Notes under the pieces: model-generated
What the model was told of the DNA's origin: nothing
What the model saw: the letters and a program-made list of their open reading frames with translations, nothing else
Databases searched by the model: none
Sequence record: MN850630.1
Strand: one strand, 5' to 3'
Length of the DNA: 64,000 nucleotides
Source of the DNA: Escherichia phage naam
Shown: positions 1 through 64,000 of the stretch, in pieces
How the letters are laid out: the number at the start of each line of letters is the position of its first letter
Position numbering within the stretch: position 1 is the first letter of the stretch
Program-made: the position numbers and the translations under genes

Positions 1-252
1 CGTGCCAAGTTTTCTGAGCGGCTGGATCCTGATAATTTAAAGTTCGACCCTGAATTGGAGGATGTTGTATACTACTTCGACACTGTGGATGACTACGATT
101 CGTGGTTTGCAGCAATGAATCATTTCCCTCAAGGTTCTGGTATGCGCCGAATGGAAGAAGATTATCCTCCGTGTGAGCAATTCAATAGCGCAATGACTTG
201 CCTCTATGATTGGGCAGATAAGAACCTTGTCTGGATTCGAACTGCATTCTAG
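1..252 (+). CDS. hypothetical protein, 5' partial (frame open to window start)
   Basis: Frame 1 is open from nt 1 to the stop at 250-252; track ORF 55..252 is the same frame from an internal TTG. Confidence 0.4.
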   Translation, partial: RAKFSERLDPDNLKFDPELEDVVYYFDTVDDYDSWFAAMNHFPQGSGMRRMEEDYPPCEQFNSAMTCLYDWADKNLVWIRTAF

Positions 253-267
253 CAGGTGGGGGCAGGG

Positions 268-561
268 ATGCCGCTTAGAAGAGTAATAAACATGTTATAC
301 CAGAAACACGAACTTTGTGCAGAAAAAGAGTTAAATTTTGACAAAGTTATCCACAAATATTGTTACGGGAAAACCGGAAGATACCTAAAAAGGTGCACTC
401 CAGCATTCTTTCACCCCAGCAGGCGACTAAGCCCTGAAGAAGCAACAGCAGAAAGGGTTGCATACAACTGGGAAGTTGTGTACGATATTGACAGATCCGA
501 TGTGACATCTGTTTTGGAAAACTTTGAAAACACTTACACACAAGTAGAGGACTTTTACTAA
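268..561 (+). CDS. hypothetical protein
   Basis: Track ORF 256..561; in-frame ATG at 268 follows a G-rich RBS; stop overlaps next start (TAATG). Confidence 0.5.
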   Translation: MPLRRVINMLYQKHELCAEKELNFDKVIHKYCYGKTGRYLKRCTPAFFHPSRRLSPEEATAERVAYNWEVVYDIDRSDVTSVLENFENTYTQVEDFY

Positions 562-1745
562 TGTCAAGAAACGTATTTGAAAGTGGTCAAATCACTGTCC
601 GTGAGTTGCCAGCCATCATTCAGTTTGCCCAGCGTCATAACCGATCTGTCCTGATTTTAGGACCAATGGGCGTGGGGAAGAGCCAGGTGATGAAGCAGAT
701 CGCTAATAATATGTTCGGTGAGCGAGATGACAACCTGGTTGACGTGCGGCTGTCAGATAAAGATCCTGCCGACTTATCTGGGCTACCTATCCCTGTAGAA
801 GCGGATGGAACTACACGTACAGTGTTTGCAATTCCAGAATTTTGGCCTGCAGATCCGGACTGGAGCGGAATTATCTTTCTGGATGAGCTCACTCATGCAG
901 ATAATTACCTGCAAAAGGTTGCAATGCAAATTATGCTCGACCACAAGTGCGGCACCTATGCATTCCCCAAGGGCTCTGTTTTTGTAGCTGCAGGTAACCG
1001 TTCTACAGATGGTGCGGTTCTCTCGGCGCTCGAAGCTCCTCTGGCTAACCGCTTTATCATTGTAGAGGTTACAAGCAATGCAGAGGTGTTTATTGAGGAC
1101 TACGCATTCCTCAACGGGGTGCACTCATCTGTAATTGGGTATCTGAAAAGAGTTCCATCAGCTATCGATAATTATGAGGCTATGGCTGAGATTAATTGTC
1201 CATCTTTTGCCACACCGCGATCTTGGGTTGCTGCATCTGACATCTTGCACGATTTTGACAGCGGTATTATTTCTGACGCTATGGCCCGTGTTCTTCTGCA
1301 AGGTGCTATTGGTCACACTGCAGCGGTAGAGATCTGGACTTACCACACTAAGAAACGCAACTTACCGGAAATCGGTCGGATTATGGCAGGGGGTTGCAAA
1401 GAATACGTAGGTCCTAAACAGCCAGACATCTTGTGGATTCTTGGGTCTGAAGGTTGTATCGCTATTCGTAATATGATGGAAAATGCAAGTATCTCTGACG
1501 AAGATCTTGTTAGCTGTGTGGCAAACTTCCTCGATTTCCTTTGGGAAAATTTCAAGGACGAGAACCGAGATTTTGTATTCTCAGTCTTTATGGCAATGAT
1601 GAAGCCTAATGCCTTAGGAAATGCCTTACTTATCGGTAAAGGGCGTGACAAGATTGTTGCTCAGCTGATCAAAGCATACCCAAACCTGATGAAGATTGTA
1701 AAAGAGTTTGGTGAAGAGTTTAGCGCCATTTTAGCTAAAGCTTGA
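561..1745 (+). CDS. AAA+ ATPase (MoxR/AAA_5-like)
   Basis: Walker A LILGPMGVGKSQ, Walker B IIFLDELTHA, sensor-1 VAAGNRS, arginine ANRF; 394 aa. Confidence 0.8.
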   Translation: MSRNVFESGQITVRELPAIIQFAQRHNRSVLILGPMGVGKSQVMKQIANNMFGERDDNLVDVRLSDKDPADLSGLPIPVEADGTTRTVFAIPEFWPADPDWSGIIFLDELTHADNYLQKVAMQIMLDHKCGTYAFPKGSVFVAAGNRSTDGAVLSALEAPLANRFIIVEVTSNAEVFIEDYAFLNGVHSSVIGYLKRVPSAIDNYEAMAEINCPSFATPRSWVAASDILHDFDSGIISDAMARVLLQGAIGHTAAVEIWTYHTKKRNLPEIGRIMAGGCKEYVGPKQPDILWILGSEGCIAIRNMMENASISDEDLVSCVANFLDFLWENFKDENRDFVFSVFMAMMKPNALGNALLIGKGRDKIVAQLIKAYPNLMKIVKEFGEEFSAILAKA

Positions 1746-1754
1746 GGAGGTTGT

Positions 1755-2135
1755 ATGGCTAAAGTAGGTAAGCGGGGAAACTACCTAGTGGTATTGACCG
1801 AGGAGCCGGAGAAGGAGTACGAATGCAGCTCCACTTGCGTGATCGATATCCGAGAAAAAGATGTAGATGAAATCTGGTTTGAAATACTAGACGCTTGCGA
1901 CAGCAGTGATTATTTCTTCATCTATGTCAACGATAAGGCTGGGTTCTTCCATGACGACGGAGAGTTGCCGTATGAAATCTATGAACTTGTAGAGGCTTGC
2001 CATCGTGGAGATGCGGAGTTGTTTGGCCTACGGCTGAAAAGCGGTAAATTCTTCTATCAAGATGAGTGCATGAATCTTCATAACTTTGTAGAGGGAACTT
2101 GCAACGATGGAGAGATTTTGGCACACTACGATTAA
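1755..2135 (+). CDS. hypothetical protein
   Basis: ATG preceded by GAGGAGG; 126 aa; followed by an intrinsic terminator. Confidence 0.6.
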   Translation: MAKVGKRGNYLVVLTEEPEKEYECSSTCVIDIREKDVDEIWFEILDACDSSDYFFIYVNDKAGFFHDDGELPYEIYELVEACHRGDAELFGLRLKSGKFFYQDECMNLHNFVEGTCNDGEILAHYD

Positions 2136-2147
2136 TTTCTAAGACCT

Positions 2148-2175
2148 CCCCCGCTTCGGCGGGGATTTTCTATTT
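2148..2175 (+). terminator. rho-independent terminator (hand-located, +/- few bp)
   Basis: Stem tccccgc / gcgggga with ttcg loop, then T-tract ttttctattt, directly after the 1755..2135 stop. Confidence 0.6.
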
Positions 2176-2184
2176 GGAGTCATT

Positions 2185-2685
2185 GTGAAAATTAAGATCT
2201 TTGCTATTATTTTGAGCGCACTTTTATCGCTGCCTGTTGTTGCAGCACCAAAACAAAAAGTATATCATACTTGCAAGCCATCAGATACTAAGGAAAACAT
2301 TCTGGCATGCAATATCTACAGGGAAGCTAGAGGAGATGGCACGATGGGTATGCTGGCATCTGGGTTTGCCACACTAAACAGGAAATCCCACCCTAAATAC
2401 CCAGACACTATAAGAAAGATTGTCTACCAACCTAACCAGTTTTCGTGGACAAACCACGGCAAAACTTTTAAGGTGACAGAAAAAGATTCATGGGATCACG
2501 CTAAAAGTCTTGCAAAGATGCTTCTAAAGGTCTATAATAACAACCATGTTGCATACATGGCTATGGACATAACAGGTGGAGCAACACACTACCATACAAC
2601 CAAAGTACGACCGAAATGGGCAAAAAAGATGCAGAGGACAGCTCAATTCGGGAGCCATATCTACTACAAGGAGCGCAATAAATGA
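2185..2685 (+). CDS. secreted cell-wall hydrolase, SleB/CwlJ-like
   Basis: GTG start after GGAG; N-terminal signal peptide KIKIFAIILSALLSLPVVAAP; core ACNIYREARGDG...TLNRKSHPKYPDTIRKIVYQPNQFSW resembles the SleB hydrolase signature. Confidence 0.65.
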   Translation: MKIKIFAIILSALLSLPVVAAPKQKVYHTCKPSDTKENILACNIYREARGDGTMGMLASGFATLNRKSHPKYPDTIRKIVYQPNQFSWTNHGKTFKVTEKDSWDHAKSLAKMLLKVYNNNHVAYMAMDITGGATHYHTTKVRPKWAKKMQRTAQFGSHIYYKERNK

Positions 2686-4664
2686 TCGTAAACAGTAATG
2701 AAACTAAAGCGGTACTAACCGGTAATATGGAGGTCACCAGGGGCTCAATTTCTCTGAACAAAGAGACTTTTGGGCTAATCATTAAAGGGATTTACGAAGA
2801 TAAGGTGCTGGCAAGCTGCCGTGAACCAATCTTCAATGCCGTGGACTCCCATGTTGAGTCTGGACGGGGTGATGTACCGATCATTATTCACTCTCCTACA
2901 GACCTTGAACCATACTTCTTTGTGCAGGACGTCGGATTGGGCATGTCAGAAGAGATGGTCCGCAACACTTTCATGAACCTCGGGGAGTCAACCAAGCGCA
3001 ACAGCAACGCTCTGGTAGGTAATAAAGGTGTTGGTTCAAAGGCTCCGTTCAGCATGGTGGACACTTTCGATGTTATCAGTGTGCACAATGGTGTTGAAAG
3101 CACATATCTATTGTTCTTGGATCAGGGTATCCCAAACGTTACCAAGATCCGTGAGCGGAAGACTGAAGAGCACAACGGGGTAAAAGTTCAGTTCCATGTT
3201 AAGAAAGAGCATGTCCTGAAATATCGCACTGCTATTGCATCGTGCTTACGCTATGCGAAGTTTCCGTTCATCGTCACCGATCCTATGACCAGTAAGATGT
3301 TAGAAGGTGACAAGGTTGAGGCACAGTATCATTACGAGAAGGATGGCTGGAAAATGACCATCCTGAAAGGTTATACCAGTTCTGATGAGAGCCGTGTTGT
3401 GATGGGTCACCAACCTTACCGCTCTAAGTTTCTGGAAACATTGACAGACTACCCTGCAATCTGCGTGGAAATTCCTATTGGGGATTGCAATATTAACCCT
3501 GGGCGTGAATGGACCATAGAGGGCCATGACGACGGTGGATTCCAGGATCGCCTGGAGGCATTTGTTAAAGAAGGTATACGTCTTCGCGGGGCAGAAGTTG
3601 TTGCAGAACTGGAGACGGCAAAAACCTCCGCAGAAGCACGTGAAATGATGAAGAATAGTGGAGTGTTCGGACACATCTTCGGCAAGAACTTTATGTGGAA
3701 CCGTTGGGAAGAAACAGGGCTTGGCGACTTAGGCGATTGTGAAATTTTCGCTGGCGGCTTAAATAAAGGCCGCATAGGCTATGCTCGTTACGGAAAGTCG
3801 GAGTTCTTACGAGGTGTATACCTTGTATTTAACGACGGAGACGGCAAATATAACCGGAATAAGTGTAACTACTTAAGCGAGATCACCGGACGCAACGTTT
3901 TCTATTGCCGGAACACGGATCTGGTGAAAGAGTTTAAAGAGGCGGCACACCATCCGTTCTTTGCAGATACGGTCAAATTGTTATCGGAGCTTCCACGCCG
4001 ACCTGCGAAGAAAGGTGAAACCAAAACTCGTTACGAGCCAGGCTACTGGGTTAAGAAGCTTAGAGAGGATGGCTACTTCCATCGTGAGCGCCTCACGAAG
4101 GCAGAGTTCAAGAAGATTAAGCATTGCATCCCTTATGAGGGGGATATCCAACGGGGAAGCTGCTGGCTGGGCCAGATGAGTAACATCTACCAGCAAAATT
4201 ATGACCGTGTGCGTGCTGCACTCCAGATTCCTGAAGGTGAAGATCTGTACCTGGTATCAGAATCTCGTCTGCTTTGGACTGATCCTGATTGCCAGTATGT
4301 TACAGAGAAGAATGTGGAACATTTGTTGAAAGAGGATGCTTGGAAATTCTTACTGACTCGCGCAGCAAATGAAACTTCATATGACAGCCTATATAGACAA
4401 TTAGGGAAAATTATCCCCATGCAGGATTTTGGAAATTATCGGCCACATTTCCACAAGTGGGAAGGTAACACCGCGTGGAAGCACAGTGAGCTAAATCATC
4501 GTGCCAAAATCTTAATCGCCAACCGGGTTAAGTGCGGGAAGGCCTATATTGCAAGATTGGAAAAGAAATATCCACTTTTGAAGCATGTGGGCTTGAAATA
4601 TTGGGACACTCCTGCTATGATTGAATACCGTGAACTGATCGATACAAAGAATAACATCAAATAA
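2682..4664 (+). CDS. rIIA: rIIA-like protein with N-terminal GHKL (Hsp90/MutL-type) ATPase domain
   Basis: Bergerat-fold motifs: N-box EPIFNAVDS, G1 VQDVGLGMS, NLGESTK, G2 GNKGVGSKAPF; 660 aa with a 401-aa partner immediately downstream, the T4 rIIA/rIIB arrangement. Assignment by inference. Confidence 0.5.
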   Translation: MIVNSNETKAVLTGNMEVTRGSISLNKETFGLIIKGIYEDKVLASCREPIFNAVDSHVESGRGDVPIIIHSPTDLEPYFFVQDVGLGMSEEMVRNTFMNLGESTKRNSNALVGNKGVGSKAPFSMVDTFDVISVHNGVESTYLLFLDQGIPNVTKIRERKTEEHNGVKVQFHVKKEHVLKYRTAIASCLRYAKFPFIVTDPMTSKMLEGDKVEAQYHYEKDGWKMTILKGYTSSDESRVVMGHQPYRSKFLETLTDYPAICVEIPIGDCNINPGREWTIEGHDDGGFQDRLEAFVKEGIRLRGAEVVAELETAKTSAEAREMMKNSGVFGHIFGKNFMWNRWEETGLGDLGDCEIFAGGLNKGRIGYARYGKSEFLRGVYLVFNDGDGKYNRNKCNYLSEITGRNVFYCRNTDLVKEFKEAAHHPFFADTVKLLSELPRRPAKKGETKTRYEPGYWVKKLREDGYFHRERLTKAEFKKIKHCIPYEGDIQRGSCWLGQMSNIYQQNYDRVRAALQIPEGEDLYLVSESRLLWTDPDCQYVTEKNVEHLLKEDAWKFLLTRAANETSYDSLYRQLGKIIPMQDFGNYRPHFHKWEGNTAWKHSELNHRAKILIANRVKCGKAYIARLEKKYPLLKHVGLKYWDTPAMIEYRELIDTKNNIK

Positions 4665-4674
4665 GGAGACCAAG

Positions 4675-5880
4675 ATGATTTTCATCTACGAACATTTCAA
4701 AACCCGTAAAGAAGCACGAGACCGCCGTGCAGAACTTGAGAAGAAGGGTTTCACATGTGCCATTGAGAAAGGCGACACAACCTGGACACTGGCAGTTGGT
4801 GCCCCAGAGTTGTTCGATCCTGACCGTGACAGCGTCTGCTACACCCGTGAGGATTTTGAAACCCGCGAAGAGGCCCGTTTATTTCGATACGGTCTGGAAG
4901 ATAACGGTAAGTACGCTATGATCTTAGATTTAGGCGAAGGTTCCGTTAAACGTTGGGGCGTGGTATACCCACTGTGTGTTGTTCACGGTGTGGGGTTCAC
5001 TGGGGTAGCAATCAAGTCAGAAGAACCTTTAGTAGAAGTCAAAGATCCGGTGCTGGAGGTGGTGAGCAGTGTGTCTCAGCAACAGACTCGAAGCATCGAG
5101 CCTTTGGTAGTTATTTGTGGGGAACTCCTCCAGATCACCTGCAACGAAGGCATTTTTGAAATTCGCCGCAGCGAAAGTGAGGAAGTTTACCAGAAAGTCT
5201 TCGACCATATCTCTGTTCAGGAATATGATGAGGCAATTGGTGAAATCCTTGTCTGGCTGGAACGCAAGAATGAGTTCACCACACTTGCAGACAACCTGAT
5301 CATGAAAGATGGTAAGCTCTACTACTACGGTGTAGAGATGCGATCCACCATTGCAAAGAAAATTGAGAAAGATTATGCAGACGGAACGCTGGATGACCGC
5401 TATGTGAAATTCCTCGTTCGCCTGCTACGCAATCCTTCTGCAAAATCTGTAAACATGCTCTACGATTTTATGCAGGCCAACGATATCCAGATTGCCGAAG
5501 ATGGTCGAATCATTTGCTACAAAGGGGTTCAGTTTAACGGCAGCAAGTGGGTGGATTGGCACAGTGGTAAAGTTCCACAATACCAGGGTGCTTTTGTATC
5601 CATGCCTCGTAACTTTGTAGAGGATGATCCGGAAGCTGCGTGCTCCTATGGCTTACACTGCGCCAGCAAAGAGTATGCAAAGAGCTACGGCACTGTAATG
5701 ACTGTTATGGTTGATCCTGCAGATGTGGTTAGTGTGCCATACCAACACAATAGCGCTAAGTGCCGTGCATGCCGCTATGAGATTGTGGTAGCTCCGGAAG
5801 CACGCAAAGATGGAGACCCTATTGAATATGTAGTTGATCGTGACGGTAACACTATCGACATTCTTTACGAGGAGGCGTAA
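4675..5880 (+). CDS. rIIB: putative rIIB-like partner protein
   Basis: Position directly after the rIIA-like gene, size 401 aa, AAGGAG RBS; no diagnostic motif recognised. Confidence 0.3.
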   Translation: MIFIYEHFKTRKEARDRRAELEKKGFTCAIEKGDTTWTLAVGAPELFDPDRDSVCYTREDFETREEARLFRYGLEDNGKYAMILDLGEGSVKRWGVVYPLCVVHGVGFTGVAIKSEEPLVEVKDPVLEVVSSVSQQQTRSIEPLVVICGELLQITCNEGIFEIRRSESEEVYQKVFDHISVQEYDEAIGEILVWLERKNEFTTLADNLIMKDGKLYYYGVEMRSTIAKKIEKDYADGTLDDRYVKFLVRLLRNPSAKSVNMLYDFMQANDIQIAEDGRIICYKGVQFNGSKWVDWHSGKVPQYQGAFVSMPRNFVEDDPEAACSYGLHCASKEYAKSYGTVMTVMVDPADVVSVPYQHNSAKCRACRYEIVVAPEARKDGDPIEYVVDRDGNTIDILYEEA

Positions 5881-7250
5881 TGGAAAAAGGGCAGTATGAT
5901 GTAGGCACAGATGCTGCCCTCGTTGCAATCATGAGCGGTGAGAATGTCTTCGTTTCAGGACCCGCAGGTTGTGGGAAGACGTACCTCATCAACATGATCC
6001 AGTCAATGTATGGAGACTCTTGCATAACGGTTGCCCCGACAGGGGTAGCCGCTTTAAACGTTAATGGAGCAACAGCACACCGAACCTTCGATCTTGCAGC
6101 AGGTGTGAGCATGGAGTCGGACTGGACCGCAATAAGGGCAAAAACAGCAAAGCCTTTGAAAAGCAAGGCATTTACCATCCTAATTATCGATGAAATCTCT
6201 ATGATCCGTGCTGATAAGTTTATAGAGATGGATAGGAAACTCCGCTTCCTTCGAAAAAATGACAAACCTTTCGGGGGCATACAGGTCATATTGTTTGGCG
6301 ATTTTTACCAGGCACCTCCTGTTGTCTCTTCTATGGAGAAGGAAGCCTACTTCAACTTCTACCATACGGACCTGTGTTGCTATACCGAATCTTGGAAAGA
6401 GCTTGACCTCCACAACATAGCCCTAATAGATCAGTTCCGACAGGAGTCTATTCGATTTGCTACAATGCTCAACTGTGTTCGTGAGGGTCGTCGCATAAAA
6501 GAGGTTGTAGCAGAACTTAATGCTCGCTGTTACAAAGGAGGTGTACCAACAGACGCTCTCACAATTTGCGCCACCAACAAACAAGCAGAGGAAGTGAACA
6601 GAAGGTTCTATGATGCCATCAACGCCCCAGAGAAGGTATACACTGGTGAAATGAAGGGTAAGTTTCCCTCCACCCTGCCAGTTGAGCAGGAGATGAAGTT
6701 GAAAATTGGCATGAAAGTTATGATAACCGCCAACGATGTTGACCCGACGCACAAAGTACCTTATTATGTTAACGGAACACGTGCCACAATTGTTAAATTT
6801 AAGAACAAGGCGGTGGTGGTAGAGCTTGAAGATGGAACACAGGTTGACATAGAGCAGAGGTTGTGGGAGAATAACGAGTATAAGCCATCTCAGAGATACA
6901 ACATTGCAGAAAGGAAGATGGAGAAGTTTATAGAGAGGGTAGTGATTGGGTCATACAAGCAACTTCCTCTGAAATCTGGGTACGCCGTAACATCTCATAA
7001 AAGTCAAGGACTTACACTAGATTGTTACAACCTAGACCTTGGAAAGAACGGAGCTTTCTCTCCTGGGATGACGTATGTCGCTTTGAGTAGAGTTAAGACA
7101 ATACAAGGGATAAACTTGTTGCGTCCACTAAGAGAAGTTGACATTATTGTTGACCCGCGAGTCGTAGAGTTTTACAATACAACATTCCCTGACTTAGACA
7201 AAATTGTCAGGAAAGATTTTGAAACCAGAGCCGAAGAGGGGGACGTATGA
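5880..7250 (+). CDS. SF1 DNA helicase (Dda/PIF1/RecD-like)
   Basis: Walker A VSGPAGCGKTYL, Walker B LIIDEISMI, ILFGDFYQAPPV, C-terminal SHKSQGLTLD and YVALSRVK motifs. Confidence 0.8.
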   Translation: MEKGQYDVGTDAALVAIMSGENVFVSGPAGCGKTYLINMIQSMYGDSCITVAPTGVAALNVNGATAHRTFDLAAGVSMESDWTAIRAKTAKPLKSKAFTILIIDEISMIRADKFIEMDRKLRFLRKNDKPFGGIQVILFGDFYQAPPVVSSMEKEAYFNFYHTDLCCYTESWKELDLHNIALIDQFRQESIRFATMLNCVREGRRIKEVVAELNARCYKGGVPTDALTICATNKQAEEVNRRFYDAINAPEKVYTGEMKGKFPSTLPVEQEMKLKIGMKVMITANDVDPTHKVPYYVNGTRATIVKFKNKAVVVELEDGTQVDIEQRLWENNEYKPSQRYNIAERKMEKFIERVVIGSYKQLPLKSGYAVTSHKSQGLTLDCYNLDLGKNGAFSPGMTYVALSRVKTIQGINLLRPLREVDIIVDPRVVEFYNTTFPDLDKIVRKDFETRAEEGDV

Positions 7251-7588
7251 GTTTGTGGAGAAATATAGTTAACTACGTGTGTGGCAATCCAACTCCTGAA
7301 GAGAAGGATGTTTTGATTCACGATTTTACTAAAAGATCCCGTGAAAAAGATCTACTGTTAACAAAGGTGACTGATAAAGACCCTGCAGTAGGGGACTGGG
7401 CAGGTTTTGCGTTTACATCGGACAAATACACCTTTAACAAAGGTGACTACCTTGTTGTGGATTTTAACGAAGACATCGAGGGTGCTGAACCTTACTATCA
7501 GACCCTTATTGTTGCAGGGTGTGTTAATCTATCTTCAGGCATGCACAGTTTGATTCTTTTTGAGCTTGACTCTGAAGACCTTGAGTAG
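7247..7588 (+). CDS. hypothetical protein
   Basis: ATGA start/stop overlap with the helicase gene; 113 aa. Confidence 0.55.
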   Translation: MSLWRNIVNYVCGNPTPEEKDVLIHDFTKRSREKDLLLTKVTDKDPAVGDWAGFAFTSDKYTFNKGDYLVVDFNEDIEGAEPYYQTLIVAGCVNLSSGMHSLILFELDSEDLE

Positions 7589-7649
7589 TAAGATGTGAGT
7601 ATAAAGGGGAGGCCTCCTCCCCACAAAAAACTAAGGAGAGCACCAAACG

Positions 7650-8975
7650 ATGAGCAAAACCAAATTAGAACTTACCTGGATAGGTAAAAACGAGCGCAAA
7701 AAGTTAGAGCCGCACATTTTATTAGAAGATTCTAGCAAGTCTTACCGCAGCCAGAAAGTGACCGAAAACGATATTTTTGATAATAAACTGATTTTTGGAG
7801 ATAACTTATTAGCATTGAAGGCGCTAGAGCAAGAGTATGCAGGCAAAGTGAAGTGTGTTTACATAGACCCGCCATTCAATACCGGGAGGGCTTTTGAGCA
7901 CTACGATGATAGCCTGGAGCATTCCATTTGGCTGGGCTTAATGAGGGATAGGTTAGAAATAATTCGTAATCTTCTAAGTGATGATGGGGTAATATTCGTT
8001 CACTTAGATGATTGCGAAATGGCGTATTTAAAAGTTTTGATGGACGAGATTTTTGGTCGTGCAAATCAGTTAAATACCATATCGATGACCACAAATTCCC
8101 CTTCGGGATTTAAGGCAACAGGAGCCACAGTTTTCTCCACAGCAAACTTTTTGCTTGTATATGCAAAAGATCGCACCCAGAAACCGCTTAACAAAATCTA
8201 TATACCTAAAGGGTACGATACAGGATATAACAAATACCTATTAAACCCGGATGACCATTATAAAAATTGGACGTGGTGCAGTATTGCCGATGCGTTTGCA
8301 AAGGCCAATGGCTATAAGGATGCAAAAGAAGCCAAGAAAAAACTACCTGACACATTCGATGATGAATTAGCACAATTCGCAATTGATAATGCAGAACGTG
8401 TATTTCAATCTGTTGCAATTGGTGGTGGTGCTAAAATAAAGAGAAAAGAAACTATCGAGAAGTCAAAGAAAGATAGGGATAAGGTTTATGTACATCCAAA
8501 TGAGGATGTTGAAGGATTTTATATCGCAAATGGTAGGCAAATGGTCTTTTACTCCAATAGACTTTTGGAAATTGACGGTGAGATGCAACCTGCGGAACTA
8601 ATAACTGATGTTTGGACTGATATTAGTTGGAATGGAATAGCAAATGAAGGCGGCGTCAGTTTCAAAAATGGGAAAAAACCAGAAGCGCTTTTGAAGCGGA
8701 TTTTAGAAATGTGTACGCGAGAAGGCGATTTGGTATTGGATTCATTCGGTGGTTCGGGAACTACTGCTGCTGTAGCTCACAAGATGAAAAGACGTTGGAT
8801 CTCAATCGAGCTAGGTGATCATTGTCATACCCATATTATTCCGCGCTTGGAAAAAGTGATCGATGGCGAAGATCAAGGCGGTATTTCTAAGTCTGTAAAC
8901 TGGAAAGGTGGTGGTGGCTTCCGTTATTACAAACTTACCCCGACCTTAATTGCGAAAGATAAGTCTGATCAATAA
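7650..8975 (+). CDS. DNA amino-methyltransferase (N6-adenine or N4-cytosine, beta class)
   Basis: Motif IV DPPF (IDPPFNTG) near the N-terminus and motif I FGGSGTTAAVA near the C-terminus; AAGGAG RBS; 441 aa. Confidence 0.8.
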   Translation: MSKTKLELTWIGKNERKKLEPHILLEDSSKSYRSQKVTENDIFDNKLIFGDNLLALKALEQEYAGKVKCVYIDPPFNTGRAFEHYDDSLEHSIWLGLMRDRLEIIRNLLSDDGVIFVHLDDCEMAYLKVLMDEIFGRANQLNTISMTTNSPSGFKATGATVFSTANFLLVYAKDRTQKPLNKIYIPKGYDTGYNKYLLNPDDHYKNWTWCSIADAFAKANGYKDAKEAKKKLPDTFDDELAQFAIDNAERVFQSVAIGGGAKIKRKETIEKSKKDRDKVYVHPNEDVEGFYIANGRQMVFYSNRLLEIDGEMQPAELITDVWTDISWNGIANEGGVSFKNGKKPEALLKRILEMCTREGDLVLDSFGGSGTTAAVAHKMKRRWISIELGDHCHTHIIPRLEKVIDGEDQGGISKSVNWKGGGGFRYYKLTPTLIAKDKSDQ

Positions 8976-8988
8976 AGAGTACAATCAA

Positions 8989-9294
8989 ATGATGAAACGT
9001 TATAAACCATACACTTTTGAAATCGATTTCGAACTTGACGATATGTTCACTGTGGAAGCTCAGGCAGTTGTCCAGTTGCCAGACCCAGCGTGCCGTGATT
9101 CTGATGTTGACTATTATGGATTTAGACAAATTACCGATGTGCATGTTTACCACAACGGTGAAGAGGTGGACTTCCACAAACTGCCAAACGATATGCGCCA
9201 CTCAATTTACAAACGTGCAGCCCGTGAACTAGAGTCCTATCTTGATGCAGCGACGACAGCAGCTGCATTTGCCGAAGAAGTGGGAGGTTTCTGA
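8989..9294 (+). CDS. hypothetical protein
   Basis: Track ORF 8950..9294; first ATG clear of the upstream methyltransferase gene is at 8989. Confidence 0.5.
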   Translation: MMKRYKPYTFEIDFELDDMFTVEAQAVVQLPDPACRDSDVDYYGFRQITDVHVYHNGEEVDFHKLPNDMRHSIYKRAARELESYLDAATTAAAFAEEVGGF

Positions 9295-9689
9295 TGATTA
9301 CAGGTGTGAAGATTATCCAATACCACTTAACCAAGTTGGAAGATGCTGAGAAAGAGCTTGCAGAAGTTCTGAACAGTGGATATACTTTGCTATCATGCGC
9401 CTGTTCAGACACCTACGCTGTGTGGACACTTATCCGGAAGGAAGAGCCTGCAGGGATCTTGGTGCCAAACCCTAAGATTATTAGTGAGGTGGATGACTAC
9501 CCCCAAGACGGCCTGCCAGAAGGCTGGGAAGTATGGGAAGGTGGTGAAAACCCTGCACCAGGTAAGTGGGTAAAATACAAACTACGTAGTGGTGCACAGT
9601 ACGCTGACTACTCTGATGACCTAGACTGGAGTCATTCTTCACCAGGATCGTCTGCAAGTTCATATGATATCGTTGCTTTTCAGGAATAA
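9294..9689 (+). CDS. hypothetical protein
   Basis: Coupled start (TGATG) with GGGAGG RBS; 131 aa. Confidence 0.55.
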   Translation: MITGVKIIQYHLTKLEDAEKELAEVLNSGYTLLSCACSDTYAVWTLIRKEEPAGILVPNPKIISEVDDYPQDGLPEGWEVWEGGENPAPGKWVKYKLRSGAQYADYSDDLDWSHSSPGSSASSYDIVAFQE

Positions 9690-9701
9690 GGAGAGAGTAC
9701 T

Positions 9702-10184
9702 ATGTCAGATTTTATGTGGAAAGTAGGCTATGCCACTCCTGAAATGTGCGAGGCTTGCTTTGTGAAAATAGGCCGCGAGGATATCGACAAAGTGATCCTT
9801 AAGTTTCGTGATGTGGCTGTGATCGGCAACCGGGTGCTTAAGCACTTAAAGAATCTGAAGCTCACTAAAAAGAAGTTCTTCGGACTTTTCGAAGAGAAAG
9901 TTGATGCTTGGACCCATTGCATTCAGGAAGCTAAATCTCACTACAGTGCTATCGTTACTCCAGAACGGGTAGCTAAGATGGAAGGATTCATCAACAGCAC
10001 AGAATTTGAGTGTCTGAAAGCTGCACTTGATAGTTATCCGAAATGCCTCAAGCACTTGGACAAGTATGCAGAAAAGGATGGGGAAATGTATCTAACCCTG
10101 GACGCATATTATGAGATGCAAGAAATTTTAAATTTAGATTTGACATTGGTATCCACCGAGTACACAATAGGTATCCGGGTTTAA
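9702..10184 (+). CDS. hypothetical protein
   Basis: AAGGAG RBS; 160 aa; followed by a terminator. Confidence 0.6.
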   Translation: MSDFMWKVGYATPEMCEACFVKIGREDIDKVILKFRDVAVIGNRVLKHLKNLKLTKKKFFGLFEEKVDAWTHCIQEAKSHYSAIVTPERVAKMEGFINSTEFECLKAALDSYPKCLKHLDKYAEKDGEMYLTLDAYYEMQEILNLDLTLVSTEYTIGIRV

Positions 10185-10190
10185 CACTAG

Positions 10191-10219
10191 GCCCTGCCCG
10201 AAAGGGTGGGGCTTTTTGC
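10191..10219 (+). terminator. rho-independent terminator (hand-located)
   Basis: Stem gccctgccc / gggtggggc with gaaa loop then TTTTT; same hairpin recurs at about 20.33 kb. Confidence 0.7.
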
Positions 10220-10235
10220 ATTAGGAGACAGCAAA

Positions 10236-11000
10236 TTGAAATTTATCTACAAAGAACACTACCATAAAGGTGTTGTGTGGAGTCTATTTGACGGGTCTGG
10301 TGGTGCAGTCATTGACTGGGCAAAAGCTGGGTACCTGTGCCTGTGCTTTAATGCAGAAGGCGCTGATCACGGCAGTTATGCAGAGGTGATCACCGATCAT
10401 CCCAACATTCACTATGTGGACTATTGGATTGACCCGTGGTTCCCTCAGGAAACTTTTTGCATGTATCCGGCTCCAGACTTTATTCTTGCATTTCCTCCGT
10501 GCACGCATTTAGCGGTATCAGGTGCTGCACATTTTAAGAAAAAGCTGGCTAAGGACCCCATGATCCAAATTAATGCTGTAAAGGATGCTCGGGTTGCGGA
10601 AGAGCTGGGAGAGATTTACGATTGCCCGTGGCATGTAGAGAATCCTGTGGGTGTTATGTCCACACTGTGGCGCAAACCTGATTACCGTTTTCACCCTTCG
10701 GATTATGGCGGGTATTTACCGGAAGATGATGTAAACCCATGGTTTCCTGAATTTATAGCTCCACGTGATGCCTATCCAAAAATAACTTGCGGCTGGATAG
10801 GTAATGGATTTATAATCCCAGCCACAAAACCTGTCCCGCAAATAGTTGACGCGGTTAGCGGGTATTCCATGCAACACGCCAAGCTGGGTGGAAAGAGTGC
10901 AAGAACGAAGATGATTCGAAGCCTCACACCACGTGGCTGGGCAAAAGCCGTATTCCTAGCAAACGAGCCTGTAGTAAGGAGCAGAATTAATGGGAAGTAA
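10236..11000 (+). CDS. compact DNA (cytosine-5)-methyltransferase-like protein
   Basis: Motif I SLFDGSGG, motif IV AFPPCTH (PCQ-like, catalytic Cys), motif VI HVENP (ENV-like). The track start 10206 lies inside the terminator stem, so a TTG at 10236 after AGGAGA is preferred. Confidence 0.5.
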   Translation: MKFIYKEHYHKGVVWSLFDGSGGAVIDWAKAGYLCLCFNAEGADHGSYAEVITDHPNIHYVDYWIDPWFPQETFCMYPAPDFILAFPPCTHLAVSGAAHFKKKLAKDPMIQINAVKDARVAEELGEIYDCPWHVENPVGVMSTLWRKPDYRFHPSDYGGYLPEDDVNPWFPEFIAPRDAYPKITCGWIGNGFIIPATKPVPQIVDAVSGYSMQHAKLGGKSARTKMIRSLTPRGWAKAVFLANEPVVRSRINGK

Positions 11001-13068
11001 ATTTATGGCATCTGCATACAACCGTTTCGGTGAGCCAAACCCGAAAGCAACTAAGTATAAAAGTGGGGGAAGTGTGAAACGAGACTATCGTGATGAAAAA
11101 GAAGTTGAAACTGTAGAGACTGTTTTAGAAAATACTAAAATTGTCCCTGTCCCACAACAAAATATCGGTCTGATGGCTGCACAATATTTTGGTGTGCGAT
11201 CAGCATTGTCACAAGAAGACGGTGTGACAGTCACTGCAACATATTTCCCATATTACGACCGCTACGGAAATCTGTCCGGTTTCAAAAAGCGTGACTGGAC
11301 TATTCCTAAAGAACAAAGGGGCCACTTCTCCGTTGTTGGCATCGTAAAGGCCAACTCCCAGATGTTTGGTCAAAAGCTGTGTGCATCTTCCAACAACCGT
11401 AAGCAGATTAACGTTTGTGAGGGAGAAGGTGATGTTATTGCAGCATGGCAGGCTGCATATCAGATACAAGTAAAAGGGATTCTCACCAACGCTAAAGCCC
11501 CGGCAAAGGTGAAGCAGTGGGCTAAAGAGGTCCAGGACGGGATCGACGCAGTTATCAACGGTGGTGATCTGGCAGGAAAACCCTGCCTGCCTTTTGTTGG
11601 AATTAACTGTGGATGTGCAAACGCAGTAGATACTTTTGCAAACAATGAGAAGTTTATCCGTAGCTATGGAACAGTTGTGCTGGCAATGGATAACGATGCA
11701 GCTAACGAGGTAGAGAAGCAAAAACACGTCATTAAAGGTGTCGAGGCCACGCACAATATCGCAGCATTTTTGATGGCTGATAACGTTTACCACGTAGAAT
11801 ACCCTGGTGAAGTAAACGACCCTGACGGTGTAAAAGATATCCGAGACATGCTGAAGGCTAAAAAGCTGGAAGATATTGTCAACATGTTCCGGCATCCTGT
11901 TAAATATGTGCCTGATGCTGTGTCGGATTTAGAAGACTTCTCTATCGAGTCTTTGCGGAAAAAGACTTCCAACGGGGTAGATATCAGCGCAGAGTTCCCA
12001 AAACTGCAAAAAATGCTAAAAGGCTTGCACAAAGGTACACTCGTAATGCTTACAGGCCCATCAGGTGGCGGTAAAACAACCGTAGCTAAAAAACTGGAAC
12101 ACTGTATTGCAAGATACCTAATGGACCCGACATGCCCGAAGGCTGATGACTATGAAGAGGATGATCGTCTATGTATGATCCATCTTGAGGAGGACCCAGA
12201 GGAAGCAATTAACTCCTTGTATGCAAACCAGTTAGGGTTTGATGTTAAAGAGTTTGTTGAAGATCCTAGCCAGTTTTTAACTGATCAAGAACACGCAGAG
12301 ATTCATCAGTCATGGGCAAAAGCTGGAAAAATCAAAGTGTTCAAACATTTCGGGTCTATTCCGGTGGATGAGTTGATTACCAAGCTTAAGCAAATGGTTT
12401 GCCTGTACCATTGCCGTTATATTGTGCTGGATCACCTGTCCATGGTAATTTCAGGGCTTAATGTTAAGGATGAGCGAAAAGAACTGGACATGGCTATGAC
12501 CCAACTGGCTGCGTTTTGTAAGCAGTTTAATGTGTTTATCTTGGTGATCGCTCACCTCAAACGTACAGAGATTGTGCCTCCTAAGGACAAGGATGGTAAC
12601 CCGTTACCTTTCTGGTATCCTGTGCGAAAAGAGAATTTGCGAGGATCGGCGGGGCTTGAACAGTTGAGTTGGGTAGTCATAGGTGTCGAGGCCGAAGAAA
12701 TGGTGGATCGTTCTCGTGGGCGTGTCCGTCTGGTAGGTCTTAAAAACCGTCCAGCAAAAACTTTAGGTATTGCTGACACTTTAGTTATGGACCCGCACAC
12801 AGGTAAGTTCCATGATGCCAGTAACTGGTACTGGGACAAAGAAATGCAAATGTTTACAGACGGAGAAGGTGGGGAGGTTGTTTGGAGACCTCAGGCTATG
12901 TTTGAGGATCAGGAGCATGCAGTTGTAGAAACACCTATGGGCAAGGTTGTGGCTGATAAGGTTGTAACTCCTACTGTTAAGCCTGTTGACACGCAGGAAG
13001 ACCTCCAGTACGATGATCCGTCCTCTGACCATGTTCCTGGTTTTGAGGATGATGAAACACCTTTTTAA
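10990..13068 (+). CDS. DNA primase-helicase (TOPRIM primase fused to DnaB/gp4-like helicase)
   Basis: TOPRIM motifs VCEGEGDVIAAW and LAMDNDAAN; helicase Walker A LTGPSGGGKTT; 692 aa. Confidence 0.85.
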   Translation: MGSKFMASAYNRFGEPNPKATKYKSGGSVKRDYRDEKEVETVETVLENTKIVPVPQQNIGLMAAQYFGVRSALSQEDGVTVTATYFPYYDRYGNLSGFKKRDWTIPKEQRGHFSVVGIVKANSQMFGQKLCASSNNRKQINVCEGEGDVIAAWQAAYQIQVKGILTNAKAPAKVKQWAKEVQDGIDAVINGGDLAGKPCLPFVGINCGCANAVDTFANNEKFIRSYGTVVLAMDNDAANEVEKQKHVIKGVEATHNIAAFLMADNVYHVEYPGEVNDPDGVKDIRDMLKAKKLEDIVNMFRHPVKYVPDAVSDLEDFSIESLRKKTSNGVDISAEFPKLQKMLKGLHKGTLVMLTGPSGGGKTTVAKKLEHCIARYLMDPTCPKADDYEEDDRLCMIHLEEDPEEAINSLYANQLGFDVKEFVEDPSQFLTDQEHAEIHQSWAKAGKIKVFKHFGSIPVDELITKLKQMVCLYHCRYIVLDHLSMVISGLNVKDERKELDMAMTQLAAFCKQFNVFILVIAHLKRTEIVPPKDKDGNPLPFWYPVRKENLRGSAGLEQLSWVVIGVEAEEMVDRSRGRVRLVGLKNRPAKTLGIADTLVMDPHTGKFHDASNWYWDKEMQMFTDGEGGEVVWRPQAMFEDQEHAVVETPMGKVVADKVVTPTVKPVDTQEDLQYDDPSSDHVPGFEDDETPF

Positions 13069-13126
13069 TGTTTAACAAAGAGTGGGAGGGGTAGTACAAC
13101 CGCCTCCCCTTTAAGGAGAACTGTAT

Positions 13127-15904
13127 ATGAGCATGTGGTCGTTCGATTTTGAGTCATCCGGTTTGCTGGAAGACCCAGATCTTTATTATCACTGCGGCCT
13201 GTTTAAAGAGCTGAATAAGAACCGTTTTATGCTGTTCCTTCCTCTGAATGACCGCACACACTACTCCGAGGAGGATATAGAGAAGGCCAAGAACTTTATT
13301 CTGGCAAAGAAAACTCTTTATAAGGATTTTGAAGTTCGCATAGCAGATTTTTCGGAGTTGGAAGGTTGGCTTACAGGAAATTCCGACTGGTCACCAACAG
13401 CTTTGAACTGCCATAACTGCTACAGTTATGACTTTATGCTGATGGAGAGATTATCCGGTATTCATTTTGATATGTTCCGTGATCCTAAATGTATGGGGAC
13501 TATCAACGACCACCAGGTTAACCTGTTTGATACGTTGGCGATGAGCCGAATCTTGTGGCCTGATCGCCCTTTACCAAAAGGTTGTCCGGACTCCGTATTC
13601 AACCCGGTTACTAAGAAAATGCAGCCTGTTGGTCCTCACGGCCTTATGGCATGGGGCTACGCCCTTGGTAACCAGAAAGTTCAAATTGATGACTGGCGCG
13701 ATCTTCCGTTGTGGAAGTATGTGGATCGTGTATTCGAGGACGTTATCATCCAGGAGCTACTCTGGAAAGAGCTGGTAGCGGAATCAAAAGGTGTATTCTA
13801 CGGCAAATCTGACATGCAGAACTTTATGTACGATCCTGCCAAAGAGAAGCCGAAAGGGTTCAAGAAGATCACCTGGAAGAACGCATTGCGCCGGGGTATG
13901 CTGCAACACTTCCTGATGGAGCTGCAGGCCCGTCAGGGTGTGTATTTTGACATAGATGGGGCTATTGCTTTACGTGACCGTTGCGATGCTTGGATGAAAG
14001 AAATCGCTGATCGTGTTGAACCACAACTACCTTTAAAAGAGCTGTCAATGTCTCAGCGGCCCAAGTTCCCTGAAAAGCCGTTTAACCAAGATGGGACAAT
14101 CTCCAATAATGGTTGGAAATGGTTAAAAGATAAGCTTGGCTATCCTGTGGACATGAGTGCTTTAGAGTTCAAGGCCCCGCCTAAGCGAGCATTTACCTCT
14201 ACAGGAGATGTCAGTAAGATGGGGATAAAATGGTGTGAAGAGATGGGCTGCAAAGACCCAGATAAGATGGCTGATTTCTTGAGAGGCTATATTAAGGGCA
14301 CCTCCACACCACAACCTTTGCCTAAAGAGCTAATGGATCAGGCAATAAGTGATCTACAGCAGAAGCGAATGCCGGACTGCAAGATACCTATGAAAATCAG
14401 CAACCAGGACGACATTAAGCGATACCTGATCAGTGCTGGTTGGCTTCCGACAATGTGGAGAACTAAGGATGTAACTAAAGACAGCAAGAAGAAAGCTCTA
14501 CCTGATGCAGATGTTGATGCACGAGTATATGCATATATGGACGAGCTTTTAGAGTCAGAGTATTGTGACCTGATTATCAACTTCTGGAACAAAACTGATG
14601 CTAAGTTCCAGACAACCGTGCACAAGTTCCGAAGCTTTCCTAACTCCGAAAGGATTAAAAAGGAAGTATTCGGGAAAATACGTAGAAAAGCTAGGGCACT
14701 TATTACTTCTCCGCAACTGAAAGATACTTTTGGACACCTATGTCCAAATCTTGAAAAATTGAACGGAGAGATGGCTAAAGATATCGTCTTGTGGTTATCA
14801 TTGCGAAACCGCAGATCGGTCCTTGATCCAATCAAGGAGGATAAGGTTGATACTGGTCTTCTTAATCACCCACGTTTGAAGATTGACCATAAGCTTCCTG
14901 CTAAAAGCTCTGGATTAACAAACACTTCCCGACAGAAACACAGTATTTGTGCAAACATGCCTAAACCATCTCCTAAAGTGGTTATGGGTAAAGAGATGCG
15001 TAGTCTGTGGGGTGTTCCTCCAGGATACTTTGAGATCGGTATTGACGGGTCCAACTTAGAGCAGCTTATCGGGGCTTGGGGTGCCTTTGAGTTCGACAAC
15101 GGCTTGTATTATGATGTTGTAAGTAACGGAGACGCACACCAAAACAACGCCGAGGCATATACAAAAGTAGCAGGCAGAGAGGTATCTCGTAACGACGGTA
15201 AACCTATCACGTATGGGGTTATGTACGGGGCACAAAAAGACAAAGTTGCAGACATGCTGGATATCTCCCCAGAGTTGGGACAAAGGGTAATTGATGCACT
15301 TTGGGATGCCAACCCTGGTCTTAAGGGGCGTAAAGAAGATCTGGAGAAATTCTGGGAAGCAACGGGTAAGAAGTTTATCTACTCTTTTGATGGTCATGCT
15401 ATCTGGACCCGATCTAAACACTCTTTACTTAATGCATACCAACAGAATGGTGGTGCATCGTTGTGTGACTTAGTTGGGATACTCATGCACCACCAAATGG
15501 TGAAGCGTGGGTGGTACGATGAAGGTGTTCGTCGTATTATTTATTACCATGACGAATATCAGCTTCAAGTCCCTGACACACCTAAGTATAAGACTGTGTA
15601 CACCTTCGACACAATTGAAGAACTGGAAGCATTTAAGGCAGAGCAGGAGTCCAAACTTCATGTGTTCGACGGTCATAAGTACAAAAAGGCACGCAAGGAT
15701 GAGGACGGAAACGAAGTGGTTGACAGAGACGGAAACACGGTGTACGATCCTATCCTGAACGATGACGGAAAGCTTGAACTTATCTGGAGCCCTGTGGGTG
15801 AAATGGTGGTGCATTGCTTCTGGCAAGCTTCTAAAATGATGGGCGTCCCGTTTCAGATCACAGGTGAATACCTGTGTGGTCGTAATTGGGGTGATTGTCA
15901 CTAA
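13127..15904 (+). CDS. DNA polymerase, family A, with probable 3'-5' exonuclease domain
   Basis: Exo I-like FDFESSG at the N-terminus; Pol A motif B RNDGKPITYGVMYGAQ; motif C YYHDEYQ; 925 aa. Confidence 0.9.
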   Translation: MSMWSFDFESSGLLEDPDLYYHCGLFKELNKNRFMLFLPLNDRTHYSEEDIEKAKNFILAKKTLYKDFEVRIADFSELEGWLTGNSDWSPTALNCHNCYSYDFMLMERLSGIHFDMFRDPKCMGTINDHQVNLFDTLAMSRILWPDRPLPKGCPDSVFNPVTKKMQPVGPHGLMAWGYALGNQKVQIDDWRDLPLWKYVDRVFEDVIIQELLWKELVAESKGVFYGKSDMQNFMYDPAKEKPKGFKKITWKNALRRGMLQHFLMELQARQGVYFDIDGAIALRDRCDAWMKEIADRVEPQLPLKELSMSQRPKFPEKPFNQDGTISNNGWKWLKDKLGYPVDMSALEFKAPPKRAFTSTGDVSKMGIKWCEEMGCKDPDKMADFLRGYIKGTSTPQPLPKELMDQAISDLQQKRMPDCKIPMKISNQDDIKRYLISAGWLPTMWRTKDVTKDSKKKALPDADVDARVYAYMDELLESEYCDLIINFWNKTDAKFQTTVHKFRSFPNSERIKKEVFGKIRRKARALITSPQLKDTFGHLCPNLEKLNGEMAKDIVLWLSLRNRRSVLDPIKEDKVDTGLLNHPRLKIDHKLPAKSSGLTNTSRQKHSICANMPKPSPKVVMGKEMRSLWGVPPGYFEIGIDGSNLEQLIGAWGAFEFDNGLYYDVVSNGDAHQNNAEAYTKVAGREVSRNDGKPITYGVMYGAQKDKVADMLDISPELGQRVIDALWDANPGLKGRKEDLEKFWEATGKKFIYSFDGHAIWTRSKHSLLNAYQQNGGASLCDLVGILMHHQMVKRGWYDEGVRRIIYYHDEYQLQVPDTPKYKTVYTFDTIEELEAFKAEQESKLHVFDGHKYKKARKDEDGNEVVDRDGNTVYDPILNDDGKLELIWSPVGEMVVHCFWQASKMMGVPFQITGEYLCGRNWGDCH

Positions 15905-15953
15905 TGTAAACTATCAACACATGGAAGTGTTGTTGAGCAAAGAGGAGACTTTT

Positions 15954-16238
15954 ATGGTAGTAGAACCAACAAAAACATTTACATCCATGACTATCCCTGT
16001 TATTATGCAGGTGGAGTGTGTTCAGGTATCTCAAGTGTGGCCAGGCACTAAAATCCCAACAGGGCCTGATTTCTTTCAGGTTGGGAAAGTGTACAATGTC
16101 TGGAAGGCACCAGATTGTCACCCTTTCATCAAAGATGACCGTGGAATGCTGTGGTATCTTGGAAATGATTTGACACTGCACCTTGGGAATGCTATTATTG
16201 CAGTATTCAGACTTAACAAGAAGGAGACTGATCAATGA
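15954..16238 (+). CDS. hypothetical protein (paralog family A)
   Basis: Track ORF 15864..16238 starts inside the polymerase gene; ATG at 15954 has an AAAGAGGAG RBS. Carries KDDRGMLWYL, shared with the next two genes. Confidence 0.55.
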   Translation: MVVEPTKTFTSMTIPVIMQVECVQVSQVWPGTKIPTGPDFFQVGKVYNVWKAPDCHPFIKDDRGMLWYLGNDLTLHLGNAIIAVFRLNKKETDQ

Positions 16239-16462
16239 CGACTTTGGTTAAAGCTACCTTTGTAGAAGAAAAGATGACAGACCTGTCATTCTTTAAAGAA
16301 GGAAAGACCTACGAGGTTTATTACGATAAAGCTCGTGCAAACAAGATGATTAAAGACGAGGAAGGGATTGCCTGGTTTATCTCCCATCTGGCAAACGGTG
16401 AGTATCATATCTACGGAACCACCCTGCTTGCCAAGTTTGTAGCTGTTGAAGAGGACCTATGA
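16235..16462 (+). CDS. hypothetical protein (paralog family A)
   Basis: Coupled start; KDEEGIAWFI motif. Confidence 0.55.
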   Translation: MTTLVKATFVEEKMTDLSFFKEGKTYEVYYDKARANKMIKDEEGIAWFISHLANGEYHIYGTTLLAKFVAVEEDL

Positions 16463-16653
16463 AAGTAAAGTATCTGGCTGAGGGTATGAGTAGGTATTTC
16501 ACCCTTGGTGAAGAATATTGGCCCTTTACAAGCAACGGCGATGTCTACGTGAAAGATAATTTCGGCACGCCGTGGTTTCTGCACCCTAATGGGCTGGGAT
16601 ACTCCATTTACTGCGGTGCAGTGAACAACACAACACTTGCAGAGTTTGTATAG
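16459..16653 (+). CDS. hypothetical protein (paralog family A)
   Basis: Coupled start; KDNFGTPWFL motif. Confidence 0.55.
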   Translation: MKVKYLAEGMSRYFTLGEEYWPFTSNGDVYVKDNFGTPWFLHPNGLGYSIYCGAVNNTTLAEFV

Positions 16654-16663
16654 AGGAGGTAGA

Positions 16664-17035
16664 ATGTTAGTAAAAGGTACCCACACAGTCAAACAACGTA
16701 TTGAAGTTGAGATTGATGACTGCGAGCTGAAGCATATTTTACGGTCATGCTCCAACGTTTTGCTCCTTAGCATTCTTCAGGAGCGAGCAGAGAACGAGTT
16801 CTTAAATGCACTGGCAGGCCGTCCTGGTGACTTCTGTGTGCGTAAGCGTGGTGACAACAAGTCATGGCTGTGGGAGATAGACGCAGAATGGGATTACCAC
16901 AAAAATGAGGGTATAGATGAGCCTATTCGTGAATTGACAGACAAAGAGGTTCAGATGTACAATGAAGTTTGTCATTGGGCAACACGCCAACAAATTTACC
17001 TCGACCCCGTGTGGCTGATTGAAAATAGTCATTGA
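16664..17035 (+). CDS. hypothetical protein
   Basis: ATG after AGAGGAGG (track ORF 16637..17035). Confidence 0.55.
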   Translation: MLVKGTHTVKQRIEVEIDDCELKHILRSCSNVLLLSILQERAENEFLNALAGRPGDFCVRKRGDNKSWLWEIDAEWDYHKNEGIDEPIRELTDKEVQMYNEVCHWATRQQIYLDPVWLIENSH

Positions 17036-17060
17036 CAAGAAGTAAGATTAGATATAAGAT
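17032..17060 (+). promoter_or_regulatory. sigma70-like promoter
   Basis: TTGACA, 17-bp spacer, TAAGAT. Confidence 0.5.
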
Positions 17061-17111
17061 GCTTCACACAAACAGAGCGTTGATTTTTAAATAACTAAGG
17101 AGACTGCTAAG

Positions 17112-17366
17112 ATGAAAATTACTTTGAAGTCAGAATGCGTTGCAAATGACCGAGCTTTTAAAGATTGCACAGTCGGTGCAATTTATGAAGCAGAGTTTTG
17201 TGAGAACCCTCTGGTAAAAGCCCTCCTGGAAGAAGGGGCCCCTTTATCACAAGAAGAGATCGATGAGCTGGAAAACTCAGCACAGTGCCTTACCTTTAAA
17301 GATGATGAAGGAGACTCTGTCTGGTGCACTGTTAATGAAGTAGTTTTTGTAAAACCTGAACATTAA
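17112..17366 (+). CDS. hypothetical protein (paralog family B)
   Basis: AAGGAG RBS; shares AF(K/R)DCT and DD(E/N)GD(S/C)V(W/F)CT motifs with the next gene. Confidence 0.6.
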   Translation: MKITLKSECVANDRAFKDCTVGAIYEAEFCENPLVKALLEEGAPLSQEEIDELENSAQCLTFKDDEGDSVWCTVNEVVFVKPEH

Positions 17367-17369
17367 TAC

Positions 17370-17398
17370 TTGACAACAGTGATGGGGCCTAATATAAT
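17370..17398 (+). promoter_or_regulatory. sigma70-like promoter (consensus -35 and -10)
   Basis: TTGACA, 17-bp spacer, TATAAT; the track ORF 17370..17690 begins on the TTG of the -35 box. Confidence 0.6.
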
Positions 17399-17429
17399 GG
17401 CCCTATCAAAACGAAAGGGGACCACAGCA

Positions 17430-17690
17430 ATGACCAAACAATATCAACGAATTAAAGCCAAGGTTAAGCCAGACTATCTGGAGAAAGACTCTGCTTTTCG
17501 GGACTGCACAGCCGACAAAGTTTACACAGGGGCTGTCCTGTTGAACGATAAGCTTGAAGTAGATGTGCTGGGTAAAGAGGCCGTTATCGAGGATGACAAC
17601 GGTGACTGTGTTTTCTGCACCACACGGGAGCTAGAAGTCTTAGAATACTTCGGTGAAATCTTCAACTCCTTAGACGACGAGGAAGCGTGA
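17430..17690 (+). CDS. hypothetical protein (paralog family B)
   Basis: First ATG downstream of the promoter, after AAAGGGGA. Confidence 0.55.
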   Translation: MTKQYQRIKAKVKPDYLEKDSAFRDCTADKVYTGAVLLNDKLEVDVLGKEAVIEDDNGDCVFCTTRELEVLEYFGEIFNSLDDEEA

Positions 17691-18079
17691 TGAAAAATAT
17701 TTGGGATATTGATATCTTTGAAGCCTCTAAGCTTGACGGTGCTGATGGAGTTATTATGGTGTCTGATGGCAAGGCAACACTAACTTCCGGAGATATCATC
17801 TATGCCTTGGACGAGCTGGCGCTTCTGAAATCTACCGGTAACACTTTAGAGGAGCGTCTTCAAGGCTTCGCCTTCAAAGAAGGCACAAATACCGCCATGA
17901 TGTGCACCACACGGACAGTTCAGGTTGGTAACGGTGTCTATATGATCATTGCTGTGTGTCCTAAATTCAGCAACGTCAACAAAGATGATGCTGACGCTGT
18001 CAACGATGTGGTTGTTCTCTTCGTGGGTGACGCTATGGCAGACCTGATGAATGCAGGAGAAGCGGCAAATGAAGACTGA
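17687..18079 (+). CDS. hypothetical protein
   Basis: ATGA coupled start; 130 aa. Confidence 0.55.
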   Translation: MMKNIWDIDIFEASKLDGADGVIMVSDGKATLTSGDIIYALDELALLKSTGNTLEERLQGFAFKEGTNTAMMCTTRTVQVGNGVYMIIAVCPKFSNVNKDDADAVNDVVVLFVGDAMADLMNAGEAANED

Positions 18080-18371
18080 AAACATTACCCCAGCAGGGTT
18101 CTTAAAAGTATACCGTGAACTGCTATATACTACAGAGGACAGTGTTCTAGAGTATCCAGAATATCTTTTGCTGTATAAGTATCTACAGGAAGCTGGTGAA
18201 AATCTGCCAGTTAGTGCAGAAGGCGGTCCGAACTGGGTATACAGCGCATGGAGAAAGGTTGACATTCTCCCAGATCCAGGTAAAGATATGGTAGTTTGGC
18301 AGCTTATCAACAACATCGGGATTCCAATCTTTGATGAAGCTGTTAAAATCTATTTTGAACTTGACGATTAA
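18069..18371 (+). CDS. hypothetical protein
   Basis: ATG after CAGGAG (track ORF 18051..18371). Confidence 0.5.
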   Translation: MKTENITPAGFLKVYRELLYTTEDSVLEYPEYLLLYKYLQEAGENLPVSAEGGPNWVYSAWRKVDILPDPGKDMVVWQLINNIGIPIFDEAVKIYFELDD

Positions 18372-18388
18372 TATCAGGAGACCTTAAG

Positions 18389-18634
18389 ATGACTGAAGTA
18401 GTTGCTCGCGCAGGACAGAAAGTACGTTGTGTTGAAGTAGGTTTTGGTGGCAAAGGGTGTCAAAACTTGACTCAAGGTAAGGAATACGCTGTTATTTCTG
18501 GTGGTGGCGACGAAAGTATTGTGTTCGAGGGCCACATCCTGGATGCTGAAAACTTTGAAATCTTTGACGACGATGGGGATCCGATCACCTGCCTGCTGGA
18601 CGGGAATTGGGGAACTTTTGAAGTGATTGGCTAA
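18389..18634 (+). CDS. hypothetical protein
   Basis: CAGGAG RBS; 81 aa. Confidence 0.55.
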   Translation: MTEVVARAGQKVRCVEVGFGGKGCQNLTQGKEYAVISGGGDESIVFEGHILDAENFEIFDDDGDPITCLLDGNWGTFEVIG

Positions 18635-18717
18635 CAAATATCTATTGTAATTTACAGAAGGGGATGCTAAAATAGTGTCTCCTTCTATGTTGTTCAAATA
18701 AAATCGGAGATTCCATA

Positions 18718-19083
18718 ATGGAACAAATGAACGATCAAGCGTCGGTTGCGATGAACGAGCAAGAACAACCTCAAGAATTTTTCTTAGGGTTAAGTAAAGA
18801 TCAAGTGTCTCTTCTGCTAGTGCTTTCTTCTTTCATGGGAAGACTTCAGGAGCTTACACAACAGCCAGAGGCTGAACAATTATTCCAGGCTCTGCGTGAA
18901 GAAGAAAAATATCGTCGTTTGGACTATGCCTTAGGTTGGGTAGCTCAACAACGGGATATGCTGATGGCCCTCTCTGGGACCACAAGTTTTGCAATGGGCC
19001 TGCTGGCTCAAGTTCAGGACAAATTAATTCAAGCAGGGTTTGCACACACGGCAAACACTAACGAAGAACAAGGAGACAAATAA
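18718..19083 (+). CDS. hypothetical protein
   Basis: CGGAGA RBS; 121 aa. Confidence 0.55.
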   Translation: MEQMNDQASVAMNEQEQPQEFFLGLSKDQVSLLLVLSSFMGRLQELTQQPEAEQLFQALREEEKYRRLDYALGWVAQQRDMLMALSGTTSFAMGLLAQVQDKLIQAGFAHTANTNEEQGDK

Positions 19084-20309
19084 TGAGCGTTATCCAACAA
19101 TTCGCTAACCCGATGAATCCGCGTGAAACTGTTTTACTGGCTCACGGCATGATTAAACGTGTCAGCATCAAGCCTATCAAAGGTGCTGATCCTACAACAG
19201 GTATTAAAACCACTGTGTGGCAAGGTAAGAAAATTGAATCCAGCCACACCATCTCTTTACTGATTTCTGAACTGGATTCCTCTGATAACCTGCTTCAAGG
19301 TGGTGAAGAAGTCTGGATCAGCATGGGTGATAAACTGCTTAAACCGGGTCATCAAGACTCTGTCTCTGTTAAGATTGATGACAAGTGGGAAACCGTAACG
19401 CCAGGATGGATCGTAAATATCCCTTTGAAGGCAAACGAGCATAACGGTAAGACCTATTACAAAGGCTCACTGGCTAAGATGGTTAAGCTGGGTGCAGGAG
19501 AGGCTCCAGCAGCGGCTCAGCAGCAAAAACAGCAACAAGGTGCACAATCACAAGGCCAGAAGCAGAAACCTCAGCAGAATGCCAATCAGGACGTTTTACG
19601 CATCTATGGTGATGTGACTCAGATTGTTGGCAACGTGGTTACTGTTAATGACCACAAGATTGGCGAAGGTGCTATGGTTGTCACTGATGAGCAGCTTAAA
19701 GACCTGGTGGTAGGTGGTCGTGTTGCAGCCATTGTTGACAAAGACACCGGAAACATTATCAGTGGTTTCAAGGCCTATCCTCCTAAGGCAGAGAACGGCA
19801 CTCAAGGCTCTGGTGGCAAGCGTAAATCCTCTTACGACCCTATCGGTGTGGAGACGGGACATAGCATCAATGCGTTGCAGATCATCCTGGATCGCGGGTT
19901 TAAGGTGGACGACCCACTAGGCGTGGCTAAAACACTGCACGTAGTCACCATTGAGCTTAAGAAAGAGTATGCTCAAGCCACCAACCGAACTGAAGATGAA
20001 GTAGGTGCCAGTGTCGGCAATGCGGTGTTGAACGCTTGTCGCCGTATTGACAAGAAAACGAAAGTTGATGATTTTGCAGCGGCAATTACTGCAGAAGCAA
20101 AAGATGTCTTGACTAATCTGGCTGAGCCGTTGTACGATTGGATCAAGAACGGTGCTGGGTCCACTGACCATCAAGAACCTCAAGCTGCCAAACAGGAAGC
20201 AGCTCCACAGCAAAACACTGTAGACGCTCCTCCTGTAAATGACGAGGAAGATGACCCGATGGATCAGAATCCAGCACAGTACGCCTTTGATGATGACATC
20301 CCATTCTAA
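19083..20309 (+). CDS. single-stranded DNA-binding protein-like, with host-SSB-type C-terminal tail
   Basis: Last six residues DDDIPF match the E. coli SSB tip; Gln-rich linker QQQKQQQGAQSQGQKQKPQQ; acidic C-terminus; 408 aa. Confidence 0.6.
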   Translation: MSVIQQFANPMNPRETVLLAHGMIKRVSIKPIKGADPTTGIKTTVWQGKKIESSHTISLLISELDSSDNLLQGGEEVWISMGDKLLKPGHQDSVSVKIDDKWETVTPGWIVNIPLKANEHNGKTYYKGSLAKMVKLGAGEAPAAAQQQKQQQGAQSQGQKQKPQQNANQDVLRIYGDVTQIVGNVVTVNDHKIGEGAMVVTDEQLKDLVVGGRVAAIVDKDTGNIISGFKAYPPKAENGTQGSGGKRKSSYDPIGVETGHSINALQIILDRGFKVDDPLGVAKTLHVVTIELKKEYAQATNRTEDEVGASVGNAVLNACRRIDKKTKVDDFAAAITAEAKDVLTNLAEPLYDWIKNGAGSTDHQEPQAAKQEAAPQQNTVDAPPVNDEEDDPMDQNPAQYAFDDDIPF

Positions 20310-20324
20310 CATCTAGTTAACATA

Positions 20325-20353
20325 GCCCTGCCCGAAAGGGTGGGGCATTTTTG
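20325..20353 (+). terminator. rho-independent terminator
   Basis: Same hairpin as at 10191 (gccctgccc gaaa gggtggggc) followed by ATTTTTG. Confidence 0.7.
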
Positions 20354-20371
20354 TATAAGGAGATCTGAAAA

Positions 20372-20788
20372 ATGACATTAGAAGATATCATTGTTAAACC
20401 TGAGAACTATGACCAATACAACCTGTCAACTCAATCTGTAGACCTTGGATGCGCCACGGTCAGTGCGTGGATGGTTAACGGAAAAGAGCTGGATAAATGC
20501 TTAGAAGCTCACATGTCTATTAACAAGTTTCTGGATGAAAATACTCACTGGCTTGAGGGTGCAGGTGTGTATGCTTCATGGTTGGAGAGTATGGGATTCG
20601 ACTACCAATCTGAAGAGGGGTGGTGGAGCTATTTAGCTATCTGCCCAGAGACGCTGCAATGCTTCATGAAATATTCTGAAGATTTGGAGTACCGGGCGGT
20701 GGTTGATAGTGCTATTGCCCGTTATAGCCGTAAACCTTTTTCCCACGACATTAAAACTGTGGAAGAATTTGTTGAAGTTTTCTGTTGA
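20372..20788 (+). CDS. hypothetical protein
   Basis: TAAGGAG RBS; 138 aa. Confidence 0.6.
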   Translation: MTLEDIIVKPENYDQYNLSTQSVDLGCATVSAWMVNGKELDKCLEAHMSINKFLDENTHWLEGAGVYASWLESMGFDYQSEEGWWSYLAICPETLQCFMKYSEDLEYRAVVDSAIARYSRKPFSHDIKTVEEFVEVFC

Positions 20789-20884
20789 CACAAGTTGAAA
20801 GGTGTGCAATTATAACTTCATAGAACGGGAGGACGTGATGAACGAAGAAAACTGGGATGTATAACTAACAGGAGGCCACTGCCC

Positions 20885-21082
20885 ATGATTTATCGAATCC
20901 GTGTAAGAGAAGATGCACCAGGCTGTTACTTTGACTGGCGTGGGTGGTGGTTTCTCCACCCGATGGATGGACTCACAGATAGAATGCTGGATGCTGCCCT
21001 TTATACAGATACCGATATAGAATATAATCTCTATCTGAAGGATGGTATAGATAACGGTCTATTTGAAGCAATTCCTGTGTAA
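20885..21082 (+). CDS. hypothetical protein
   Basis: CAGGAGG RBS; 65 aa. Confidence 0.5.
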   Translation: MIYRIRVREDAPGCYFDWRGWWFLHPMDGLTDRMLDAALYTDTDIEYNLYLKDGIDNGLFEAIPV

Positions 21083-21150
21083 GAAACTGTGATAGCCATG
21101 TTTTATGATCTTCCTGTAGCACCACCACCTGTTGAACCCGGAGAACTAAG

Positions 21151-21576
21151 ATGATCTATGAAATGCCAAAACTGATTCGTGACGATGCCCAAAACGCTCA
21201 CACCATTATTATGGGCAAACGAATGGATATTATTTGTCATAAAGATTTCTGGGAAGGAAGTTACTTCACAGAGTATTTTGGTAAACTGGACAATGGTCTG
21301 CTGATCCAGTTCTACACCGATGCGGAAAACAACATTCACTGGGAGTTCGAAACTGAAGATATCCATAAACTTTTCACCTTCCTCGATATTAAGGTTGAGG
21401 CCAAGTTTGAAGAAGGTGAGTGCGACGATTGTGGATTCTATGAGGTAACAGATTTCTATCTCCCGAGTGGTGAGAACCTTTACTATGAAAGCCACTTCGG
21501 TAACTCCAATATGCCACAGTGCTGGACTGAGTTTTTTGAAATTGCGGAAGAGGAGCTGGCATACCGTGATTATTGA
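21151..21576 (+). CDS. hypothetical protein
   Basis: GGAG RBS; 141 aa. Confidence 0.55.
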   Translation: MIYEMPKLIRDDAQNAHTIIMGKRMDIICHKDFWEGSYFTEYFGKLDNGLLIQFYTDAENNIHWEFETEDIHKLFTFLDIKVEAKFEEGECDDCGFYEVTDFYLPSGENLYYESHFGNSNMPQCWTEFFEIAEEELAYRDY

Positions 21577-22024
21577 TACTGTAGAGGGAGATCTAATCTC
21601 CATTTTCAAGAAAGGGTCAGGCCACATGATCCACGGTTGTAACTGCTTTCACACAATGGGTGCAGGTATAGCGAAAGATATTGCCCGTGAGTTCCCTCAA
21701 GCACTGGCAGCCGACAAAGAGACTGCTTATGGTAATCTAGACAAGTTGGGTATGTTTTCTTGTTGGGAGCATTTTGCCAAGAACAGGGTCGTATATGGAA
21801 TCAACCTGTATACCCAGTTCTACCCAGGGCCCAATGCTGAATACTTCTCAATCATGAAAGGTTTTGAGCGAGTCAACGAGGTATTCAAAGGTGTGTCATT
21901 GCCGTTCTACATTCCTAAAATCGGATGCGGTATTGGCGGTCTAAAGTGGGAACATGTAGAAGATGTAATTAATCTTGCAACCACAGATATTGATGTGGTT
22001 GTGGTAGAGTACAAAAAGTGTTGA
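21566..22024 (+). CDS. macrodomain protein (TARG1/DarG-type ADP-ribose-binding or hydrolase fold)
   Basis: GDLISIF then HGCNCFHTMGAGIAKDIAREFP, the H.C...MGAGIA pattern. Track ORF 21467..22024; a GTG at 21566 after AGGAG overlaps the upstream gene by 11 nt. Confidence 0.6.
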   Translation: MIIDTVEGDLISIFKKGSGHMIHGCNCFHTMGAGIAKDIAREFPQALAADKETAYGNLDKLGMFSCWEHFAKNRVVYGINLYTQFYPGPNAEYFSIMKGFERVNEVFKGVSLPFYIPKIGCGIGGLKWEHVEDVINLATTDIDVVVVEYKKC

Positions 22025-22078
22025 CGACCATCTTCTGAGGTGATATAGTTCCCACAACAGCTAAGAGAGGAGAGCACT

Positions 22079-22249
22079 GTGGAGACTAAAATCTTAATTC
22101 TTGCTGTGGTAGATACAACCGAAGGAGCTATATTCGAATCTGCAGGAGGGTATTTCTACCTACCATACGGAAAAAGAACTTCCGAGCCAAGTAAAGATTC
22201 AATCCTCAAAGTGTTCCCGTGTGCTTTCTGGCTGGAGATTTTGGTATAA
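22079..22249 (+). CDS. hypothetical small protein (56 aa; not in ORF track)
   Basis: GTG start 6 nt after AGGAG; hydrophobic N-terminus ILILAVV; hand-translated with no internal stop. Confidence 0.4.
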   Translation: METKILILAVVDTTEGAIFESAGGYFYLPYGKRTSEPSKDSILKVFPCAFWLEILV

Positions 22250-22275
22250 GATTGCAGAGGATTTGGGAGAGAATT

Positions 22276-22470
22276 ATGAGAAACAAGAAAGAGCTTTACT
22301 CTGGTGAGTGGATCAACGATCAACAGGTGGGAGAGGTAACCTGCTTCAGATGTTTTACCAGGTACAATCTTAAAACTGCACCAAAAAGTGTTCCAAAGAC
22401 TGATGGTTATTACATAAAAGAACCTCATTGCCCAAAATGTAAATGCCGATTGTGCTGGAGCAATCTGTAA
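22276..22470 (+). CDS. small zinc-ribbon-like protein
   Basis: ATG after GGGAGAG; Cys pairs CFRC and CPKCKC; track ORF 22219..22470. Confidence 0.5.
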   Translation: MRNKKELYSGEWINDQQVGEVTCFRCFTRYNLKTAPKSVPKTDGYYIKEPHCPKCKCRLCWSNL

Positions 22471-22474
22471 GAGG

Positions 22475-22502
22475 TTGACATCTGAAAACTGCAGTGTATA
22501 AT
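22475..22502 (+). promoter_or_regulatory. sigma70-like promoter (consensus)
   Basis: TTGACA, 16-bp spacer, TATAAT. Confidence 0.6.
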
Positions 22503-22533
22503 ATACGCATAAACTAACAGAGAGCGATGCATT

Positions 22534-22725
22534 ATGGTAATTTTTAACCGGGATGGTATCATAGTTAGACAGCACCCGTTCCTTGAATACTATCAAATTG
22601 AGCAATGGTGCTACGGGGATTGCAGTCACTCCTATGGGCAAAGTTGGGGATATCGTACAGTTTTTGAATCAACAGATCTTGACAAAGTAAGACAGAAAGT
22701 TTTAGAACTTATTAACAACAAGTGA
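22534..22725 (+). CDS. hypothetical protein
   Basis: Downstream of the consensus promoter; 63 aa. Confidence 0.5.
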   Translation: MVIFNRDGIIVRQHPFLEYYQIEQWCYGDCSHSYGQSWGYRTVFESTDLDKVRQKVLELINNK

Positions 22726-22732
22726 GTATGAT

Positions 22733-23068
22733 ATGGTAACATTAGAAAGACGTAAAGCTATCGCCGCCACACTGGCAGACATCTTTTGGGAGTGCAATTT
22801 AAAAGATACCCGATATTGTGGCGCATCTGTAGATGCATTATTCCCACGGCCCACTATTGTTGCAATGGGAAACCTGTCAAACGTGGTGTATGGAGCATGG
22901 GACAAAGAAGGTGGATTTTATATCTGGCAACCTGACTACGGGACCTGGAAAGAGGTAAGGGGTGCGGATGACTTTGGGCCTGCAGTTGCCAAAACGATGG
23001 ATGGCTGGCAAATTTATGTTGGAAATGACATGAAGCTGAAAGGCGAGATTGTTTACTGGTTACCTTAA
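22733..23068 (+). CDS. hypothetical protein
   Basis: 111 aa. Confidence 0.55.
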   Translation: MVTLERRKAIAATLADIFWECNLKDTRYCGASVDALFPRPTIVAMGNLSNVVYGAWDKEGGFYIWQPDYGTWKEVRGADDFGPAVAKTMDGWQIYVGNDMKLKGEIVYWLP

Positions 23069-23088
23069 GAAAGTGCAGGAGATAAAGT

Positions 23089-23334
23089 ATGAACAAAGGG
23101 TGGACATTTGTAGACGGCGTTGAAAACATGCCTCTAGGAAAGTATATTGTAGCCATGGCAGATGAGAATGGCAAGGTTGATTTCGGAGCTTGCGAGATTG
23201 TTCTTGCAGGATCTGGTGACCATGTGCACAAAACTGGGATAATTAACGGTCATTTCTACTTTGATTACAACCCTGTTGTGGCGTATATGGCTATGCCAGA
23301 GTTAGAGCTCCCAAAGGAGGGTGCAGATGTTTAA
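23089..23334 (+). CDS. hypothetical protein
   Basis: CAGGAG RBS; 81 aa. Confidence 0.55.
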   Translation: MNKGWTFVDGVENMPLGKYIVAMADENGKVDFGACEIVLAGSGDHVHKTGIINGHFYFDYNPVVAYMAMPELELPKEGADV

Positions 23335-23524
23335 GCTTAAATCTGCATGGAACATCGCTGTGGGGGACGAGATCCGCATCCCAGGTGGAAAGACCATTAT
23401 GAAGATATCACGTATCGAGTATGAAGGTGATCGTGTATTTCATATCTTTGCAGAAGATGGTCGAGAAATTTATATACAGGCAGGCTCTCATATCTATATC
23501 CATAAGAAAGGGGACGACAAATGA
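23321..23524 (+). CDS. hypothetical protein
   Basis: AAGGAGG RBS; overlaps the previous gene; 67 aa. Confidence 0.5.
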   Translation: MQMFKLKSAWNIAVGDEIRIPGGKTIMKISRIEYEGDRVFHIFAEDGREIYIQAGSHIYIHKKGDDK

Positions 23525-23853
23525 CAGAGATCATCGTTTCAACTGCAGGGTATGTATTCCTGACAATCATTGCGTTGGCTATTCTGGTGGCGGTGTATGG
23601 ATTTGTTATCCTGCCTATTCTTGAGACATTTAGCTTGTGTCGGTGTTGGAGAAAAGCTTACGGACCACAACCGTGGAAAGACTGGTTTCATTTGGTGCGT
23701 ATAGCGTTCTCTTATGCCTATGATCACTCCAGCAGTGCATGCGTAACCGGGTACCATGCCTACAACTGGAACTGGGAAGGGCTGGGGAGATGGACTGTTA
23801 CAAAAACTATACCCTTACGGTTGTATAAAGGAAAGAACACACTGGGAGCCTGA
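23521..23853 (+). CDS. hypothetical membrane protein
   Basis: Hydrophobic helix VFLTIIALAILVAVYGFVILPIL; ATGA coupling; 110 aa. Confidence 0.55.
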   Translation: MTEIIVSTAGYVFLTIIALAILVAVYGFVILPILETFSLCRCWRKAYGPQPWKDWFHLVRIAFSYAYDHSSSACVTGYHAYNWNWEGLGRWTVTKTIPLRLYKGKNTLGA

Positions 23854-23897
23854 TATTTTAAGTTATCAGGTTGCCAGAGATCAGGAGGATTTCTAAA

Positions 23898-24110
23898 ATG
23901 GATTTCCTCCTTTTGATATTTTACCTACCAGGATATTTTAAAATCCTTAGAAAATCAGAAAATGGATCGAAAACTAAAATGGATTTTTCAGAGCAGGCAC
24001 GACGAGATGAACCACTCATCCTATCGTCTGCACCATATTCCAGACCACCATTACAGATTTCCCGCACATGCTCACACCCTTCTACTAGAACTTCCCCCAC
24101 TTACCCTTGA
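23898..24110 (+). CDS. hypothetical protein (doubtful)
   Basis: ATG after AGGAGG, but the ORF sits in a repeat-rich region and the RBS doubles as a hairpin arm. Confidence 0.25.
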   Translation: MDFLLLIFYLPGYFKILRKSENGSKTKMDFSEQARRDEPLILSSAPYSRPPLQISRTCSHPSTRTSPTYP

Positions 24111-24457
24111 CCTTTTATAGTAATAATCCAACCACTACCTTGAAGTTGTGGCGCAGCTTTCCAAGTACTCGATCTGTTTTTCGTTTCAAAGATTGAATTT
24201 TCTGAAAATTTTTCTCGATAAATTTCTCAGTACTCGATCTGTTTTTCGTTTTCTGAATCGGATTTTCTGGAAATCGTTCCGGCTCTCGACCTGAAATTTT
24301 TGGGGACGAAATCGATTTTTCGTTTTCAGAAATGGATTTTTAAAATTTCTATATGGGAATATTTTAGTGGATACTATTTTATAGGAAATTGTTACGGAGG
24401 GTAATTAGCGTGCTAATTAAATTTATTAAATGCGAGGAGTTCTCATTTAGAATTTTG

Positions 24458-24470
24458 AATGATAATCATT
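24458..24470. promoter_or_regulatory. Fur-box-like palindrome AATGATAATCATT
   Basis: Perfect 13-bp palindrome matching the core of the Fur consensus GATAATGATAATCATTATC (15 of 19 with flanks); a second GATAATGATAAC copy lies at 24588..24602. Confidence 0.3.
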
Positions 24471-24487
24471 CTCGTTTGCAGAATAAC

Positions 24488-24529
24488 GGGCAGGCCCGGT
24501 GATTGTCTCCCGGCCCCTGTTGCCCCGGC
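24488..24529 (+). repeat. GC-rich conserved element (core GGTGATTGTCTCCC)
   Basis: Related copy at 24621..24670 (GGTGGTTGTCTCCCCC) and an inverted copy at 33922..33947 (GGGGGAGACAATCACCAGGCCTGCC). Confidence 0.5.
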
Positions 24530-24866
24530 TTGTTATTATAGTATCACACAGGACAAAGAAGGCAAGGATTTTTTGCATAAATTTTTAAATGATAATGATA
24601 ACCGTTCTCATTTTATGCAGCGCCCATCCCCGGTGGTTGTCTCCCCCGTCACCGGTGCCTGCCGTCCTTTCGATAGGTATATTGTGCCACCTGGCGGGGC
24701 CGCTGTCAACACCTTTTCAAAAAATTTTTCTAACCTGATGCGCTAACCGTTGCAACCTGGCGGGGCCAGCCTGGCAGGACCTAACTGACCAGGTGGGAGA
24801 GGGTGAAATCTTGCAAACCTGGTAGGCCCATGCTGTAGGGTAAACAATTGAAGAGGAGGTACAAAA

Positions 24867-25109
24867 ATGAAAGGTAATGCTACTCACCTGGGAAATGTAG
24901 CGATTAATGACGCTGAGGCTATCACCCTGGTTGAAAAGGCTATGGCGGGAGCGTTGGAACATAAAGAAGAGTACGAAAAAATGATGGTTAACCTGGCAGG
25001 GGCGGCGGCTGGAGAATTCTGCCCAAAAAATAATTCTAACCAATGGTTGACAGCTCGGATAGTTCTGTTATTCTTATCCTCGCAAGGTGAACAACACCAC
25101 ACTAATTAA
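24867..25109 (+). CDS. hypothetical protein
   Basis: GAGGAGG RBS; 80 aa. Confidence 0.6.
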   Translation: MKGNATHLGNVAINDAEAITLVEKAMAGALEHKEEYEKMMVNLAGAAAGEFCPKNNSNQWLTARIVLLFLSSQGEQHHTN

Positions 25110-25126
25110 CAGAGAGGATAAAAATC

Positions 25127-25324
25127 ATGAACGCCTACGGAATTAAAGTACGTCGCAACACTCGCCAGGCCGTCACCGATCAAATGGTTTGCCAGGTGGA
25201 CGTAACCATCAACAACGGGCAAGGCCTTTATAAATTCCGTCGCGGTCAGAGCTATACCCGGCAACAGCTTAATCGTTGCGCCCTGACAAAAGGCCAGATC
25301 AACCACTGGTTTAATAAAAAATAA
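25127..25324 (+). CDS. hypothetical protein
   Basis: AGAGGA RBS; 65 aa; basic. Confidence 0.55.
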   Translation: MNAYGIKVRRNTRQAVTDQMVCQVDVTINNGQGLYKFRRGQSYTRQQLNRCALTKGQINHWFNKK

Positions 25325-25327
25325 GTA

Positions 25328-25356
25328 TTGACATATAGTCCGACACCAAATACACT
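25328..25356 (+). promoter_or_regulatory. sigma70-like promoter
   Basis: TTGACA, 17-bp spacer, TACACT. Confidence 0.5.
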
Positions 25357-25388
25357 AAAAGCACAAAAGACACTAAGAGGATAAAATC

Positions 25389-25787
25389 ATGAAAACCACT
25401 ACCTTTAATTTTGATAATGCGGACTTTTCTTTTTCTGATGTCAAGAACTGCCGCCGTGATCGTGGATTCTACAAGGCTTATAATCTGGTTGGCCTGGACG
25501 ATGACAATAATTTGCACGAAGTAGCTGAGATCCGGTATTATGCCGCCGCCAGCGGGAACACTCACTACTGCGTGTTTTGGATTCACGACAACAAGAACAA
25601 TAAGTACGGTTATACTGGCGGCAAGGCGAGCGGTCACGGTTACGATAAAGCTAACGCAGCACTTGAGAGCGCATTAAATGCTATGGGGATCACTGCCGAC
25701 GGCTGGATCTACGAAGAAGAGTTTTTGTCGGCACTTGCTGACCACCTGGGCTATAAAAAACACATTGTAACATGCGCCCACGAATAA
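25389..25787 (+). CDS. hypothetical protein
   Basis: AAGAGGA RBS; 132 aa. Confidence 0.6.
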   Translation: MKTTTFNFDNADFSFSDVKNCRRDRGFYKAYNLVGLDDDNNLHEVAEIRYYAAASGNTHYCVFWIHDNKNNKYGYTGGKASGHGYDKANAALESALNAMGITADGWIYEEEFLSALADHLGYKKHIVTCAHE

Positions 25788-25793
25788 AAATCA

Positions 25794-25821
25794 TTGACAC
25801 GCTGCAAAATTTAAGTAAACT
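25794..25821 (+). promoter_or_regulatory. sigma70-like promoter with 5' leader hairpin
   Basis: TTGACA, 16-bp spacer, TAAACT; leader stem-loop GGCGGGAATGTTTCCCGCC before the RBS. Confidence 0.5.
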
Positions 25822-25869
25822 AGACACAAAAGGCGGGAATGTTTCCCGCCAGCACAAAGGAAAAAGATC

Positions 25870-26265
25870 ATGAATAAGAACGTACGCCGCATCATGAACG
25901 AACTGGCAAACGATGAAAAAATTATTGATATGCATTTGGTCAACATTTGCCGCCGTTGTGTAACATATAACAACCGCGCCGCAAAAGCGCGTGAGATGAA
26001 CGCAAAAGGCACCTTAAAGCCCTTTCAGGTGGTTGTAAAATCTATAACTAGCGCAGCAGGCCAGGCGCAGGACCACAACAACGAGAGCGCTAATATTGAT
26101 CCGTCTTACGTAATGAAACGGATCCGGACTTGCAAGAATAAAGAGCAGGTATATAACGTCATAGATTGGCTGGACTCCCTGGGCGATGTGGTTTACAATA
26201 GGTTTTCTGCAGCTATCGAGATCCAGCTTGACAGATTGGACGGGAAAGTACTAAAAACTTATTGA
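25870..26265 (+). CDS. hypothetical protein
   Basis: AAGGAAAAAG RBS; 131 aa. Confidence 0.6.
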   Translation: MNKNVRRIMNELANDEKIIDMHLVNICRRCVTYNNRAAKAREMNAKGTLKPFQVVVKSITSAAGQAQDHNNESANIDPSYVMKRIRTCKNKEQVYNVIDWLDSLGDVVYNRFSAAIEIQLDRLDGKVLKTY

Positions 26266-26267
26266 GT

Positions 26268-26311
26268 TTATTTTTAGATGGCCTTGACACCAGGGCCATC
26301 AATAAAGTAAA
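26268..26311 (+). promoter_or_regulatory. conserved 44-bp promoter cassette, copy 1
   Basis: TTATTTTTAGATGGCCTTGACACCAGGGCCATCAATAAAGTAAA; inverted repeat GATGGCC/GGCCATC flanks the -35 TTGACA; near-identical copies at 26889 and 30628. Confidence 0.55.
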
Positions 26312-26345
26312 CTAACCACAGTTGAGCGGAAAAGGAGGCTTAAAG

Positions 26346-26465
26346 ATGAGCACTACACGCCAGCACACAAAGGTAACCATCATCGTTTGCATCATTGGGT
26401 ACATCCTGGCGCAAATGTTGATGGGTAGCGCCAACGGTGTCGCAAAATTTTTCTTAAACTTTTAA
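26346..26465 (+). CDS. small hydrophobic peptide (39 aa; not in ORF track)
   Basis: ATG 7 nt after AGGAGG; MSTTRQHTKVTIIVCIIGYILAQMLMGSANGVAKFFLNF. Confidence 0.5.
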   Translation: MSTTRQHTKVTIIVCIIGYILAQMLMGSANGVAKFFLNF

Positions 26466-26493
26466 TTGACAAGCTAACTTAAATCGATATAAT
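26466..26493 (+). promoter_or_regulatory. sigma70-like promoter (consensus)
   Basis: TTGACA, 16-bp spacer, TATAAT. Confidence 0.6.
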
Positions 26494-26544
26494 AAGCACA
26501 TAAACGGGAAAACTTCCCAGAACACACAAAAGGAGAAAAACACC

Positions 26545-26886
26545 ATGACTACTATGACCGCCTCAGAAAAAGCTATGCAGATCGCTGAACTGAAAAAACA
26601 GATCGCAGACCTTGAGAATAAGATCGATAACTTTGAAATCGACGAGGACAAGTACGACGAAAACTATGATGAATGGTTAGACGAGATCTACGGCGAAATT
26701 ATGATCGGAAACATTTCTTTTCTTCCGTCGCGTATCCTCAAGGAGCTAGATCCTATCGCTTACCGCTGCGGATTTAGCGACTACATCGACAGCCTGGATA
26801 TTGAGGACGATGAAGAATACCAGGAATTACAGACAGAGTTAGAAGAAGCAAAAGAAGAGCTTGCGGAGCTGGAAGAAAACGAGTAA
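26545..26886 (+). CDS. highly acidic coiled-coil protein
   Basis: AAGGAGAAAAA RBS; 113 aa, strongly D/E-rich. Confidence 0.6.
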   Translation: MTTMTASEKAMQIAELKKQIADLENKIDNFEIDEDKYDENYDEWLDEIYGEIMIGNISFLPSRILKELDPIAYRCGFSDYIDSLDIEDDEEYQELQTELEEAKEELAELEENE

Positions 26887-26888
26887 GC

Positions 26889-26932
26889 TTATTTTTAGAT
26901 GGCCTTGACACCAGGGCCATCAATAAAGTAAA
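26889..26932 (+). promoter_or_regulatory. conserved 44-bp promoter cassette, copy 2
   Basis: Identical to copy 1 across the palindrome and -35. Confidence 0.55.
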
Positions 26933-26975
26933 CTTTATACTGTTAACACTGAACTAATGCATAGGAGTTAAAACC

Positions 26976-27221
26976 ATGGCAGCACTAATCACCAAATATT
27001 ATGCCCCTACCAACACCAAAAGCGCCCGTATCATGGTAAAAGGCTTCGGACGTAAAAAGGTGTACACCTGGGATTATGCCTTAGACACGGAAGACAACTA
27101 CACCAACGCGATGACCGATTTTATTAATGATCTGAACACGCGGATCTTGACAAATTATAAAATTACCGATATTGCCTATATAGGGGAAGGCGGGATCTGT
27201 TTTGTCGGTATCGTCAAATAA
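26976..27221 (+). CDS. hypothetical protein
   Basis: TAGGAG RBS; 81 aa. Confidence 0.6.
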   Translation: MAALITKYYAPTNTKSARIMVKGFGRKKVYTWDYALDTEDNYTNAMTDFINDLNTRILTNYKITDIAYIGEGGICFVGIVK

Positions 27222-27296
27222 GCTGTTTTTTCGGTGGTCCTGGTAGCAGGGCCATCTATAAAGATAGTTTATCAATACAATGAAAGGAGAAAGTAC

Positions 27297-27650
27297 ATGA
27301 TCAGCGGGGCAAGTTTTATTATTGGCGCTATTGCTACGGCTTTAATTGTAAACAAGATCCAATCTAAAAACGAAAAAGATAGCAACGCCCTTACAGAATA
27401 CCCGTTTTGGGTATTCAACGACAATGAAGACTATATTATCAAGTACAAGAATGAGAAGGGCGACCAGGTAACACCGCGACCGATCCCGGCTTACAAGATG
27501 CAAGAAACACTATACCGCCTAAAGGCTGGAGGCGCAAAAATCGTAGACTTTTGGGGATACGATCACACAGATCAGGAAGTTATAAAGCGCCGTATCCGGG
27601 CTATTCAGGCCAATATTGAAGTTAGCAAGGGGGGAATATATGAAGATTAA
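27297..27650 (+). CDS. hypothetical membrane protein
   Basis: ATG after AAAGGAGAAAG; N-terminal helix ASFIIGAIATALIV; track ORF 27234..27650. Confidence 0.55.
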   Translation: MISGASFIIGAIATALIVNKIQSKNEKDSNALTEYPFWVFNDNEDYIIKYKNEKGDQVTPRPIPAYKMQETLYRLKAGGAKIVDFWGYDHTDQEVIKRRIRAIQANIEVSKGGIYED

Positions 27651-27837
27651 TTTTGAGAAGATTGTAAAGCGATCTCATGATTCCGAAGAGCTGCCGGAAC
27701 GCCGCCAGCGCAACAATAAACTGAATAAGCCAAAAAGATTTGGGAAGATCTGGCGGAATCATTATGATCGCAAATTACCGGGCCTGCTTTTGGAACGTGA
27801 ACGACAGGCGGAACGATACCGCCACAAAGGCAAATAA
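27640..27837 (+). CDS. hypothetical basic protein
   Basis: ATG after GGGGGGA; Arg/Lys-rich; track ORF 27616..27837. Confidence 0.45.
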   Translation: MKINFEKIVKRSHDSEELPERRQRNNKLNKPKRFGKIWRNHYDRKLPGLLLERERQAERYRHKGK

Positions 27838-27845
27838 CAACCAAC

Positions 27846-27874
27846 GCCCCGCCATTGTGCGGGGCTTTTTATTT
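27846..27874 (+). terminator. rho-independent terminator
   Basis: Stem gccccgc / gcggggc with cattgt loop, then TTTTTATTT. Confidence 0.7.
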
Positions 27875-28018
27875 CTATCCTACGAATAGCGCCCCTGGTT
27901 GGCCCTGTAAGCGCCAAAAAGGCCCCACCTATACAATCGCCCCCCTTTAACCTGAAAACATCGCTTAGGGCCGTTTTATGGCGTTAAAAATATCATTGAC
28001 AGTGATTTTATTTAAAGC

Positions 28019-28046
28019 TTGACATCTTAAACAGGTTAGCTATACT
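28019..28046 (+). promoter_or_regulatory. sigma70-like promoter
   Basis: TTGACA, 16-bp spacer, TATACT; a second TTGACA lies 23 bp upstream. Confidence 0.55.
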
Positions 28047-28078
28047 AACCACATCAAAGAGAGAAAGGAGTAAACGCC

Positions 28079-28339
28079 ATGCGTAAATTAAAAAATTTTG
28101 ATAAAGTTGATGTTGTCCTGAATAATTTTTACTACTGCAACAACAAGGCCATTTGGTGGCGTGATAGTTCCACCGATAAAGTTAAAGCTCGCTTTCTCCA
28201 AGGGCACTGGCAAGGCCGTCCAGTGATTAAAATACTGGGGCAACTGGTAGCGTTTAAAAATTGCCGCCGTGTTGATGACGTTGAAGAGATCTTGAACATT
28301 TTACGCCACAATAATTTAAAAAATAGTGTTGACAAGTAA
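28079..28339 (+). CDS. hypothetical protein
   Basis: AAAGGAG RBS; 86 aa. Confidence 0.6.
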   Translation: MRKLKNFDKVDVVLNNFYYCNNKAIWWRDSSTDKVKARFLQGHWQGRPVIKILGQLVAFKNCRRVDDVEEILNILRHNNLKNSVDK

Positions 28340-28356
28340 ATCTCGATAAGTATACT
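28329..28356 (+). promoter_or_regulatory. sigma70-like promoter with 5' leader hairpin
   Basis: TTGACA, 16-bp spacer, TATACT; leader GGCGGGAAAACTTCCCGCC. Confidence 0.55.
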
Positions 28357-28413
28357 TAAACACACAGGCGGGAAAACTTCCCGCCACTAACAAAGAAAAT
28401 AGGAGAAAATATC

Positions 28414-29037
28414 ATGACCACCGTTAACATTACCACAGGTTACAATTTATCTTTCGACGTGCTGACCGACGAACAAAAAGAAAAAGCTATTGAAATGGTC
28501 CGCGAAAGAGAAGAACACAGCGGGGATAATTTTTTTGCAGAAAGTGTAATTGAACACTATAAAGAATATGTCTTTCCAGAGTACGGCCTTGAAGATACCG
28601 AAGTACGTTGGTCCGGCTTTTGGTGTCAAGGCGATGGCGCGTCAATCAGTGCTGAAAACGTGGATTTAGAAAAATTCTTGCGTAAAGTAAAGGCCCTGAC
28701 CAAGTTCCGATCAATTCGTCACTTGTTCGGCACAATGCACGATGGCGAGTTATCAGCCAGTGTTGAACGTATCCCGTTTAGCCATTATCATCACGAAAAC
28801 ACAATAGGAGGGTGCATCGATACTAATTGGCTAGACCTGACCACCAAGCAAGAGGACAAAGTTGAAGAGCTGGAAGAGCTGATCACCGAGACGGTACGGG
28901 AGCTATCACGCAAGGTTTACGTAGACCTGGAGGAGGCCTATCTTGAACAGTTTACTACCGAAAACCTGATCGGCCTTATTGAAGCCAATGATTGGCGGTT
29001 TGATGTGGATGAATATGGGGAGATGAGTTTTTCATAA
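28414..29037 (+). CDS. hypothetical protein
   Basis: TAGGAGA RBS; 207 aa. Confidence 0.65.
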   Translation: MTTVNITTGYNLSFDVLTDEQKEKAIEMVREREEHSGDNFFAESVIEHYKEYVFPEYGLEDTEVRWSGFWCQGDGASISAENVDLEKFLRKVKALTKFRSIRHLFGTMHDGELSASVERIPFSHYHHENTIGGCIDTNWLDLTTKQEDKVEELEELITETVRELSRKVYVDLEEAYLEQFTTENLIGLIEANDWRFDVDEYGEMSFS

Positions 29038-29045
29038 ATAAAGTG

Positions 29046-29073
29046 TTGCAATAATCTAAAAACCTGCTATATT
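29046..29073 (+). promoter_or_regulatory. sigma70-like promoter
   Basis: TTGCAA, 16-bp spacer, TATATT; leader hairpin GGGGCGAGATGACTTGCCCC. Confidence 0.45.
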
Positions 29074-29127
29074 AAAAACTCAAGGGGCGAGATGACTTGC
29101 CCCCCACAAAACAAAGAGGAAAACATC

Positions 29128-29508
29128 ATGAAAAACACTACTAAAGCTATTGACACCGTTATGTTTAACCTGGTTACATTCCGTGAAGATATGAAAGATC
29201 TTCCACGTGAAACAGTGTGCGACCATATCGAAAACTATCGCAAACTAATCAAAGAGTTGCCTTTAAAACGTGACCAGTACGCGGCTAACGCTATGCTTAA
29301 CGCCATGATCAAAAAGATGATCCAGTGTGATTTAACTCTGGCCTATGATTATGCAGGCGGTCGTTTTGCAGTATACAATCAGCCCGTGCCCGGTATGAGC
29401 ACCACCGAAGAATTGCACGCGTTAAATCTGAAACAAGATGTATGGGATAACATGCCCCGCGTGGTGGTGTGGGCAGAAAGCGGAAAGATTTACGGCGATA
29501 ATTTTTAA
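29128..29508 (+). CDS. hypothetical protein
   Basis: ATG after AAAGAGGAAAA (track ORF 29092..29508). Confidence 0.6.
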   Translation: MKNTTKAIDTVMFNLVTFREDMKDLPRETVCDHIENYRKLIKELPLKRDQYAANAMLNAMIKKMIQCDLTLAYDYAGGRFAVYNQPVPGMSTTEELHALNLKQDVWDNMPRVVVWAESGKIYGDNF

Positions 29509-29572
29509 TCAGGTAACAGGCGGCATATTTGCCGCCTTATTGTTAAACAGAACTGCAAAAGAGGTACATAGA

Positions 29573-29944
29573 ATGGAATTTATTATTTTGGCTGTAGTAG
29601 TTGCCTTGTTCAACGCCTGGATCGCTGGCAAGATGGGTAGATCCGCCTTTTTATGGTTTATTATATCTATTTTCCTGGGGGTGGTTGCAACTATTGTACT
29701 TGTTATCCTTGCAATTGTTGACAAGGGGAATAATAGAAAGGGTAAAGTATTTTCAGACCTGTACGACGCTCAAACATTTGTCAACGCCTACTACAGCGAT
29801 CTTCCAGTCTCCCTACGTTGCAGCCTTGCACAACAGGTTTTCGATGAAGCTAAAACCAGAGATCACGCCCATGAGATTTGTTTAACTGAGGCGGATCGCC
29901 TATTTGAGAGGAATAGAAAATATGTGGACCAGCCGTTTAAATAA
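29573..29944 (+). CDS. hypothetical membrane protein
   Basis: ATG after AAAGAGG; two hydrophobic helices (FIILAVVVALF, LWFIISIFLGVVATIVLVILAIV); track ORF 29438..29944. Confidence 0.55.
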   Translation: MEFIILAVVVALFNAWIAGKMGRSAFLWFIISIFLGVVATIVLVILAIVDKGNNRKGKVFSDLYDAQTFVNAYYSDLPVSLRCSLAQQVFDEAKTRDHAHEICLTEADRLFERNRKYVDQPFK

Positions 29945-30163
29945 TGCCACGTTAATTAACCCCTTTAGTGAAGATTTGAAGCCAGCCGCCTGGCGGGATG
30001 GATTCAATAACGAAAGCTTTATTTTCAGGCCTGATCTTAAGGAATTTTATAACAATGGATCGAACAACGACAGAGATAATTTTTCTTGTAATGTGCGTGG
30101 TGATAATACTCCTGGGGGCCATTGCAAACCACGTCACTGCTAACAGGAGGAAAGGGGGAGACG

Positions 30164-30283
30164 ATGACACCCAAGGATAAGCCCCGCACCGATAAGGCGC
30201 GCCGTGTTATGGTATGGCTTGAGATCATCGCCCTTGAAATATTGTTAGGCGTAGGGATGTATTTTATCGCTGTAAGTAACTGA
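30164..30283 (+). CDS. small hydrophobic peptide (39 aa; not in ORF track; uncertain)
   Basis: ATG downstream of AGGAGG; hand-translated MTPKDKPRTDKARRVMVWLEIIALEILLGVGMYFIAVSN; ends just before a hairpin. Confidence 0.35.
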   Translation: MTPKDKPRTDKARRVMVWLEIIALEILLGVGMYFIAVSN

Positions 30284-30423
30284 TAACGGCCCCGATCCCT
30301 GGGGCCTAACTTTTCAAATTTTTTTCTCCCTGAGTGTTGCAATCCGATCCAGAATATGGATAATAACAATCAACGGGGAGACACTCCCCACCGCATAGAC
30401 AAAGTTCCAAAAGGAGAAACAAA

Positions 30424-30624
30424 ATGAGCAACAATATCCGCGTTATTAACTTCAAAAAAGAAGAAAAAATTGCCGTGCTGATTGACGGTCAAGAAATCTT
30501 TAAAGGTGATTATGAAGATCATCAAACGGCGATTAGTATCACTCGCGTGATTGGTTACCATAATTTTTACCCTCAAGGCGCTGAGGCAGCAGTAAAACGA
30601 ATTAAAGAGATTGTAGGCCTGTAA
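30424..30624 (+). CDS. hypothetical protein
   Basis: AAAGGAGAAA RBS; 66 aa. Confidence 0.6.
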   Translation: MSNNIRVINFKKEEKIAVLIDGQEIFKGDYEDHQTAISITRVIGYHNFYPQGAEAAVKRIKEIVGL

Positions 30625-30627
30625 AAT

Positions 30628-30671
30628 TTATTTTTAGATGGCCTTGACTCCAGGGCCATCAATAAAGTAAA
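30628..30671 (+). promoter_or_regulatory. conserved 44-bp promoter cassette, copy 3
   Basis: Same palindrome and -35 as copies 1 and 2, with TTGACT. Confidence 0.55.
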
Positions 30672-30715
30672 TTTAAACCCTGTTAAAATAATCAGTGCAA
30701 AAAGGAGTAATGATC

Positions 30716-31015
30716 ATGTTTATCCAGGCTAATAATCTTTATTTCTTTGATGGTCAGATCGTAGACGGCGTGGAGGTGGAAATAACCGGGTGCCCTGGCG
30801 GTCAGGTTATGACTTTTCGGAATAATGCCTTTGATGATTCTCATATCGTTATGAGAATGGAAGTTAGTAAGCTGGATGACAAGAAAACACTTATCGACTA
30901 TTCCGTCAAAGATCATCCAGACTACCACATGATCTATGGTGATTTGTGCATTGTTGACCGTGACAAGGTGAACGGCATTGTTATAGCCATTGTGAACGAT
31001 GTTTTCTCTGAATAA
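30716..31015 (+). CDS. hypothetical protein
   Basis: ATG 8 nt after GGAG (track ORF 30695..31015). Confidence 0.55.
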   Translation: MFIQANNLYFFDGQIVDGVEVEITGCPGGQVMTFRNNAFDDSHIVMRMEVSKLDDKKTLIDYSVKDHPDYHMIYGDLCIVDRDKVNGIVIAIVNDVFSE

Positions 31016-31074
31016 TTCCGGCAAATGATGCAAAATAAGGCCCCTAGCAGGGCCTGCAGCGATATAATCACATA

Positions 31075-31108
31075 AAGGCTATGCGGTTGCATGGCCTTTA
31101 TTATTTTA
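31075..31108 (+). terminator. rho-independent terminator
   Basis: 10-bp stem (aaggctatgc / gcatggcctt, one G-U pair) then TATTATTTT. Confidence 0.6.
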
Positions 31109-31239
31109 GCGTTACAGCGGCCCCAAGGCGCTTAAAAAATTTTTAAAGAAGTACTTGCATCAAGTCCTACAATATGGATAATAGGACGTGTCAGGGGGGC
31201 GGCCCCCAATCATTAACCGGATAGATAGGAGTTAAAATC

Positions 31240-31524
31240 ATGGCTATTGTCACCGTTGGCGATGTAGTGGAAATGGAAGCAAAATACTTAAAAGCGGGTA
31301 TGCATATCCTACGGAATGATCAAGAATTGTTATTAACGATGGTAGACTATAATCCCGGCCAGGATTATCCAAGCATCGACTACTTTTTTGAGTATGTTGA
31401 TGAAGAATTGAAAGAGGATGAGACTTATCAGGGTGAATTCTGCAATTTCTTTTGCCCTGATGAGGTTGTAAAAGTTATCTATCAACCTGGCGTACCTTTC
31501 CCGCTGCACGCTATCAATAAATAA
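31240..31524 (+). CDS. hypothetical protein
   Basis: TAGGAG RBS; 94 aa; followed by hairpin GGCGGGGCC gaaaa GGCCCCCGCC. Confidence 0.6.
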   Translation: MAIVTVGDVVEMEAKYLKAGMHILRNDQELLLTMVDYNPGQDYPSIDYFFEYVDEELKEDETYQGEFCNFFCPDEVVKVIYQPGVPFPLHAINK

Positions 31525-31586
31525 ACCTGGCGGGGCCGAAAAGGCCCCCGCCTGAAATTATGAAAAATAAAAAGAGGCAAACTATC

Positions 31587-31817
31587 ATGATGGAACAAAT
31601 TAAACGCGCTGAGGCTATTAATGGCAATGTGATCTATTTTGTCAGCAATAACGAAAAAGGCGTACCATATGCGGCGGTAATAGTACAGCCTGACGGCAAT
31701 TATTGGTTTACTGTATACGGATCTTATTCTTTCGGGCGTCCGGTGCATGATAGAATTTTAAAAGTAGCGAACCCAACCGGGAAGAATATCACAGCAGAAA
31801 AATTTTTTGAAAAATAG
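31587..31817 (+). CDS. hypothetical protein
   Basis: ATG after AAGAGG (track ORF 31560..31817). Confidence 0.55.
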   Translation: MMEQIKRAEAINGNVIYFVSNNEKGVPYAAVIVQPDGNYWFTVYGSYSFGRPVHDRILKVANPTGKNITAEKFFEK

Positions 31818-31845
31818 TTGACATGGCCTTATAAGACTGTAGAAT
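31818..31845 (+). promoter_or_regulatory. sigma70-like promoter
   Basis: TTGACA, 16-bp spacer, TAGAAT; the track ORF 31818..32072 begins on the -35 TTG. Confidence 0.55.
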
Positions 31846-31892
31846 ATAAATCAAAGGGGCAAGCCCCATCAACGGCAAAGAGGATAAAAATC

Positions 31893-32072
31893 ATGGCTAT
31901 TATTGCAAAGACTGAGATCGTAGGCTTAGATTCTATTCTCCTCGCATATGAGGAAGCTATAGAAATGTATGTGGTTTCCTATGGTGAGTATATCCGTGAA
32001 TATAAATCTATTGATCTGGCTTTTGAATGTTATATTCGCCAGGTTAATAAAGCGTACGATGATTATCGTTAA
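31893..32072 (+). CDS. hypothetical protein
   Basis: ATG after AAAGAGGA, downstream of the promoter; 59 aa. Confidence 0.5.
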   Translation: MAIIAKTEIVGLDSILLAYEEAIEMYVVSYGEYIREYKSIDLAFECYIRQVNKAYDDYR

Positions 32073-32163
32073 AATAGTTTGACAACAAACAACCATCTAA
32101 CAAAGCATAACACATAAGGTGGTAGAATGATCCGCCACCTGGAACAAAGAAGAGGTAAACACC

Positions 32164-32409
32164 ATGAAAAGCAATAAAGGTTATAACGGTTACAAAAACA
32201 AAACTCATTGGAATGTAAGCCTTTGGATTAATAACGATGAGTCCTTGTACCGGTTGGCCCAAGGCTTTATTAACGCTAATGCTAATCGTAATGATGCGGC
32301 GCGGGATATGATGCTTTTTCTGGAGCTAACCGGACAAGATAAGACCCCGGACGGCTTCAAGTACAGCACTACGGCGATCCGTGCCGCGATGGTTGGAATG
32401 AAACACTAA
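32164..32409 (+). CDS. hypothetical protein
   Basis: AAGAGG RBS; 81 aa. Confidence 0.6.
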   Translation: MKSNKGYNGYKNKTHWNVSLWINNDESLYRLAQGFINANANRNDAARDMMLFLELTGQDKTPDGFKYSTTAIRAAMVGMKH

Positions 32410-32486
32410 AAGCACATAGCCGCCTTACCCTGGGGCTGTAGTAGCGGTCCCATGAATAAGGTTACTAACAGAAGAGAATAAACACC

Positions 32487-32591
32487 ATGAAACAGAAATT
32501 AATTGATGCGGTGATCCTGGTTATTGCCCTGGGTATTGGCCTGATTGCAACCATGGCTAATGTGATCTTGTCTTCCAACGGTATCGGGTGA
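32487..32591 (+). CDS. small membrane peptide (34 aa; not in ORF track)
   Basis: ATG after GAAGAGAA; MKQKLIDAVILVIALGIGLIATMANVILSSNGIG. Confidence 0.4.
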   Translation: MKQKLIDAVILVIALGIGLIATMANVILSSNGIG

Positions 32592-32600
32592 GGTTGGCAA

Positions 32601-32816
32601 ATGATCACTAACAAAACAGGCAAAACGGAATTTTTACGCAACTTACAGATCGGCAAGCCTGAGATCTGGTATTGCACTAAAACACCACGTGACGAAATGA
32701 AAGACTTCACCGCCACGCTGCAACGGGTAAAGATATCCATCACGCAGAAAAAGGCCTTATTAGTGGTGGAAGGTGAGATCCCCCAAACCGTTGTTATAGT
32801 TGAACGTACAGCATAG
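32601..32816 (+). CDS. hypothetical protein
   Basis: 71 aa. Confidence 0.5.
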   Translation: MITNKTGKTEFLRNLQIGKPEIWYCTKTPRDEMKDFTATLQRVKISITQKKALLVVEGEIPQTVVIVERTA

Positions 32817-32907
32817 TTTAATTTATACCGATACCTGAAAATTAACCAACAAGGCATAAACAGGCTGTTACCGCCGCCTTAAACGTAGCAGAAAGAGGAT
32901 AGACACA

Positions 32908-33192
32908 ATGAAAAAGATGATCGCAGTGGTTGCCCTGGTTGTTGGACTTAATGCGCCTGTAATGGCTAAAGAGCTGGCAAAAGAGGTTAATCTAACGGAT
33001 ATTCATGCCGTCAATCGAATCGGGGTTACTTATCGCTTATGCCTTGCCGCTAAAACTTTTAAGGACGGCACGACAGAGTACTACGGATTCGAGGGTGTCC
33101 GGTGCGGTGAACTTGCTCGCGACCTTAAGGAAGATCCAGACCTGGAGGATCTGCCCATCACCGTAAACGGGAAAACTTACGTAAACCGTTAA
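32908..33192 (+). CDS. secreted or periplasmic hypothetical protein
   Basis: AAAGAGGA RBS; signal-peptide-like N-terminus MKKMIAVVALVVGLNAPVMA. Confidence 0.6.
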   Translation: MKKMIAVVALVVGLNAPVMAKELAKEVNLTDIHAVNRIGVTYRLCLAAKTFKDGTTEYYGFEGVRCGELARDLKEDPDLEDLPITVNGKTYVNR

Positions 33193-33337
33193 CCATGAGA
33201 AAGATAATTATTACCATGGGGATCGTGGCGGCAATGTTGGCGATCTTTCCCTTTATGGTTAGGTATGTGCTGATTAATGTTGTCCTGGTAGTCAGCGATC
33301 TGGTGTTATATATTAACTCATTGTTTTAGGCGCGATA

Positions 33338-33529
33338 ATGACAGCGGAAGAAGTTAAAAAAGTACTGGCGGTACTGCGTTATCATAATCATTGCAAGGTG
33401 AAGAATGATCCTGATTATCTTGATTCATCCCTTGAAGAGGATACACTACAAGCCATAAGCAACATGCAAGAATTGCTTAAGCGTATGACAGAGAAAAACC
33501 GACCGGACTACATAGGGGGTAAAATATGA
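33338..33529 (+). CDS. hypothetical protein
   Basis: 63 aa. Confidence 0.5.
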   Translation: MTAEEVKKVLAVLRYHNHCKVKNDPDYLDSSLEEDTLQAISNMQELLKRMTEKNRPDYIGGKI

Positions 33530-33837
33530 TCGCTATTACGCCAACCGTTTTAGATTGGTATCGGCAACGCATAGCGCCTCCGCTGGCTATCTTCAAAGAT
33601 GCGGAAGCAAAACAACGCCGGATCTCAATACATGAGATCATCAACCTTAACGCTGGAGGCACACCATACCGCCCAGGACCTGGCCGTGAGATGGACAATA
33701 CGTTAGCGATCCTGAAGATACGCCGTAAACGGTCCTCCCTTACGCTGGACTCATTACACACAATGCAGCCTCCGTTCCAGGTGACCGGGAAACGGATCGC
33801 CAGGTCCTGGACAAAGGCCAATGATCGGACCGTATAA
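33526..33837 (+). CDS. hypothetical protein
   Basis: ATGA coupling; 103 aa. Confidence 0.5.
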   Translation: MIAITPTVLDWYRQRIAPPLAIFKDAEAKQRRISIHEIINLNAGGTPYRPGPGREMDNTLAILKIRRKRSSLTLDSLHTMQPPFQVTGKRIARSWTKANDRTV

Positions 33838-33971
33838 ATAAAAGTGTTTTGGTACTGATTTTGGGGTTGACTTGTTCGGCCCCTTTTGCTATTCTTATTA
33901 AACGGGCGGCACTTGGGAACAGGGGGAGACAATCACCAGGCCTGCCTGTCATATAAGAACTATAAAAACCG

Positions 33972-34000
33972 TTGACATCTGCCATGGGGTGAGGTAACAT
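33972..34000 (+). promoter_or_regulatory. sigma70-like promoter with leader hairpin
   Basis: TTGACA, 17-bp spacer, TAACAT; leader GGGGCAAAAGTGCCC. Confidence 0.5.
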
Positions 34001-34054
34001 TTATCTTGAAGGGGCAAAAGTGCCCACACAACAACCAGAAGAGAGGAAAACATT

Positions 34055-34327
34055 ATGTCAAGCTGGATTAATCAAGAAGTCGAATCACGTTTTAATGCTA
34101 TTTGGGATCTCATCGAAAAAGAGGACGGAACATCAAGCCCTTATCTCAATAATCTTGAATTCCATTTCGTGGAAGCGATGAACGCAGAACATGATCACGA
34201 AGGTGGTGCGGATGAATTCGCTAAAGGATATGGCTTCAACAATGCCAACGAAATGATCGAGGCGGTTGTACTCCAGGCTGAGGAAGATTATCAATTAAAA
34301 ACGCTTGAATTCTGCCGCCGTAAGTAA
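34055..34327 (+). CDS. hypothetical protein
   Basis: AGAGAGGAAAA RBS; 90 aa. Confidence 0.6.
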   Translation: MSSWINQEVESRFNAIWDLIEKEDGTSSPYLNNLEFHFVEAMNAEHDHEGGADEFAKGYGFNNANEMIEAVVLQAEEDYQLKTLEFCRRK

Positions 34328-34389
34328 TAAGATAATGACACGGGCCAAAAGGCCCACTAAACAAAAACCACATAAAGAGGAAAAACATC

Positions 34390-34653
34390 ATGAAACGCCT
34401 TGATCAGCTCAAATTAGTTCAATATATGGCTTATCGTGTTCTTGAAGTCCAGAAAGGTAGCAAAAAAGAGGTTTGCGAGAAAGCTTATAAGATCTTCACT
34501 CGCAAAAAAGATGACTGGATGCTACGCCAGACCAAAAAGGCTGACATCTTGGGGTACCTGGAAGAAGAGATCCGCCTTGAAGAGCAAGAAGAGATCCGCC
34601 GTAGTGAGGCAGATTATCAGGCAGCTTGGGAAAACTGGATGAGCAACAAATAA
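34390..34653 (+). CDS. hypothetical protein
   Basis: AAAGAGGAAAAA RBS; 87 aa. Confidence 0.6.
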   Translation: MKRLDQLKLVQYMAYRVLEVQKGSKKEVCEKAYKIFTRKKDDWMLRQTKKADILGYLEEEIRLEEQEEIRRSEADYQAAWENWMSNK

Positions 34654-34719
34654 TACAACAAGTTACGGTCAGGGGGGTAATAAAGCCCCTTGATCGCATA
34701 AAAATTATGCCATCTCTGG

Positions 34720-34748
34720 TTGACAGGGATCGGCAGTTTTGCTATATT
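34720..34748 (+). promoter_or_regulatory. sigma70-like promoter
   Basis: TTGACA, 17-bp spacer, TATATT. Confidence 0.55.
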
Positions 34749-34797
34749 CTTTTTTGAAGGGAAGTTGTAAGAAAATTAACTAAGAGGTAAAAACACC

Positions 34798-35217
34798 ATG
34801 AACATTAAATCTAATAATCCGGCATATAGCTTTGATAACGCTTTTTGTCACGGTCCGGCGGCGAAAGGATTCGAAATCGATGGTAAACTAATTATTGTCA
34901 ATGTTGACGGGGAAGAGGTTGCAGTATATCCGGTGGCAGACGTAAAAAGCCGTTTACAATGCCGCATGGATGTTACCGCCTATCAGCTTGATCCGGTCCG
35001 CATAGTTGCCCTGGTCCTGGAAGAAGAAATTAAAGCCATGCACCATAGCAACAGATTTATTGGTGACGCGCAGGATAATATGAAAGTATGCCGCCATAAA
35101 GTTAATGAAGTGCTTAAAGAGTACGGCTATAAAGATCTTATGATCAAACGTGAGGAAAAATTCCGCTACCGTAACGACCTGGCAAATCGGATTTTTGAAA
35201 TATACGAATCATTATAA
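34798..35217 (+). CDS. hypothetical protein
   Basis: AAGAGG RBS; 139 aa; last gene of the plus-strand block. Confidence 0.6.
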   Translation: MNIKSNNPAYSFDNAFCHGPAAKGFEIDGKLIIVNVDGEEVAVYPVADVKSRLQCRMDVTAYQLDPVRIVALVLEEEIKAMHHSNRFIGDAQDNMKVCRHKVNEVLKEYGYKDLMIKREEKFRYRNDLANRIFEIYESL

Positions 35218-35235
35218 TTTTTTAACTGAATTATC

Positions 35236-35260
35236 AAGGGGCTTAGGCCCCTTTCTTTTT
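35236..35260 (+). terminator. rho-independent terminator ending the plus-strand block
   Basis: Stem aaggggc / gcccctt then TCTTTTTG. Confidence 0.65.
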
Positions 35261-35878
35261 GTCTGCTCTTCCCCCTACCATAAACGGCCCTACCTGGCAA
35301 GTGGAATAATTGACGAGCCATCAATCCTACACACTGTACAAACATACATGTAAAATAGCTATTGCATAACCTTTCATTGTGTGGTAGCGGTGCTATTTTT
35401 TACCAGTTTTCCTTCCAAAATTGCACGTAATGCCGCTATTGCACAAATTTTAACCTGATGCACATCTCCAATATCTTGTCAACAACTAAAAATCTTTATA
35501 AGTCATACACTTACACAGCATCGAAAGCGTGTTCTACGCGAAAAATCGAGTATAACTATAGCCGCCAGATCTCAGAATTCACGTACGCACGCCATTCTAT
35601 AGCCTGCAAAGTATTTATTCCAACCACAGAATAACGGAATAGTCAATACCTGCATAAAATAATTATTAGTGTAAACTGCATAACATAAATCAGCTCAGGT
35701 GTCAACATTTTTCGTAAACAGTCCGAAATTATCACGATGAGTTATCATAAACAGAGAAATCTTTAGTCGTCTAATGTTTACTGTACATTACTATACTGAC
35801 TGGAATCATTAGATGACTAAGAGAAAGATAAGAAATAATTAATAATGTAATTGTTTTACCTGTAACAATAAGGCAACT

Positions 35879-35898
35879 ATGCAAACGAATGGCATGGC
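35879..35898 (+). repeat. 20-bp direct repeat ATGCAAACGAATGGCATGGC, copy 1
   Basis: Exact second copy at 36140..36159. Confidence 0.7.
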
Positions 35899-36015
35899 GC
35901 GACGGAGTCGCGACATAATATAAAAGCAGTAACCATCACCCCCGTGATAGTTTGTCTGCAATCTATTAATCAGATCATAGTTGCCTTGTATTCAGTTAAT
36001 CATGACATGATAAGC

Positions 36016-36047
36016 AAGGCAACTATAGATCTTCTAATAGTTGCCCT
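36016..36047. repeat. palindromic site GGCAACTAT-N10-ATAGTTGCC
   Basis: Further copies of the arm at about 35870 (AAGGCAACTAT) and 35977 (ATAGTTGCCTT); operator-like or iteron-like. Confidence 0.55.
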
Positions 36048-36170
36048 GCTTTTATATTATGTCATAGAAACACCCGAAGGGGTGACCAAAGGTCACCTGG
36101 CATAGCCAGTGAAAGATTATTAACTTGCTAATAGTTATCATGCAAACGAATGGCATGGCTGATTATCGGT

Positions 36171-36257
36171 GTGTAAACAGTCAATCATGTAAATGGTTAG
36201 CATGTGAACAATCAGAAATGTAAACAATCCAGTGTGTAAACTAATAGGTGTGTAAAA
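36171..36257 (+). repeat. cluster of (G)TGTAAAC(A) repeats
   Basis: GTGTAAACAG, ATGTAAACAA, TGTGTAAAC and GTGTAAAAG within 90 bp; further GTAAACAG at about 35714, 36511 and 37221, and on the minus strand at about 36368. Confidence 0.55.
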
Positions 36258-36851
36258 GTGTCATGTTGTGTCAGTTAGGTCACATTATGTCAGACAAGTT
36301 TTTCTCCTCTTTGTCAAGTGCTGCATGAAAAATTTACAAGCTTGTATGGTAGCATTTTTGCGGCCCTGTTTACATTCAGTGTTGTATGTATAATCCTTGT
36401 TGTGTGGGCGTTTAGACGTCTGGACGGTCAGAAGTCTGCAGGTTAATATCTAATCTATCGGCTGCTAACTATATCCCACACAAATAGTAAGAAATATAAT
36501 TGTTATGTGCGTAAACAGTAACCCATGTTATCAATCCCTGTATGTATCGCCAGTGGTGCGCATAATGGGTATTATGTTAAATTGCCCGTAATGATAACAG
36601 TTCTCACAATGATAGGTATTCTCATTCACCCCCACAAGATAGGTTGCAAATGTTGTGCCACTGTGTGAACGGCCTGGCCTATTAATTTGCCTCACTGCCT
36701 TGATATTTGAGAATTATTATAAGAATGAGAAGTATTCCCATTTCGTCCGCCTGGCAGCACTCCTGTAGGTCAGGTCAAAATCGTGGTAGAACTAGACCTA
36801 TCCGGATATTTCTGGCTGACTCTTCAGGTCTGTGTGGGAAAAGCCAACCTC

Positions 36852-36866
36852 TCCGGCGGGGCAGGG
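36852..36866 (+). repeat. 15-bp GC-rich direct repeat TCC(C)GGCGGGGCAGGG, copy 1
   Basis: Second copy at 36999..37015; CTCTTCAGG recurs at about 36820, 36904 and 37351. Confidence 0.5.
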
Positions 36867-37710
36867 GGAGGTCAATTAAAAAATTTACGTGGTGTATGAA
36901 GCGCTCTTCAGGTAAGGCAGGTATTATGGGATGAAACCCGCTTCAGGCAATGATATTTGTGGGTGTGATATTTGCTGGAAGGCCAGATATGACGGGACTC
37001 CCGGCGGGGCAGGGGTAGTACAGACAGGGAAAATATGGGGATGTAGTTGGGGAAATTGATCAGACAGGTAGAGTATGGAATATGTTACAGGTATGTTAAA
37101 TATGGAGGTTGAATATCTGTAGGATTTGTGTGTAAAATCAAAGACTTAAGGGGTGTTGTGGTATTTTCTATAAATAATTCAAGTTTAATAGGCAATATTT
37201 GTCTCTATCCGCTTTGTGTGGTAAACAGATTCAGATGAGATTGGTTTACAAGTGTATACATAATATACAAATTAAAGATACAAGAAACCCCCCTCCCCCT
37301 TCGGCTACCATTCACCTTTTCCTCTGACTGGTACTTAAACACTTATTCAGACTCTTCAGGTTATCACCCATATATCATATGGCAGTGACTGGTGTCCTCC
37401 GGCCCCTCTTTCGTCACCCGTCCGCTTCGCCATGCTAATGCCATAGCTAATGGTTCGGTTGTTCACCCTGTTCACTCAGGTGTATCTCTATACCCCTTCA
37501 AACCGAAGAGAACAGAAAACCCGAATTACTCGGTAAAAGAAAAGAGAAGAACTTAATTTTATCAGGATAGGCAAGAATGTCAAGGCATGACTGCTCACTA
37601 AACAAGCAAACAGTCATGTGTGGGAGGTAAGTGATTGTGGTGGTAGGAAATTTAGTTGAAAGATGTGTTATAGGTGCTTCCAGCACTTTAGCCGGGCAGC
37701 TAATTGTGTG

Positions 37711-37926
37711 TCAGTCCAGCGGTTCATCCTCTACTTCACTGAAATCAATGTTCATGGTCTCTTCCCAACCATCGATCTCAGCACAAGAGTGGAGTTCTTT
37801 AGGGTTTACTCCCAAAGCCTCAGCAACAGAGTCTATATTTAACACCTCTGGCAGGTATGATTCATCGAATTCAAGGTAAATCAGGCCACGAGTGTTGTCA
37901 GCTCCACCAAATATCTCTATCTTCAT
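37711..37926 (-). CDS. small acidic protein (MK[IV][EK] paralog family)
   Basis: MKIEIFGG N-terminus, acidic C-terminus; most downstream gene of the minus-strand block. Confidence 0.55.
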   Translation of the reverse strand: MKIEIFGGADNTRGLIYLEFDESYLPEVLNIDSVAEALGVNPKELHSCAEIDGWEETMNIDFSEVEDEPLD

Positions 37927-38047
37927 AAAATCTCCTCTGGGAATGAGAGTGTGAACAGGGTTTTATACGTTCCAATACGCTGGAATTATGCACGTTTGCC
38001 TCTTCAGGCCATGCTTTAGCATGAGGAACCTGTGTGGGCTCGGTGCT

Positions 38048-38260
38048 TCATAGTCTACCACCTCTGAACTCTTCGTGCTCAGGCATAATAGAGAACCAGA
38101 TATCTACGATGTCCTCCCACGTCAGGTCATCAGCCTCAGGATCTGTCTGGGACGAAGATGAAGAGTCCTCAGAATCTAAGTTTTCCTCTTTAACTGGCTC
38201 ATCCAAGGGACATATGGTCACTCCTTTGGATGTCTCTTCAGATGCATGTGTGTTGATCAT
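38048..38260 (-). CDS. highly acidic small protein
   Basis: 70 aa, strongly D/E/S-rich (DSEDSSSSSQTDPEADD). Confidence 0.5.
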   Translation of the reverse strand: MINTHASEETSKGVTICPLDEPVKEENLDSEDSSSSSQTDPEADDLTWEDIVDIWFSIMPEHEEFRGGRL

Positions 38261-38620
38261 GTCCCACCTGTGAGTATTCCGGCAACAGCCGCTATGGACG
38301 TAATGATCATCAGGATCACCACTAAAACTTCGGACAATGTTCTCATTGTGTATTCCATATTCTACAAACTATGTGTGGATACTATCACGAGAGCGGTAAT
38401 GTGTCAACAGAAACGCCGCGAGGGTTTGGTTAAAATCCGAGCGTATGGTGATTTGGGTCAAAACGGACGTGCGTTCTCGCTACGCTCGAAAGAGAGATTT
38501 GTTTGTAGGAAGCTCTTAAACGCTCTGTAATGAGATTATCTGTCCAAGGTATGCAATCGTGCACCAGATAAAGAAAAGGACGCCACAGAGCGTCCTAGGT
38601 GTCTTAAATTTGATATTTTG

Positions 38621-38932
38621 CTATACCCATGAGGGCTTATCAAGGTTGGAGTAGCTGAAAGGTGTCAAAAGGTGACTGTCAAAATCTCTCAAACTATCTA
38701 AATCTTTTTCCTCGTCCTGACACCATCTGTGCCTACATTTATTGTTGTAGTGCATAGAATGCATAGCGTTCTGCAATTTAACAGGCACAAGTGATTCAGG
38801 AGTAGATAGTATTGTTGGGTATGCCAGAACCACCTCAAACAGTGGAAACACATCGAAACTAAAGTCTACCTCTGCAGAGGTTGATGGCATGTAAGAGTAT
38901 TTAGCCGCCTTTGTAGACATAATCCACCTCAC
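38621..38932 (-). CDS. hypothetical protein
   Basis: 103 aa; ATGA coupling with the upstream gene. Confidence 0.5.
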   Translation of the reverse strand: MRWIMSTKAAKYSYMPSTSAEVDFSFDVFPLFEVVLAYPTILSTPESLVPVKLQNAMHSMHYNNKCRHRWCQDEEKDLDSLRDFDSHLLTPFSYSNLDKPSWV

Positions 38933-39255
38933 ACAGGTTTGATAATACCTTTACCGAATAACTCTTCGTATCTAATCTTATCCGGATCCCACTCCTGGAT
39001 AATTTCGAAGACAATATCCAACCCTGGGATAATCACTTCTCCAGTGTCGAGCTTAGCAAGAACAAAACCGGAAGGTTGAATGGTTTCCCAGTTGCGCCGA
39101 TTGGAATAGAAGACCTCGAAAATATCGCCGACCTTTATCTGTTGATCAAGATGTTCAAGATTCTCTTTCATATAGACGCAGCGGATTTTTCGTGCAGGCC
39201 ATAGACCACCTGCATCACGTTCATTTAGCTCTTTTACAGTAATCGGTATACCCAT
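38929..39255 (-). CDS. hypothetical protein
   Basis: 108 aa. Confidence 0.55.
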   Translation of the reverse strand: MGIPITVKELNERDAGGLWPARKIRCVYMKENLEHLDQQIKVGDIFEVFYSNRRNWETIQPSGFVLAKLDTGEVIIPGLDIVFEIIQEWDPDKIRYEELFGKGIIKPV

Positions 39256-39310
39256 CTCAAATCTCCTTCATAGATAGTAAAAAGAGGGGCCCAAGCCCCC
39301 CTCTTTGTCA

Positions 39311-39616
39311 TTATTCTACAGAGCGTTTGAACAGAATGTCTGCCTCAGACATGTGCTCAACCTCTTCTTCGATTTTAGCGCGACGTTTTTCAGCCTCATA
39401 GCGGATATCGAACTCGGTAGCCACCAGAGATTTGATGAATTTAGGAGAATACAGGTGATCCTGCTTCTCAACGAGAATGATATCCTTAATGGCATCTTTC
39501 AGATCTTTAATCTGAAGTTGGAGTTCCACCAGTTCTTCGATTGTTTTGCGAAGGCGATCACGCTCTGCAGTGTCAGAAGGAAGAGAGGTGAACAGTTCAA
39601 CTTTAGATTTAGCCAT
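39311..39616 (-). CDS. hypothetical coiled-coil protein
   Basis: AAGGAGAC RBS; 101 aa. Confidence 0.55.
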   Translation of the reverse strand: MAKSKVELFTSLPSDTAERDRLRKTIEELVELQLQIKDLKDAIKDIILVEKQDHLYSPKFIKSLVATEFDIRYEAEKRRAKIEEEVEHMSEADILFKRSVE

Positions 39617-39644
39617 AGTAAGAGTCTCCTTATGTTGTTTTAAA

Positions 39645-39896
39645 TTAGCGTTCTACAAAAATACCGTTCAGTTCAATAACCAGGAATTTCTGGTCTTCAC
39701 TATCGTCTCGTGCCAGCACCTCACAGACGTATCGGTCATCCCCATCATCATCGCAGTCAAATACAAGACTGAGGACTTTATCATTATAAACCTTCGCCAC
39801 TACCGCCTCGTAAGTATTGCCGATTGTGAATCCAAGATAATCTCCGATGCATTTGACAACAACATGGTCGCCAGCATTCAAGTCAATCTTCGTCAT
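39645..39896 (-). CDS. small acidic protein
   Basis: ATG after AAGGAG (track ORF 39645..39962); acidic DCDDDGDD stretch. Confidence 0.5.
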   Translation of the reverse strand: MTKIDLNAGDHVVVKCIGDYLGFTIGNTYEAVVAKVYNDKVLSLVFDCDDDGDDRYVCEVLARDDSEDQKFLVIELNGIFVER

Positions 39897-40051
39897 TACT
39901 GCGCTCCTTGGGTAATAATACTGTATGTAAAACTTTAACCAGAGATGTGAATAACGCCCCAAAACACACCGATAGCGCTAAAACAGACAAGGCCATCATC
40001 AAAGCTTCAGTAAAATCAGTCATTCCTCACCTCTTGTTAGTCACTATACTA

Positions 40052-40315
40052 TCATTTATCCTTGCCGTCAAGAACTTTTTTAAATCTTTCAGGGATATCC
40101 CCCGTTCTTAGATAGTTCATGACCTCACAAGGTTCCCACTTGAATTTCTTACAGAGCAGGGCGGCTGAGATTGTTTCATTGCGAAAAGAAAGGATATTAA
40201 TATCCCACTCTGAGAACCCCAACTTCCGAAGGGTAGCTACAGAAATCCTCACCGCAACCCAGCAGCAAAAACATGCAACAAACGCCACTGCTACAACCCA
40301 CATCAGGATGTTCAT
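40052..40315 (-). CDS. hypothetical membrane protein
   Basis: N-terminal helix ILMWVVAVAFVACFCCWVAV; 87 aa. Confidence 0.5.
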   Translation of the reverse strand: MNILMWVVAVAFVACFCCWVAVRISVATLRKLGFSEWDINILSFRNETISAALLCKKFKWEPCEVMNYLRTGDIPERFKKVLDGKDK

Positions 40316-40404
40316 ATAAGCACCTTACTGAAATACAAGACACAGTGTTAAGGTTACTGACCAGCAAATAATTAGCAGGACCATTGCAACCTTGGCAAGA
40401 TTTA

Positions 40405-40692
40405 TCATAGTGCCTCTAAGATTTCATATCCTTCAGGTCGAAATACAAGCCACTCCGTGGCTCCGTTTGGTCGATACGCTTTATACAGAACAACCTGATC
40501 TCGGCACATGCACATGGCTACATAGTTTTCATCCACACCTGCAGCCTGCATTGCATCTTCTTCTCCGGCAACTGCTTTGCTTACAACTTCCTTGGTAGGC
40601 AGGTGTGCGATCAGCTCGTCACCATCATTAATTCCAAAATGACTGAGTTCTCCATTGGTATCTTTAATCTTAATCTTAACCAGATCTTTCAT
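40405..40692 (-). CDS. small acidic protein (paralog family)
   Basis: MKDLVKIKIKD start; 95 aa. Confidence 0.55.
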   Translation of the reverse strand: MKDLVKIKIKDTNGELSHFGINDGDELIAHLPTKEVVSKAVAGEEDAMQAAGVDENYVAMCMCRDQVVLYKAYRPNGATEWLVFRPEGYEILEAL

Positions 40693-41021
40693 TAGTCTTT
40701 CTCCAGGTTCAAAGGTCCTAAGATTTCATATGCCAGATTAGAAGTTACCAGAGGGTCTTCTGCATCTTTAGTATTGTACCACCCGTGAATAACCAGAGTC
40801 CCACTTTGTTTCATATCCAACTGGAACTGTTCTGCAGTTTCCTCATCCATCTCTAAGATCTCCATGAGGTATTTGATGTTAGGAAGGTATGCAGCTGTTA
40901 CAGTTCCCTCTACCAAACCTTCGGGCCAACCTACATCCGGATGACAAGTAGGAACCAGATTAGTCAGCTTAATAGTGTACGCTTTTTCTGCACGAGCCTT
41001 CAGTAACGGGTCAATCTTCAT
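40692..41021 (-). CDS. small acidic protein
   Basis: 109 aa; coupled start. Confidence 0.55.
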   Translation of the reverse strand: MKIDPLLKARAEKAYTIKLTNLVPTCHPDVGWPEGLVEGTVTAAYLPNIKYLMEILEMDEETAEQFQLDMKQSGTLVIHGWYNTKDAEDPLVTSNLAYEILGPLNLEKD

Positions 41022-41371
41022 TATTCGTCCTCCTCTTCGGTGCCTGCTTCCAGTAATAAGTTAAGAATATCTTCTGCACAAGGTTCATAGAACTCTTGGC
41101 CTTCATTATCGATGATTTTGTAGTCATCTCCACGAATAATCAGGGGATCACTCTCAAAATTATCGAGACCTTTAACAACGACAACACGATCGATTGCCAT
41201 CATTGTAAGAACTTTATCGACATCTTCCTCTGCTACACCATACTGCAGCAGAATGTCTTTGGTAGGAGGAACAGCATCCACCACAACGCCGTTACCAAAA
41301 CCTTCTGGGAGTTTAGCTAAAATATCTTCCGGAACCACATTCACATCAAAACCGGTAATTTCTACTTTCAT
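41021..41371 (-). CDS. small acidic protein (paralog family)
   Basis: MKVEITGFD start; VVVVKGLDNFES core; acidic tail EEEDE. Confidence 0.55.
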   Translation of the reverse strand: MKVEITGFDVNVVPEDILAKLPEGFGNGVVVDAVPPTKDILLQYGVAEEDVDKVLTMMAIDRVVVVKGLDNFESDPLIIRGDDYKIIDNEGQEFYEPCAEDILNLLLEAGTEEEDE

Positions 41372-41632
41372 TTACAGCACCTCTTCGTCAACTACTTCAT
41401 AAAAATGGCCTGGGATTGCAATAGCGTTCTCACCTTCACCTACAAACACAGTTCCGTCAAGAATCAACATCATAAGAATTTCTGTAATATCCTCTTCCGG
41501 AACGTTGCCAAAACCTTTAATCAGCTCGTAGGTTGGAATATTTACCTCTAAGATGTCACCATCTTTAGAACGGAAATCAACACCGTCCTGAATCTCTGCC
41601 GTTTCAAGGTTTTTCAATTTAATCTTCATCAA
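41372..41632 (-). CDS. small acidic protein (paralog family)
   Basis: MMKIKLKNL start; ends VVDEEVL. Confidence 0.55.
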   Translation of the reverse strand: MMKIKLKNLETAEIQDGVDFRSKDGDILEVNIPTYELIKGFGNVPEEDITEILMMLILDGTVFVGEGENAIAIPGHFYEVVDEEVL

Positions 41633-41708
41633 TCGGTCTCCTGTCTTGTTAAGATGAAGGTATTATTTCACACAGGGTTGGCGTTGTCAACACCTGTGTG
41701 CAAGAAAA

Positions 41709-42104
41709 TTACTGAAACAGTGCGGATAAATTACCTTCTGGTGGGAACTTATCTGCCAAAAACGGTGTTAGCACAGTAGCCTTCTGAAGATCTGGGGTCC
41801 ACTCGTTGTTCAGAACATCCCAGTAGTACGCAATGTTGCTGTGTGGGTGCCGCATTACGAACTTTTTTCCTTCGTAGTCATCTGAAACCTCTACAGAAGA
41901 AATAACAACAGAATCTTCAAGGGTTTCTTCATAGAAAGATCCGCCTTCAAATTTCCAACGAGATGCAAGAGCCCCTGCCTTGAACGCTGCAGATAACGGA
42001 CTGTCGGCAAGAACATACATTTCTTGCACTCTGTCGCTGCGATCTTTGCTTCTTACGTTGTATACAGTATCTGAGCTATACTCAACACGGTATAGGCTTA
42101 CCAT
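41709..42104 (-). CDS. hypothetical protein (paralog of 43911..44309)
   Basis: Shares HP.S...YW......WTP with 43911..44309. Confidence 0.55.
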   Translation of the reverse strand: MVSLYRVEYSSDTVYNVRSKDRSDRVQEMYVLADSPLSAAFKAGALASRWKFEGGSFYEETLEDSVVISSVEVSDDYEGKKFVMRHPHSNIAYYWDVLNNEWTPDLQKATVLTPFLADKFPPEGNLSALFQ

Positions 42105-42436
42105 TACCGCACCTCCTCAATAACTTCCACATCTGAACCTACCACAAATGCAAAAGGACAGGTTTCATGAAAGACATCCGGATCGCCGCCAAGCTTGCTA
42201 ACAATCTCTCCACCACTAATAAACACAAGCTCACCGATATTCATCAGATTGCTGAAATAGTACCCATAATGATTAAAGAATGCAGCAGGGTCAGGTAGAC
42301 TAGTAGCCTCAAGCACTACATCAGTTGAGGTTACTTTCTTATCATAACCTCTCGCCTTTTGAGATGCAAGATCTGCAGAATCCTCAGGCGACCGGAGATG
42401 CACAGGAATTGTTTCACCAATAAAGCGTACTTTCAT
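42104..42436 (-). CDS. small acidic protein (paralog family)
   Basis: ATG (MKVRFIGE) after GGTGA, clear of the upstream gene (track ORF 42104..42463); ends VEVIEEVR. Confidence 0.5.
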   Translation of the reverse strand: MKVRFIGETIPVHLRSPEDSADLASQKARGYDKKVTSTDVVLEATSLPDPAAFFNHYGYYFSNLMNIGELVFISGGEIVSKLGGDPDVFHETCPFAFVVGSDVEVIEEVR

Positions 42437-42440
42437 ATTA

Positions 42441-42704
42441 TCACCCAACAACCATAGCTTCAAAAGGGGTCATGAACGAATAAACGGCATCATCATCTGC
42501 TTCAGGGAATGCTCCCAAAGACTTCATGTCTGAGCCCTTGACAAATACAAGGTTTTGATCAAAAGCTTCTTGAGGATCAATCCGATACATATTTCGTAGA
42601 ATATCGCCTACCTCCTCATCAAGAGGTGAGTATGCTGTGCACGTTTTTCCGATCAAGCTTTGAGAATCAGGGTATCCACCTGAAGTTTTAAAATAAACAA
42701 TCAT
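42441..42704 (-). CDS. small acidic protein (paralog family)
   Basis: LVFVKGSDMKSLGA core. Confidence 0.55.
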   Translation of the reverse strand: MIVYFKTSGGYPDSQSLIGKTCTAYSPLDEEVGDILRNMYRIDPQEAFDQNLVFVKGSDMKSLGAFPEADDDAVYSFMTPFEAMVVG

Positions 42705-42795
42705 ATAGTATCACCTCTGGTAAGAGATTGGGATTCCTTTCCCACAAATAATTACAAACCTTCCTTATCGAGGAAGTATGCTAATCCAAGCAGGA

Positions 42796-43065
42796 TTATT
42801 CCTCTACAATCTCATACACATCCGGAGTTACAATCAACTCTTCTCCGTTACCCGGTGCAACAAACACCACCATGCCTTCAGGTGTGTGCTTTTTAGCCAT
42901 CTCGATAACATCTTCTCGCAGAGCTGGCTCCATCAGATCAAAACCTTCACCCAGGGCATCACGAACCACCTTCATATAGTCAACTGGTTGTGCTTCGACA
43001 ATCATACCTTCAACCAGTTCACAGTTTTTGTCTGCCAGCTCAGTTTTGAATAATTTAATTTTCAT
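42796..43065 (-). CDS. small acidic protein (paralog family)
   Basis: MKIKLFKTE start; ends VYEIVEE. Confidence 0.55.
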   Translation of the reverse strand: MKIKLFKTELADKNCELVEGMIVEAQPVDYMKVVRDALGEGFDLMEPALREDVIEMAKKHTPEGMVVFVAPGNGEELIVTPDVYEIVEE

Positions 43066-43202
43066 TTAGAGGTCTCCTCAATTATTTGATATTAATAGCC
43101 GTAACCTAACACATTAACTACAACTGCGATTGCAAACATAATTTCAAAGCATGCAATCTCTACATTTGGGACTAATTTCTTGATCACACCCATTGTAGCA
43201 CC

Positions 43203-43520
43203 TCATTCTCTAAAGTCAATCTTTACTTTGCCTTTCCCCTTACCTTTCTTTCCACCGCATTTAGCCAGTTGACGTGCTGCAACATCTACCATACGGTCAG
43301 TTGCCTCGTAAGCATCACTGCCTTTAGCTTTGGCAATAACTTCTTTTCCAGAATTGTCAAAAATGAACGCCATAACTTCCTGGTGATCATTTTCAACTTT
43401 TACACTCACACGTGCATAGTTGGCAGAGGGATGCAAACGCTCCAGCTTAGACATTTTGTGGGAAATGAAAGACACCATACCTTCAGTGATTTCTACGTTG
43501 CCAGTGATTTCAATTTGCAT
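43203..43520 (-). CDS. hpf: ribosome hibernation promoting factor / RaiA-like protein
   Basis: MQIEITGNVEITEG...KLE...VKVE...AKGSDAYEATD...ARQLAK parallels E. coli HPF (MQLNITG.NVEIT...KLE...KVEK...AEGQDMYAAID...ARQLTK); 105 aa. Confidence 0.75.
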   Translation of the reverse strand: MQIEITGNVEITEGMVSFISHKMSKLERLHPSANYARVSVKVENDHQEVMAFIFDNSGKEVIAKAKGSDAYEATDRMVDVAARQLAKCGGKKGKGKGKVKIDFRE

Positions 43521-43567
43521 AACGTGTTCCTTTTAAAGAAGAGGGAACCAAACCCTCTTTGAAAACA

Positions 43568-43596
43568 ATGATACTAAATCTGAAGCGTTGTGTCAA
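43568..43596 (-). promoter_or_regulatory. sigma70-like promoter upstream of the hpf-like gene
   Basis: Minus strand TTGACA, 17-bp spacer, TATCAT; leader hairpin AAGAGGG...CCCTCTT before the RBS. Confidence 0.55.
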
Positions 43597-43602
43597 CAGT
43601 TT

Positions 43603-43893
43603 TTACAGATTGTTGTCGATAGTTTTTAAAATATCCACAGCAAGATCTGCCATTTTTCGAACATACTCTGCAAACTCAACAGGATCCTTGATCAAAGAAT
43701 TCACAGGGTCGTACCCTAGAGCGTTCAAAATGGCTGCAGCATCTACAACCTTCTCATCATTTGCGAAGATCTCTCCATCAAACTTGTAGGTCCATTTTGA
43801 GTCAATCTTGGCAGGGAATGATTGGTCAACGCTTGTTACACCATCCTTTTTAAACGCTCCGGTGTTATCAGTGTCTAGAACTAAATCCATCAT
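43603..43893 (-). CDS. hypothetical protein
   Basis: 96 aa. Confidence 0.55.
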   Translation of the reverse strand: MMDLVLDTDNTGAFKKDGVTSVDQSFPAKIDSKWTYKFDGEIFANDEKVVDAAAILNALGYDPVNSLIKDPVEFAEYVRKMADLAVDILKTIDNNL

Positions 43894-43910
43894 GTTAGTA
43901 CCTCACCGTT

Positions 43911-44309
43911 TCAGTTTAGCTTTTCTTCAACAACCCCATAGCTCGGGACAGAGTCAAGAGCTTTCTGGTTTAAAAGTGGTGTAGCAGAATCTGCAAACGG
44001 TGTCCAAGTTTTTGTTCTGGCATTCCAGTAATGCTTCACTCTGGAATCTGGATGCACTATAACAAAAACTTTTTCACTTGTCAACACATTAATTTCTTCT
44101 ACACCCTTGCTGATAATTTCTCCGTCATAGCCACCAGTCTGGTATCCTTCGTACCAGGTTCTTGCATATGCATAGCCAGCCTGCCAGCATGCAGCCTCCT
44201 CCGAGGTGGAGACTACGTAGAAGTCTTTCTCAAATTCTGGGATACGCCCTTGCTTTACGCTCCAAGCTCCGCGAATTTTCATTGTAACTTTGAACAGTTT
44301 ATTTTTCAC
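43911..44309 (-). CDS. hypothetical protein (paralog of 41709..42104)
   Basis: HPDSRVKHYWNARTKTWTP motif. Confidence 0.55.
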   Translation of the reverse strand: MKNKLFKVTMKIRGAWSVKQGRIPEFEKDFYVVSTSEEAACWQAGYAYARTWYEGYQTGGYDGEIISKGVEEINVLTSEKVFVIVHPDSRVKHYWNARTKTWTPFADSATPLLNQKALDSVPSYGVVEEKLN

Positions 44310-44321
44310 AACGGTTACCCA

Positions 44322-44576
44322 TCACAGCTCTACAATCTCTGCATCTGACCCTGCCCCAAAGGCATAATAGGATTCTTCCCCGAAATAATATTCCGGTGCA
44401 CCAGCAGCGATCAGGTCTGATCCCAAGATAAACACCACGTTGTGGCCTACATAACTGTGATGTTGCCGCACAGGATCATCCCACGGCAACCCTTCAAAGT
44501 ATACCGCAGGAACGACCTTTCCCTTCAGGAAGGATTGTCCCAAGTAGACGTTAGAATCAAGAATTTTAACCTTCAT
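44322..44576 (-). CDS. small acidic protein (paralog family)
   Basis: MKVKILDSNVYLGQ start; VFILGSDLIAAGA core. Confidence 0.55.
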   Translation of the reverse strand: MKVKILDSNVYLGQSFLKGKVVPAVYFEGLPWDDPVRQHHSYVGHNVVFILGSDLIAAGAPEYYFGEESYYAFGAGSDAEIVEL

Positions 44577-44793
44577 TCTCGTCCTCCACTATCTCTACAT
44601 CCTCACCAAGGGCAAAGTTGTAGGTCCACTGGCTGTCAAAGCAGTCCTGAGATGCACCAGCGGAAATAAGATCTGCACCTTTTATTTTTAAAAGGTCAGG
44701 ATAATCTTCGTTAGGGATAGCGGTAAACACTTTCCCCACTAAGGGCTCCTGACCAATATAGAAGCTTGAATCTAAAACTTTAACTTTCATCAA
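44566..44793 (-). CDS. small acidic protein (paralog family)
   Basis: MMKVKVLDSSFYIGQ start; LKIKGADLISAGA core; ends EIVEDENEG. Confidence 0.55.
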   Translation of the reverse strand: MMKVKVLDSSFYIGQEPLVGKVFTAIPNEDYPDLLKIKGADLISAGASQDCFDSQWTYNFALGEDVEIVEDENEG

Positions 44794-45077
44794 CGGTCTC
44801 CCTCAGGCGGTTGTGGGACGTAAACACTGTTACGAATATCGTCAGCAGTGTAGTAATAAGTGGTTCCAACCCTATCTCGGGCTGCAATGTACTCTGCTAT
44901 ACCAATAAGTGCCATTGATTTGGTGGCGTATCTTCCCCACTCGTTAGCTCCCCAGTAGAATTTAGACCAGTAGGGAATAATACCGAACAAATATACCTTT
45001 TGACGAACTTCCCAGTAAGTGCCTTTTCCGACAAGTTTAAACTCTACTTCACCACTGTTAATCTTTTTCATTATCAA
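44790..45077 (-). CDS. hypothetical protein
   Basis: 95 aa; ATGA coupling. Confidence 0.5.
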   Translation of the reverse strand: MIMKKINSGEVEFKLVGKGTYWEVRQKVYLFGIIPYWSKFYWGANEWGRYATKSMALIGIAEYIAARDRVGTTYYYTADDIRNSVYVPQPPEGDR

Positions 45078-45370
45078 TCTCCCTCTACCGTGGTCGGATT
45101 GTCAGTAAGAAATTGAGCATTGGCTGGAGGCACGCCTGACATTTTCCACACAACCATAAGTTTGTAACCAGGAACTCTATTAAGTGCAGATCGAGTAGAG
45201 TTTGTGCACGTATACTTTCGCTTTCCAAACCCGTTCTCCATCATAATCCAGTACCCAGTATCTTTGTCACCAGGTATCGGTAGACCACCTTCATCAACCC
45301 ACTGAATGGACCACGGCACGATGGCTACAGCTTTATATTTAAACTTTTTAAACCACTCAAAAAGTTTCAT
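45074..45370 (-). CDS. hypothetical protein
   Basis: 98 aa. Confidence 0.5.
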   Translation of the reverse strand: MKLFEWFKKFKYKAVAIVPWSIQWVDEGGLPIPGDKDTGYWIMMENGFGKRKYTCTNSTRSALNRVPGYKLMVVWKMSGVPPANAQFLTDNPTTVEGD

Positions 45371-45465
45371 AATTCAGCCTCGCATAGACATAATCACTAT
45401 AAACAGGCAAACAATGAATCCGAATGCCACGCCACCCATAAACGTTAATATTGATGCAATCATAG

Positions 45466-45651
45466 TCAATCAGCCTCGCTTGGCAACTCTTCTACCTTAA
45501 CATGCCGAAAAGTGTTACCGTAATGGTTGATCCATGACATCAGCTCGCTTTCTTGCTCTTCCTCTGGGATGAACTCTCGAATGCTGACAAGTTTTAAGAA
45601 AACCCAATCACAATCTGCACCCATTCTACCAGACAGGCAATAGTGCTTCAT
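45466..45651 (-). CDS. hypothetical protein
   Basis: ATG after GGCGGGGG (track ORF 45466..45726). Confidence 0.4.
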   Translation of the reverse strand: MKHYCLSGRMGADCDWVFLKLVSIREFIPEEEQESELMSWINHYGNTFRHVKVEELPSEAD

Positions 45652-45667
45652 AAAACCCCCGCCTGGT

Positions 45668-45862
45668 TTAGAATATTGCTTCTTCCATTGCACCTGAGAG
45701 CAACAAAGAGGTGATCTGGCTAACATTCATCTCAGACTCTACTTCCTCCCCTTTGAAAGGTTCGCGGCAGAATAGGACTGTTTCAGGACTTTTACTTCGA
45801 ACAATATAATACAAATCATTCAATGTGTTGTAGTAATAAGTGTTAAAACGTAAGTTTTTCAT
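45668..45862 (-). CDS. hypothetical protein
   Basis: 64 aa. Confidence 0.45.
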   Translation of the reverse strand: MKNLRFNTYYYNTLNDLYYIVRSKSPETVLFCREPFKGEEVESEMNVSQITSLLLSGAMEEAIF

Positions 45863-46146
45863 TTTCTAGTCCCCTTCTTAGATTTTTGTGTAGAAACGCT
45901 TTCTGCAATACGAGACAAACGTTCTTCTGAAGCCTTGCCTATTCCAGGTTTTTTGAGTGGGTTATCTTTATGACCACAATCCAATTGGATATTGGATACC
46001 TCTCCAACCTTGTAAGTCAATTCTAGCAAAAGGTTGTCGTCCTTGTCAAATGTTCTTACGATAAATTTTTTATCGTTCTCCTGAACTTCGTATCGGGTAC
46101 CCGCAGTATACAGCATGGTGCCATCCGCATAGGATATCCAGATCAT
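45859..46146 (-). CDS. hypothetical protein
   Basis: 95 aa; coupled. Confidence 0.5.
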   Translation of the reverse strand: MIWISYADGTMLYTAGTRYEVQENDKKFIVRTFDKDDNLLLELTYKVGEVSNIQLDCGHKDNPLKKPGIGKASEERLSRIAESVSTQKSKKGTRK

Positions 46147-46490
46147 TGAACCTCCTTCTGCTGCAACAGCATTAACTCTTTGTTGGAGATTTTTACTGCT
46201 GTTTTTATTGTTCCATCTTCACGAAACCACGACCAGAACTCTACAGTGTCCCCACTGTCAAGCAAAGCATACCCGTGGTAGAAGTCTTTGTCCTTAGACA
46301 GTTTCTCATCTATGTCTGCATCGACACATTCGTGATCCATAGCATTTTGCCTGAATGCATCGGTTATACCAATGCACGCCTTGCTCTCAAGACTGGTATA
46401 TCCGATATCTTTTAATTCAGTTTCCCAAGTCCAGTACCCTATAAAAGCTAAAACAGCTACCCACATTAATAACGTTTTAATCTTTGGCAT
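46143..46490 (-). CDS. hypothetical protein with N-terminal signal or membrane anchor
   Basis: MPKIKTLLMWVAVLAFIGYWTW start. Confidence 0.5.
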   Translation of the reverse strand: MPKIKTLLMWVAVLAFIGYWTWETELKDIGYTSLESKACIGITDAFRQNAMDHECVDADIDEKLSKDKDFYHGYALLDSGDTVEFWSWFREDGTIKTAVKISNKELMLLQQKEVQ

Positions 46491-46552
46491 TCTCTCTACC
46501 TCTTTCTTAGTTTATTTCACTATGGCACATCCTTTGTGCCATATCTCAACCA

Positions 46553-47014
46553 CTACTTAAATAGTAGTCCAAAATAGTGCAAAATTAACAGAAGTTGAAC
46601 TACACCTAGTGCAACGGCGAGTATGTTAATCTTAGAATCGAAAAACTTCTTAACTTTTACTCTAAAAGGTTCCTTAATGTCCTTTACGATCCTATTTATA
46701 GATGATTTCATATCCCTGATTACCATCCTAAACATTAGAGACGGATCTTCCTTCTCTGTAATAGAATCGAAAACATACTCTCTTCGGTCATAAGGACCTC
46801 CAGATCTGCGTATTAACCTCTCCACAGAGACCTCGTACGACACACCTGTAACGTAATCATCTATGATAAGTAGTGACGGGTCTTTATCGTCCAAGGGTAT
46901 TAAAGTTATCTTTCCAGATTTTGTTAAAATTTCTCCTTTTTCAAGCAAGGTGTACCAATGCTCTCTACCAAGATTGTTGAGGCACGTTTTTACATATTTA
47001 ACAAACATCGTCAC
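46553..47014 (-). CDS. hypothetical protein with C-terminal membrane helix
   Basis: C-terminal INILAVALGVVQLLLILHYFGLLF; 153 aa. Confidence 0.5.
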   Translation of the reverse strand: MTMFVKYVKTCLNNLGREHWYTLLEKGEILTKSGKITLIPLDDKDPSLLIIDDYVTGVSYEVSVERLIRRSGGPYDRREYVFDSITEKEDPSLMFRMVIRDMKSSINRIVKDIKEPFRVKVKKFFDSKINILAVALGVVQLLLILHYFGLLFK

Positions 47015-47214
47015 CCCTCATCGCACGTCTGATATAACCACTCTATGAAATCTTGATACCATTCGCCCTCTGAGCGCTCCGTAGGCCAATAATCTTCACC
47101 CTCTCGTGCATTAAAATCTGAGTATTCAACTTTCCACTCCTTTACCAGCTCGTGGAGAAGGTTTTCAGCCTGCTCTAAAGATTTATTTTTTGCCATTGCT
47201 GTCTCCTTTTTCAA
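47011..47214 (-). CDS. hypothetical protein
   Basis: Internal ATG at 47196 after AAAAAGGAGA is a likely alternative start. Confidence 0.5.
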   Translation of the reverse strand: MKKETAMAKNKSLEQAENLLHELVKEWKVEYSDFNAREGEDYWPTERSEGEWYQDFIEWLYQTCDEG

Positions 47215-47415
47215 GATAGTTATACATCAGAACTGCACCACCTAAGATGGCTACCAGTAACAATATCCCAGATAGCATCTCAATAAACATGGCTTGAAAC
47301 ACTGGAAGGTCTCCCTAAATTAACGCACCATTTTAAATACATGCTCTTTTCCCATAAAGGTGCCTGGCTAAGATCTGCGTAGAACGCAATCTCTTTAAGA
47401 ACAGTATAGATAGTT

Positions 47416-47643
47416 TTAGGTGCGGTCTCCATCCCTACTCTCCTTCCTGATATTCTTGTAGTAATCAACTAGGCACATTATTACGATGAAGATAACAACA
47501 GGCCAAAAAGGTGCAGCAGTGATGATGGTGATAAAATCATCAAACTTCACCCTTCGTCTGGACACGATGCATACACCTGTCAAGAATACCGCTGTTATAA
47601 CGGACATTACCAGGTAACCTATTAGCACAACATTTATACTCAT
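47416..47643 (-). CDS. hypothetical membrane protein
   Basis: Two hydrophobic helices; 75 aa. Confidence 0.5.
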   Translation of the reverse strand: MSINVVLIGYLVMSVITAVFLTGVCIVSRRRVKFDDFITIITAAPFWPVVIFIVIMCLVDYYKNIRKESRDGDRT

Positions 47644-47673
47644 TGGTCCTCCCTTTGTAGGTTAAATTGTATA

Positions 47674-48207
47674 CTACAAATGGTCGCTGAGGGTGTCAAG
47701 AAAATTATCCCGTTCTTTCTCAGAGTTTTCATGTGTGTAGCTGAAAAACATATCGAGAATAACCTTATTGATATATTCCAGCTCCTCTGTGTTCAGATGC
47801 TTAGCAGGATCTACAATGACATCCCAAATATCATACAGACCACACTCATGATACCCATAACGCCACTCAATTGTCAAGCTGAGCGGCAAATCTTTACCTT
47901 CACAAACAACCTTCCATCTACATATGTTGGTATCTGGTCGTACCTGTGCACGGTACACCTGCACAAAATCCAATTTGAATTTGAGGTACTCGTCATACAA
48001 TTTAAGCACAAAGCTCTCGATTTGTGGAGACACTTTTGCAGCAAACTGTGCGTATTTGTACTTGCACTGGATGATCTTTCTGCGTTTTGCAGTTAAATTT
48101 TTTGCCGCCAGTTGTTCTTCAGTGTATCTCCACCTACGATCAACAAACGCAACAGGGTCTTTGTCCCCATAGAGGTCTTCCCAGTTAATCAGAAGCATAC
48201 CTGTCAC
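47674..48207 (-). CDS. hypothetical protein
   Basis: 177 aa. Confidence 0.55.
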   Translation of the reverse strand: MTGMLLINWEDLYGDKDPVAFVDRRWRYTEEQLAAKNLTAKRRKIIQCKYKYAQFAAKVSPQIESFVLKLYDEYLKFKLDFVQVYRAQVRPDTNICRWKVVCEGKDLPLSLTIEWRYGYHECGLYDIWDVIVDPAKHLNTEELEYINKVILDMFFSYTHENSEKERDNFLDTLSDHL

Positions 48208-48437
48208 TCCTCCACAACTTCAAGGCCTTTACCGCCTCGCTCTGGCAGATTACTTAAAGATAGGTAATACATATAATCAGGAGAGATCCTGCCAGACTCT
48301 GCACCTGCAGCTAGTAAATCCTTCCCTTTAACCAGGACAACATTCTCGTTTGCAGATAGCCGTTTTGCTTCCACAATTTTACCGACACAGTCAACCAAGG
48401 AAGGGTACCCTAAATCTGTAAGAAATTTAACTTTCAT
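48204..48437 (-). CDS. small acidic protein (paralog family)
   Basis: MKVKFLTDLGYP start; LVKGKDLLAAGA core; ends LEVVEE. Confidence 0.55.
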   Translation of the reverse strand: MKVKFLTDLGYPSLVDCVGKIVEAKRLSANENVVLVKGKDLLAAGAESGRISPDYMYYLSLSNLPERGGKGLEVVEE

Positions 48438-48474
48438 GCTACCTCCTACCTACCGTCCCTGGTAAGATAAATTA

Positions 48475-48873
48475 TTACTGAACAGAGCGCGGTGCTGGGA
48501 AGGATAACTCTTCTAAAGAGAAGATTTCATTTCCTACCACCCAAGTTGCTGGGTCATCTGGATCAACAGGTTGGATAATCATTACCTCATCCGCCTCGCA
48601 CACACGTTTCCCACCCATAGTAGCGTCAGCCACTAACATACGCGGCTCTTCAGAAATGCACAGGTAGCCACCTCGGCCCACTGTTCCTTCCACGGGATCC
48701 TGCCCTTTGACCACAATGAATACCTTCTCTCCTGTGGCGATATTACTTTTCACACTAACAGTTTGACCAACTTTAGATGTACCGATCTTGGTGGCTTCAA
48801 ACATTAAATCCCGAATTACTGTTGCATAGTTGCCGGACACTTTCTTACCTTCTTTAGTAATCTCAATCTTCAT
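48475..48873 (-). CDS. hypothetical protein
   Basis: MKIEITKEG start; 132 aa. Confidence 0.55.
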   Translation of the reverse strand: MKIEITKEGKKVSGNYATVIRDLMFEATKIGTSKVGQTVSVKSNIATGEKVFIVVKGQDPVEGTVGRGGYLCISEEPRMLVADATMGGKRVCEADEVMIIQPVDPDDPATWVVGNEIFSLEELSFPAPRSVQ

Positions 48874-49142
48874 AATCTAGGCTCCTTAAATGAATCTATG
48901 TAATCAATTAAATCCCAAGCATCCCTATGACCTGTCAGAGGGTATACTTCTCCAAGAGGGATCATAGCAATAAGTCTATCAAAAACCCAATCTGGACGCA
49001 ACATTTTATGGTGATACTCCCACTCACCTTCTACAGACTTTTTCTGAGTGATCAGGATCTCTGTGTAGTGTTTCGCCTGTCTTGAGTAGATTGAGAATGA
49101 CTTGTACATAAATGGCCCCCTCTTGTTGAAAACAAAATACAC
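48870..49142 (-). CDS. hypothetical protein
   Basis: 90 aa; coupled start. Confidence 0.5.
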   Translation of the reverse strand: MYFVFNKRGPFMYKSFSIYSRQAKHYTEILITQKKSVEGEWEYHHKMLRPDWVFDRLIAMIPLGEVYPLTGHRDAWDLIDYIDSFKEPRL

Positions 49143-49144
49143 TA

Positions 49145-49429
49145 CTACCAGGTCACTGTCAAGTAGGCAACTGTGTTATTTTTCTCCGGAGAGATGCCAA
49201 CAACATCCACCTGCAGACCTCCTGCCCTCAAATCCCCAACAATGTGTGGGAAGTAGTCTGAGAGGTGTGATGGGAGATTTATCGAAAATCCACATCCCAG
49301 AAAGCCTGCTAACGCTTTATTTTGTATCTCCCCAACAATCGCATCATAAATAGAGTTAAGCTCGTCAGGAAGCGTTACAGGACGTTTTAGCGCTAACTGG
49401 TGCAACTTGTCCTTAGCACTCATTTTCAT
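49145..49429 (-). CDS. hypothetical protein
   Basis: ATG at 49429 overlaps the methyltransferase stop (ATGA); track ORF 49145..49498. Confidence 0.5.
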   Translation of the reverse strand: MKMSAKDKLHQLALKRPVTLPDELNSIYDAIVGEIQNKALAGFLGCGFSINLPSHLSDYFPHIVGDLRAGGLQVDVVGISPEKNNTVAYLTVTW

Positions 49430-49959
49430 TTCAAGTCTGCCTCTGGTGGTGCCAACCACATAAATGGCGGCAAGTCTAGACGGTTTTTCTTGTCCCATAC
49501 AAAATATGCATATGCCTGCCCATCCGTTCTACCATTAGATTGGAATGACGGACGCTTAGATATTGTGATCACAGTGGTAGGTGCATTATCAAGCCACCAT
49601 TCAAATCTGGCCTTGCTTTCCAGAAAATTAAGACGCAAAAGCATAATAACTACGTCGGCATCTTTCAACGCCTTGTCCACAAACTCACGAGCCAGGCTGT
49701 ACGGCGGGTTGGTGATAATACAGTCAACATGGTTGTATTCTGTATTCAGATAGTCAACACCTTCTTGGATTTCTCCCCATGCAGATCCTAACGGCATACG
49801 GGAGTAGAACACACCTGAGGCACTATTCCTGCAAGGCTCTAAGTAGGTCCAGTCTTCTGGGAACGGAATAAGGTAATACAGCCCTTCTGCACACCACTCC
49901 GGTGTCACATACTCATCGTAGGCGTTACGTTGTTCATCAGGTTTTCTAGCACAAGTCAT
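49426..49959 (-). CDS. phage Dam-like DNA N6-adenine methyltransferase (small)
   Basis: Motif IV IITNPPYSL and upstream EYVTPEW; 177 aa. Confidence 0.7.
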   Translation of the reverse strand: MTCARKPDEQRNAYDEYVTPEWCAEGLYYLIPFPEDWTYLEPCRNSASGVFYSRMPLGSAWGEIQEGVDYLNTEYNHVDCIITNPPYSLAREFVDKALKDADVVIMLLRLNFLESKARFEWWLDNAPTTVITISKRPSFQSNGRTDGQAYAYFVWDKKNRLDLPPFMWLAPPEADLK

Positions 49960-50010
49960 GCAAATCTCCAGATCATAAAAGCCCTCCGAAGAGGGCTTTA
50001 GAATTAATGT

Positions 50011-51060
50011 TTAAGCTTCTTCGACAATTCCTGCACCCAGGATTTTTTCATTGAGCTCTTTTGCTGTTTTAATAATATTGTCCACAAGACGCTTGCGAGT
50101 CTTATCTTTCACCTTAACCTCTTCACCGCCGTTCAGAGTAGTCTTCAATTGAGACAGAATATCCTGAAGTTCAACGACAGAGAATCTCTGCAGATCTTCT
50201 GAAGTAATCTCACCCAGGGCAATTCGGACGGTCTCGCCACTTTCCATCTGCAGATTCAGGAACACAGTGTGAACATCACCTTTCGAACCACCCGCTTTTG
50301 CAGATTCAACAGCATGAACTAACTCATCTAAAGATGTGCACTGATGAATCTCCGGAAGACCTGCTTCACCTAACACGCCTTCTTCATCACCTTTTGCCAG
50401 AAGCTTTTTCGGTTTTTGTCCGTTCTGGATGCGTTGTATGTTGCCTTCATCCAGAATAATAGCTCCAGTGCGTGCTGCCAACTCTTCTCCGTCCAACCAC
50501 ACTTCGCCACCAGCTGTGATGGATGCGATCTCATCTTCTGTCAGCACCCCACCGTAGTATTTTTCGATCAGGTGTTCAAAACGTTTTTTCCAGTAGCTGA
50601 CCTGAGTATTCATGTTAACACCGTTACCATAAGTGCCACCTTGATAGTAGTGGAACATAAATTCTGTGTCCGGAGCCACAGTACGTTCTTTGCAACCAAG
50701 CCATAAGATTGTTCCAGCAGAGCAGCACATCCCTTCAGCATGTGCAACAACGCTTGCCTGAGACTCGCGGAATGCCTGCAGATAGGCCATTGCAATGTGC
50801 ACGCAACCACCAGGGCTATTGATGATCACACGAATGCTTTCTTCCGGCTGCGCCATACGGATCGTCTGCAGACGAGACATATGATCCTGCAGGTCCTCCA
50901 AATCGTCGATATAAAGAACGTGGTCAACAACAGGTGTTGGGTAGCTGTATGTTTCCATGATACCGCCCGGCATACCAAACATTTTATTACTCATAGGTTC
51001 GAAACCGTTCTGTTTTTCTTTCATGCCGTGTACCATGGTGCTGCGAGGTGTTAAATTCAT
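50011..51060 (-). CDS. ClpP-like serine peptidase (S14 family) with N- and C-terminal extensions
   Basis: VIINSPGG (ClpP INSPGG), catalytic Ser context GMCCSAG, His context FMFHYYQGG; 349 aa against about 200 for canonical ClpP. Confidence 0.7.
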   Translation of the reverse strand: MNLTPRSTMVHGMKEKQNGFEPMSNKMFGMPGGIMETYSYPTPVVDHVLYIDDLEDLQDHMSRLQTIRMAQPEESIRVIINSPGGCVHIAMAYLQAFRESQASVVAHAEGMCCSAGTILWLGCKERTVAPDTEFMFHYYQGGTYGNGVNMNTQVSYWKKRFEHLIEKYYGGVLTEDEIASITAGGEVWLDGEELAARTGAIILDEGNIQRIQNGQKPKKLLAKGDEEGVLGEAGLPEIHQCTSLDELVHAVESAKAGGSKGDVHTVFLNLQMESGETVRIALGEITSEDLQRFSVVELQDILSQLKTTLNGGEEVKVKDKTRKRLVDNIIKTAKELNEKILGAGIVEEA

Positions 51061-51120
51061 GAGAAATCCTTAATATTGGAAGTTGAAAGCTATTTATTTA
51101 AACCTGATTCACATTTACCT

Positions 51121-51432
51121 TTATTTAGCAATCACTATGGAGTACTTACGATTGTCAGAAGCATCACAACTCAATGATTGCCAATCTACCACATACCACG
51201 TATCATTGTCAACAATTACTTTATCGCCTGTTCTGTAGCAAGTGCTGCTTTCAATAATTCGAGACTCGATAAAGAATCTGTGTCGGCGCTCACGTAGCAA
51301 CGCTAAGTTGATTATATTACCACCGCTGTCCTTGGTCCACACATTCTTGGATCCTTTATTTGCCAAAATTGTCTCACCGTTATAGACAAATAGGCAGTAT
51401 ATTTTATTCAGTTTCTCTTGTATTGTAGCCAT
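51121..51432 (-). CDS. hypothetical protein
   Basis: ATG after AGAAGGA, preceded by a minus-strand TTGACA-17-TATTAT promoter (track ORF 51121..51555). Confidence 0.5.
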   Translation of the reverse strand: MATIQEKLNKIYCLFVYNGETILANKGSKNVWTKDSGGNIINLALLRERRHRFFIESRIIESSTCYRTGDKVIVDNDTWYVVDWQSLSCDASDNRKYSIVIAK

Positions 51433-51533
51433 ACTGTCCTTCTCTTTGTTTTGTCCGATAATAATATCTAAAGCTTGCCTATTTGTCAACAACTGTTTTA
51501 GATATTTAAGGGTGGAATAACCACCCTTCTGTA

Positions 51534-52322
51534 TTACTCGGAAACAGGGGTCCAAATATGATTTGCACGATCCTCAATAAGATTGAGTGCGATTTGACGA
51601 CCCAACCCGGAACGAACGACATCGTCTGGACTATCAAAGCTGATCATTCCAACCTCAGGATCTGGATGACGAGTAAAGAAATCCGTCACCCATGCAAGGC
51701 CAGATTTACCAGGGATGTCACGTTGGCTATTATCACCCATAATTACAAGGGTGGCTTGATCAGAGATCCTTGTGATAATTGACAACATTTCTTCAGGGTT
51801 AGTTTGCTGTGCCTCGTCAATCAGGACAAAGCATCGCTCATCGAAACTACGACCACGAATGCTTTCAACTTCACAAATCTCGATACGACTGTTCTGACCG
51901 TCTCCCAGCATTGCGGCAAAAGCACCTTTGCCAACACGACGACAAATCGTGTCCATCATGCTTCGAAGATAGGGCCACAGTTTCTGCATTGCATTTCCTG
52001 GTTTAAATCCTGAAGTCTTTCCTGTCTGGACGTAAGGACGTGCAACAATGATCTTATCAATCTCGTTCTTACGCAGAAGATCACCTGCATATGCAGATGC
52101 CATAAATGTCTTACCGGATCCAAACACACCGTTTACAATAATAATCTTACGTGACCCTAGATAATCAAGATACTTTTGCTGCTTCTTATTCATTGGTCGG
52201 AGAGCTGGAGCGGTGTGCTCTCTTTCGTCAGCAAATTTCTCAGCAGCCTTACGCAGGCGATCAGATTTGCGAGCCTCTCTAGCTTCATCACGCATGCGTT
52301 TTGTTTCTTTAGCTCGACCCAT
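51534..52322 (-). CDS. phoH: PhoH-like ATPase
   Basis: Walker A VNGVFGSGKTFMA, Walker B FVLIDEAQ, later VIMGDNSQRD; 262 aa. Confidence 0.85.
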   Translation of the reverse strand: MGRAKETKRMRDEAREARKSDRLRKAAEKFADEREHTAPALRPMNKKQQKYLDYLGSRKIIIVNGVFGSGKTFMASAYAGDLLRKNEIDKIIVARPYVQTGKTSGFKPGNAMQKLWPYLRSMMDTICRRVGKGAFAAMLGDGQNSRIEICEVESIRGRSFDERCFVLIDEAQQTNPEEMLSIITRISDQATLVIMGDNSQRDIPGKSGLAWVTDFFTRHPDPEVGMISFDSPDDVVRSGLGRQIALNLIEDRANHIWTPVSE

Positions 52323-52360
52323 GTTGGGACTCCTTTCAGATTGAGATGTGCCAAGTACTT

Positions 52361-52711
52361 TTACTGCAACAGTTTTTCAATAGCCGCTTCCATGCTGCTT
52401 GCAACAGCCTGAACTCGGATATTCATCTCTTCTTGGTGGATCAGCTCCTTAAGCTCTTTAATGGTAAATTCTTTAGAGAAACCTTCCACCATAATCTTGT
52501 GCAAGGCTTCTTGCGTGTCTACTTGCAAGAACTTTTCCAGTTTGTTGGCAGAGGCTTCTAAATCAGCCCGAATACGAGGGTCATCTGTGCGATTCAGCAT
52601 TAGGCGTAAGCCATCAAGATTAGTAGAAATAGCATCTGCATGTTGAGTAACTAACCGTGGCAAAATGAGATCTACAAACTTATTAGCCAAATCGATACGT
52701 TCTTGTGTCAC
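52361..52711 (-). CDS. hypothetical protein
   Basis: GTG start overlapping the stop of the upstream micro-ORF (GTGA); 116 aa. Confidence 0.5.
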   Translation of the reverse strand: MTQERIDLANKFVDLILPRLVTQHADAISTNLDGLRLMLNRTDDPRIRADLEASANKLEKFLQVDTQEALHKIMVEGFSKEFTIKELKELIHQEEMNIRVQAVASSMEAAIEKLLQ

Positions 52712-52821
52712 TGTTGCACCCCCTCTTCATCTTCATGATGTTTCTTTTCACGCTTGTGTTTTTTCTTAAGCTCAAGCGCAATCTCTTTCTTGTACGCCTT
52801 CTTCAAGGCTTTTTTAGCCAT
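52708..52821 (-). CDS. small lysine-rich basic peptide (37 aa; not in ORF track)
   Basis: ATG after GAGGAGG; MAKKALKKAYKKEIALELKKKHKREKKHHEDEEGVQQ. Confidence 0.5.
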   Translation of the reverse strand: MAKKALKKAYKKEIALELKKKHKREKKHHEDEEGVQQ

Positions 52822-52883
52822 TTGGCACCTCCTCTGCTTTCATTACGACAATTATAACCGACTTAACAAAGCTTTGTCAACGA

Positions 52884-53357
52884 TTAGTCAACCTGAACCC
52901 AACCATCTGCTACCTTTTTAAACATTCTTTGGTTATCACTGCCTCTAAAGGGTTTTTTGGTGGGGTTATCTTTTTCGTACTTACCGTCCATAATGTAATC
53001 AACACTATCTTTAATGTAATCGGGGACTTCTTCAAACAAATACCCTGTGTACACCCAGATAGTTTTTGTGTTGCCGAAGTGTTCACGGATAGCGCGAATG
53101 ATCGAGTACATACCATCAATATTGTAAGGCGCTAAAGGTTCGCCACCGCATAATGTAACGCCAGTAATGTGTTTCGGCTCTATAGAGTGAAGTATACTCT
53201 CAATAGTGTCATTTGTTAACGGTTCCCCTTTAGCTGGTGACCAAACACTTTTGTTTTGGCAACCGACGCAGTGATGTGGGCAACCAGAACAGAACACCGT
53301 TGTCCTAATGCCTGGGCCGTCAACCATGCTACACTCTATAATATTAACAACATTCAT
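52884..53357 (-). CDS. nrdG: anaerobic ribonucleotide reductase activating protein (radical SAM)
   Basis: CSGCPHHCVGC cysteine cluster near the N-terminus; 157 aa; same operon as nrdD. Confidence 0.85.
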   Translation of the reverse strand: MNVVNIIECSMVDGPGIRTTVFCSGCPHHCVGCQNKSVWSPAKGEPLTNDTIESILHSIEPKHITGVTLCGGEPLAPYNIDGMYSIIRAIREHFGNTKTIWVYTGYLFEEVPDYIKDSVDYIMDGKYEKDNPTKKPFRGSDNQRMFKKVADGWVQVD

Positions 53358-53590
53358 TCCTTATCCTCTTTTAGGTAAGGATATTCAGGCCCACAATAAG
53401 CTCTATCCAAGAAAACAGCTTCTTCCCCTCTGGAATCAGTAGATCTATAATACCCATCACCATGGTAACTAACGAACCAGTGGCACCCATCATCGCTTTC
53501 TACTGTTGTGGCTCTGTCCGAATGAAAGATAATTTCGTAATCCTTACCGAATGTAAACCATCTGTTAGCTTTTACACAGACACCTATCAT
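53354..53590 (-). CDS. hypothetical protein
   Basis: ATGA coupling to nrdG; AGAAGAGAGG RBS; 78 aa. Confidence 0.55.
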   Translation of the reverse strand: MIGVCVKANRWFTFGKDYEIIFHSDRATTVESDDGCHWFVSYHGDGYYRSTDSRGEEAVFLDRAYCGPEYPYLKEDKE

Positions 53591-53741
53591 AAGGAACCTC
53601 TCTTCTGTGATGTGCTTCTATTCAAGATAAACCTATAAAAGTCCATTTGATGAAGCCGTATAACTTTTTATACTTACGCTTCAGTGCTAACAATTTTATC
53701 TTGATTTTCTTGATAGATTTCCGCATTTCGACCCCTTATGC

Positions 53742-53858
53742 TTATAAGTACTCCGCATCGCATTCAGGGCAATGCCAAATAAAATCGTCCAGTGCCTTGC
53801 ACCAACGAAGATTGCAACGACAACCACACTTGCAAATTTTATAAATACCTGATGACAT
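53742..53858 (-). CDS. small cysteine-rich zinc-ribbon-like peptide (38 aa; not in ORF track)
   Basis: ATG after TAAGGAGGT; MSSGIYKICKCGCRCNLRWCKALDDFIWHCPECDAEYL, codon-verified by hand. Confidence 0.5.
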   Translation of the reverse strand: MSSGIYKICKCGCRCNLRWCKALDDFIWHCPECDAEYL

Positions 53859-53910
53859 ACTGCACCTCCTTAGTTAATAGCATGTTTAAGATATGCATAT
53901 CTTTCTACAA

Positions 53911-54843
53911 TCATTTACCACAAATCTTCTTGTATACCTCTTCTACCGTGTCAAACACTTCAGGCCTGTAGTAGAAAAACTCAGTGCTACCGTCAAATTT
54001 TACAGGAAAGTTTATTTTATACTTGCTCAAGGCCTTATGCACAGATTTTTCTAAATCTACCATGTTTTGAGTTGATCCGCTCCATGTTTTTACTACGTGA
54101 AGAGTGTGGACACCTGCGCCAGATTTACGAGCACTGTTAAGCACCTCATTTTTCCTCCTGTGCATTTTAACGCATACACCGATTTTCATAAGTGTTGGCA
54201 CTTCTAAGTCATCAACCATAATGTAGAGTTTACCGTACTCATGAGATAAGAATCCATTTTGTGCGCATTTACAGCAGCCACGACCACTTTTTAGGTTATT
54301 AGGTTTAGCAGACCACTTATACCCACAAATTTTGCACCTACATTGCACTTTTGTGTTATCATTGGCAATTTTCTCTAATATTTCTATGTCTGGGTTGGCT
54401 TTGTGGATAATTGCAGCGTGCTCCTTATGGGTTAACGCTTGACTTTGCCCACGTCTTAAGTCATAGCACTCTGGGCAGCCGTTTCTTTGGTATAAGTGGT
54501 TTTCAGGGTATTGTTCAAACACACCGTGTTCAGGGCAAACAATTTTTACAGGCGTTCTCATGTTCGCATATTTGACTAATGAGTAATCGTACTTGTCCCC
54601 ATGAACAGCCATAGCCTCTTTTATGAACTCTTCAGTGTTCTTTTTCGCTGACCCACCACACCTTGGACAACCATGATTCTTGAAAGCATGTGCCACAGGG
54701 GTTTGCCAGAACTCACCGTGCTCAGGACAAATTATACACACAGGTGTCTTGTTGTTTTTATACTCCACTTTGAAGTAATCATATTTGTCACCATGTATAG
54801 TCTGAGCTTTTTCTATAAACTCTTCGGTTGTTAGTCTTCTCAT
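53911..54843 (-). CDS. putative homing-endonuclease-like protein (three zinc-ribbon repeats plus C-terminal T5orf172/GIY-YIG-like domain)
   Basis: Three repeats of CPEHG.F.Q.P..H.....GCP.CG; C-terminal LYIMVDD...KIGV...R...EFFYY fits the T5orf172 pattern; own promoter and upstream terminator; lies between nrdD and nrdG. Confidence 0.65.
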   Translation of the reverse strand: MRRLTTEEFIEKAQTIHGDKYDYFKVEYKNNKTPVCIICPEHGEFWQTPVAHAFKNHGCPRCGGSAKKNTEEFIKEAMAVHGDKYDYSLVKYANMRTPVKIVCPEHGVFEQYPENHLYQRNGCPECYDLRRGQSQALTHKEHAAIIHKANPDIEILEKIANDNTKVQCRCKICGYKWSAKPNNLKSGRGCCKCAQNGFLSHEYGKLYIMVDDLEVPTLMKIGVCVKMHRRKNEVLNSARKSGAGVHTLHVVKTWSGSTQNMVDLEKSVHKALSKYKINFPVKFDGSTEFFYYRPEVFDTVEEVYKKICGK

Positions 54844-54881
54844 TACCAGACCAGACCCTTCCGCTATTCACTTTATATTGC

Positions 54882-54910
54882 ATACTATAGAAAAGAGGAA
54901 TAGAAGTCAA
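54882..54910 (-). promoter_or_regulatory. sigma70-like promoter for the endonuclease-like gene
   Basis: Minus strand TTGACT, 17-bp spacer, TAGTAT. Confidence 0.5.
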
Positions 54911-54946
54911 TAAAAACAAAAAAAAAATGAGAGCATCCTTGCTCTC
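54911..54946 (-). terminator. rho-independent terminator after nrdD
   Basis: Stem gagagca / tgctctc followed on the minus strand by a long T-tract (TTTTTTTTTTGTTTTT). Confidence 0.7.
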
Positions 54947-54957
54947 CACCTCTTTCC

Positions 54958-57096
54958 TTATTTACTCAACGGACAACAGTCTACATTCCCAACATGTTTA
55001 ACACGTTCGATAACCTCTGCTTGTTTACCTGTGTTATACGGCCTACTGTTCGGGCTGGAGAGATAGCCAGACACTCTTCGGATCACTGAGATATATTGTT
55101 CATCGTGGCATCCGCACGCAGGGCAGCAGAACCCTTTAGCTGTTGCACTGAACTCACCAGAGAAACCACACTTGAGACATTTATCCACAGGTTGGTTAAT
55201 ACCAAAATACATAATGTGTTTATACCCGAAGTCAACAAGAGCCTCTAAAGCATCAAGGTTGTTTTTCAGGTTAGGTGTCTCTACGTATCCGATGTTGCCA
55301 CCGGAGGAGATCATAGCAAAACCTTCCTCATACTCCCACTTATCAAAAGGAGAGCTATTGATCCATACTGGCTGATGGAAACTGTTGGTGAGATATTCAT
55401 GCTCGTGCTTTAACACTTCTGGATATTCACGATCCAGACAGGTTGCAGCTTTATAGCATAGACTCTCAGAAGGAGTGCCGTACAAGCTAAATGCTAGTCT
55501 ACTTTCCTTCTTGTATCGCTCACAAGCATCTCTCATGTGCTGAAGGATTCCAAGAGCTAAAGCCTTGTCACCTTCTCTGCCCAAAATCTGACAGGTTTCA
55601 TACACACCAATGTACCCAATGCTGATGGAAGCGTACCCGTCATAGAAGAGTTTATCAATACTTTCTTCAGGATCCAGGCGAGCAAGAGCGCCTTCACACC
55701 ACATGATGGGGTTCTGCCCTGACTTTGTTCCTTTTAGACGGTTAACCCTTACAAGGTGAGCCTCGTATGCAAGATCCAAGTATTCGTCAAGAACTGCAAA
55801 GAAATCAACACCTTCCGTCTTAGCTTTTGCCGCAATCATTGGCAGGTTAAGGCTAACAACGCCTAAGTTAAATCTGCCAAGGTATTTCTCCTCGCCTGTT
55901 TCCAAGTCATTGTATTTGCTAAGAAAACTCCGGCAACCCATGCTCGTTACTTTGCCATCTGTCGAGCCTGTCACTTTTCTATTTAGTGGTACAGATACGA
56001 AGTCAGGATAGATACGTTCTGCACAGCATTCCAGAGCTAATCGTTTCAAATCATAGTTAGGATCTCCAGGGTTCATGTTGACACCCTCTTCTAGGAAGAA
56101 CAGCACTTTAGGGAACACAGGTGTGATCCGTTCTTCACCAAGACCCATTTTGTGGACTTTCAAGTAATTTTTGGTAATCATTCTACCAAAGACCGAGGTA
56201 TCCAGTCCTAAACTTAATGTGATGAATGGAGTTTGCCCGTTGACAGAAGTTAACGTATTGATTTGATAGAGCAAAGTCTGCATGCTGTCAAATACGTCTT
56301 TATCTGTCATTTGCATTGCAACAGTCTCAGCATCTGGCAACCAATGTTCCTGGCAAAATTTAAGGTTCTTCTCATAGGTCGCTTCAGCATACTGTGCCAG
56401 ATAATGATCAATATGGCTCATAGTCTGACCCCCATATTGAGCACTAGCTACTGCACTAGAGATTTGGCTAAGGATTGTTGTTGCAACCCCTATTGACTTA
56501 GGCTTACTGACATGGGCGTTACCAATGTTGAATCCGTTTTCCAACATATCTGGATAATTTACCAAACAACAGTTTGTTAACGGACTGATCAAGTAGTCAA
56601 GATCATGCACATGGATGAAGCCTCTATTGTGCTCTTCTGAGACACGGTCTGGCAGGATCTGTGTTGATGCAAGGTGTTTGCTAAGAATACCTGCAAGCAG
56701 GTCGCGATGAGTGTGTACATGATTAGTAGGCTTATTTGCGTTTTCTTTTGTAAATTCATCACAAGTTCGATCCAAGAAGCCACTAATATCTGCAAGCAGT
56801 TTTCCACCTGCCTCTCTGTTATTATCTCTTGTCTGTCTATACTGGATGTATTCTCTGGCTGCACATTTTAAACCCATATCCATAAGAGCATCTTCAACAA
56901 GGATATGGATATTTTTTACAGAGATCGTGCACTGGTCGGTTGGTAGATTGTTAGCAACAACTTCATTAACCGCGCAGGCGATCCGGTAAGCTTCTTCTTC
57001 AGTATGCCCAGACTCAAGTAAGGCGGACTCTGCCGCCTTGATCACCTTAATTCCGTTATAGAACTCTTCTCTACCGTCCCGTTTTACAACTTTCAC
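54958..57096 (-). CDS. nrdD: anaerobic ribonucleoside-triphosphate reductase (class III)
   Basis: N-terminal ATP-cone (VVKRDGREEFYNGIKVIKA); C-terminal zinc ribbon CLKCGF...CCPACGC; glycyl-radical-type RRVSGYLSSP; 712 aa. Confidence 0.85.
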   Translation of the reverse strand: MKVVKRDGREEFYNGIKVIKAAESALLESGHTEEEAYRIACAVNEVVANNLPTDQCTISVKNIHILVEDALMDMGLKCAAREYIQYRQTRDNNREAGGKLLADISGFLDRTCDEFTKENANKPTNHVHTHRDLLAGILSKHLASTQILPDRVSEEHNRGFIHVHDLDYLISPLTNCCLVNYPDMLENGFNIGNAHVSKPKSIGVATTILSQISSAVASAQYGGQTMSHIDHYLAQYAEATYEKNLKFCQEHWLPDAETVAMQMTDKDVFDSMQTLLYQINTLTSVNGQTPFITLSLGLDTSVFGRMITKNYLKVHKMGLGEERITPVFPKVLFFLEEGVNMNPGDPNYDLKRLALECCAERIYPDFVSVPLNRKVTGSTDGKVTSMGCRSFLSKYNDLETGEEKYLGRFNLGVVSLNLPMIAAKAKTEGVDFFAVLDEYLDLAYEAHLVRVNRLKGTKSGQNPIMWCEGALARLDPEESIDKLFYDGYASISIGYIGVYETCQILGREGDKALALGILQHMRDACERYKKESRLAFSLYGTPSESLCYKAATCLDREYPEVLKHEHEYLTNSFHQPVWINSSPFDKWEYEEGFAMISSGGNIGYVETPNLKNNLDALEALVDFGYKHIMYFGINQPVDKCLKCGFSGEFSATAKGFCCPACGCHDEQYISVIRRVSGYLSSPNSRPYNTGKQAEVIERVKHVGNVDCCPLSK

Positions 57097-57371
57097 TTTT
57101 TCTCTCCAAAACCATTCTTAACAAAAGAGATGAAATCGTCGGCACCGCCTATATGGACACTGTCAAGATCGCTTTCTAAGAAGATCTGCGGCAACGTTCT
57201 GGGGACAATTGGACTGCACTTCTCAATAAGCTCTTCTTTTGTGTAGCCCTCGCCAAGTGTCTTATATACAAAAGGCAGACCTTTGCTGATTGCAAATTCT
57301 TTTGCTCTGACACAATGTGGGCAGTTATCCTTACCGTAAATGATGATGAAAAAAGATTTTTCGCAGCTCAT
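57093..57371 (-). CDS. glutaredoxin-like redoxin (NrdH/Grx-type)
   Basis: Active site CPHC in IYGKDNCPHCVRAKEF; 92 aa; between nrdB and nrdD. Confidence 0.7.
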   Translation of the reverse strand: MSCEKSFFIIIYGKDNCPHCVRAKEFAISKGLPFVYKTLGEGYTKEELIEKCSPIVPRTLPQIFLESDLDSVHIGGADDFISFVKNGFGEKK

Positions 57372-57374
57372 ATA

Positions 57375-58463
57375 TTAAAACTCCCAAATTTCTTCTTCAG
57401 CGTCGTTAACAGTTGTGTTGACGCGGTAGTCAGTGTTCGACATTTCTTGGTTCGCCGTCTGTTGTAATGAAGGTTTCATCCACACCTGCATAAACGGTAG
57501 CGGGTCCTTTGTTGGCGGCACAAAGTCTTTGTCGATGTCGTAGTAATCATAAATCGGTGAGCAGTTATAGTCAACCCACTCTTTAAGCAACGGTGAGTTA
57601 AGACCTATAATCGCTCTTCCTTCGCTGAAAATATAGTCACTCCAACCGTACTCTTTGGTTCGTACTTCATCAAGAATCTCTTTTAACTCCCCTTTTATCT
57701 CCAGGAAGCTTTTCTCCCATGCGGGATCGTTAAGCAAGATATCAATGATGGCAAAATCACCTTTCGAATGTAGCATTTCGTCAAGCATGATTTTTTGAAC
57801 AAGCTGCGCCACCTGAACAAAAATACCCTGTTCAGCTACTGCGAAAGTGCATGCAAAACTTGCAATAAACTCAATACTTTCTAGAGCTAAAAGTGCAAAA
57901 AGCGCTCTAAGAATGCATTTCCGCACAATATCTTCTTCAACACTAGAAGGATCCAGGCGGTATTTTGCACCAATAACCTCAAGCTCTTGCATGTATTTGA
58001 CAATAACGCCGGATCTGCTCAGAACGTTTTGGTTTTCCTGAATCTCTTCTATAATCTCACGGGCATTGGGGAGGCATTGTCTAACAATCTCTGAGTAAGT
58101 TAGTGCGTGAAGAACTTCAATCTCTGACTGTTTCATCAATAGAGTGAAAAGCTCACTATTAGTGATGAATGGTGAAAAGAGGCAGATGATCGATCTTGCC
58201 GCAACGCTATCAGCCTCCCATTGCCACATCAAGGTCTGCACCATCACGTCATAAGTTGACTTTGAGCATGTTACAAAATCTGAAATAGATTGCGACAAAT
58301 CCACTTCATCCTCTGTCCAATCTTGCTCTTTTTGTTTTTTGTATAGTTCAAACAGTTGTGGATATTTTTTGTTGATAGAGTCGTACATACCCATTTGCTG
58401 TCCCAGAAACAACGGATAGTCACCAGTTTTATGAGCGGTGTTCTCAGCATTAAATACAGCCAT
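57375..58463 (-). CDS. nrdB: ribonucleotide reductase small subunit (class Ia)
   Basis: Follows nrdA; iron-ligand-type motif SEIEVLHALTYSE; ATG at 58463 after AGAGGTAG (track ORF 57375..58523 starts further upstream). Confidence 0.8.
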   Translation of the reverse strand: MAVFNAENTAHKTGDYPLFLGQQMGMYDSINKKYPQLFELYKKQKEQDWTEDEVDLSQSISDFVTCSKSTYDVMVQTLMWQWEADSVAARSIICLFSPFITNSELFTLLMKQSEIEVLHALTYSEIVRQCLPNAREIIEEIQENQNVLSRSGVIVKYMQELEVIGAKYRLDPSSVEEDIVRKCILRALFALLALESIEFIASFACTFAVAEQGIFVQVAQLVQKIMLDEMLHSKGDFAIIDILLNDPAWEKSFLEIKGELKEILDEVRTKEYGWSDYIFSEGRAIIGLNSPLLKEWVDYNCSPIYDYYDIDKDFVPPTKDPLPFMQVWMKPSLQQTANQEMSNTDYRVNTTVNDAEEEIWEF

Positions 58464-58473
58464 TATTCTACCT

Positions 58474-58495
58474 CTAAAATGGGGCCGAAGCCCCT
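58474..58495 (-). other. intergenic stem-loop between nrdA and nrdB
   Basis: Stem ggggc / gcccc with ttcg loop followed by ATTTTA on the minus strand; hand-located. Confidence 0.4.
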
Positions 58496-58501
58496 TTAAA
58501 A

Positions 58502-60817
58502 TTATAGTGCACAGCTTTCGCAATACGGATCTTCAACTGAACTATCTGCAATCAAAGGATAGTTCTTTCTGGTTTCATCTTCAGCCTGTTTCTTGGCATG
58601 AAGTTCCTCTGCCAAGGAGTCACCAGCACCAACCCTGGAGTTTAAATAATACCATGTCTTCATCCCGAATTTAGTGGCACGGATAAGGTACCCTAGCTGC
58701 TCCTTCATTGAAATTTTACCATCTTTCAACTTGGTGTAGTCTATGTATAAATCCGCGCTGATTGCCTGACCTGTGAATTTTTGAATCACAGCATACATAT
58801 CGATCATGTCGTTAGTATCAACGTCCCAAGCCGAGGTGTAATACTCTTTCAACTCATCATAGTCAGGAACGATAAACAGCACCTGCCCTTGTGGCGACTT
58901 TTTAAAGATAATGTGCTCACGGACAGGATAAACCCCGTTAGTGGTGTTTGTTGCCAGCGAAGAGCTTTCATTAGGCATATATGCTTCAAGAACGCTATTA
59001 CGTAGCCCACCATTTTCAATGATTTCTTTACGTAACCCTTCCCAATCCTGTTTAAGAGAAGGATCTTTCACCACGCTATCGACCTCTTTGTTATAGGTGT
59101 CGATTGGTAACCAACCTTCTGGATATTTTGTTTTATGCATCCACTCGCAGACACCACGCTCTTTTGCCAACCGTAAACTTGCCTTATGCAAGCTGTAGCT
59201 GTGAAGTTCTGCAAGATCGTGAACGAGCTGTTTACTCTCAGGAGATCCGTAAGTAACCTTGTGGCTGGCAATAAAATGTGCAACATTGGTAAGGCCAACC
59301 CCGATGGATCTGCGTTTTTTAACTGTGCTTTCCATATTTTCATACGGATATGTCATGATTTCCATAACATTGTCAATCATAAGCACCGTATAGTATGCAA
59401 CATCCTCATACTCTTCTGGAGTAACCCTTCCGGCTACAAGAGATGACAGGAAGCACAATGCAACCTCTCCATCATCAGCATCGTACTTGAAGATATTACG
59501 CATATCTGAATAGCCTTTTGTCGGGAGGGCTATTTCTGCACACAGGTTACTTGAATAGATCACATCTTTAAAAGGTGTATGTCTATTCATCTCATCTGTC
59601 CAGTATACATACAGCCTTCCCACCTCAGTACGCTGCGTGATCAGCTCAACAGCAAGATCTCTAGCTCGGATCCATGTTTTAGGAATACTGTCATCTTTAG
59701 CGATACGATCAACCTCTGCATCAAACTCCTCCATAGACATGGTGAAGATACCCTCATGTAGTTGAGGCGCGTGCTTATAAGAAACAAGCATCCAATCTAA
59801 ATTCTTAGCCACACGGTTGATAAACGACCTATTAATACCGATGGAGTAGTCCATGGTGTTGATTCTTTTTGAAGCAACAGTCATAGGGTTTCTCAAACGG
59901 ATTAGCTCATCAATCTGCGGGTCTAGTGCAAGGAATGATACTGTTGCAGAACCGCCACGTGATTGTTGTCTGTTCTCCTTAACCCCAGCATCAATACCTC
60001 GATAATATGGAATCTTACCCATGTGTTTAATAGTGTTACCACGAACACCATCACCTGCAGATCTTGATGATAAATAGTAGCCGATACCCGCTTGGTTAAC
60101 CGTCATTGTGTACGCAACTTCACGTGCCACACCAATAGATTTTGCTGTATCGTCAGCTTTTATTACACAACAAGATGCATACCCTGTCTTACCTGTGCGC
60201 AGCCCGTTTAAGTACGGTGTCGGGGCATTGATCTTTAAGTCGGACAGATAAGTGTATAATTTTACAACATCGTTGATACGACGTTCTTTCGGCATATTCT
60301 TCATGACAGCCATTGCTATCCCCATAAACATCATCTGGGGAGATTCAAACAGGGTGTCTTTAAGAGTATCCTTGATCCCGTATTTGTCGCGAAACTGTTT
60401 AAGGACTGCATAGCCATAACCGAGATCTTTACTGTGGTCAATAACAGCGTCTAAAGTGTTTAGCTCGGTAAAGCTATAGCCCATATTCTCCCAATACCCT
60501 TTCTCAACCATGGTATTGTAAAATGATGGTAAGGAAGGGATCTTTGTAAACCCTCCAAAAGCCTCTTTATAAATCTGACCAATAAGAACACGACCAGCCA
60601 TACGGGAATGTGCTTCGTCTTTACGGCTAACACAGGAGTCTATGATAGCTTGGTTAACTTCTTTGGTTGTACATCCATCATACAGTCGTTTGTATGCATC
60701 CAGTGCAATGTGTGACCAATTGCCGTTACCGTCGTCACCGAAAATAGCTGCCTTATTTAAACGTTCTGGATCGAATGCCACTTCACATCCGTTGCTTTTA
60801 ATTACCTTGGTGATCAA
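58502..60817 (-). CDS. nrdA: ribonucleotide reductase large subunit (class Ia)
   Basis: N-terminal ATP-cone; active-site signature NLCAEI; C-terminal CESCAL cysteine pair; 771 aa. Confidence 0.9.
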   Translation of the reverse strand: MITKVIKSNGCEVAFDPERLNKAAIFGDDGNGNWSHIALDAYKRLYDGCTTKEVNQAIIDSCVSRKDEAHSRMAGRVLIGQIYKEAFGGFTKIPSLPSFYNTMVEKGYWENMGYSFTELNTLDAVIDHSKDLGYGYAVLKQFRDKYGIKDTLKDTLFESPQMMFMGIAMAVMKNMPKERRINDVVKLYTYLSDLKINAPTPYLNGLRTGKTGYASCCVIKADDTAKSIGVAREVAYTMTVNQAGIGYYLSSRSAGDGVRGNTIKHMGKIPYYRGIDAGVKENRQQSRGGSATVSFLALDPQIDELIRLRNPMTVASKRINTMDYSIGINRSFINRVAKNLDWMLVSYKHAPQLHEGIFTMSMEEFDAEVDRIAKDDSIPKTWIRARDLAVELITQRTEVGRLYVYWTDEMNRHTPFKDVIYSSNLCAEIALPTKGYSDMRNIFKYDADDGEVALCFLSSLVAGRVTPEEYEDVAYYTVLMIDNVMEIMTYPYENMESTVKKRRSIGVGLTNVAHFIASHKVTYGSPESKQLVHDLAELHSYSLHKASLRLAKERGVCEWMHKTKYPEGWLPIDTYNKEVDSVVKDPSLKQDWEGLRKEIIENGGLRNSVLEAYMPNESSSLATNTTNGVYPVREHIIFKKSPQGQVLFIVPDYDELKEYYTSAWDVDTNDMIDMYAVIQKFTGQAISADLYIDYTKLKDGKISMKEQLGYLIRATKFGMKTWYYLNSRVGAGDSLAEELHAKKQAEDETRKNYPLIADSSVEDPYCESCAL

Positions 60818-61044
60818 TTTGCTTCCTCCACTTCATTAACGTATTTATCAAGGCAGGTATCAGTATCTTGCTGGATAAAGGTATCCTCTTCTACAGAGAT
60901 ATTTATAATTTTACCTGTATACTCGTCATAATAAACATCATCATACATTTTAATATCGTTTGTCAGGCCGTTGAACCAAAGCCAACCAACATACTCTGCC
61001 CGACTTGCAAAACCAAGATCCTTCCACTTGGAGTTATGACTCAT
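60814..61044 (-). CDS. hypothetical protein
   Basis: ATG (MSHNSKW) after AAGGTGGTGA (track ORF 60814..61122). Confidence 0.5.
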   Translation of the reverse strand: MSHNSKWKDLGFASRAEYVGWLWFNGLTNDIKMYDDVYYDEYTGKIINISVEEDTFIQQDTDTCLDKYVNEVEEAN

Positions 61045-61054
61045 CTTCACCACC

Positions 61055-61516
61055 TTAGCTTTCAATACCGAATAATTTTTCCAGGCGATGCAGATCTTCA
61101 AAATTAAAAGGTTCATCAACAATATGAATATCTTCAGCCTTTTCAGATTGTTTTGTATACTTTCTTACATTAACACGATCCTCTACAGGGATATCATACG
61201 GAAGATCTTGAACAAGCATTGCCTCACCGGGTGCTTTATCTACATCTAAAATATCTACACCGTTATACATTTGCGGGTATCTAAAGTCTGCACGCATGAC
61301 ACCAGCAAATACATCTGCCTTTCGATAATGTGTTGGCTTATTTTTGCATCGAACGTTTTTTCCACGAAGAACATCAATACTTTTTAAATCAAACCCTACG
61401 GCAAAGAGTGCAGCTCGGAGACCGTTTCGTGTGCGAACGTTAAACCCGGGAACGGTAGATAGGAAATCCAAAGTAACTGAAATAAATGTCTTTTTAGGAA
61501 TCATAACATTACTCAT
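61055..61516 (-). CDS. hypothetical protein
   Basis: ATG (MSNVMIPKK) after GGAG; the track start 61555 abuts the -10 box and is unlikely. Confidence 0.5.
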   Translation of the reverse strand: MSNVMIPKKTFISVTLDFLSTVPGFNVRTRNGLRAALFAVGFDLKSIDVLRGKNVRCKNKPTHYRKADVFAGVMRADFRYPQMYNGVDILDVDKAPGEAMLVQDLPYDIPVEDRVNVRKYTKQSEKAEDIHIVDEPFNFEDLHRLEKLFGIES

Positions 61517-61556
61517 ATCTGTCTCCATTTCTGGCCCACTAACAAAGTGAGCCATT

Positions 61557-61585
61557 ATTATAGATTATCTAATACTATTAGTCAA
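61557..61585 (-). promoter_or_regulatory. sigma70-like promoter (consensus -10)
   Basis: Minus strand TTGACT, 17-bp spacer, TATAAT. Confidence 0.55.
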
Positions 61586-61586
61586 C

Positions 61587-61613
61587 ACAAAAATTACCTA
61601 TCGCTGTGATAGG
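61587..61613 (-). terminator. rho-independent terminator after thyX
   Basis: Stem cctatc / gatagg with 5-nt loop, then TAATTTTTG on the minus strand. Confidence 0.55.
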
Positions 61614-61614
61614 A

Positions 61615-62598
61615 TTAACCTTTCACGAAGTGGTTATTAAGCAGTTGTCTGTGCTGAACCCACCCACAAAAGTTGGCAGACCAGAATTTACCATCACGAT
61701 CTTGATGGGTTACACCTTCCTGCCAAGTACTGATGTCTTGTGTGATTTCACATGAAGACAGGTAGTAGTTTAAACGTTCCATTGCGTTATCGTGATCCAT
61801 AGGTGTTGCCTGGTGCTCGTAAGGGCTTGCATGAATACGATCCCCACCAATCAATTTTTTAGCCACACTGTCTGCCTTTTCAAACGTGCTGTCAATATTT
61901 CGATAAGATACTTGTGCACAGCAACTAGCACTGATAGACAGAGCTTCTTTAGTATCGAGAATGCAGAGCTTTCCTTCTGTGTCACGTACAGCGTAGTTAA
62001 ACTCCCCGTCCAAATAAACGTGCTCTACATATGGAGTGTGCCATTGACCCGGTTTAAGGATTTCAGGAGTGCTATTCACAAGAGCCTCCCACATACAATT
62101 AGCCAACATCTGAATCGTAGGATCCGCATCGTGCCAGCAACGGAGGTGGAAAAAATTATTCCACTCGGTGCTTGTTACAACTGTTTTCATGCGTTGAAAA
62201 GGCTCCACTAAGCGGTTACATACTTGCTTATGGTAACCAGCAAGGGCGAACTTCTCTGCATGCCAAGCGGCGTTTTTTGCAGCTTCTTTCCAAAATTCTT
62301 CAGGAGTTAACTCCATGTCAGTGTACTCTACACGGATCTTTTGATCGTGTTCCCCACCATCTTCCATCCCTCGCTTATTTGCACCGAAGCGAACTGGCAT
62401 TGCCGGATTCTCCACAATCTGTTGCAGCATCTTGCCGACAGGAACTGCACGGGAAGACATGGCGTTTCGGCTGAATACTCGATGCGTCATAAGCTCTGAG
62501 TGAATAATTCGAGGATACTCTAGCTCAAAAGTGGTGATGCGCTTACCTTTCTCGGAAATGCTGTCAGCAATGATCTTTGCAGTGCACAGTTTTAGCAT
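61615..62598 (-). CDS. thyX: flavin-dependent thymidylate synthase
   Basis: ThyX signature region MTHRVFSRNAMSSRAVP (RHR-x7-S-type); 327 aa. Confidence 0.75.
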   Translation of the reverse strand: MLKLCTAKIIADSISEKGKRITTFELEYPRIIHSELMTHRVFSRNAMSSRAVPVGKMLQQIVENPAMPVRFGANKRGMEDGGEHDQKIRVEYTDMELTPEEFWKEAAKNAAWHAEKFALAGYHKQVCNRLVEPFQRMKTVVTSTEWNNFFHLRCWHDADPTIQMLANCMWEALVNSTPEILKPGQWHTPYVEHVYLDGEFNYAVRDTEGKLCILDTKEALSISASCCAQVSYRNIDSTFEKADSVAKKLIGGDRIHASPYEHQATPMDHDNAMERLNYYLSSCEITQDISTWQEGVTHQDRDGKFWSANFCGWVQHRQLLNNHFVKG

Positions 62599-62798
62599 TA
62601 TTTAGCTCTCCTTGTTTTAATTTTGGAAATTTCGTCTGGGTTTATGTTGGCCTTAAATGCAAGGTATCTGTTGAACATATCGGAGCACATGTCTTGGGTG
62701 ATCCTGGAGGCATACACCAGCTTACCTCCCAGATCATACACCTCTAGCCAGTCACCGTATCTGACTACAGGATCGCCACCTTTAGAACATCTGCCCAT
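62598..62798 (-). CDS. hypothetical protein
   Basis: 66 aa; coupled with thyX. Confidence 0.5.
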   Translation of the reverse strand: MGRCSKGGDPVVRYGDWLEVYDLGGKLVYASRITQDMCSDMFNRYLAFKANINPDEISKIKTRRAK

Positions 62799-62799
62799 T

Positions 62800-63393
62800 T
62801 CAAATACCTTCTAAAAACTTTCCTATTTTATACCAGCTATTAGCGGTATAGTCAACACTGACCTTTAACTCCTCGAATTGCTCATAAGGCGTATCTTTTA
62901 GGATTTTAATAACTTCAGGTCGTGAAGCGAATTGGTTCAGGTATTCATGCCTGTCGTCAATTATAACATCTACAGCCACATTTCCTTTGAAATGTGTGGC
63001 GTAGAAGCCGTGACCCTGGGTGTGATCGTCCAGATCCATAAAATCACTGGTCCAACGCTTTAAGAACCTTGATTTAGATGCAAGGTGACCTTTCTTGCAT
63101 ACCGAGATAAATGCAAGCTTGTGACCACGAGCCACCAAATCTTTCATAACCTCAATAGCCCCCTCTTCGGGCTTAAGAAAGTCGTAGAGGAACGGGTCAC
63201 TCCAGAAATCAAAAGGCCCTATGATGTTTTCTTTGGGGCGATCAGGCCAATACTTTGACAGATCGTAATACATTAACCCATTAGAAGGTTTAGTGACTGT
63301 CTTACTGGCTGGACCATACAAACGCTCCAACCACTCCCACCATGCTGTTCCTGAATCTACCAGTGTCAGATCTACATCAATTCCGATTAACAT
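62800..63393 (-). CDS. HAD-superfamily hydrolase, 5'(3')-deoxyribonucleotidase-like
   Basis: N-terminal HAD motif I IGIDVDLTLVDS and later VIIDDRHEYL; 197 aa. Confidence 0.5.
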   Translation of the reverse strand: MLIGIDVDLTLVDSGTAWWEWLERLYGPASKTVTKPSNGLMYYDLSKYWPDRPKENIIGPFDFWSDPFLYDFLKPEEGAIEVMKDLVARGHKLAFISVCKKGHLASKSRFLKRWTSDFMDLDDHTQGHGFYATHFKGNVAVDVIIDDRHEYLNQFASRPEVIKILKDTPYEQFEELKVSVDYTANSWYKIGKFLEGI

Positions 63394-64000
63394 TCTTCTT
63401 GGGCCTCTTTAGCATCAATATACTTGCACACAATCTCCGATGCACACTCCCAAGGTGCACCTTCAGGGTTTACAACATCAAACTCAACCCCTTTTATTCC
63501 GTTCTTTTCCAGACTTAGATAGGTTCTGGAATCATTTCCCCAGTCATATCCGACACGGTGAATACGGAACAACAACAGATCTCCACCTGTGCTGTATGCG
63601 TACTCACTAAGGCATGCCAGCTCCTCTTTGAATCCACCATCGGAGTAAACAACAACCCCTTTACCTTTAGGGAAATCTTTCTTCAAGGATGTGACTGCGG
63701 CCTTACCGAAAGCATCTTCACCAAAGATAGGTTTAATCAGATTTTCACTACAATGGATCATCCATTCTCGCGGAGAAACATGCTTGCCGTCTATCATTAA
63801 GAAAGGGCAAGGCTCTTCTTTGTAGTGGCGGTCATAAAGTGCATTCCAGAGTTGAGGAGTTACACCAGCTGCCTTAATTGCCACGCTGAAGAGCATCTCC
63901 TTAACCTCGCGGTGGTGTGAGTTAGGAATAGCTTCCAACAAGAGATCTGCAATGTGATCCTTACCACTGCTGGGTGGGGCGTTAAGAACAATAATATCCA
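63387..64000 (-). CDS. P-loop kinase, deoxynucleoside monophosphate kinase-like (partial; start beyond window end)
   Basis: Frame stays open past the track TTG start to the window edge, adding DIIVLNAPPSSGKDHIADLL, which resembles the T4 gp1 P-loop (SGVKRSGKDTTADFI). Confidence 0.5.
   Translation of the reverse strand, partial: DIIVLNAPPSSGKDHIADLLLEAIPNSHHREVKEMLFSVAIKAAGVTPQLWNALYDRHYKEEPCPFLMIDGKHVSPREWMIHCSENLIKPIFGEDAFGKAAVTSLKKDFPKGKGVVVYSDGGFKEELACLSEYAYSTGGDLLLFRIHRVGYDWGNDSRTYLSLEKNGIKGVEFDVVNPEGAPWECASEIVCKYIDAKEAQEEC

Follow-up and report, generated by a model that had tools for sequence, protein, structure and literature searches.

A conserved non-coding element downstream of sigma70 promoters and frequently followed by a Fur box in rV5-like and related phages

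Genomic context of the element

The window, by which we mean the whole 64,000-nucleotide stretch of DNA analyzed here, comes from an rV5-like E. coli phage (Vequintavirus). Its plus strand encodes rIIA/rIIB, a Dda-like helicase, a primase-helicase and the DNA polymerase between positions 1 and 24,000, and small plus-strand genes follow in series from about 24,870 to 35,200. Sigma70-type promoters are abundant in this small-gene run (40 found versus 23 expected). The rV5 genome paper treats the whole small-gene stretch as one host-polymerase transcription unit and lists promoters, and leaves unmentioned the element that we describe below. The element lies at two loci, and the 11-kb stretch that spans both is 93-96% identical to many rV5-like Escherichia phages of the genus Vequintavirus.

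At the first locus, the upstream gene (33526-33837) is ended by a terminator-like hairpin (GGGGTTGACTTGTTCGGCCCC followed by TTTT, 33863-33883, plus strand) that was found by the terminator scan. This hairpin contains the -35 box (TTGACT) of a plus-strand sigma70 promoter located at 33867-33895 (TTGACT, 17-nt spacer, TG-c-TATTCT), a layout like that of T4-type promoter stem-loops. The other early promoters of the window likewise have their -35 within a hairpin (repeat family D1). From the position of the -10 box, the transcript of this promoter is predicted to start near 33902, which is where the copy of the element that we call c3 begins (33902-33952). It is followed at 33953-33971 by a sequence whose best match to a Fur box is 9/14, probably the decayed remnant of the Fur box that comes after the element in other copies. 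A second plus-strand sigma70 promoter (TTGACA-17-TAACAT, 33972-34000), homologous to the annotated P168 of rV5, lies directly upstream of the next gene (34055-34327, plus strand), which encodes a 90-residue homologue of rV5 ORF167 (phrog_7287, E = 3e-47) and is the first of an early operon of three or four genes led by c3. The terminator scan found no terminator from c3 up to position 35000, and a hairpin at about 35238-35262, the only one read by eye beyond 35000, closes this short operon. The first-pass annotation had described the repeat at 33922 as wedged between promoter-like sequences, and the two promoters at 33867-33895 and 33972-34000 bear this out.

The second locus carries two tandem copies, c1 (24480-24534) and c2 (24615-24674), whose sense strand is the minus strand. 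The candidate promoter of c1 (24535-24565, minus strand) consists of TTGCCT (24565-24560) and TATAAT (24540-24535) and scores 8.5, with a 19-nt spacer that exceeds the optimum, and the promoter of c2 (24681-24709, minus strand) reads TTGACA-17-TG-CACAAT, a match of 10/12 with the TG present. Each of these copies is accompanied by a predicted Fur box, a feature that does not appear in the first-pass annotation. Fur box 1 (24460-24474, TGATAATCATTCTCG) matches TGATAATNATTATCA at 12/14 positions about 24 nt from the c1 core, and a second Fur-like palindrome lies near it at about 24423-24443. Fur box 2 (24590-24610, GATAATGATAACCGTTCTC) contains two overlapping 7-1-7 matches, and its positions 24591-24609 match the E. 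coli 19-bp consensus GATAATGATAATCATTATC at 16/19 positions (1 match versus 0.04 expected). Allowing up to three mismatches, the 7-1-7 motif TGATAATNATTATCA occurs 23 times versus 5.6 expected. The region ahead of the c1 and c2 transcripts is without an annotated gene; three 65-nt iteron-like repeats stand there beside the replication genes.

Three non-coding copies in the window

The sequence GGGGGAGACAATCACCAGGCCTGCC at 33922-33946 matches the reverse complement of 24483-24511 at 26/29 positions (inverted repeat I3), and exact copies of the 14-mer GGTGATTGTCTCCC stand at 24498 (plus strand) and 33924 (minus strand). A further copy, at 24632 (plus strand), differs at a single position. The GC-rich core of the tandem copies thus recurs in the opposite orientation at about 33922, as first noticed in the initial reading of the sequence. 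When up to two mismatches are allowed, the 14-mer has 4 matches versus 0.34 expected, a number reached in none of 100 shuffles. The fourth match (30376-30389, two mismatches) belongs to an unrelated terminator hairpin and is not recovered by the family model. A sequence-only covariance model of the family, built partly from the window's own copies, finds exactly three copies in the 64 kb, at 24468-24553 (minus), 24605-24683 (minus) and 33881-33965 (plus), the next best match having E = 0.6. The 14-mer statistics and this three-copy result together reject a chance match. Because the model includes copies from the window, the independent support for the family comes from the BLAST matches to other genera described below and from a model built from other genera only, which finds c1 at E = 8e-6.

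Copy c1 scores 74.7 bits with the covariance model (core on the plus strand GGTGATTGTCTC, 24498-24509), c3 scores 65.7 bits, and c2, the most diverged of the three, scores 43.2 bits (core on the plus strand GGTGGTTGTCTC, 24632-24643). From 5' to 3', c3 is made up of a 5' arm (ACGGGCGGCA), a small hairpin (CUUG-GGAA-CAGG), the core (GAGACAATCACC, 33926-33937) and a 3' arm (CCTGCCTGTCAT).

We then considered whether the repeat is translated. ORFs 24459-24746 and 33740-34000 (minus strand) both read it as TGRPGDCLP. ORF 24459-24746 starts within the Fur box, meets a stop after 7 codons in two relatives (L128 and L140) and is frameshifted in a third (L155), and is therefore not a gene; ORF 33740-34000 merely shares the repeat. 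We accordingly rejected a protein-coding function, and the shared peptide is, as had been proposed, an artefact of the repeat. An ORF over the element is annotated in several GenBank records; this annotation is probably spurious. In Klebsiella phage K45PH128C2 a tRNA-Met is annotated over the element. ARAGORN finds no tRNA there or in the window, so that this tRNA-Met is a misannotation and a tRNA-like nature of the element was rejected.

A family shared by several phage genera

Each locus was compared by blastn with 50,697 phage records. The flanks match in Vequintavirus only. A short block containing the element is matched with 77-89% identity in Phapecoctavirus, Justusliebigvirus, Certrevirus, Seunavirus and Mydovirus, where the flanks are unalignable, and blastn matches of the same block (77-89% identity) are also found in unclassified Serratia, Acinetobacter and Salmonella phages. 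In all, Vequintavirinae, Stephanstirmvirinae and Vibrio phage PWH3a-P1 yielded about 50 distinct copies; they come from about 25 BLAST loci that were read and from a few viral and metagenome contigs. Scanning IMG/VR and metagenomes with specific patterns yielded only about 15 further loci, and a first scan of viral contigs with a 16-mer returned mostly one prophage coding gene and was uninformative. PWH3a-P1 was reached through a distant, AT-richer metagenome copy. In this Vibrio phage the promoter, core, CCCGCTAT arm and Fur boxes all recur, and they lead into a gene on the same strand. The genomes carry 2-3 copies at two loci, and c3 is found at 240 places in 240 records. The search of the genome and its relatives therefore confirms that the repeat is not a chance match. 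The comparative alignment gives an element of about 50 nt with a 12-nt core, and the initial estimate of roughly 25 nt was too short.

A blastn search of 5,426 complete E. coli genomes did not find the element, and a search of 185,579 species genomes gave a single match, which lies on a 4-kb MAG contig. On these grounds a host repeat of the REP/BIME, ERIC or MITE kind was rejected. Rfam gave nothing at gathering score in the window and nothing overlapping the copies at E values up to 5.

The c3 locus is mosaic. The window's c3 promoter resembles that of Certrevirus CR9, the rV5-type c3 promoter is identical to the promoter of Phapecoctavirus ESCO13 at 43/44 positions, and JES2013 combines an rV5-type 5' half with a window-type 3' half. 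The cassette therefore moves by recombination. These observations raise the question of whether the element has a function of its own, or is simply part of a mobile promoter cassette, a patch of homology that is shuffled and spread by recombination as PeSL cassettes are. The mosaic structure of c3 and the position of its -35 inside a hairpin, as in the other family D1 promoters, are what such a cassette would produce. However, the invariant 12-nt core, the fixed polarity and the attached Fur box have been kept from Vibrio to Escherichia phages, and the element occupies only two loci per genome whereas hairpin-promoter repeats are numerous. We consider a functionless cassette very unlikely.

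A common oriented layout of promoter, core, arm and Fur box

The copies share one oriented order: a sigma70 promoter, the core GAGACAAWCACC, the 3' arm CCTGCCCGYTAT and then, in 38/50 copies, a Fur box. The best sense-strand sigma70 score averages 8.75 of 12 for a background of 6.0, compared with 6.67 on the opposite strand, and a sense score of at least 8 is reached by 38/50 copies versus 12% of background windows. Similarly, a Fur match of at least 11/14 lies within 100 nt downstream in 38/50 copies versus 3% of background windows. In alignment A1 the T1, A2 and T6 positions of the -10 are invariant or nearly so, and AA.CACC of the core is invariant in all 33 sequences. The core of Seunavirus and Mydovirus is GAGTACAAAACACC. 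The promoter of the Certrevirus, Seunavirus, Mydovirus and Phapecoctavirus copies also contains a GTAAA-N5-GTAAA box, which is CpxR-like.

The -10 ends about 24-37 nt before the core, at a distance that depends on the type of copy: every c3-type copy, whatever its subfamily, has 30-31 nt here, the c1 type has 25-29 nt and the c2 type either 28 or 36-37 nt. In c3 and c1 the 5' arm begins 6-7 nt past the -10, which is the expected transcript start. Nearly all copies of the c1 and c2 types have their Fur box 21-23 nt past the core. Among c3-type copies, the Certrevirus-like ones keep a Fur box that matches at 12/14 positions, 53 nt past the core, and those of Vequintavirus and Stephanstirmvirinae have lost the Fur box and kept the element.

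Every copy, when read in the GAGACAA orientation, has a sigma70 promoter shortly before it. It follows that 33922 is the sense copy and that the tandem copies have the minus strand as their sense strand. The sense of c3 agrees with the direction of the genes (plus strand). The first-pass annotation had called the 33922 copy inverted; it is indeed opposite to the tandem copies, but this polarity makes it the sense, gene-strand copy. The leader runs into a gene in PWH3a-P1 and at c3 of the window.

Evidence for and against an RNA structure

We folded the sense RNA of the three window copies and obtained -17.5 kcal/mol for c3, -21.6 for c1 and -20.1 for c2. In each case the fold z-score was better for the sense than for the antisense strand (c3, -1.35 versus -0.38; c1, -1.43 versus -0.12; c2, -1.73 versus -1.41), as were the family means (-1.03 versus -0.36). 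When the sequences are folded one by one, many copies form an outer and an inner helix, the inner one being CCGG/CCGG or GGNG/CACC, and the core sits at the tip. Copy c1 folds as one interrupted hairpin and c3 as a hairpin plus a small GNRA hairpin. A small additional hairpin of this sort is seen in c3- and c2-type copies. Its loop is often GNRA (CUUG-GGAA-CAGG, CCUG-GCGA-CGGG, CCG-GUGA-CGG), and it varies only by changes that create G-U pairs. The hairpin starts 0-3 nt from the predicted 5' end in c1 and c3, and c2 has about 12 unpaired 5' nucleotides. Hairpins also begin other early transcripts of this phage (repeat family D10).

The 5' arms differ among copies (AUAGCGGG, AUGGCG, GGCAGGCA, GGGCA) and are all complementary to the one conserved 3' arm. 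We fitted an alignment to the structure with a structure model made from eight copies outside Vequintavirus. In it, 87.6% of cells pair, versus 38-51% when the partners are slid, and three outer pairs switch among G-C, G-U and A-U. Many pairs in BIS47, SSBI34 and L130 are G-U, which on the opposite strand are A-C mismatches. Other results are less favorable to a structure. RNAalifold returned no consensus structure from a plain MAFFT alignment. The copies of phAPEC8, ESCO13, CR9, ChuuTotoro and W70 fold no better than shuffled sequence, and the outer helix of c3 in the window carries two mismatches. Even on the alignment fitted to the structure, double compensatory changes are few (3 pairs, 5 cells), and 60 of 500 shuffles reach the same number. 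Folding the flanking RNA had been proposed as a check in the first-pass annotation: the sense strand folds better in all three window copies, but a consensus structure did not emerge. We consider that the wobble pairs and the folding z-scores modestly favor a sense RNA.

The strongest conservation is that of the primary sequence, in the core and 3' arm. This could be the mark of a DNA operator, in which the 12-bp core with the downstream TGCC and TATTC would form a double-stranded protein site at about +25 to +50 that shuts off or blocks three host-dependent promoters, the GC-rich arms being incidental. The invariance of AA.CACC (33/33), in copies whose arms vary and sometimes mispair, is what one would expect of such a site, primary sequence being more conserved than pairing. 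So are the 21-23 nt that separate core and Fur box in almost every copy of the c1 and c2 types and the constant promoter-core spacing within types, and the element sits among other protein sites, namely the Fur boxes and, in relatives, the GTAAA-N5-GTAAA box. However, the core is neither palindromic nor repeated in phase, and the distance from -10 to core differs by up to 12 bp among types (25 to 37), so that there is no fixed geometry with the polymerase. Differences in the arms mostly preserve pairing, through G-U pairs that exist on one strand only, and the sense strand folds better than the antisense strand. By eye, we know of no convincing resemblance to DnaA, IHF, CRP, PhoB, marbox or Chi sites. 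A DNA operator is a serious rival that we regard as possible, if somewhat improbable. Of the regulator-binding site and the RNA module that had been suggested for the repeat, the evidence leans moderately to the RNA; the part of that suggestion which stands firmly is that distant intergenic regions share a non-coding module.

Opposed copies and a possible antisense pair

In 7/7 Vequintavirus genomes the 3' halves of c1 and c3 share the same allele (gcct or g(g/t)gt), which could be due to gene conversion or to selection for a common partner. In another reading of the opposed copies, a plus-strand RNA running over c1 and c2, produced by read-through from the upstream replication-gene operon or from a Fur-repressed promoter (TTGAAT-18-CAGAAT, with the Fur box as spacer), would pair with the c3 leader and place it under iron-dependent control. 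Locally, the rightward promoter under Fur control would face the leftward sigma70 promoter at a distance of about 50 bp, and the two would be mutually exclusive, forming a convergent-promoter switch. The predicted duplexes are strong (-72.6 kcal/mol for c3-c1 and -66.3 for c3-c2, versus about -18 to -20 for the self-folds), but strong duplexes are predicted for inverted repeats of any kind. The shared allele fits such a pair, but is explicable by gene conversion and has a chance of about 1 in 21 before allowing for shared ancestry. Judging from the orientation of the blastn matches, copies c1 and c3 apparently also stand in opposite orientation, 5-12 kb apart, in other genera, each case combining two related genomes. 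The Fur box is placed as in a Fur-repressed promoter, with the candidate -10 at a constant 13 nt from the core, but this candidate promoter is weak and not conserved (mean score 6.67; phiTE and BIS47 lack the A at position 2 of the -10). Finally, the c3-type copies of Vequintavirus and Stephanstirmvirinae keep the element without a Fur box. Taken together, we judge an antisense pair or switch quite unlikely.

A putative leader RNA module

The reading that we prefer, and to which we give about an even chance of being right, is that the element is a promoter-proximal leader RNA module: an early sigma70 transcript whose 5' hairpin presents the core to a trans-acting partner and which is gated by Fur downstream. 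The data above establish the family, its polarity, its association with promoters and Fur boxes, its non-coding status and its pairing potential; we infer that the element is transcribed and acts as RNA, that its loop is bound and that Fur exerts the gating. Right after infection, host sigma70 RNA polymerase would start at the promoter, whose end lies 24-37 nt before the core. The RNA would fold back over its first 50-55 nt, the 5' arm pairing with the conserved 3' arm (..UGCCCGYUAU) in an interrupted hairpin that would sequester the 5' end and hold the near-invariant (G)AGACAAWCACC at or beside its tip. This tip may be the recognition determinant for the trans-acting partner, which might be a protein, the polymerase itself or another RNA. 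Ancestrally, the hairpin was presumably followed by one to three Fur operators, through which the host iron regulator would gate the steps beyond the leader, as a block to read-through or through control of a second promoter. In the window, the c3 leader (33902-33952, plus strand), with its Fur box apparently decayed, would stand ahead of P168 and the early operon, and c1 and c2 would head two leftward transcripts that pass through the Fur boxes into the iteron-like region by the replication genes. Candidate downstream effects are stabilization of the transcript, modification of the polymerase as with HK022 put, titration of a protein and transcription of the origin. Literature searches found no transcript data for any phage of this group.

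A broader version of the leader module is a sensor of the host state. An immediate-early structured non-coding RNA, with Fur-gated extension or antisense control, a CpxR-like box in some genera, leftward copies firing into the iteron region by the replication genes and a loop that docks a phage factor, would couple early transcription or origin activation or priming to the iron and envelope-stress status of the cell. We put this forward as a speculation that is unlikely to hold in full.

Our literature searches found no description of the element, and no Fur box in the genome of a virulent phage; the only one found lies upstream of the sit operon of temperate lambdoid phages. The conservation of a 12-nt core from Vibrio to Escherichia phages indicates strong selection, and the regular association with Fur boxes suggests that strictly virulent phages may read the iron status of their host. 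The early regulation of rV5-like and phAPEC8-like phages, coliphages of broad host range that are widely considered for therapy, is essentially unmapped; the element supplies precise coordinates for predicted early transcript starts.

Comparison with known systems

Several candidate identities suggested by parts of the sequence were tried and rejected. The sequence GGTGATT.. resembles the start of ToxI, and phiTE, whose pseudo-ToxI repeats mimic this type III antitoxin, is a relative. A ToxI mimic was rejected because no ToxI-like repeat was found: tandem 36-nt repeats similar to AGGTGATTTGCTACC... are absent from the loci that were read, including 12 kb of phiTE around its copy, and the copies of the element are not 36-nt tandem units. 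A G-rich R-loop or G-quadruplex primer was rejected on the GC skew of the sense strand, which averages only +0.09 and is negative in six members. A CsrA-type GGA loop was rejected on the absence of GGA in W70, L143 and phAPEC8, and a sigma-dependent pause at GACAAT fails for the half of the family that has GACAAA.

Hairpins that stabilize a 5' end, such as that of the ompA 5' UTR, resemble the element in that c1 and c3 have a hairpin near the predicted 5' end. They need no conserved loop sequence, however, whereas the loop is the most conserved part of the element. Fur-repressed promoters and small RNAs (e.g. ryhB) share with it near-consensus Fur boxes (12-13/14) adjoining a short non-coding region. 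They differ in that the well-supported promoter here lies about 75 nt upstream of the Fur box, is directed toward it and is not overlapped by it; the one promoter that the box does overlap is a weak opposite-strand candidate (score 7.5). No intrinsic terminator follows the element. Compared by eye, the element shows no evident resemblance to RyhB.

The nut sites of lambda and P22 are, like the element, promoter-proximal RNA hairpins in early transcripts. The loop of P22 boxB is GACAA, and the core of the element contains GACAA or GAUAA. A nut-like site was nevertheless rejected, since no boxA (CGCUCUUUA-like, up to two mismatches) occurs within about 300 nt of any copy. boxB is a 5-bp stem closing a GNRA-like pentaloop; the predicted loops of the element have 7-10 nt, and GACAA or GAUAA has a closing A-U pair only where W is U. 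The phage studied here is virulent.

T4-type PeSLs offer a likeness in the repeated early sigma70 promoters placed in stem-loops between small early ORFs, with signs of recombination. A PeSL is itself the promoter with its hairpin, and a genome contains many of them. The c3 promoter and those of family D1, with their -35 in a stem-loop, are of this kind; the element lies downstream of the cassette and is not part of it. It forms a separate module of about 50 nt past the promoter that is predicted to be transcribed; each genome has 2-3 of these modules, which are marked by the invariant core and the Fur box.

The putL and putR sites of HK022, which act in cis as antiterminator leaders, are sequence-related structured RNAs made by host sigma70 polymerase, with putL starting at +2 or +3 of the PL transcript (PMC9378689), and the two put copies of the genome lie behind different early promoters (PMC9378689). 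Like put, the element is non-coding, stands directly downstream of an early sigma70 promoter with its structure near the transcript start and is recognisable without a nearby gene product. Unlike it, the element has about 50-55 nt in a single interrupted hairpin, to which the c3 type adds a 4-bp GNRA hairpin, whereas put has about 70 nt in two long stem-loops with a triplex; put has no associated Fur box, and c1 and c2 lead no operon. With no terminator from c3 to 35000 and one closing hairpin at about 35240, there is no obvious need for a put-like antitermination, which in HK022 depends on the beta' zinc-binding domain of RNA polymerase. In kind, the element is a promoter-leader regulatory cassette, and its coupling to Fur operators and its deep conservation set it apart from put, nut and PeSL.

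Fur-box-like sequences in the window

Two near-consensus E. coli Fur-box sequences accompany the two minus-strand copies of the element, c1 (24480-24534) and c2 (24615-24674). The first, TGATAATCATTCTCG, lies within 24423-24474 and the second, GATAATGATAACCGTTCTC, which matches the consensus at 16 of 19 positions, at 24588-24610. Tandem Fur boxes, two or three in number, are also found in the relatives phiTE, phAPEC8, EC152 and PWH3a-P1. The phage that carries these near-consensus sequences is strictly virulent. Genes for an NrdA-type ribonucleotide reductase, an iron-dependent enzyme, and for NrdD are present on the minus strand at 54958-60817. Further palindromes resembling Fur boxes (AATGATAACAGTTCTCA, AATGATAGGTATTCTCATT and TGAGAATTATTATAAGAATGAGAAGTATTCCCATT) form a second cluster at 36126-36140 and 36590-36730, within a 2.6-kb ORF-poor region (35300-37900) that appears to be the counterpart of the box labelled 'non-coding' on the rV5 genome map and in which further motifs recur, including GCAAACGAATGGCATGGC (twice) and TAGTTGCC. 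Across all 64 kb of the window, the 7-1-7 Fur motif, with up to three mismatches allowed, was observed 23 times against 5.6 expected.

Doubtful annotations over the element

In several GenBank records a hypothetical protein of about 92 amino acids is annotated over Fur box 1, c1, Fur box 2 and c2. The corresponding ORF spans 24459-24746 in the window and, among the loci of relatives, L002 2189-2467, L154 580-855, L155 577-855, L156 577-855 and L157 577-864. Its start falls within a Fur box and the frame is broken or shifted in L128, L140 and L155; the gene call is probably spurious. In Klebsiella phage K45PH128C2 (OY978796.1; L148 611-764) tRNA-Met and tRNA-Ile are annotated right across the Fur box and the element. 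This annotation is probably misplaced or wrong, because ARAGORN detects no tRNA in that stretch.

Sequences flanking the element in other genera

In Phapecoctavirus, Certrevirus, Seunavirus and Mydovirus an exact GTAAA-N5-GTAAA, which corresponds to the CpxR box consensus, lies just upstream of the -35 hexamer of the promoter that serves the c1-type element (L003 6164-6178, L004 6117-6131, L134 397-411, L135 852-866, L137 851-865, L138 833-847, L149 732-746 and L150 717-731). The exact motif is absent from the window. Outside Vequintavirus we also found another strongly conserved non-coding block, CCGGCGATYCACCTTCC...GTTAGCCCCGCCTTTTCGCCGTGGGGTGGCG (L003 6190-6320, L004 6150-6280, L134 430-520 and L151 about 760-800). 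Lying downstream of a minus-strand TTGACR-17-TATACT promoter, in the place that c2 holds in the window, this block is possibly the element's distant paralogue. The 3' arm is itself partly doubled in the Certrevirus-like c3-type copies of CR9 and SSBI34, where CCGGACCTGCCCGC is followed by CCGGACCTGGGCC between core and Fur box (L006 1565-1650 and L007 1562-1650), and this could give room for alternative pairings.

Other repeats near the early genes

A direct repeat of about 65 nt, AGTACTCGATCTGTTTTTCGTTT..., is present in three copies at 24155-24340, in an ORF-free gap of about 750 nt with the replication-gene module on one side and the small early genes on the other. At the corresponding place phiTE carries six GGGTCTCGATC repeats (L004 5700-5860). 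Both sets resemble iterons, and they may indicate a replication origin or a different protein array. Two copies of CCTGGCGGGGCC, separated by about 70 nt (24690-24790), lie in the interval from c2 to the first of the small early genes (24867), and short 5'-UTR hairpin repeats (GGCGGGAAAACTTCCCGCC) occur at 26493 and 28357. Finally, a 49-nt early-promoter cassette is present four times (26265-26313, 26886-26934, 27221-27269 and 30625-30673). Each forms a GATGGCC/GGCCATC hairpin whose loop holds the -35 TTGACA, an arrangement similar to the promoter-early stem-loop cassettes of T4-type phages.

Follow-up and report, generated by a model that had tools for sequence, protein, structure and literature searches.

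The gene-free region between two convergent gene blocks of Escherichia phage naam is very probably the genome terminus of a phage with short direct terminal repeats

The region at positions 35261-37710 of the window, a 64,000-nt stretch of the genome of Escherichia phage naam (MN850630.1), is very probably the genome-terminus (concatemer-junction) region of a phage with a short direct terminal repeat (DTR). Vequintavirus virion DNA is linear and carries an identical 459 bp at both ends. The initial annotation had offered a replication origin, a packaging or terminus signal, and a structured RNA as explanations for this region. The terminus has held up, as the DTR maps to the middle of the region (Table 1), whereas the origin and the structured RNA are left unsupported. 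The 459-bp repeat itself is already known (Korf 2019; Dias 2020); for this region, the papers on it state the length of the repeat, and the rV5 paper notes a lack of ORFs. In the published papers on vequintavirus termini and on rV5, the flanking arrays, the hypervariability at the edges, the palindrome, and the invariant block are not described, and no link is drawn between the 'non-coding' box of the rV5 map and the termini.

The region matches 121 records at 88-96% identity, which assigns it to Vequintavirus (rV5-like myoviruses), and a check for syntenic genes showed that the approximately 2.5 kb are essentially unannotated in 121 of these 121 related GenBank records. As claimed before, it is free of genes, since it holds nothing but short ORFs of at most 75 aa. 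In an alignment of 13 genomes, most of these ORFs are broken in some of the genomes and none has an excess of variable sites at the third codon position, whereas the flanking true gene at 37711-37926 has 7/4/29 variable sites by codon position. Small conserved ORFs, among them those that the Murica, JEP1, CM1, and Gotham records contain, were rejected by codon-position counts and non-intactness in the 13 genomes. A scan for tRNA and tmRNA genes found none, and the eight neighbouring proteins have no Pfam matches and belong solely to PHROGs families of unknown function. The position at the meeting of two convergent gene blocks was confirmed, as was the terminator of the plus-strand block, which comes after the 139-aa gene at 34798-35217, is the counterpart of rV5 t164 (rV5 Table S4) and is annotated in Murica and Gotham.

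Table 1. Features in and next to the probable terminus region of phage naam (window coordinates)
Feature	Position	Strand	Remarks
Intrinsic terminator, end of plus-strand gene block	35236-35253	+	7-bp stem with 5 GC pairs, then T run
Outer left flank, conserved non-coding	35261-35860	.	92-97% column conservation (13 genomes), coding signature absent
Compound (branched) palindrome module	35870-36063	.	Outer 18-bp perfect arms 35912-35929 / 36046-36063
20-bp direct repeat ATGCAAACGAATGGCATGGC, copy 1	35879-35898	+	Left bracket of palindrome module; kept in 13/13 genomes
Variable cassette, three small GC-rich hairpins CACCCGAAGGGGTG, GGTGACCAAAGGTCACC, CTGGCATAGCCAG	36064-36139	.	From alignment
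20-bp direct repeat, copy 2	36140-36159	+	Directly ahead of iteron array
Iteron array, six TGTRAAN units (consensus GTRAAYNRT), 15-16 bp period	36172-36259	+	
Four GTCA units, 9-10 bp period	36260-36292	+	At 36260, 36270, 36279, 36289
DTR, 459 bp, single copy in circularly joined sequence	36293-36751	.	Starts GACAAGTTTTTCTCC, ends CCCATTTCGTCCGCC
Right DTR edge context	36752-36797	.	Conserved word TGGCAGCA, then indel hot spot
G-rich right flank	36818-37110	+	CKCTTCAGG mini-hairpin motifs at 36820, 36904, 36939
Near-invariant 340-bp block	37285-37625	.	95-100% identity in 118 records; sharp left boundary at CCCCCCTCCCCC
Orphan sigma-70-like promoter TTGACA-N16-TGATAAAAT	37556-37583	-	11/12 consensus positions, extended -10

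The repeat families reported for the region are all real and locally enriched. Five of the 11 matches of GTRAACWRT in the 64,000-nt window fall within the region, as do three of the five matches of CTCTTCAGG (expected 0.4), and AAGGCAACTAT at no more than one mismatch has four of its eight matches within 35870-36047 (expectation for the whole window 1.5). For the repeat GTAAACAG the claimed count of five did not stand; it is better regarded as an array of six TGTRAAN units, with further isolated copies (35714 and 36511). The exact 20-bp direct repeat was found where claimed, and the inverted repeats include an 18-bp perfect pair. The GC-rich direct repeat, CCGGCGGGGCAGGGG, given before as 15 bp at 36852 and 36999, is real and measures 18 bp at 36853 and 37001. 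Tandem Repeats Finder returned nothing else than a trivial 12-bp repeat in two copies. The strand asymmetry was also confirmed, with a GC skew of +0.24 to +0.59 at 36800-37199 and of about -0.3 at 37300-37499.

The terminal position of the 459-bp segment emerges from the ends of related records. In the EdH4 record, the two ends overlap by exactly 459 bp, corresponding to 36293-36751 of the window, and the Gotham record has a repeat_region annotated at 1-459 and 136567-137025, which matches positions 1-459 of the DTR query. The records of Gotham, HdK5, EdH4, and ECP2309 begin with exactly this segment and carry two copies, while the CM1 record has two copies, the first of which ends exactly at 36751. 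In total, the DTR was found at 127 places in 119 records; the naam window and 111 of the 119 records contain a single internal copy. Most GenBank records are opened elsewhere and are hence uninformative on the ends, but the breakpoints of five independent records lie at 36293 and those of two at 36751. The naam segment is 97-98% identical to the repeat of EdH4, HdK5, and Gotham with both edges intact, and 95-98% identical to the DTRs of relatives including ECP2309. This agrees with published descriptions of 'short terminal redundancies of 458 bp' for EdH4 and HdK5 (Korf 2019, PMC6563267) and of a fixed start for all virions of Gotham (Dias 2020, PMC7471380). A scan of IMG/VR with a DTR-edge word retrieved a single contig, in which the match was internal.

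The edges of the segment are also apparent in the 13-genome alignment. Its interior is conserved at 94-99%, whereas hypervariable indel DNA begins 0-8 bp outside both edges, and the DNA directly outside the two edges is the most changeable between phages. The junction word at the left edge, ...GTCA|GACAAG, is conserved in 13 of 13 genomes. Inside the DTR, TTCTCA/TGAGAA motifs occur in both orientations at about 36593-36733. In the records of navn and naswa, 34-36-bp 'repeat_region' features are annotated inside the DTR, at about 36565-36600 of the window. On either side, the repeat is flanked by non-coding DNA of about 1.0 kb.

From the sequences of its close relatives, in which the same sequence is met at both ends of the virion DNA, naam very probably belongs to the short-DTR (T7-type) class. 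Short-read assemblers are known to put collapsed DTRs mid-contig (PMC10438801). Because the naam assembly is circularly joined, its one DTR copy sits mid-sequence, and thus 36293 would be the first base at one virion end and 36751 the final base at the other. Transcription of both terminal gene blocks runs outward, toward the virion ends, and in virion DNA the outer left flank would lie on the inner side of the right end. The same 2.5-kb gap that holds the DTR is found in rV5 as an unexplained 'non-coding' box between genes 163 and 164 (Kropinski 2013).

Packaging of circularly permuted genomes by the headful mechanism, starting from a pac site, would make the 459-bp 'repeat' of some records an assembly artefact and is highly improbable. 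This reading goes back to the rV5 paper (2013), in which the genome was called circularly permuted at 3.6x Sanger coverage, and to one vequintavirus that PhageTerm classed as 'headful' from phage-cocktail sequencing (PMC13211470, 2026). However, records from several independent laboratories share identical 459-bp ends and have both edges (36293 and 36751) in common; overlap artefacts of assemblers would not produce these two edges and the length of 459 bp every time. Headful packaging is further opposed by the fixed start of all Gotham virions, by the twofold coverage of the DTR of phage KPP-1 (PMC9862379), and by the fact that hypervariable DNA starts at the DTR edges.

The left flank of the DTR is composed of several repeat modules. 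The last GTCA unit ends exactly at the left DTR edge. The units of the iteron array start at 36172, 36188, 36203, 36219, 36235, and 36251; copy number and sequence of this array vary among phages, with one (navn) to nine (rV5) matches to the strict motif. The cassette further to the left is present, absent or replaced depending on the phage and includes a terminator-like site on the minus strand at 36084-36071. The palindrome is located 230-380 bp outside the left DTR edge. Its arms surround hairpins as well as AAGGCAACTAT sites of either orientation (35870, 35977, 36016, 36037), and each of the two inner hairpins is followed by an identical T-rich tail CTGCTTTTATATTATGTC, on opposite strands. 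The arms are conserved, and rV5 and phita32 carry a central 33-bp insertion. Folded as DNA, the palindrome reaches -60 kcal/mol (z -8.95), and the RNA-fold scan gives z values of -5 to -8 on both strands. Its equal folding on both strands suggests a DNA-level feature. In the outer left flank, the GC content is the lowest in the region (31-34% at 35600-35899).

Iteron-type origins of plasmids and lambda-like phages likewise combine direct-repeat arrays with neighbouring inverted repeats and DNA of lower GC content. For naam, a phage initiator binding to the GTRAAYNRT iterons or to the AAGGCAACTAT sites, followed by melting of the low-GC DNA and by priming with the aid of the palindrome or the orphan promoter, is nevertheless unlikely. 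The direct-repeat array with its multiple inverted sites, the GC minimum of the window (31-33%) at 35600-35899, the strong conservation of non-coding DNA, the orphan promoter, and a cumulative GC skew that switches direction in the region are in line with an origin, but, as already remarked by the rV5 authors, gene orientation switches at the same place as the skew. DnaA boxes, which are frequent in iteron origins, are absent from 31181-38374, and there is no Rep-like gene beside the iterons, whose neighbouring genes encode small proteins without a known function. The iterons recur every 15-16 bp, out of phase with the helix, in contrast to the period of 11 or 22 bp in typical iteron origins. 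The lowest-GC DNA lies 270-570 bp away from the array. Furthermore, unlike in iteron-type origins, conservation is lower in the array than anywhere else in the region, and the array varies in copy number and ends at the probable terminase cut site. A search of the literature on rV5-like phages for transcriptomics, iterons or an origin found nothing relevant. The origin reading is not supported by positive evidence. An origin function could coexist with a terminus function; in T7, secondary origins are located near the genome ends.

On the right side of the DTR, the cassettes in the indel hot spot range from 0 to about 80 bp in length. In the G-rich flank, CCGGCGGGGCAGGGG occurs in two copies and has an insert at 36866-36885 that varies; repeats of the CAGACAGG type are at 37019, 37059, and 37086. 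In the invariant block, about 4% of the columns are variable compared to about 18% in adjacent genes. A host origin of this block was rejected, as a match is absent from 5,426 E. coli genomes. The orphan promoter sits inside the block and faces the DTR without a gene downstream. Its hexamers are conserved, and its form is that of the rV5 promoters P036, P051, and P074, yet it is missing from the rV5 promoter list. The block might code for a novel non-coding RNA of early infection, or it could be the true packaging recognition site.

In the first case, transcription of the block would start at the promoter at 37583-37556, run leftward and yield an RNA of at least about 260 nt with a role early in infection, and the DTR or the left flank might give rise to further RNAs. 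Although this promoter, of all sigma-70-like sites in the region the strongest, has no gene downstream and shares its form with known rV5 promoters, and although the block is more conserved than the adjoining genes, such an RNA is quite unlikely. A DNA-level site explains the conservation equally well, and a clear terminator for the 3' end is absent. The RNA fold of the block is indistinguishable from that of shuffled sequences (z of -1.25 for one strand and 0.0 for the other), and a sliding fold scan, in which the palindrome was the sole strongly folding segment, was flat over 36120-37560. The block has no Rfam match, nor has the whole window in Rfam 15 at gathering thresholds; at E<5, the region gave only two matches at chance level, both on the palindrome and both below threshold, with 26.5 bits (gathering 49) and 19.9 bits (gathering 110). 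The block is too uniform for a covariation test. Thus, the structured-RNA reading is not supported.

By analogy to T7-type phages, the terminus would be processed in naam as follows. Replication would lead to head-to-tail concatemers with one repeat per junction, as in T7-like phages, in which each concatemer unit contains one repeat and the second one is synthesised (PMC10438801). The terminase would recognise the junction and cut at two fixed edges, ...GTCA|GACAAG... and ...CGTCCGCC|TGGCAGCA..., and DNA synthesis would duplicate the repeat, resulting in two copies per packaged genome. The phased GTCA units, the GTRAAYNRT array, and the TTCTCA motifs are probable binding sites for the terminase or accessory proteins. 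The branched palindrome is a candidate for a hairpin intermediate in repeat duplication and/or for a back-to-back terminator shielding the junction, while the orphan promoter would drive transcription across the junction from the right. It is conceivable, though rather doubtful, that palindrome and phased arrays in the flanks form a conserved, undescribed end-processing apparatus of large short-DTR myoviruses (Vequintavirinae, Stephanstirmvirinae). In such an apparatus, the palindrome, whose structure is kept without its sequence in three genera, would be the hairpin intermediate or primer for repeat duplication, and the fast-evolving phased arrays ending at the cut site would be phage-specific landing pads for the terminase.

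Most vequintavirus records, probably including that of naam, have been deposited as arbitrarily opened circles, and some hold junction artefacts (CM1, I29). With the DTR placed at 36293-36751, phages that are candidates for therapy can be oriented and annotated correctly, and the 'non-coding' box present on the rV5 map since 2013 is explained. Testable candidates for cis-acting packaging signals of widespread myoviruses of E. coli, Klebsiella, and Salmonella are now available in the variable arrays at the edges, in the palindrome, and in the invariant block with its promoter, and such signals matter for phage engineering and for transducing and packaging systems. General concepts are unchanged by these findings.

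Similar termini occur in two other genera. The Mydovirus KPP-1 has a 514-bp DTR and T7-type packaging according to PhageTerm (PMC9862379), and, as in naam, two convergent gene blocks meet at the gap that contains its DTR. The Phapecoctavirus Mt1B1_P17 has an exact 328-bp DTR located 917 bp after a homolog of the 139-aa gene; unlike in naam, the Phapecoctavirus genes beyond the DTR read inward. Orienting KPP-1 by homology of the flanking proteins gave no matches. The DTRs of both phages lie in gene-poor gaps of 1.5-1.9 kb. Nucleotide homology of the naam junction to those of KPP-1, Mt1B1_P17, and ESCO5 was not significant by BLAST or profile HMM. Between genera, nhmmer gave E values of at least 0.15, the junctions have 19 10-mers in common, no more than the shuffle maximum, and the best local alignment of DTR against DTR scored 30 compared to a shuffle maximum of 29. 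By eye, no GTRAAYNRT array was seen in the flanks of KPP-1 and Mt1B1_P17, and their palindromes do not reproduce the terminator pair of the inner hairpins of naam. Naam, KPP-1, and Mt1B1_P17 have a few short edge and interior motifs in common, namely CKCTTCAGG, AATGATAnnTATTCTCATTC, and, at one edge, CTTGACAA with a purine run after it, a sequence resemblance that could be due to chance. In all three genera, a branched palindrome is found 190-510 bp outside one DTR edge, with fold z values of -8.6 to -11.7.

The closest known model is the junction of T7-type phages, with which the relatives of naam share a short exact DTR, probably fixed ends, and non-coding DNA on both sides. In the T7-like phage AP5, which has a 235-bp DTR, the first gene is located at 1017 and the last gene ends about 260 bp before the right DTR. 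T7 reportedly has the short-repeat arrays SRL and SRR directly beside its terminal repeat, as the short-repeat arrays of naam adjoin the DTR, and the orphan promoter of naam resembles the T7 orphan promoters phiOL and phiOR in its location near the junction. In T7, an inverted repeat left of the junction is said to form a hairpin end during processing, and the palindrome of naam is likewise an inverted repeat left of the junction. In contrast to T7, the vequintaviruses are contractile-tailed myoviruses of 136-140 kb that lack a phage RNA polymerase, and the repeat units GTRAAYNRT and GTCA of naam are unrelated to the CCTAAAG units of T7. Compared to T7-like phages with DTRs of 160-235 bp, the repeat of naam is three times longer and its non-coding region, with 2.45 kb, twice as long. 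Finally, the early genes of T7 read inward from the left end, whereas both gene blocks adjacent to the naam terminus point outward, a layout that differs from that of T7.

The 459 bp at window position 36293-36751 are the direct terminal repeat (DTR) of the genus Vequintavirus, since record breaks, the overlap of the EdH4 record ends, the annotation of phage Gotham, and the literature concur. Among the listed matches, record breaks fall at window position 36293 (query position 1094) in five independent records and at 36751 in two. The EdH4 record starts at the position equivalent to 36751 and ends at that equivalent to 36293, and comparison of both ends revealed an overlap of exactly 459 identical bases. 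A search with 36293-36751 as query matched 127 places in 119 records; in Gotham, HdK5, EdH4, and ECP2309, query positions 1-459 align with the first 459 bases of the record, and the other record end has another copy. The Gotham annotation contains a repeat_region at 1-459 and 136567-137025, and 'short terminal redundancies of 458 bp' have been described for EdH4 and HdK5 (PMC6563267). The DTR itself is already known from the literature and from GenBank annotation; apparently, only descriptive details of its flanks are new. Because the assembly behind the window was circularly joined, the DTR occurs once and in mid-sequence, as commonly happens to short DTRs when genomes are assembled from short reads (PMC10438801).

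The initial annotation had proposed an origin of replication, a packaging or terminus signal, or a locus for structured non-coding RNA between the two convergent gene blocks at 35261-37710. The terminus reading stands, with the DTR lying inside this region, while the other two found no comparable support. Dissenting statements come from the 2013 rV5 paper, which described a circularly permuted genome based on 3.6x Sanger coverage (PMC3606486), and from a 2026 paper with a 'headful' call from phage-cocktail sequencing (PMC13211470). More weight is given here to the agreement of the ends across several laboratories, and headful packaging is contradicted by the fixed edges common to independent records. 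The record of Shigella phage CM1 has two DTR copies 64 bp apart, the first of which ends exactly at 36751, and in the phage I29 record (L023 about 2100-2160) window 36535-37077 is duplicated together with a 60-bp inverted piece; both duplications are likely assembly artefacts arising at the collapsed junction. Inside the DTR, at about 36565-36600, a 34-36-bp 'repeat_region' near TTCTCA motifs is annotated in navn (L001 4368-4403) and naswa (L002 4364-4397), and several records of a Danish wastewater phage set carry it.

In a nucleotide search, 121 phage records matched the 2.55 kb around the region with 88-96% identity, all belonging to Vequintavirus, the rV5-like myoviruses of E. coli. Nineteen GenBank MG0656xx records labelled 'Campylobacter phage' (host C. 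jejuni) are 90-94% identical to the region and are probably mislabelled or contaminated. In related records, the stretch between the flanking 139-aa and 71-aa genes is empty or bears sporadic, mutually inconsistent 'hypothetical protein' calls. The rV5 genome paper placed a grey 'non-coding' box at the same position, offering no function; a search there for a bidirectional terminator, expected between genes 163 and 164, was unsuccessful (PMC3606486). The absence of ORFs noted initially was borne out: the longest ORFs within 35261-37710 reach at most 75 aa, and in an alignment of 13 genomes (the window, navn, naswa, JEP1, rV5, Murica, ECP26, ECP32, phita32, typing phage 14, EdH4, Pr121LW, and one IMG/VR contig) most of them are broken in at least one genome and none has a third-position excess, with the flanking 71-aa gene showing 7/4/29 variable columns by codon position. 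Searches yielded no Rfam match at gathering thresholds and no tRNAs. The repeat families listed initially are real and locally concentrated, and the strand asymmetry is real as well. Upstream of the 139-aa gene, the spacer 34640-34759 folds well (z -4.4 on the plus strand; z, fold energy relative to shuffled sequences) and contains a near-consensus promoter-like site, TTGACA-17-TATATT, at 34720-34748, which, judged by position, is probably the counterpart of rV5 promoter P164.

Features of the region and corresponding elements in other phages (L008, L019, and L022: sequences of Mt1B1_P17, KPP-1, and Shigella phage CM1)
Feature	Coordinates	Strand	Remarks
139-aa gene	34798-35217	+	left neighbour of region
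Terminator of plus block	35236-35253	+	
Conserved non-coding DNA	35261 to about 35860		lowest GC of region
Compound palindrome module	35870-36063		
Palindrome	35912-36063		18-nt perfect arms, 116 nt between
Hairpin cassette	36064-36139		three small GC-rich hairpins; present, absent or replaced depending on the phage
TGTRAAN array	36172-36259		six units, 15-16 bp period
GTCA array	36260-36292		four units, 9-10 bp period; last ends at DTR edge
DTR	36293-36751		
Conserved word TGGCAGCA, then indel hot spot	36752-36797		
G-rich flank	36818 to about 37110		CKCTTCAGG motifs, direct repeat CCGGCGGGGCAGGGG
Near-invariant non-coding block	37285-37625		340 bp
Strong sigma-70-like promoter	37583-37556	-	TTGACA-N16-TGATAAAAT; inside near-invariant block
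71-aa gene	37711-37926	-	right neighbour of region
CM1 double DTR	L022 1287-2268		
KPP-1 palindrome	L019 4139-4344		21-nt perfect arms, 164 nt between, z -11.7
Mt1B1_P17 palindrome	L008 516-661		24-nt arms at 83%, 98 nt between, z -8.6

To the left of the DTR, the two copies of an exact 20-bp direct repeat (35879 and 36140) bracket the palindrome module. Between the module's perfect outer arms of 18 bp (35912-29 / 36046-63) lie hairpins and four AAGGCAACTAT sites that alternate in orientation. Folded as single-stranded DNA, the palindrome reaches -60 kcal/mol (z = -8.95), and a sliding scan along the region detected no other part with a fold far more stable than that of shuffles. As the palindrome folds equally well on both strands, this argues for a DNA-level feature rather than a strand-specific RNA. 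An identical tail, CTGCTTTTATATTATGTC, follows each of two inner hairpins on opposite strands, so that the module may also be read as a back-to-back pair of intrinsic terminators. Across phages, the 20-mer lies 132 to 231 bp from the DTR edge, and strict matches to the array motif GTRAAYNRT range from one in navn to nine in rV5, the array sequence varying too.

To the right, the sigma-70-like promoter faces the DTR with no gene downstream. It has the form of the rV5 promoters P036, P051, and P074; the rV5 promoter table has no entry within the non-coding box. The near-invariant block around it has about 4% variable columns versus 18% in the neighbouring gene and is 95-100% identical across 118 vequintavirus records. 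Its left boundary is sharp even in Pr121LW, where the adjoining sequence is scrambled. A non-coding RNA transcribed from this block is possible, but has neither structural nor RNA-family support; no Rfam match, significant fold, host homolog or convincing ORF was found for the block. Copies of the motif CKCTTCAGG lie close to the DTR and in spacers between genes, in this phage (five in the window versus 0.4 expected, at 36820, 36904, 36939, 37352, and 38000) as well as in Klebsiella phage KPP-1 (L019 1998, 2050, 3404, and 3620), often within a 3-4-bp mini-hairpin, e.g. GACTCTTCAGGTC.

Across the 13 genomes, column conservation amounts to 94-99% within the DTR and to 92-98% in the outer flanks. 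Directly outside both DTR edges, in 35998-36297 and 36748-36797, it is 28-67% with many gaps, and it is 65% in 36848-36897. The words at the two edges, ...GTCA/GACAAGTTTTT... and ...CGTCCGCC/TGGCAGCA..., are conserved. At the sequence level, this pattern gives independent support for both edges and suggests that the DNA adjoining the cut sites turns over quickly. An origin of replication could coexist with the terminus in the region, but there is no adjacent initiator gene, the 'iterons' show no helical phasing and are conserved less than any other part of the region, and DnaA boxes are lacking, with no DnaA-box-like 9-mer in 31181-38374. The whole 64 kb contain 32 such 9-mers (TTATCCACA, at most one mismatch) versus 18.5 expected, a number reached in no shuffle.

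A terminus of like layout is found in related genera. In Phapecoctavirus, a genus of another subfamily (Stephanstirmvirinae), homologs of the 139-aa gene are 85-91% identical and lie about 1 kb from the record ends. Mt1B1_P17 has an exact 328-bp repeat at both record ends, which starts 917 bp after the homolog and is followed 285 bp beyond by inward-reading genes. For KPP-1 (Mydovirus, Vequintavirinae), a 514-bp DTR at 116316-116829 has been reported, with a PhageTerm T7-type call (PMC9862379); it sits in a gene-poor gap where two convergent blocks meet. The 139-aa protein (PHROG 12277) is again encoded by the last gene before the genome end in Phapecoctavirus, whereas among vequintaviruses EdH4 and Gotham lack it; its gene looks like a horizontally exchanged, terminus-adjacent one. 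Nucleotide homology between the junctions of the three genera is not significant (BLAST; nhmmer E >= 0.15), and shared 10-mers stay within the shuffle range. Only short motifs are shared: both KPP-1 and the window have CTTGACAA plus a purine run that ends at one DTR edge, AATGATAnnTATTCTCATTC is present within the DTRs of the window and of Mt1B1_P17, and CKCTTCAGG also recurs; these motifs may be taken as weak evidence. A stronger parallel is structural. In all three genera, a branched palindrome lies outside one DTR edge at a distance of 190-510 bp, and its structure appears to be conserved while its sequence is not.

By analogy with the T7 group, concatemers would carry one repeat per junction, and terminase would cut at fixed sites, with the repeat then being duplicated (PMC10438801). 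Candidate protein-binding sites for end recognition are the TTCTCA motifs together with the phased arrays of GTCA and GTRAAYNRT units; the palindrome may act in junction processing as a hairpin or terminator, and the orphan promoter is a putative source of transcription across the junction. These roles are assigned from counterparts in T7, with the biology of the T7 group reportedly described by Dunn and Studier in 1983 and by Chung, Nardone, and Hinkle in 1990. In T7, the short-repeat arrays SRL and SRR abut the terminal repeat, the orphan promoters phiOL and phiOR lie beside the junction, and a hairpin end arises during processing from an inverted repeat on the left side of the junction. Abutting arrays, orphan promoter, and inverted repeat all have counterparts in the region described here.

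Follow-up and report, generated by a model that had tools for sequence, protein, structure and literature searches.

The 64-kb window analysed here (64,000 nucleotides of Escherichia phage naam, MN850630.1) belongs to an rV5-like phage (Vequintavirus). It contains a gene-free stretch of 2.5 kb, which is the 'non-coding' box published for rV5, between genes 163 and 164. DNA searches with this region gave matches in Vequintavirus records only, and no paper was found in the literature that gives the box a function or describes the repeats reported below. The box is the meeting point of two convergent transcription blocks and coincides with the maximum of the cumulative GC skew. Pfam assigns none of the ten flanking proteins to a family at a score above its curated cut-off, and their PHROGs are all of unknown function. 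No initiator or repressor gene adjoins the box, and there is no terminase gene in the 64-kb window. The replisome encoded by the phage is of the T7 type (primase/helicase, PolA). Known RNA families were absent from the whole window at gathering scores, the box containing two sub-threshold chance matches, and no tRNA or tmRNA was found. Folding does not support a structured RNA in the almost invariant segment 37270-37550 (z = -1.25 on the minus strand and 0.02 on the plus strand). An 87-aa neighbor is labelled 'DNA translocase FtsK' in some records and the box contains two copies of GGGCAGGG, the two features behind the idea of a KOPS/FtsK system. This idea was dropped because Pfam finds no FtsK-gamma domain in the protein.

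A homolog of the direct terminal repeat (DTR) of 459 bp that related phages have in their virion DNA lies in the box. This stretch shares 95-98% identity with the terminal 459 bp of EdH4, HdK5, Gotham and ECP2309. It is present twice in the records of Gotham (as an annotated repeat_region), HdK5, EdH4 and ECP2309, one copy being at record positions 1-459. The EdH4 record starts at window position 36751 and ends at window position 36293, the Pr121LW record begins with the DTR stretch, and the ECP2303 record finishes with it. DTRs have been published for EdH4, HdK5 and Gotham, and the records of these three phages have their starts and ends exactly at this repeat. The literature describes "short terminal redundancies of 458 bp" (Korf 2019, PMC6563267) as well as 459-bp repeats with one specific packaging start (PMC7471380), and another Vequintavirinae genus has T7-type packaging with a 514-bp DTR (PMC9862379). 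For naam, fixed ends and a short exact DTR are probable by homology with these genomes. With the DTR at this position, the box would therefore be the concatemer junction. Many GenBank records still label rV5-like genomes as circularly permuted. The features of the box are collected in Table 1.

Table 1. Features in and around the non-coding box of naam (window coordinates)
Feature	Position	Strand	Remarks
GTAAACAG outside the box	2688 (+), 59228 (-)		only copies in the remainder of the window
Intrinsic terminator	35236-35253	+	left edge of box; closes the plus-strand gene block; terminator annotated in Murica, EdH4 and Gotham
AT-rich tract	35638-35877		GC 0.23-0.35; contains the left site cluster; 300-500 bp from the array
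Isolated site TTTTCGTAAACAGTCCG	35709-35725	+	matrix score 14.9; AT-rich part of box; 584 bp left of DTR
Weaker look-alikes near the isolated site	35670 (+), 35748 (+), 35775 (-)
GTAAACAG in the box	35714, 36173, 36511, 37221 (+); 36366-36373 (-)		exact matches
Two perfect 20-bp direct repeats ATGCAAACGAATGGCATGGC	35879-35898, 36140-36159	+	flank the palindrome; second copy immediately before the array
Large imperfect palindrome	35913-36063		perfect outer arms of 18 bp with inverted ATAGTTGCC pairs between them; 230 bp left of DTR
Hypervariable segment	36068-36290		contains the array; remainder of box 90-100% conserved
YGTRAAYAGT tandem array	36168-36250	+	15-16 bp period; five units of at least 12 bits (12.0-20.5)
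Array unit starts (matrix windows)	36168, 36184, 36199, 36215, 36231	+
TGTAAAC-like variants	36188, 36203, 36219, 36235, 36251
Sixth, degenerate array unit TGTAAAAGT	36251 (start)	+
Short repeats of a second kind, (T/G)GTGTCA / ATGTCA	36250-36292	+	reach the left DTR boundary
Homolog of the 459-bp DTR	36293-36751		left genome end in window orientation, repeated at the right end
8-mer-only copy, plus strand reading CCTGTTTACA	36366-36373	-	below 8 bits; 14 bp upstream of TATAAT
YGTRAAYAGT site inside the DTR, TGTGCGTAAACAGTAAC	36506-36522	+	matrix score 18.1; 213 bp from left boundary
Weak predicted promoter	36547-36575	+	in-DTR site 25-40 bp upstream
8-mer-only copy GGTAAACAGA	37221-37249	+	below 8 bits; inverted GTTTAC 17 bp downstream; 470 bp right of DTR

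The octamer GTAAACAG occurs seven times in the window, five of these within 35714-37228, and it heads the enrichment ranking of 8-mers in the gene-free region. A preliminary description had claimed that it is over-represented there; the five copies in the box, four on the plus strand and one on the minus strand, were confirmed at matching positions, and TGTAAAC-like variants, which it had also mentioned, were found at five places. Against a background of two copies in 61.5 kb, the Poisson probability of the cluster is 8e-8. The expectation of ~0.07 copies given earlier is correct for an 8-mer specified beforehand. Because this 8-mer was picked post hoc, a family-wise control was added, in the form of 2000 dinucleotide-preserving shuffles of the 2.5-kb region. 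Some 8-mer reached at least five copies in 37 of the 2000 shuffles, which corresponds to a family-wise p of ~0.02. The count by itself is only moderately significant, and the case therefore rests on the structure of the array and on comparative data. A complete relative of 140 kb has five copies in its whole genome, about the number expected by chance, so that there is no genome-wide over-representation, and three of the five are in the homologous box. The signal is thus one of local clustering, and the compositional bias that the earlier description had named as the refuting outcome was not borne out.

GTAAACAG is the core of a longer repeat, YGTRAAYAGT, of which the array and the single sites in naam are all on the plus strand. 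This extended motif fits three of the five copies in the box (35714, 36173 and 36511): the copies at 36366 on the minus strand and at 37221 on the plus strand score below 8 bits with the YGTRAAYAGT matrix, yet both are well conserved. The matrix was derived from relatives alone, without the window. Six of the nine window matches of at least 12 bits lie inside the box, as do all three matches of at least 14 bits in the 140-kb relative, and nearly all motif matches in 17 genomes are on the plus strand. The array in naam spans positions -125 to -43 relative to the left DTR boundary, ending 43 bp before it. Its units are non-palindromic direct repeats. In the long arrays of relatives, autocorrelation peaks at lags of 15/16 and 30-32, and the information content of array units is 0.7-1.9 bits in the core compared to 0.06-0.47 bits in the spacer.

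The DTR cut falls between ...ATTATGTCA and GACAAGTTTTT, directly after the short repeats of the second kind. These repeats are found in every relative in variable number, including V18, which is without the main array. They contain GTGTC, which matches the recognition pentamer of T7-type primases. In all 17 genomes GTGTC occurs two to seven times on the plus strand of the box and is absent from its minus strand.

The copy number of the main array varies from 0 to at least 8 among the 17 genomes, with one or two units in navn, nom and EmilHeitz. The V18 record has none and keeps two single sites, although its assembly is possibly imperfect (a T12 run at the junction, a 129-kb record). Where present, the array is always directly upstream of the DTR boundary, so that the search in related phages proposed earlier finds the position of the motif conserved. 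Scans of metagenomes and IMG/VR added 11 loci, mostly close relatives, and the matching layout is also found in further metagenomic relatives. The Mydovirus KPP-1 is without the motif array at its equivalent DTR junction, and the motif is absent from the gene-free region beside the homologous 139-aa gene of phAPEC8-like phages. This packaging type thus does not depend on the array in general.

The array lies in the sole hypervariable part of the box. Agreement with the window base (25-nt bin means, 17 genomes) is 0.37-0.75 in this segment and 0.75-1.00, mostly above 0.90, elsewhere. Rampant copy-number change and the loss in V18 are what would be expected if the array had no sequence-specific function and were a minisatellite prone to slippage, within a terminal region where recombination is active, the other octamers being chance occurrences or parts of other elements. 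The modest family-wise significance of the octamer count alone and the two copies outside the extended motif are compatible with this explanation. Furthermore, core and spacer positions of orthologous arrays substitute alike (76% compared to 71% invariant, p = 0.49), and an argument for selection based on such a difference is thus unusable. Duplicated units should, however, decay uniformly, whereas the cores are alike and the spacers near random. A minisatellite also accounts poorly for the strand polarity of the motif and for the copy at +213, which is fixed in unique sequence in 17 of 17 genomes. The metagenomic relative L003 retains an GTGAACAGT/GTAAACAGC tandem pair with 16-bp spacing where the surroundings are no longer alignable. 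Absence of function is therefore considered unlikely.

The single sites differ in their conservation. The site inside the DTR is located at +213/+214 in every genome, with scores of 11.9-18.1, and its core varies at position 7 only (A/T/G), as in the array units. The isolated site to the left reaches at least 9 bits in 13 of the 17 genomes. There TGTCAACATTTTTCGTAAAC is invariant but the 3' AGT is variable, and the constraint may therefore come from another element. The minus-strand octamer is invariant in the 17 genomes; between TTTACA and TATAAT there is a variable patch of 4 nt. The copy at 37221 is gone in FV3 and reads GTAAACAA in FFH2, and its counterpart in C2 has no exact GTAAACAG.

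Two of these sites are close to promoter-like sequences, as would be expected of operator or activator sites through which a phage or host transcription factor controls promoters of the terminal region. The site inside the DTR is upstream of a weak predicted promoter, and the minus-strand octamer overlaps the conserved TTTACA...TATAAT pair, of which the spacer alone is variable. The earlier statement that the motif is not a sigma70 element has to be qualified for this one copy. The 14-bp spacer of the pair is non-canonical, a point against a regulatory role. The same box contains an operator-like motif, AATGATA-N4-TTCTCA, which resembles a Fur box. Operators are usually palindromic and located at promoters, whereas the units found here are direct repeats, the array is overlapped by no predicted promoter, and only the minus-strand octamer overlaps a promoter-like pair. 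There are no strong matches at promoters elsewhere in the 140-kb relative, and a copy number of 0 to at least 8 is unusual for operators. A regulatory role of this kind is thus very unlikely.

The preliminary description had proposed an iteron or operator. The iteron-like form stands, in that units of 15-16 bp in the same orientation share a conserved core of 9-10 bp and have divergent spacers, but the non-palindromic units, the period and the lack of an adjoining initiator or repressor gene weaken the proposal as a whole. If the array were part of an origin at the genome terminus, a phage initiator would bind the array and the single sites, melt the AT-rich stretch and load the T7-like primase-helicase. 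Tandem units, a conserved core and outlying single sites make up the classic layout of iteron origins, such as those of plasmids P1, F and pSC101 and the ori of phage lambda, and the AT-rich tract, with its cluster of sites, lies within 0.5 kb. T7, which has a replisome of the same type, has its secondary origins phiOL and phiOR annotated beside its terminal repeats. In L003, the collinear non-coding region contains three perfect DnaA boxes (TGTGGATAA) inside the DTR-equivalent, and L034, a second contig of that lineage, has another two at its end. These boxes suggest an initiator of replication at work in the region in that lineage, which has no GenBank phage match there.

As the preliminary description had stated, however, the motif is not a DnaA box: none is present in the box of naam, even with one mismatch allowed, and none in the box of its close relatives. 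No cognate initiator gene was recognized among the ten flanking proteins. With a period of 15-16 bp, neighboring sites face opposite sides of the helix, whereas iterons usually consist of at least three direct repeats phased with the helix, at about 11 or 22 bp (~22 bp in the origins named above). Outgoing forks would face transcription head-on, because the two transcription blocks converge at this site, where the GC skew has its maximum. Moreover, the array is gone in V18 and down to one unit in several viable phages. An origin at this site, the chief alternative to the role proposed below, is possible but rather improbable.

Because the array lies against the 459-bp DTR, its likeliest role is no longer that of an iteron at an origin, or of an operator, but that of a signal of the concatemer junction, acting in maturation and packaging. 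Most likely it shows the DNA-maturation machinery where the genome ends; it may instead be a replication origin, and an ordinary operator is less probable. The YGTRAAYAGT copies may be strand-polar sites at which a protein binds during the maturation and packaging of concatemers, a proposal that we favor tentatively and with somewhat less than even confidence. The copies would bind one sequence-specific protein; the small subunit of the terminase and an accessory protein of maturation are the likeliest candidates. This protein would assemble on either side of the cut site and position or license cleavage at the DTR boundary in T7-type concatemer processing. Because the copy number drifts and one record is without the array, the array might be a dosage-tolerant enhancer of the cleavage step and not absolutely required for it.

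A similar arrangement is found in T7. There, too, the DTR is short and exact (160 bp compared to 459 bp here), and an array of a conserved short core with variable spacers abuts it: CCTAAAG is repeated at 171-341 beside the repeat at 1-160, with a period of 13 bp instead of 15-16 bp. In both phages the copies are co-oriented, core copies also occur inside the repeat (at 17, 41 and 60 in T7, at 36506-36522 here), and the region is gene-free with inverted repeats and promoters. The T7 arrays were reportedly named SRL and SRR by Dunn and Studier in 1983, and we know of no established function for them. The cores of the two phages are unrelated, however, and the junction has no homology to T7 or T3. 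CCTAAAG arrays are present on both flanks in T7, that is also before the right-end repeat, whereas the right flank of the DTR here (36752-37120) contains unrelated repeats, CTCTTCAGGT, CCGGCGGGGCAGGGG and CAGACAGG..ATATGG, and beyond them one 8-mer-only copy at 37221. Naam also differs in being a myovirus of 137 kb that has no RNA polymerase of its own.

In lambda (the R-sites of cosB) and SPP1 (pacL/pacR), copies of a short motif are found on either side of the place where terminase cuts, no more than a few hundred bp away. The array, 43 bp from the cut, and the single site at +213 resemble these systems, as they are generally described. The lambda and SPP1 sites are beside or within terminase genes and fixed in number, whereas here the terminase gene is not near, the copy number is variable and the binding sites are putative. 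In T3 and T7, packaging specificity has been mapped to the terminal 5% of the genome, with maturation beginning at the concatemer junction (PMC3276506).

Several findings speak against a role in packaging: an array that is variable or dispensable, the absence of a terminase gene nearby, flanking genes that are all of unknown function, the absences from KPP-1 and phAPEC8-like phages, right-flank repeats unlike those of T7, and the equal substitution of core and spacer. A more specific proposal, which we consider possible but with a low chance of being correct, is that YGTRAAYAGT is the cis specificity signal for end formation in a large DTR myovirus. A DNA-binding protein specific to Vequintavirus, either the small terminase or an accessory factor of a new kind, would cover the polar array together with the +213 site and thereby set where concatemers are cut. 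GTGTC could place the final lagging-strand primer at the boundary of the DTR, so that the repeat is left single-stranded for concatemer annealing. If true, this would be the first defined packaging or maturation signal for this phage group, with replication-end priming and packaging recognition side by side in one system.

Typing of E. coli O157, biocontrol and therapy collections all make wide use of rV5-like phages, whose 2.5-kb non-coding box has lacked an explanation since 2013. Conserved polar repeats against the DTR are concrete, mutable candidates for a packaging/maturation signal or a terminal origin. They may be of use in phage engineering (genome rebooting, transducing or packaging-competent vectors), in orienting genomes in databases and in understanding concatemer processing in large DTR myoviruses. 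The copy-number polymorphism of the array constitutes a natural allelic series for dosage effects.

The box also contains a large palindrome to the left of the array. Folded as single-stranded DNA it has an energy of -45.5 kcal/mol compared to -18.0 kcal/mol for shuffles (z = -10). It is invariant in 16 of the 17 genomes, and covariation analysis was uninformative for this reason. In FV3 the palindrome is deleted, and the deletion matches recombination between the two ATGCAAACGAATGGCATGGC copies that flank it.

The window phage belongs to the rV5-like coliphages (genus Vequintavirus). Its ~2.5-kb gene-free stretch at 35218-37710 (the box) corresponds to the box that separates genes 163 and 164 in the annotation of rV5; the rV5 paper (PMC3606486) drew it in grey, marked it 'non-coding' and assigned it no function. 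The box has matches in 121 phage records at 90-96% identity, and in 17 aligned Vequintavirus genomes its conservation is 90-100% except in a hypervariable segment, 36068-36290. Convergent transcription and the peak of the cumulative GC skew both fall at the box. Both flanking arms are long series of small genes with no assigned function; beyond one arm lie genes for a T7-like primase/helicase and a polymerase of the PolA type, and beyond the opposite arm genes of nucleotide metabolism.

Several GenBank records start within the box. That of EdH4 starts at window position 36751 and ends at 36293, and therefore 36293-36751 is present at both EdH4 ends. This 459-bp stretch, the direct terminal repeat (DTR), occurs twice in each of the Gotham, HdK5, EdH4 and ECP2309 records, one copy being record positions 1-459; its equivalent in Gotham is annotated as a repeat_region, the Pr121LW record opens with it and the ECP2303 record closes with it. 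Korf et al. described EdH4 and HdK5 as having 'short terminal redundancies of 458 bp' (PMC6563267), and PhageTerm assigned T7-type packaging to KPP-1, a phage of a different genus in the subfamily, whose DTR measures 514 bp (PMC9862379). Although other genome announcements describe vequintaviruses as circularly permuted, we take the coverage-based DTR reports as the better evidence. We infer by homology that the ends of the window phage lie at the DTR boundaries, and the box is, judging from the sequence comparisons, the concatemer junction. Most Vequintavirus records were deposited with arbitrary starts, in conflict with the coverage-based 459-bp DTR, and 18 or 19 records of the genus, depending on the query, carry the label 'Campylobacter phage', MG065655 among them. 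I29 (locus L022, 3160-4339) has a second copy of window 36535-37077, a segment that straddles the right DTR boundary, and in addition an inverted piece of 60 bp; CM1 likewise has two such places. The duplication at the terminus is either real or results from misassembly of the DTR.

The preliminary description had reported four plus-strand copies and one minus-strand copy of the 8-mer GTAAACAG between 35714 and 37228, and all five were found. GTAAACAG ranks first among the enriched 8-mers of the box, with five copies there versus two in the other 61.5 kb of the 64-kb window (seven in all; Poisson p 8e-8). Because the 8-mer was chosen post hoc, 2000 dinucleotide-preserving shuffles of the region were used for a family-wise test: some 8-mer reached five copies in 37 of them (p ~0.02), and the count by itself is suggestive. 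The signal is one of local clustering and not of composition, since the 140-kb genome of the relative MG065655 has five copies, about the chance number, three of them in the box, where its extended-motif matches of at least 14 bits also lie. This answers the refuting condition of a general compositional bias that the preliminary description had set. The case for a motif rests, beyond the count, on repeat structure and comparative data.

In the hypervariable segment, units of 15-16 bp form a tandem array, for which autocorrelation gives peaks at lags of 15/16 and 30-32. The units have a common core, YGTRAAYAGT, and nearly random spacers, the information content being 0.7-1.9 bits per position in the core versus 0.06-0.47 in the spacer. 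Counted at a matrix score of at least 9 bits, the units number none in V18, one or two in navn, nom, EmilHeitz and FFH2, and eight in rV5, Murica and slur12; the longest arrays show additional, more degenerate units. A weight matrix made solely from the relatives' units gave nine matches of at least 12 bits in the window, six of them in the box. In the complete MG065655, which is marked UNVERIFIED in GenBank, just three matches reach 14 bits, at the equivalents of the array and of the two single sites listed in the table. The GTAAACAG copies at 36366 and 37221 score below 8 bits and so do not fit the extended motif, yet are conserved.

Features of the box and related sites (window positions)
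Feature	Position	Strand	Remark
End of + strand genes	35217	+	left side of box
Terminator	35236-35253		+ strand gene end
Single motif site	35709-35725	+	matrix 14.9 bits
Five array units	36168-36247	+	matrix at least 12 bits
Single motif site within DTR	36506-36522	+	matrix 18.1 bits
GTAAACAG	35714, 36173, 36511, 37221	+	exact match
GTAAACAG	36366	-	exact match
AATGATA-N4-TTCTCA	24458-24474, 24594-24610		intergenic stretch near 24.5 kb
AATGATA-N4-TTCTCA	36590-36606, 36608-36624		inside DTR
Repeat family GACTCTTCAGGT	36818, 36902, 37350		right of DTR
Repeat family CCGGCGGGGCAGGGG	36853, 37001		right of DTR; includes KOPS-like GGGCAGGG
Repeat family CAGACAGG..ATATGG	37019, 37059, 37086		right of DTR
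Start of - strand genes	37926, leftwards to 37711	-	right side of box

The copy at +213 inside the DTR is present in 17/17 genomes and the upstream copy, 450-640 bp before the DTR, in 13/17. Almost all matches in these genomes are on the plus strand, and three more metagenomic relatives have the same layout of motif and DTR. Short (T/G)GTGTCA repeats continue from the array up to the left DTR boundary, where ...ATTATGTCA meets GACAAGTTTTT. Thus a strand-polar repeated core, restricted genome-wide to the junction, brackets this boundary, as a system of one invariant position and an expandable array. That the array is a neutral minisatellite is quite improbable: the segment is hypervariable, V18 has lost its array and a core versus spacer test on orthologous arrays was non-significant, but the cores are conserved while the spacers are randomised, the +213 site is fixed, the strand polarity is kept, and the GTGAACAGT/GTAAACAGC pair persists at 16-bp spacing in the otherwise unalignable metagenomic locus L003. 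V18 (L017) also lacks the second copy of a 20-bp repeat and has a T12 run at the junction; its loss may be an assembly problem.

On the favoured reading, to which we give somewhat less than even odds, the motif copies are binding sites for one sequence-specific protein, which would assemble across the cut site and direct or license concatemer cutting; the preferred candidates are the small subunit of the terminase and an accessory factor of maturation. The proposed arrangement resembles the packaging recognition sites pacL/pacR of SPP1 and cosB of lambda. The closest layout tested is that of T7, where a 160-bp repeat is immediately followed by ~13 CCTAAAG units with a 13-bp period; three copies of the core also lie inside that repeat, and the core recurs ahead of the repeat at the right end. 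To our knowledge, the role of the T7 arrays themselves is not settled. The specificity of T3/T7 packaging maps to the genome's terminal 5%, and the junction is where maturation begins (PMC3276506). The array was not found at the junction of the Mydovirus KPP-1 or in phAPEC8-like phages, and is therefore genus-specific.

An operator function of the sites is very unlikely, as the array units are non-palindromic and overlapped by no promoter, and the 140-kb MG065655 has no strong matches at promoters elsewhere. Origin iterons are a rather doubtful reading. In favour of this reading are the iteron-like arrangement, a nearby AT-rich tract and the DnaA boxes of a metagenomic lineage: the DTR equivalent of L003 contains three perfect copies of the box, TGTGGATAA (7845-7884, with spacings of 12 and 19 bp), and L034, a contig of the same lineage that ends within the cluster, shows two (3624-3644). 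A GenBank search gave no phage match for this lineage. However, DnaA boxes are absent from the window phage's box, no initiator gene was found among the neighbours, the 15-16 bp period is out of helical phase, and forks departing from the box would oppose transcription. Whereas the DTR had already been published, no description of the adjoining repeat system was found in the literature. It would belong with the repeat arrays or recognition repeats at phage concatemer junctions, and would account for a long-unexplained box.

The box contains other features. A large palindrome, 35913-36063, lies 230 bp from the DTR (z = -10 when folded as single-stranded DNA) and is reminiscent of the hairpin intermediate that has been proposed in the processing of T7 junctions. 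Two perfect 20-bp direct repeats lie in 35879-36159, and a deletion between them in FV3 (L011) removes the 150-bp palindrome, which is thus not essential. GTGTC, a recognition pentamer of T7 primase, occurs in the box 2-7 times on the plus strand and never on the minus strand in 17/17 genomes, concentrated in the final 100 bp before the DTR, including window 36250-36292; the T7-like primase/helicase is encoded at 10990-13068. The right DTR flank, 36752-37120, has repeat families of its own, and CTCTTCAGG is found again in L003 and KPP-1.

A second motif, AATGATA-N4-TTCTCA, has four copies in the window versus 0.13 expected, and at 24455 and 24591 matches the E. coli Fur box in 15-16 of 19 positions. 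The non-coding region of phAPEC8 (L006, 6483-6500 and 6662-6679) has sites resembling these, and the KPP-1 junction (L031, 2941-3164) has 4-5 near-perfect palindromes, ATGATAA-N4-TTATCAT. Sites of this type are conserved across genera and may be bound by Fur or a phage regulator.

The best-conserved part of the box is 37268-37620, with 98-100% in most 25-nt bins of the 17 genomes and a drop to 93-96% at 37443-37492; L003 can still be aligned to an island within it. It contains a near-consensus sigma70 promoter on the minus strand (37583-37556, TTGACA-16-TAAAAT with TG), followed by a small hairpin and T-run at 37533-37521, and gave neither a significant RNA fold nor an Rfam match. The 139-aa gene adjoining the box (34798-35217) is ~89% identical in phAPEC8-like phages of the Stephanstirmvirinae (L006, L008), where a gene-free stretch of 1.5-1.7 kb, unrelated in sequence to the box, follows it; FV3, slur12 and JeffSchatz are without the gene. 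This distribution points to the exchange of a near-terminus gene between subfamilies.
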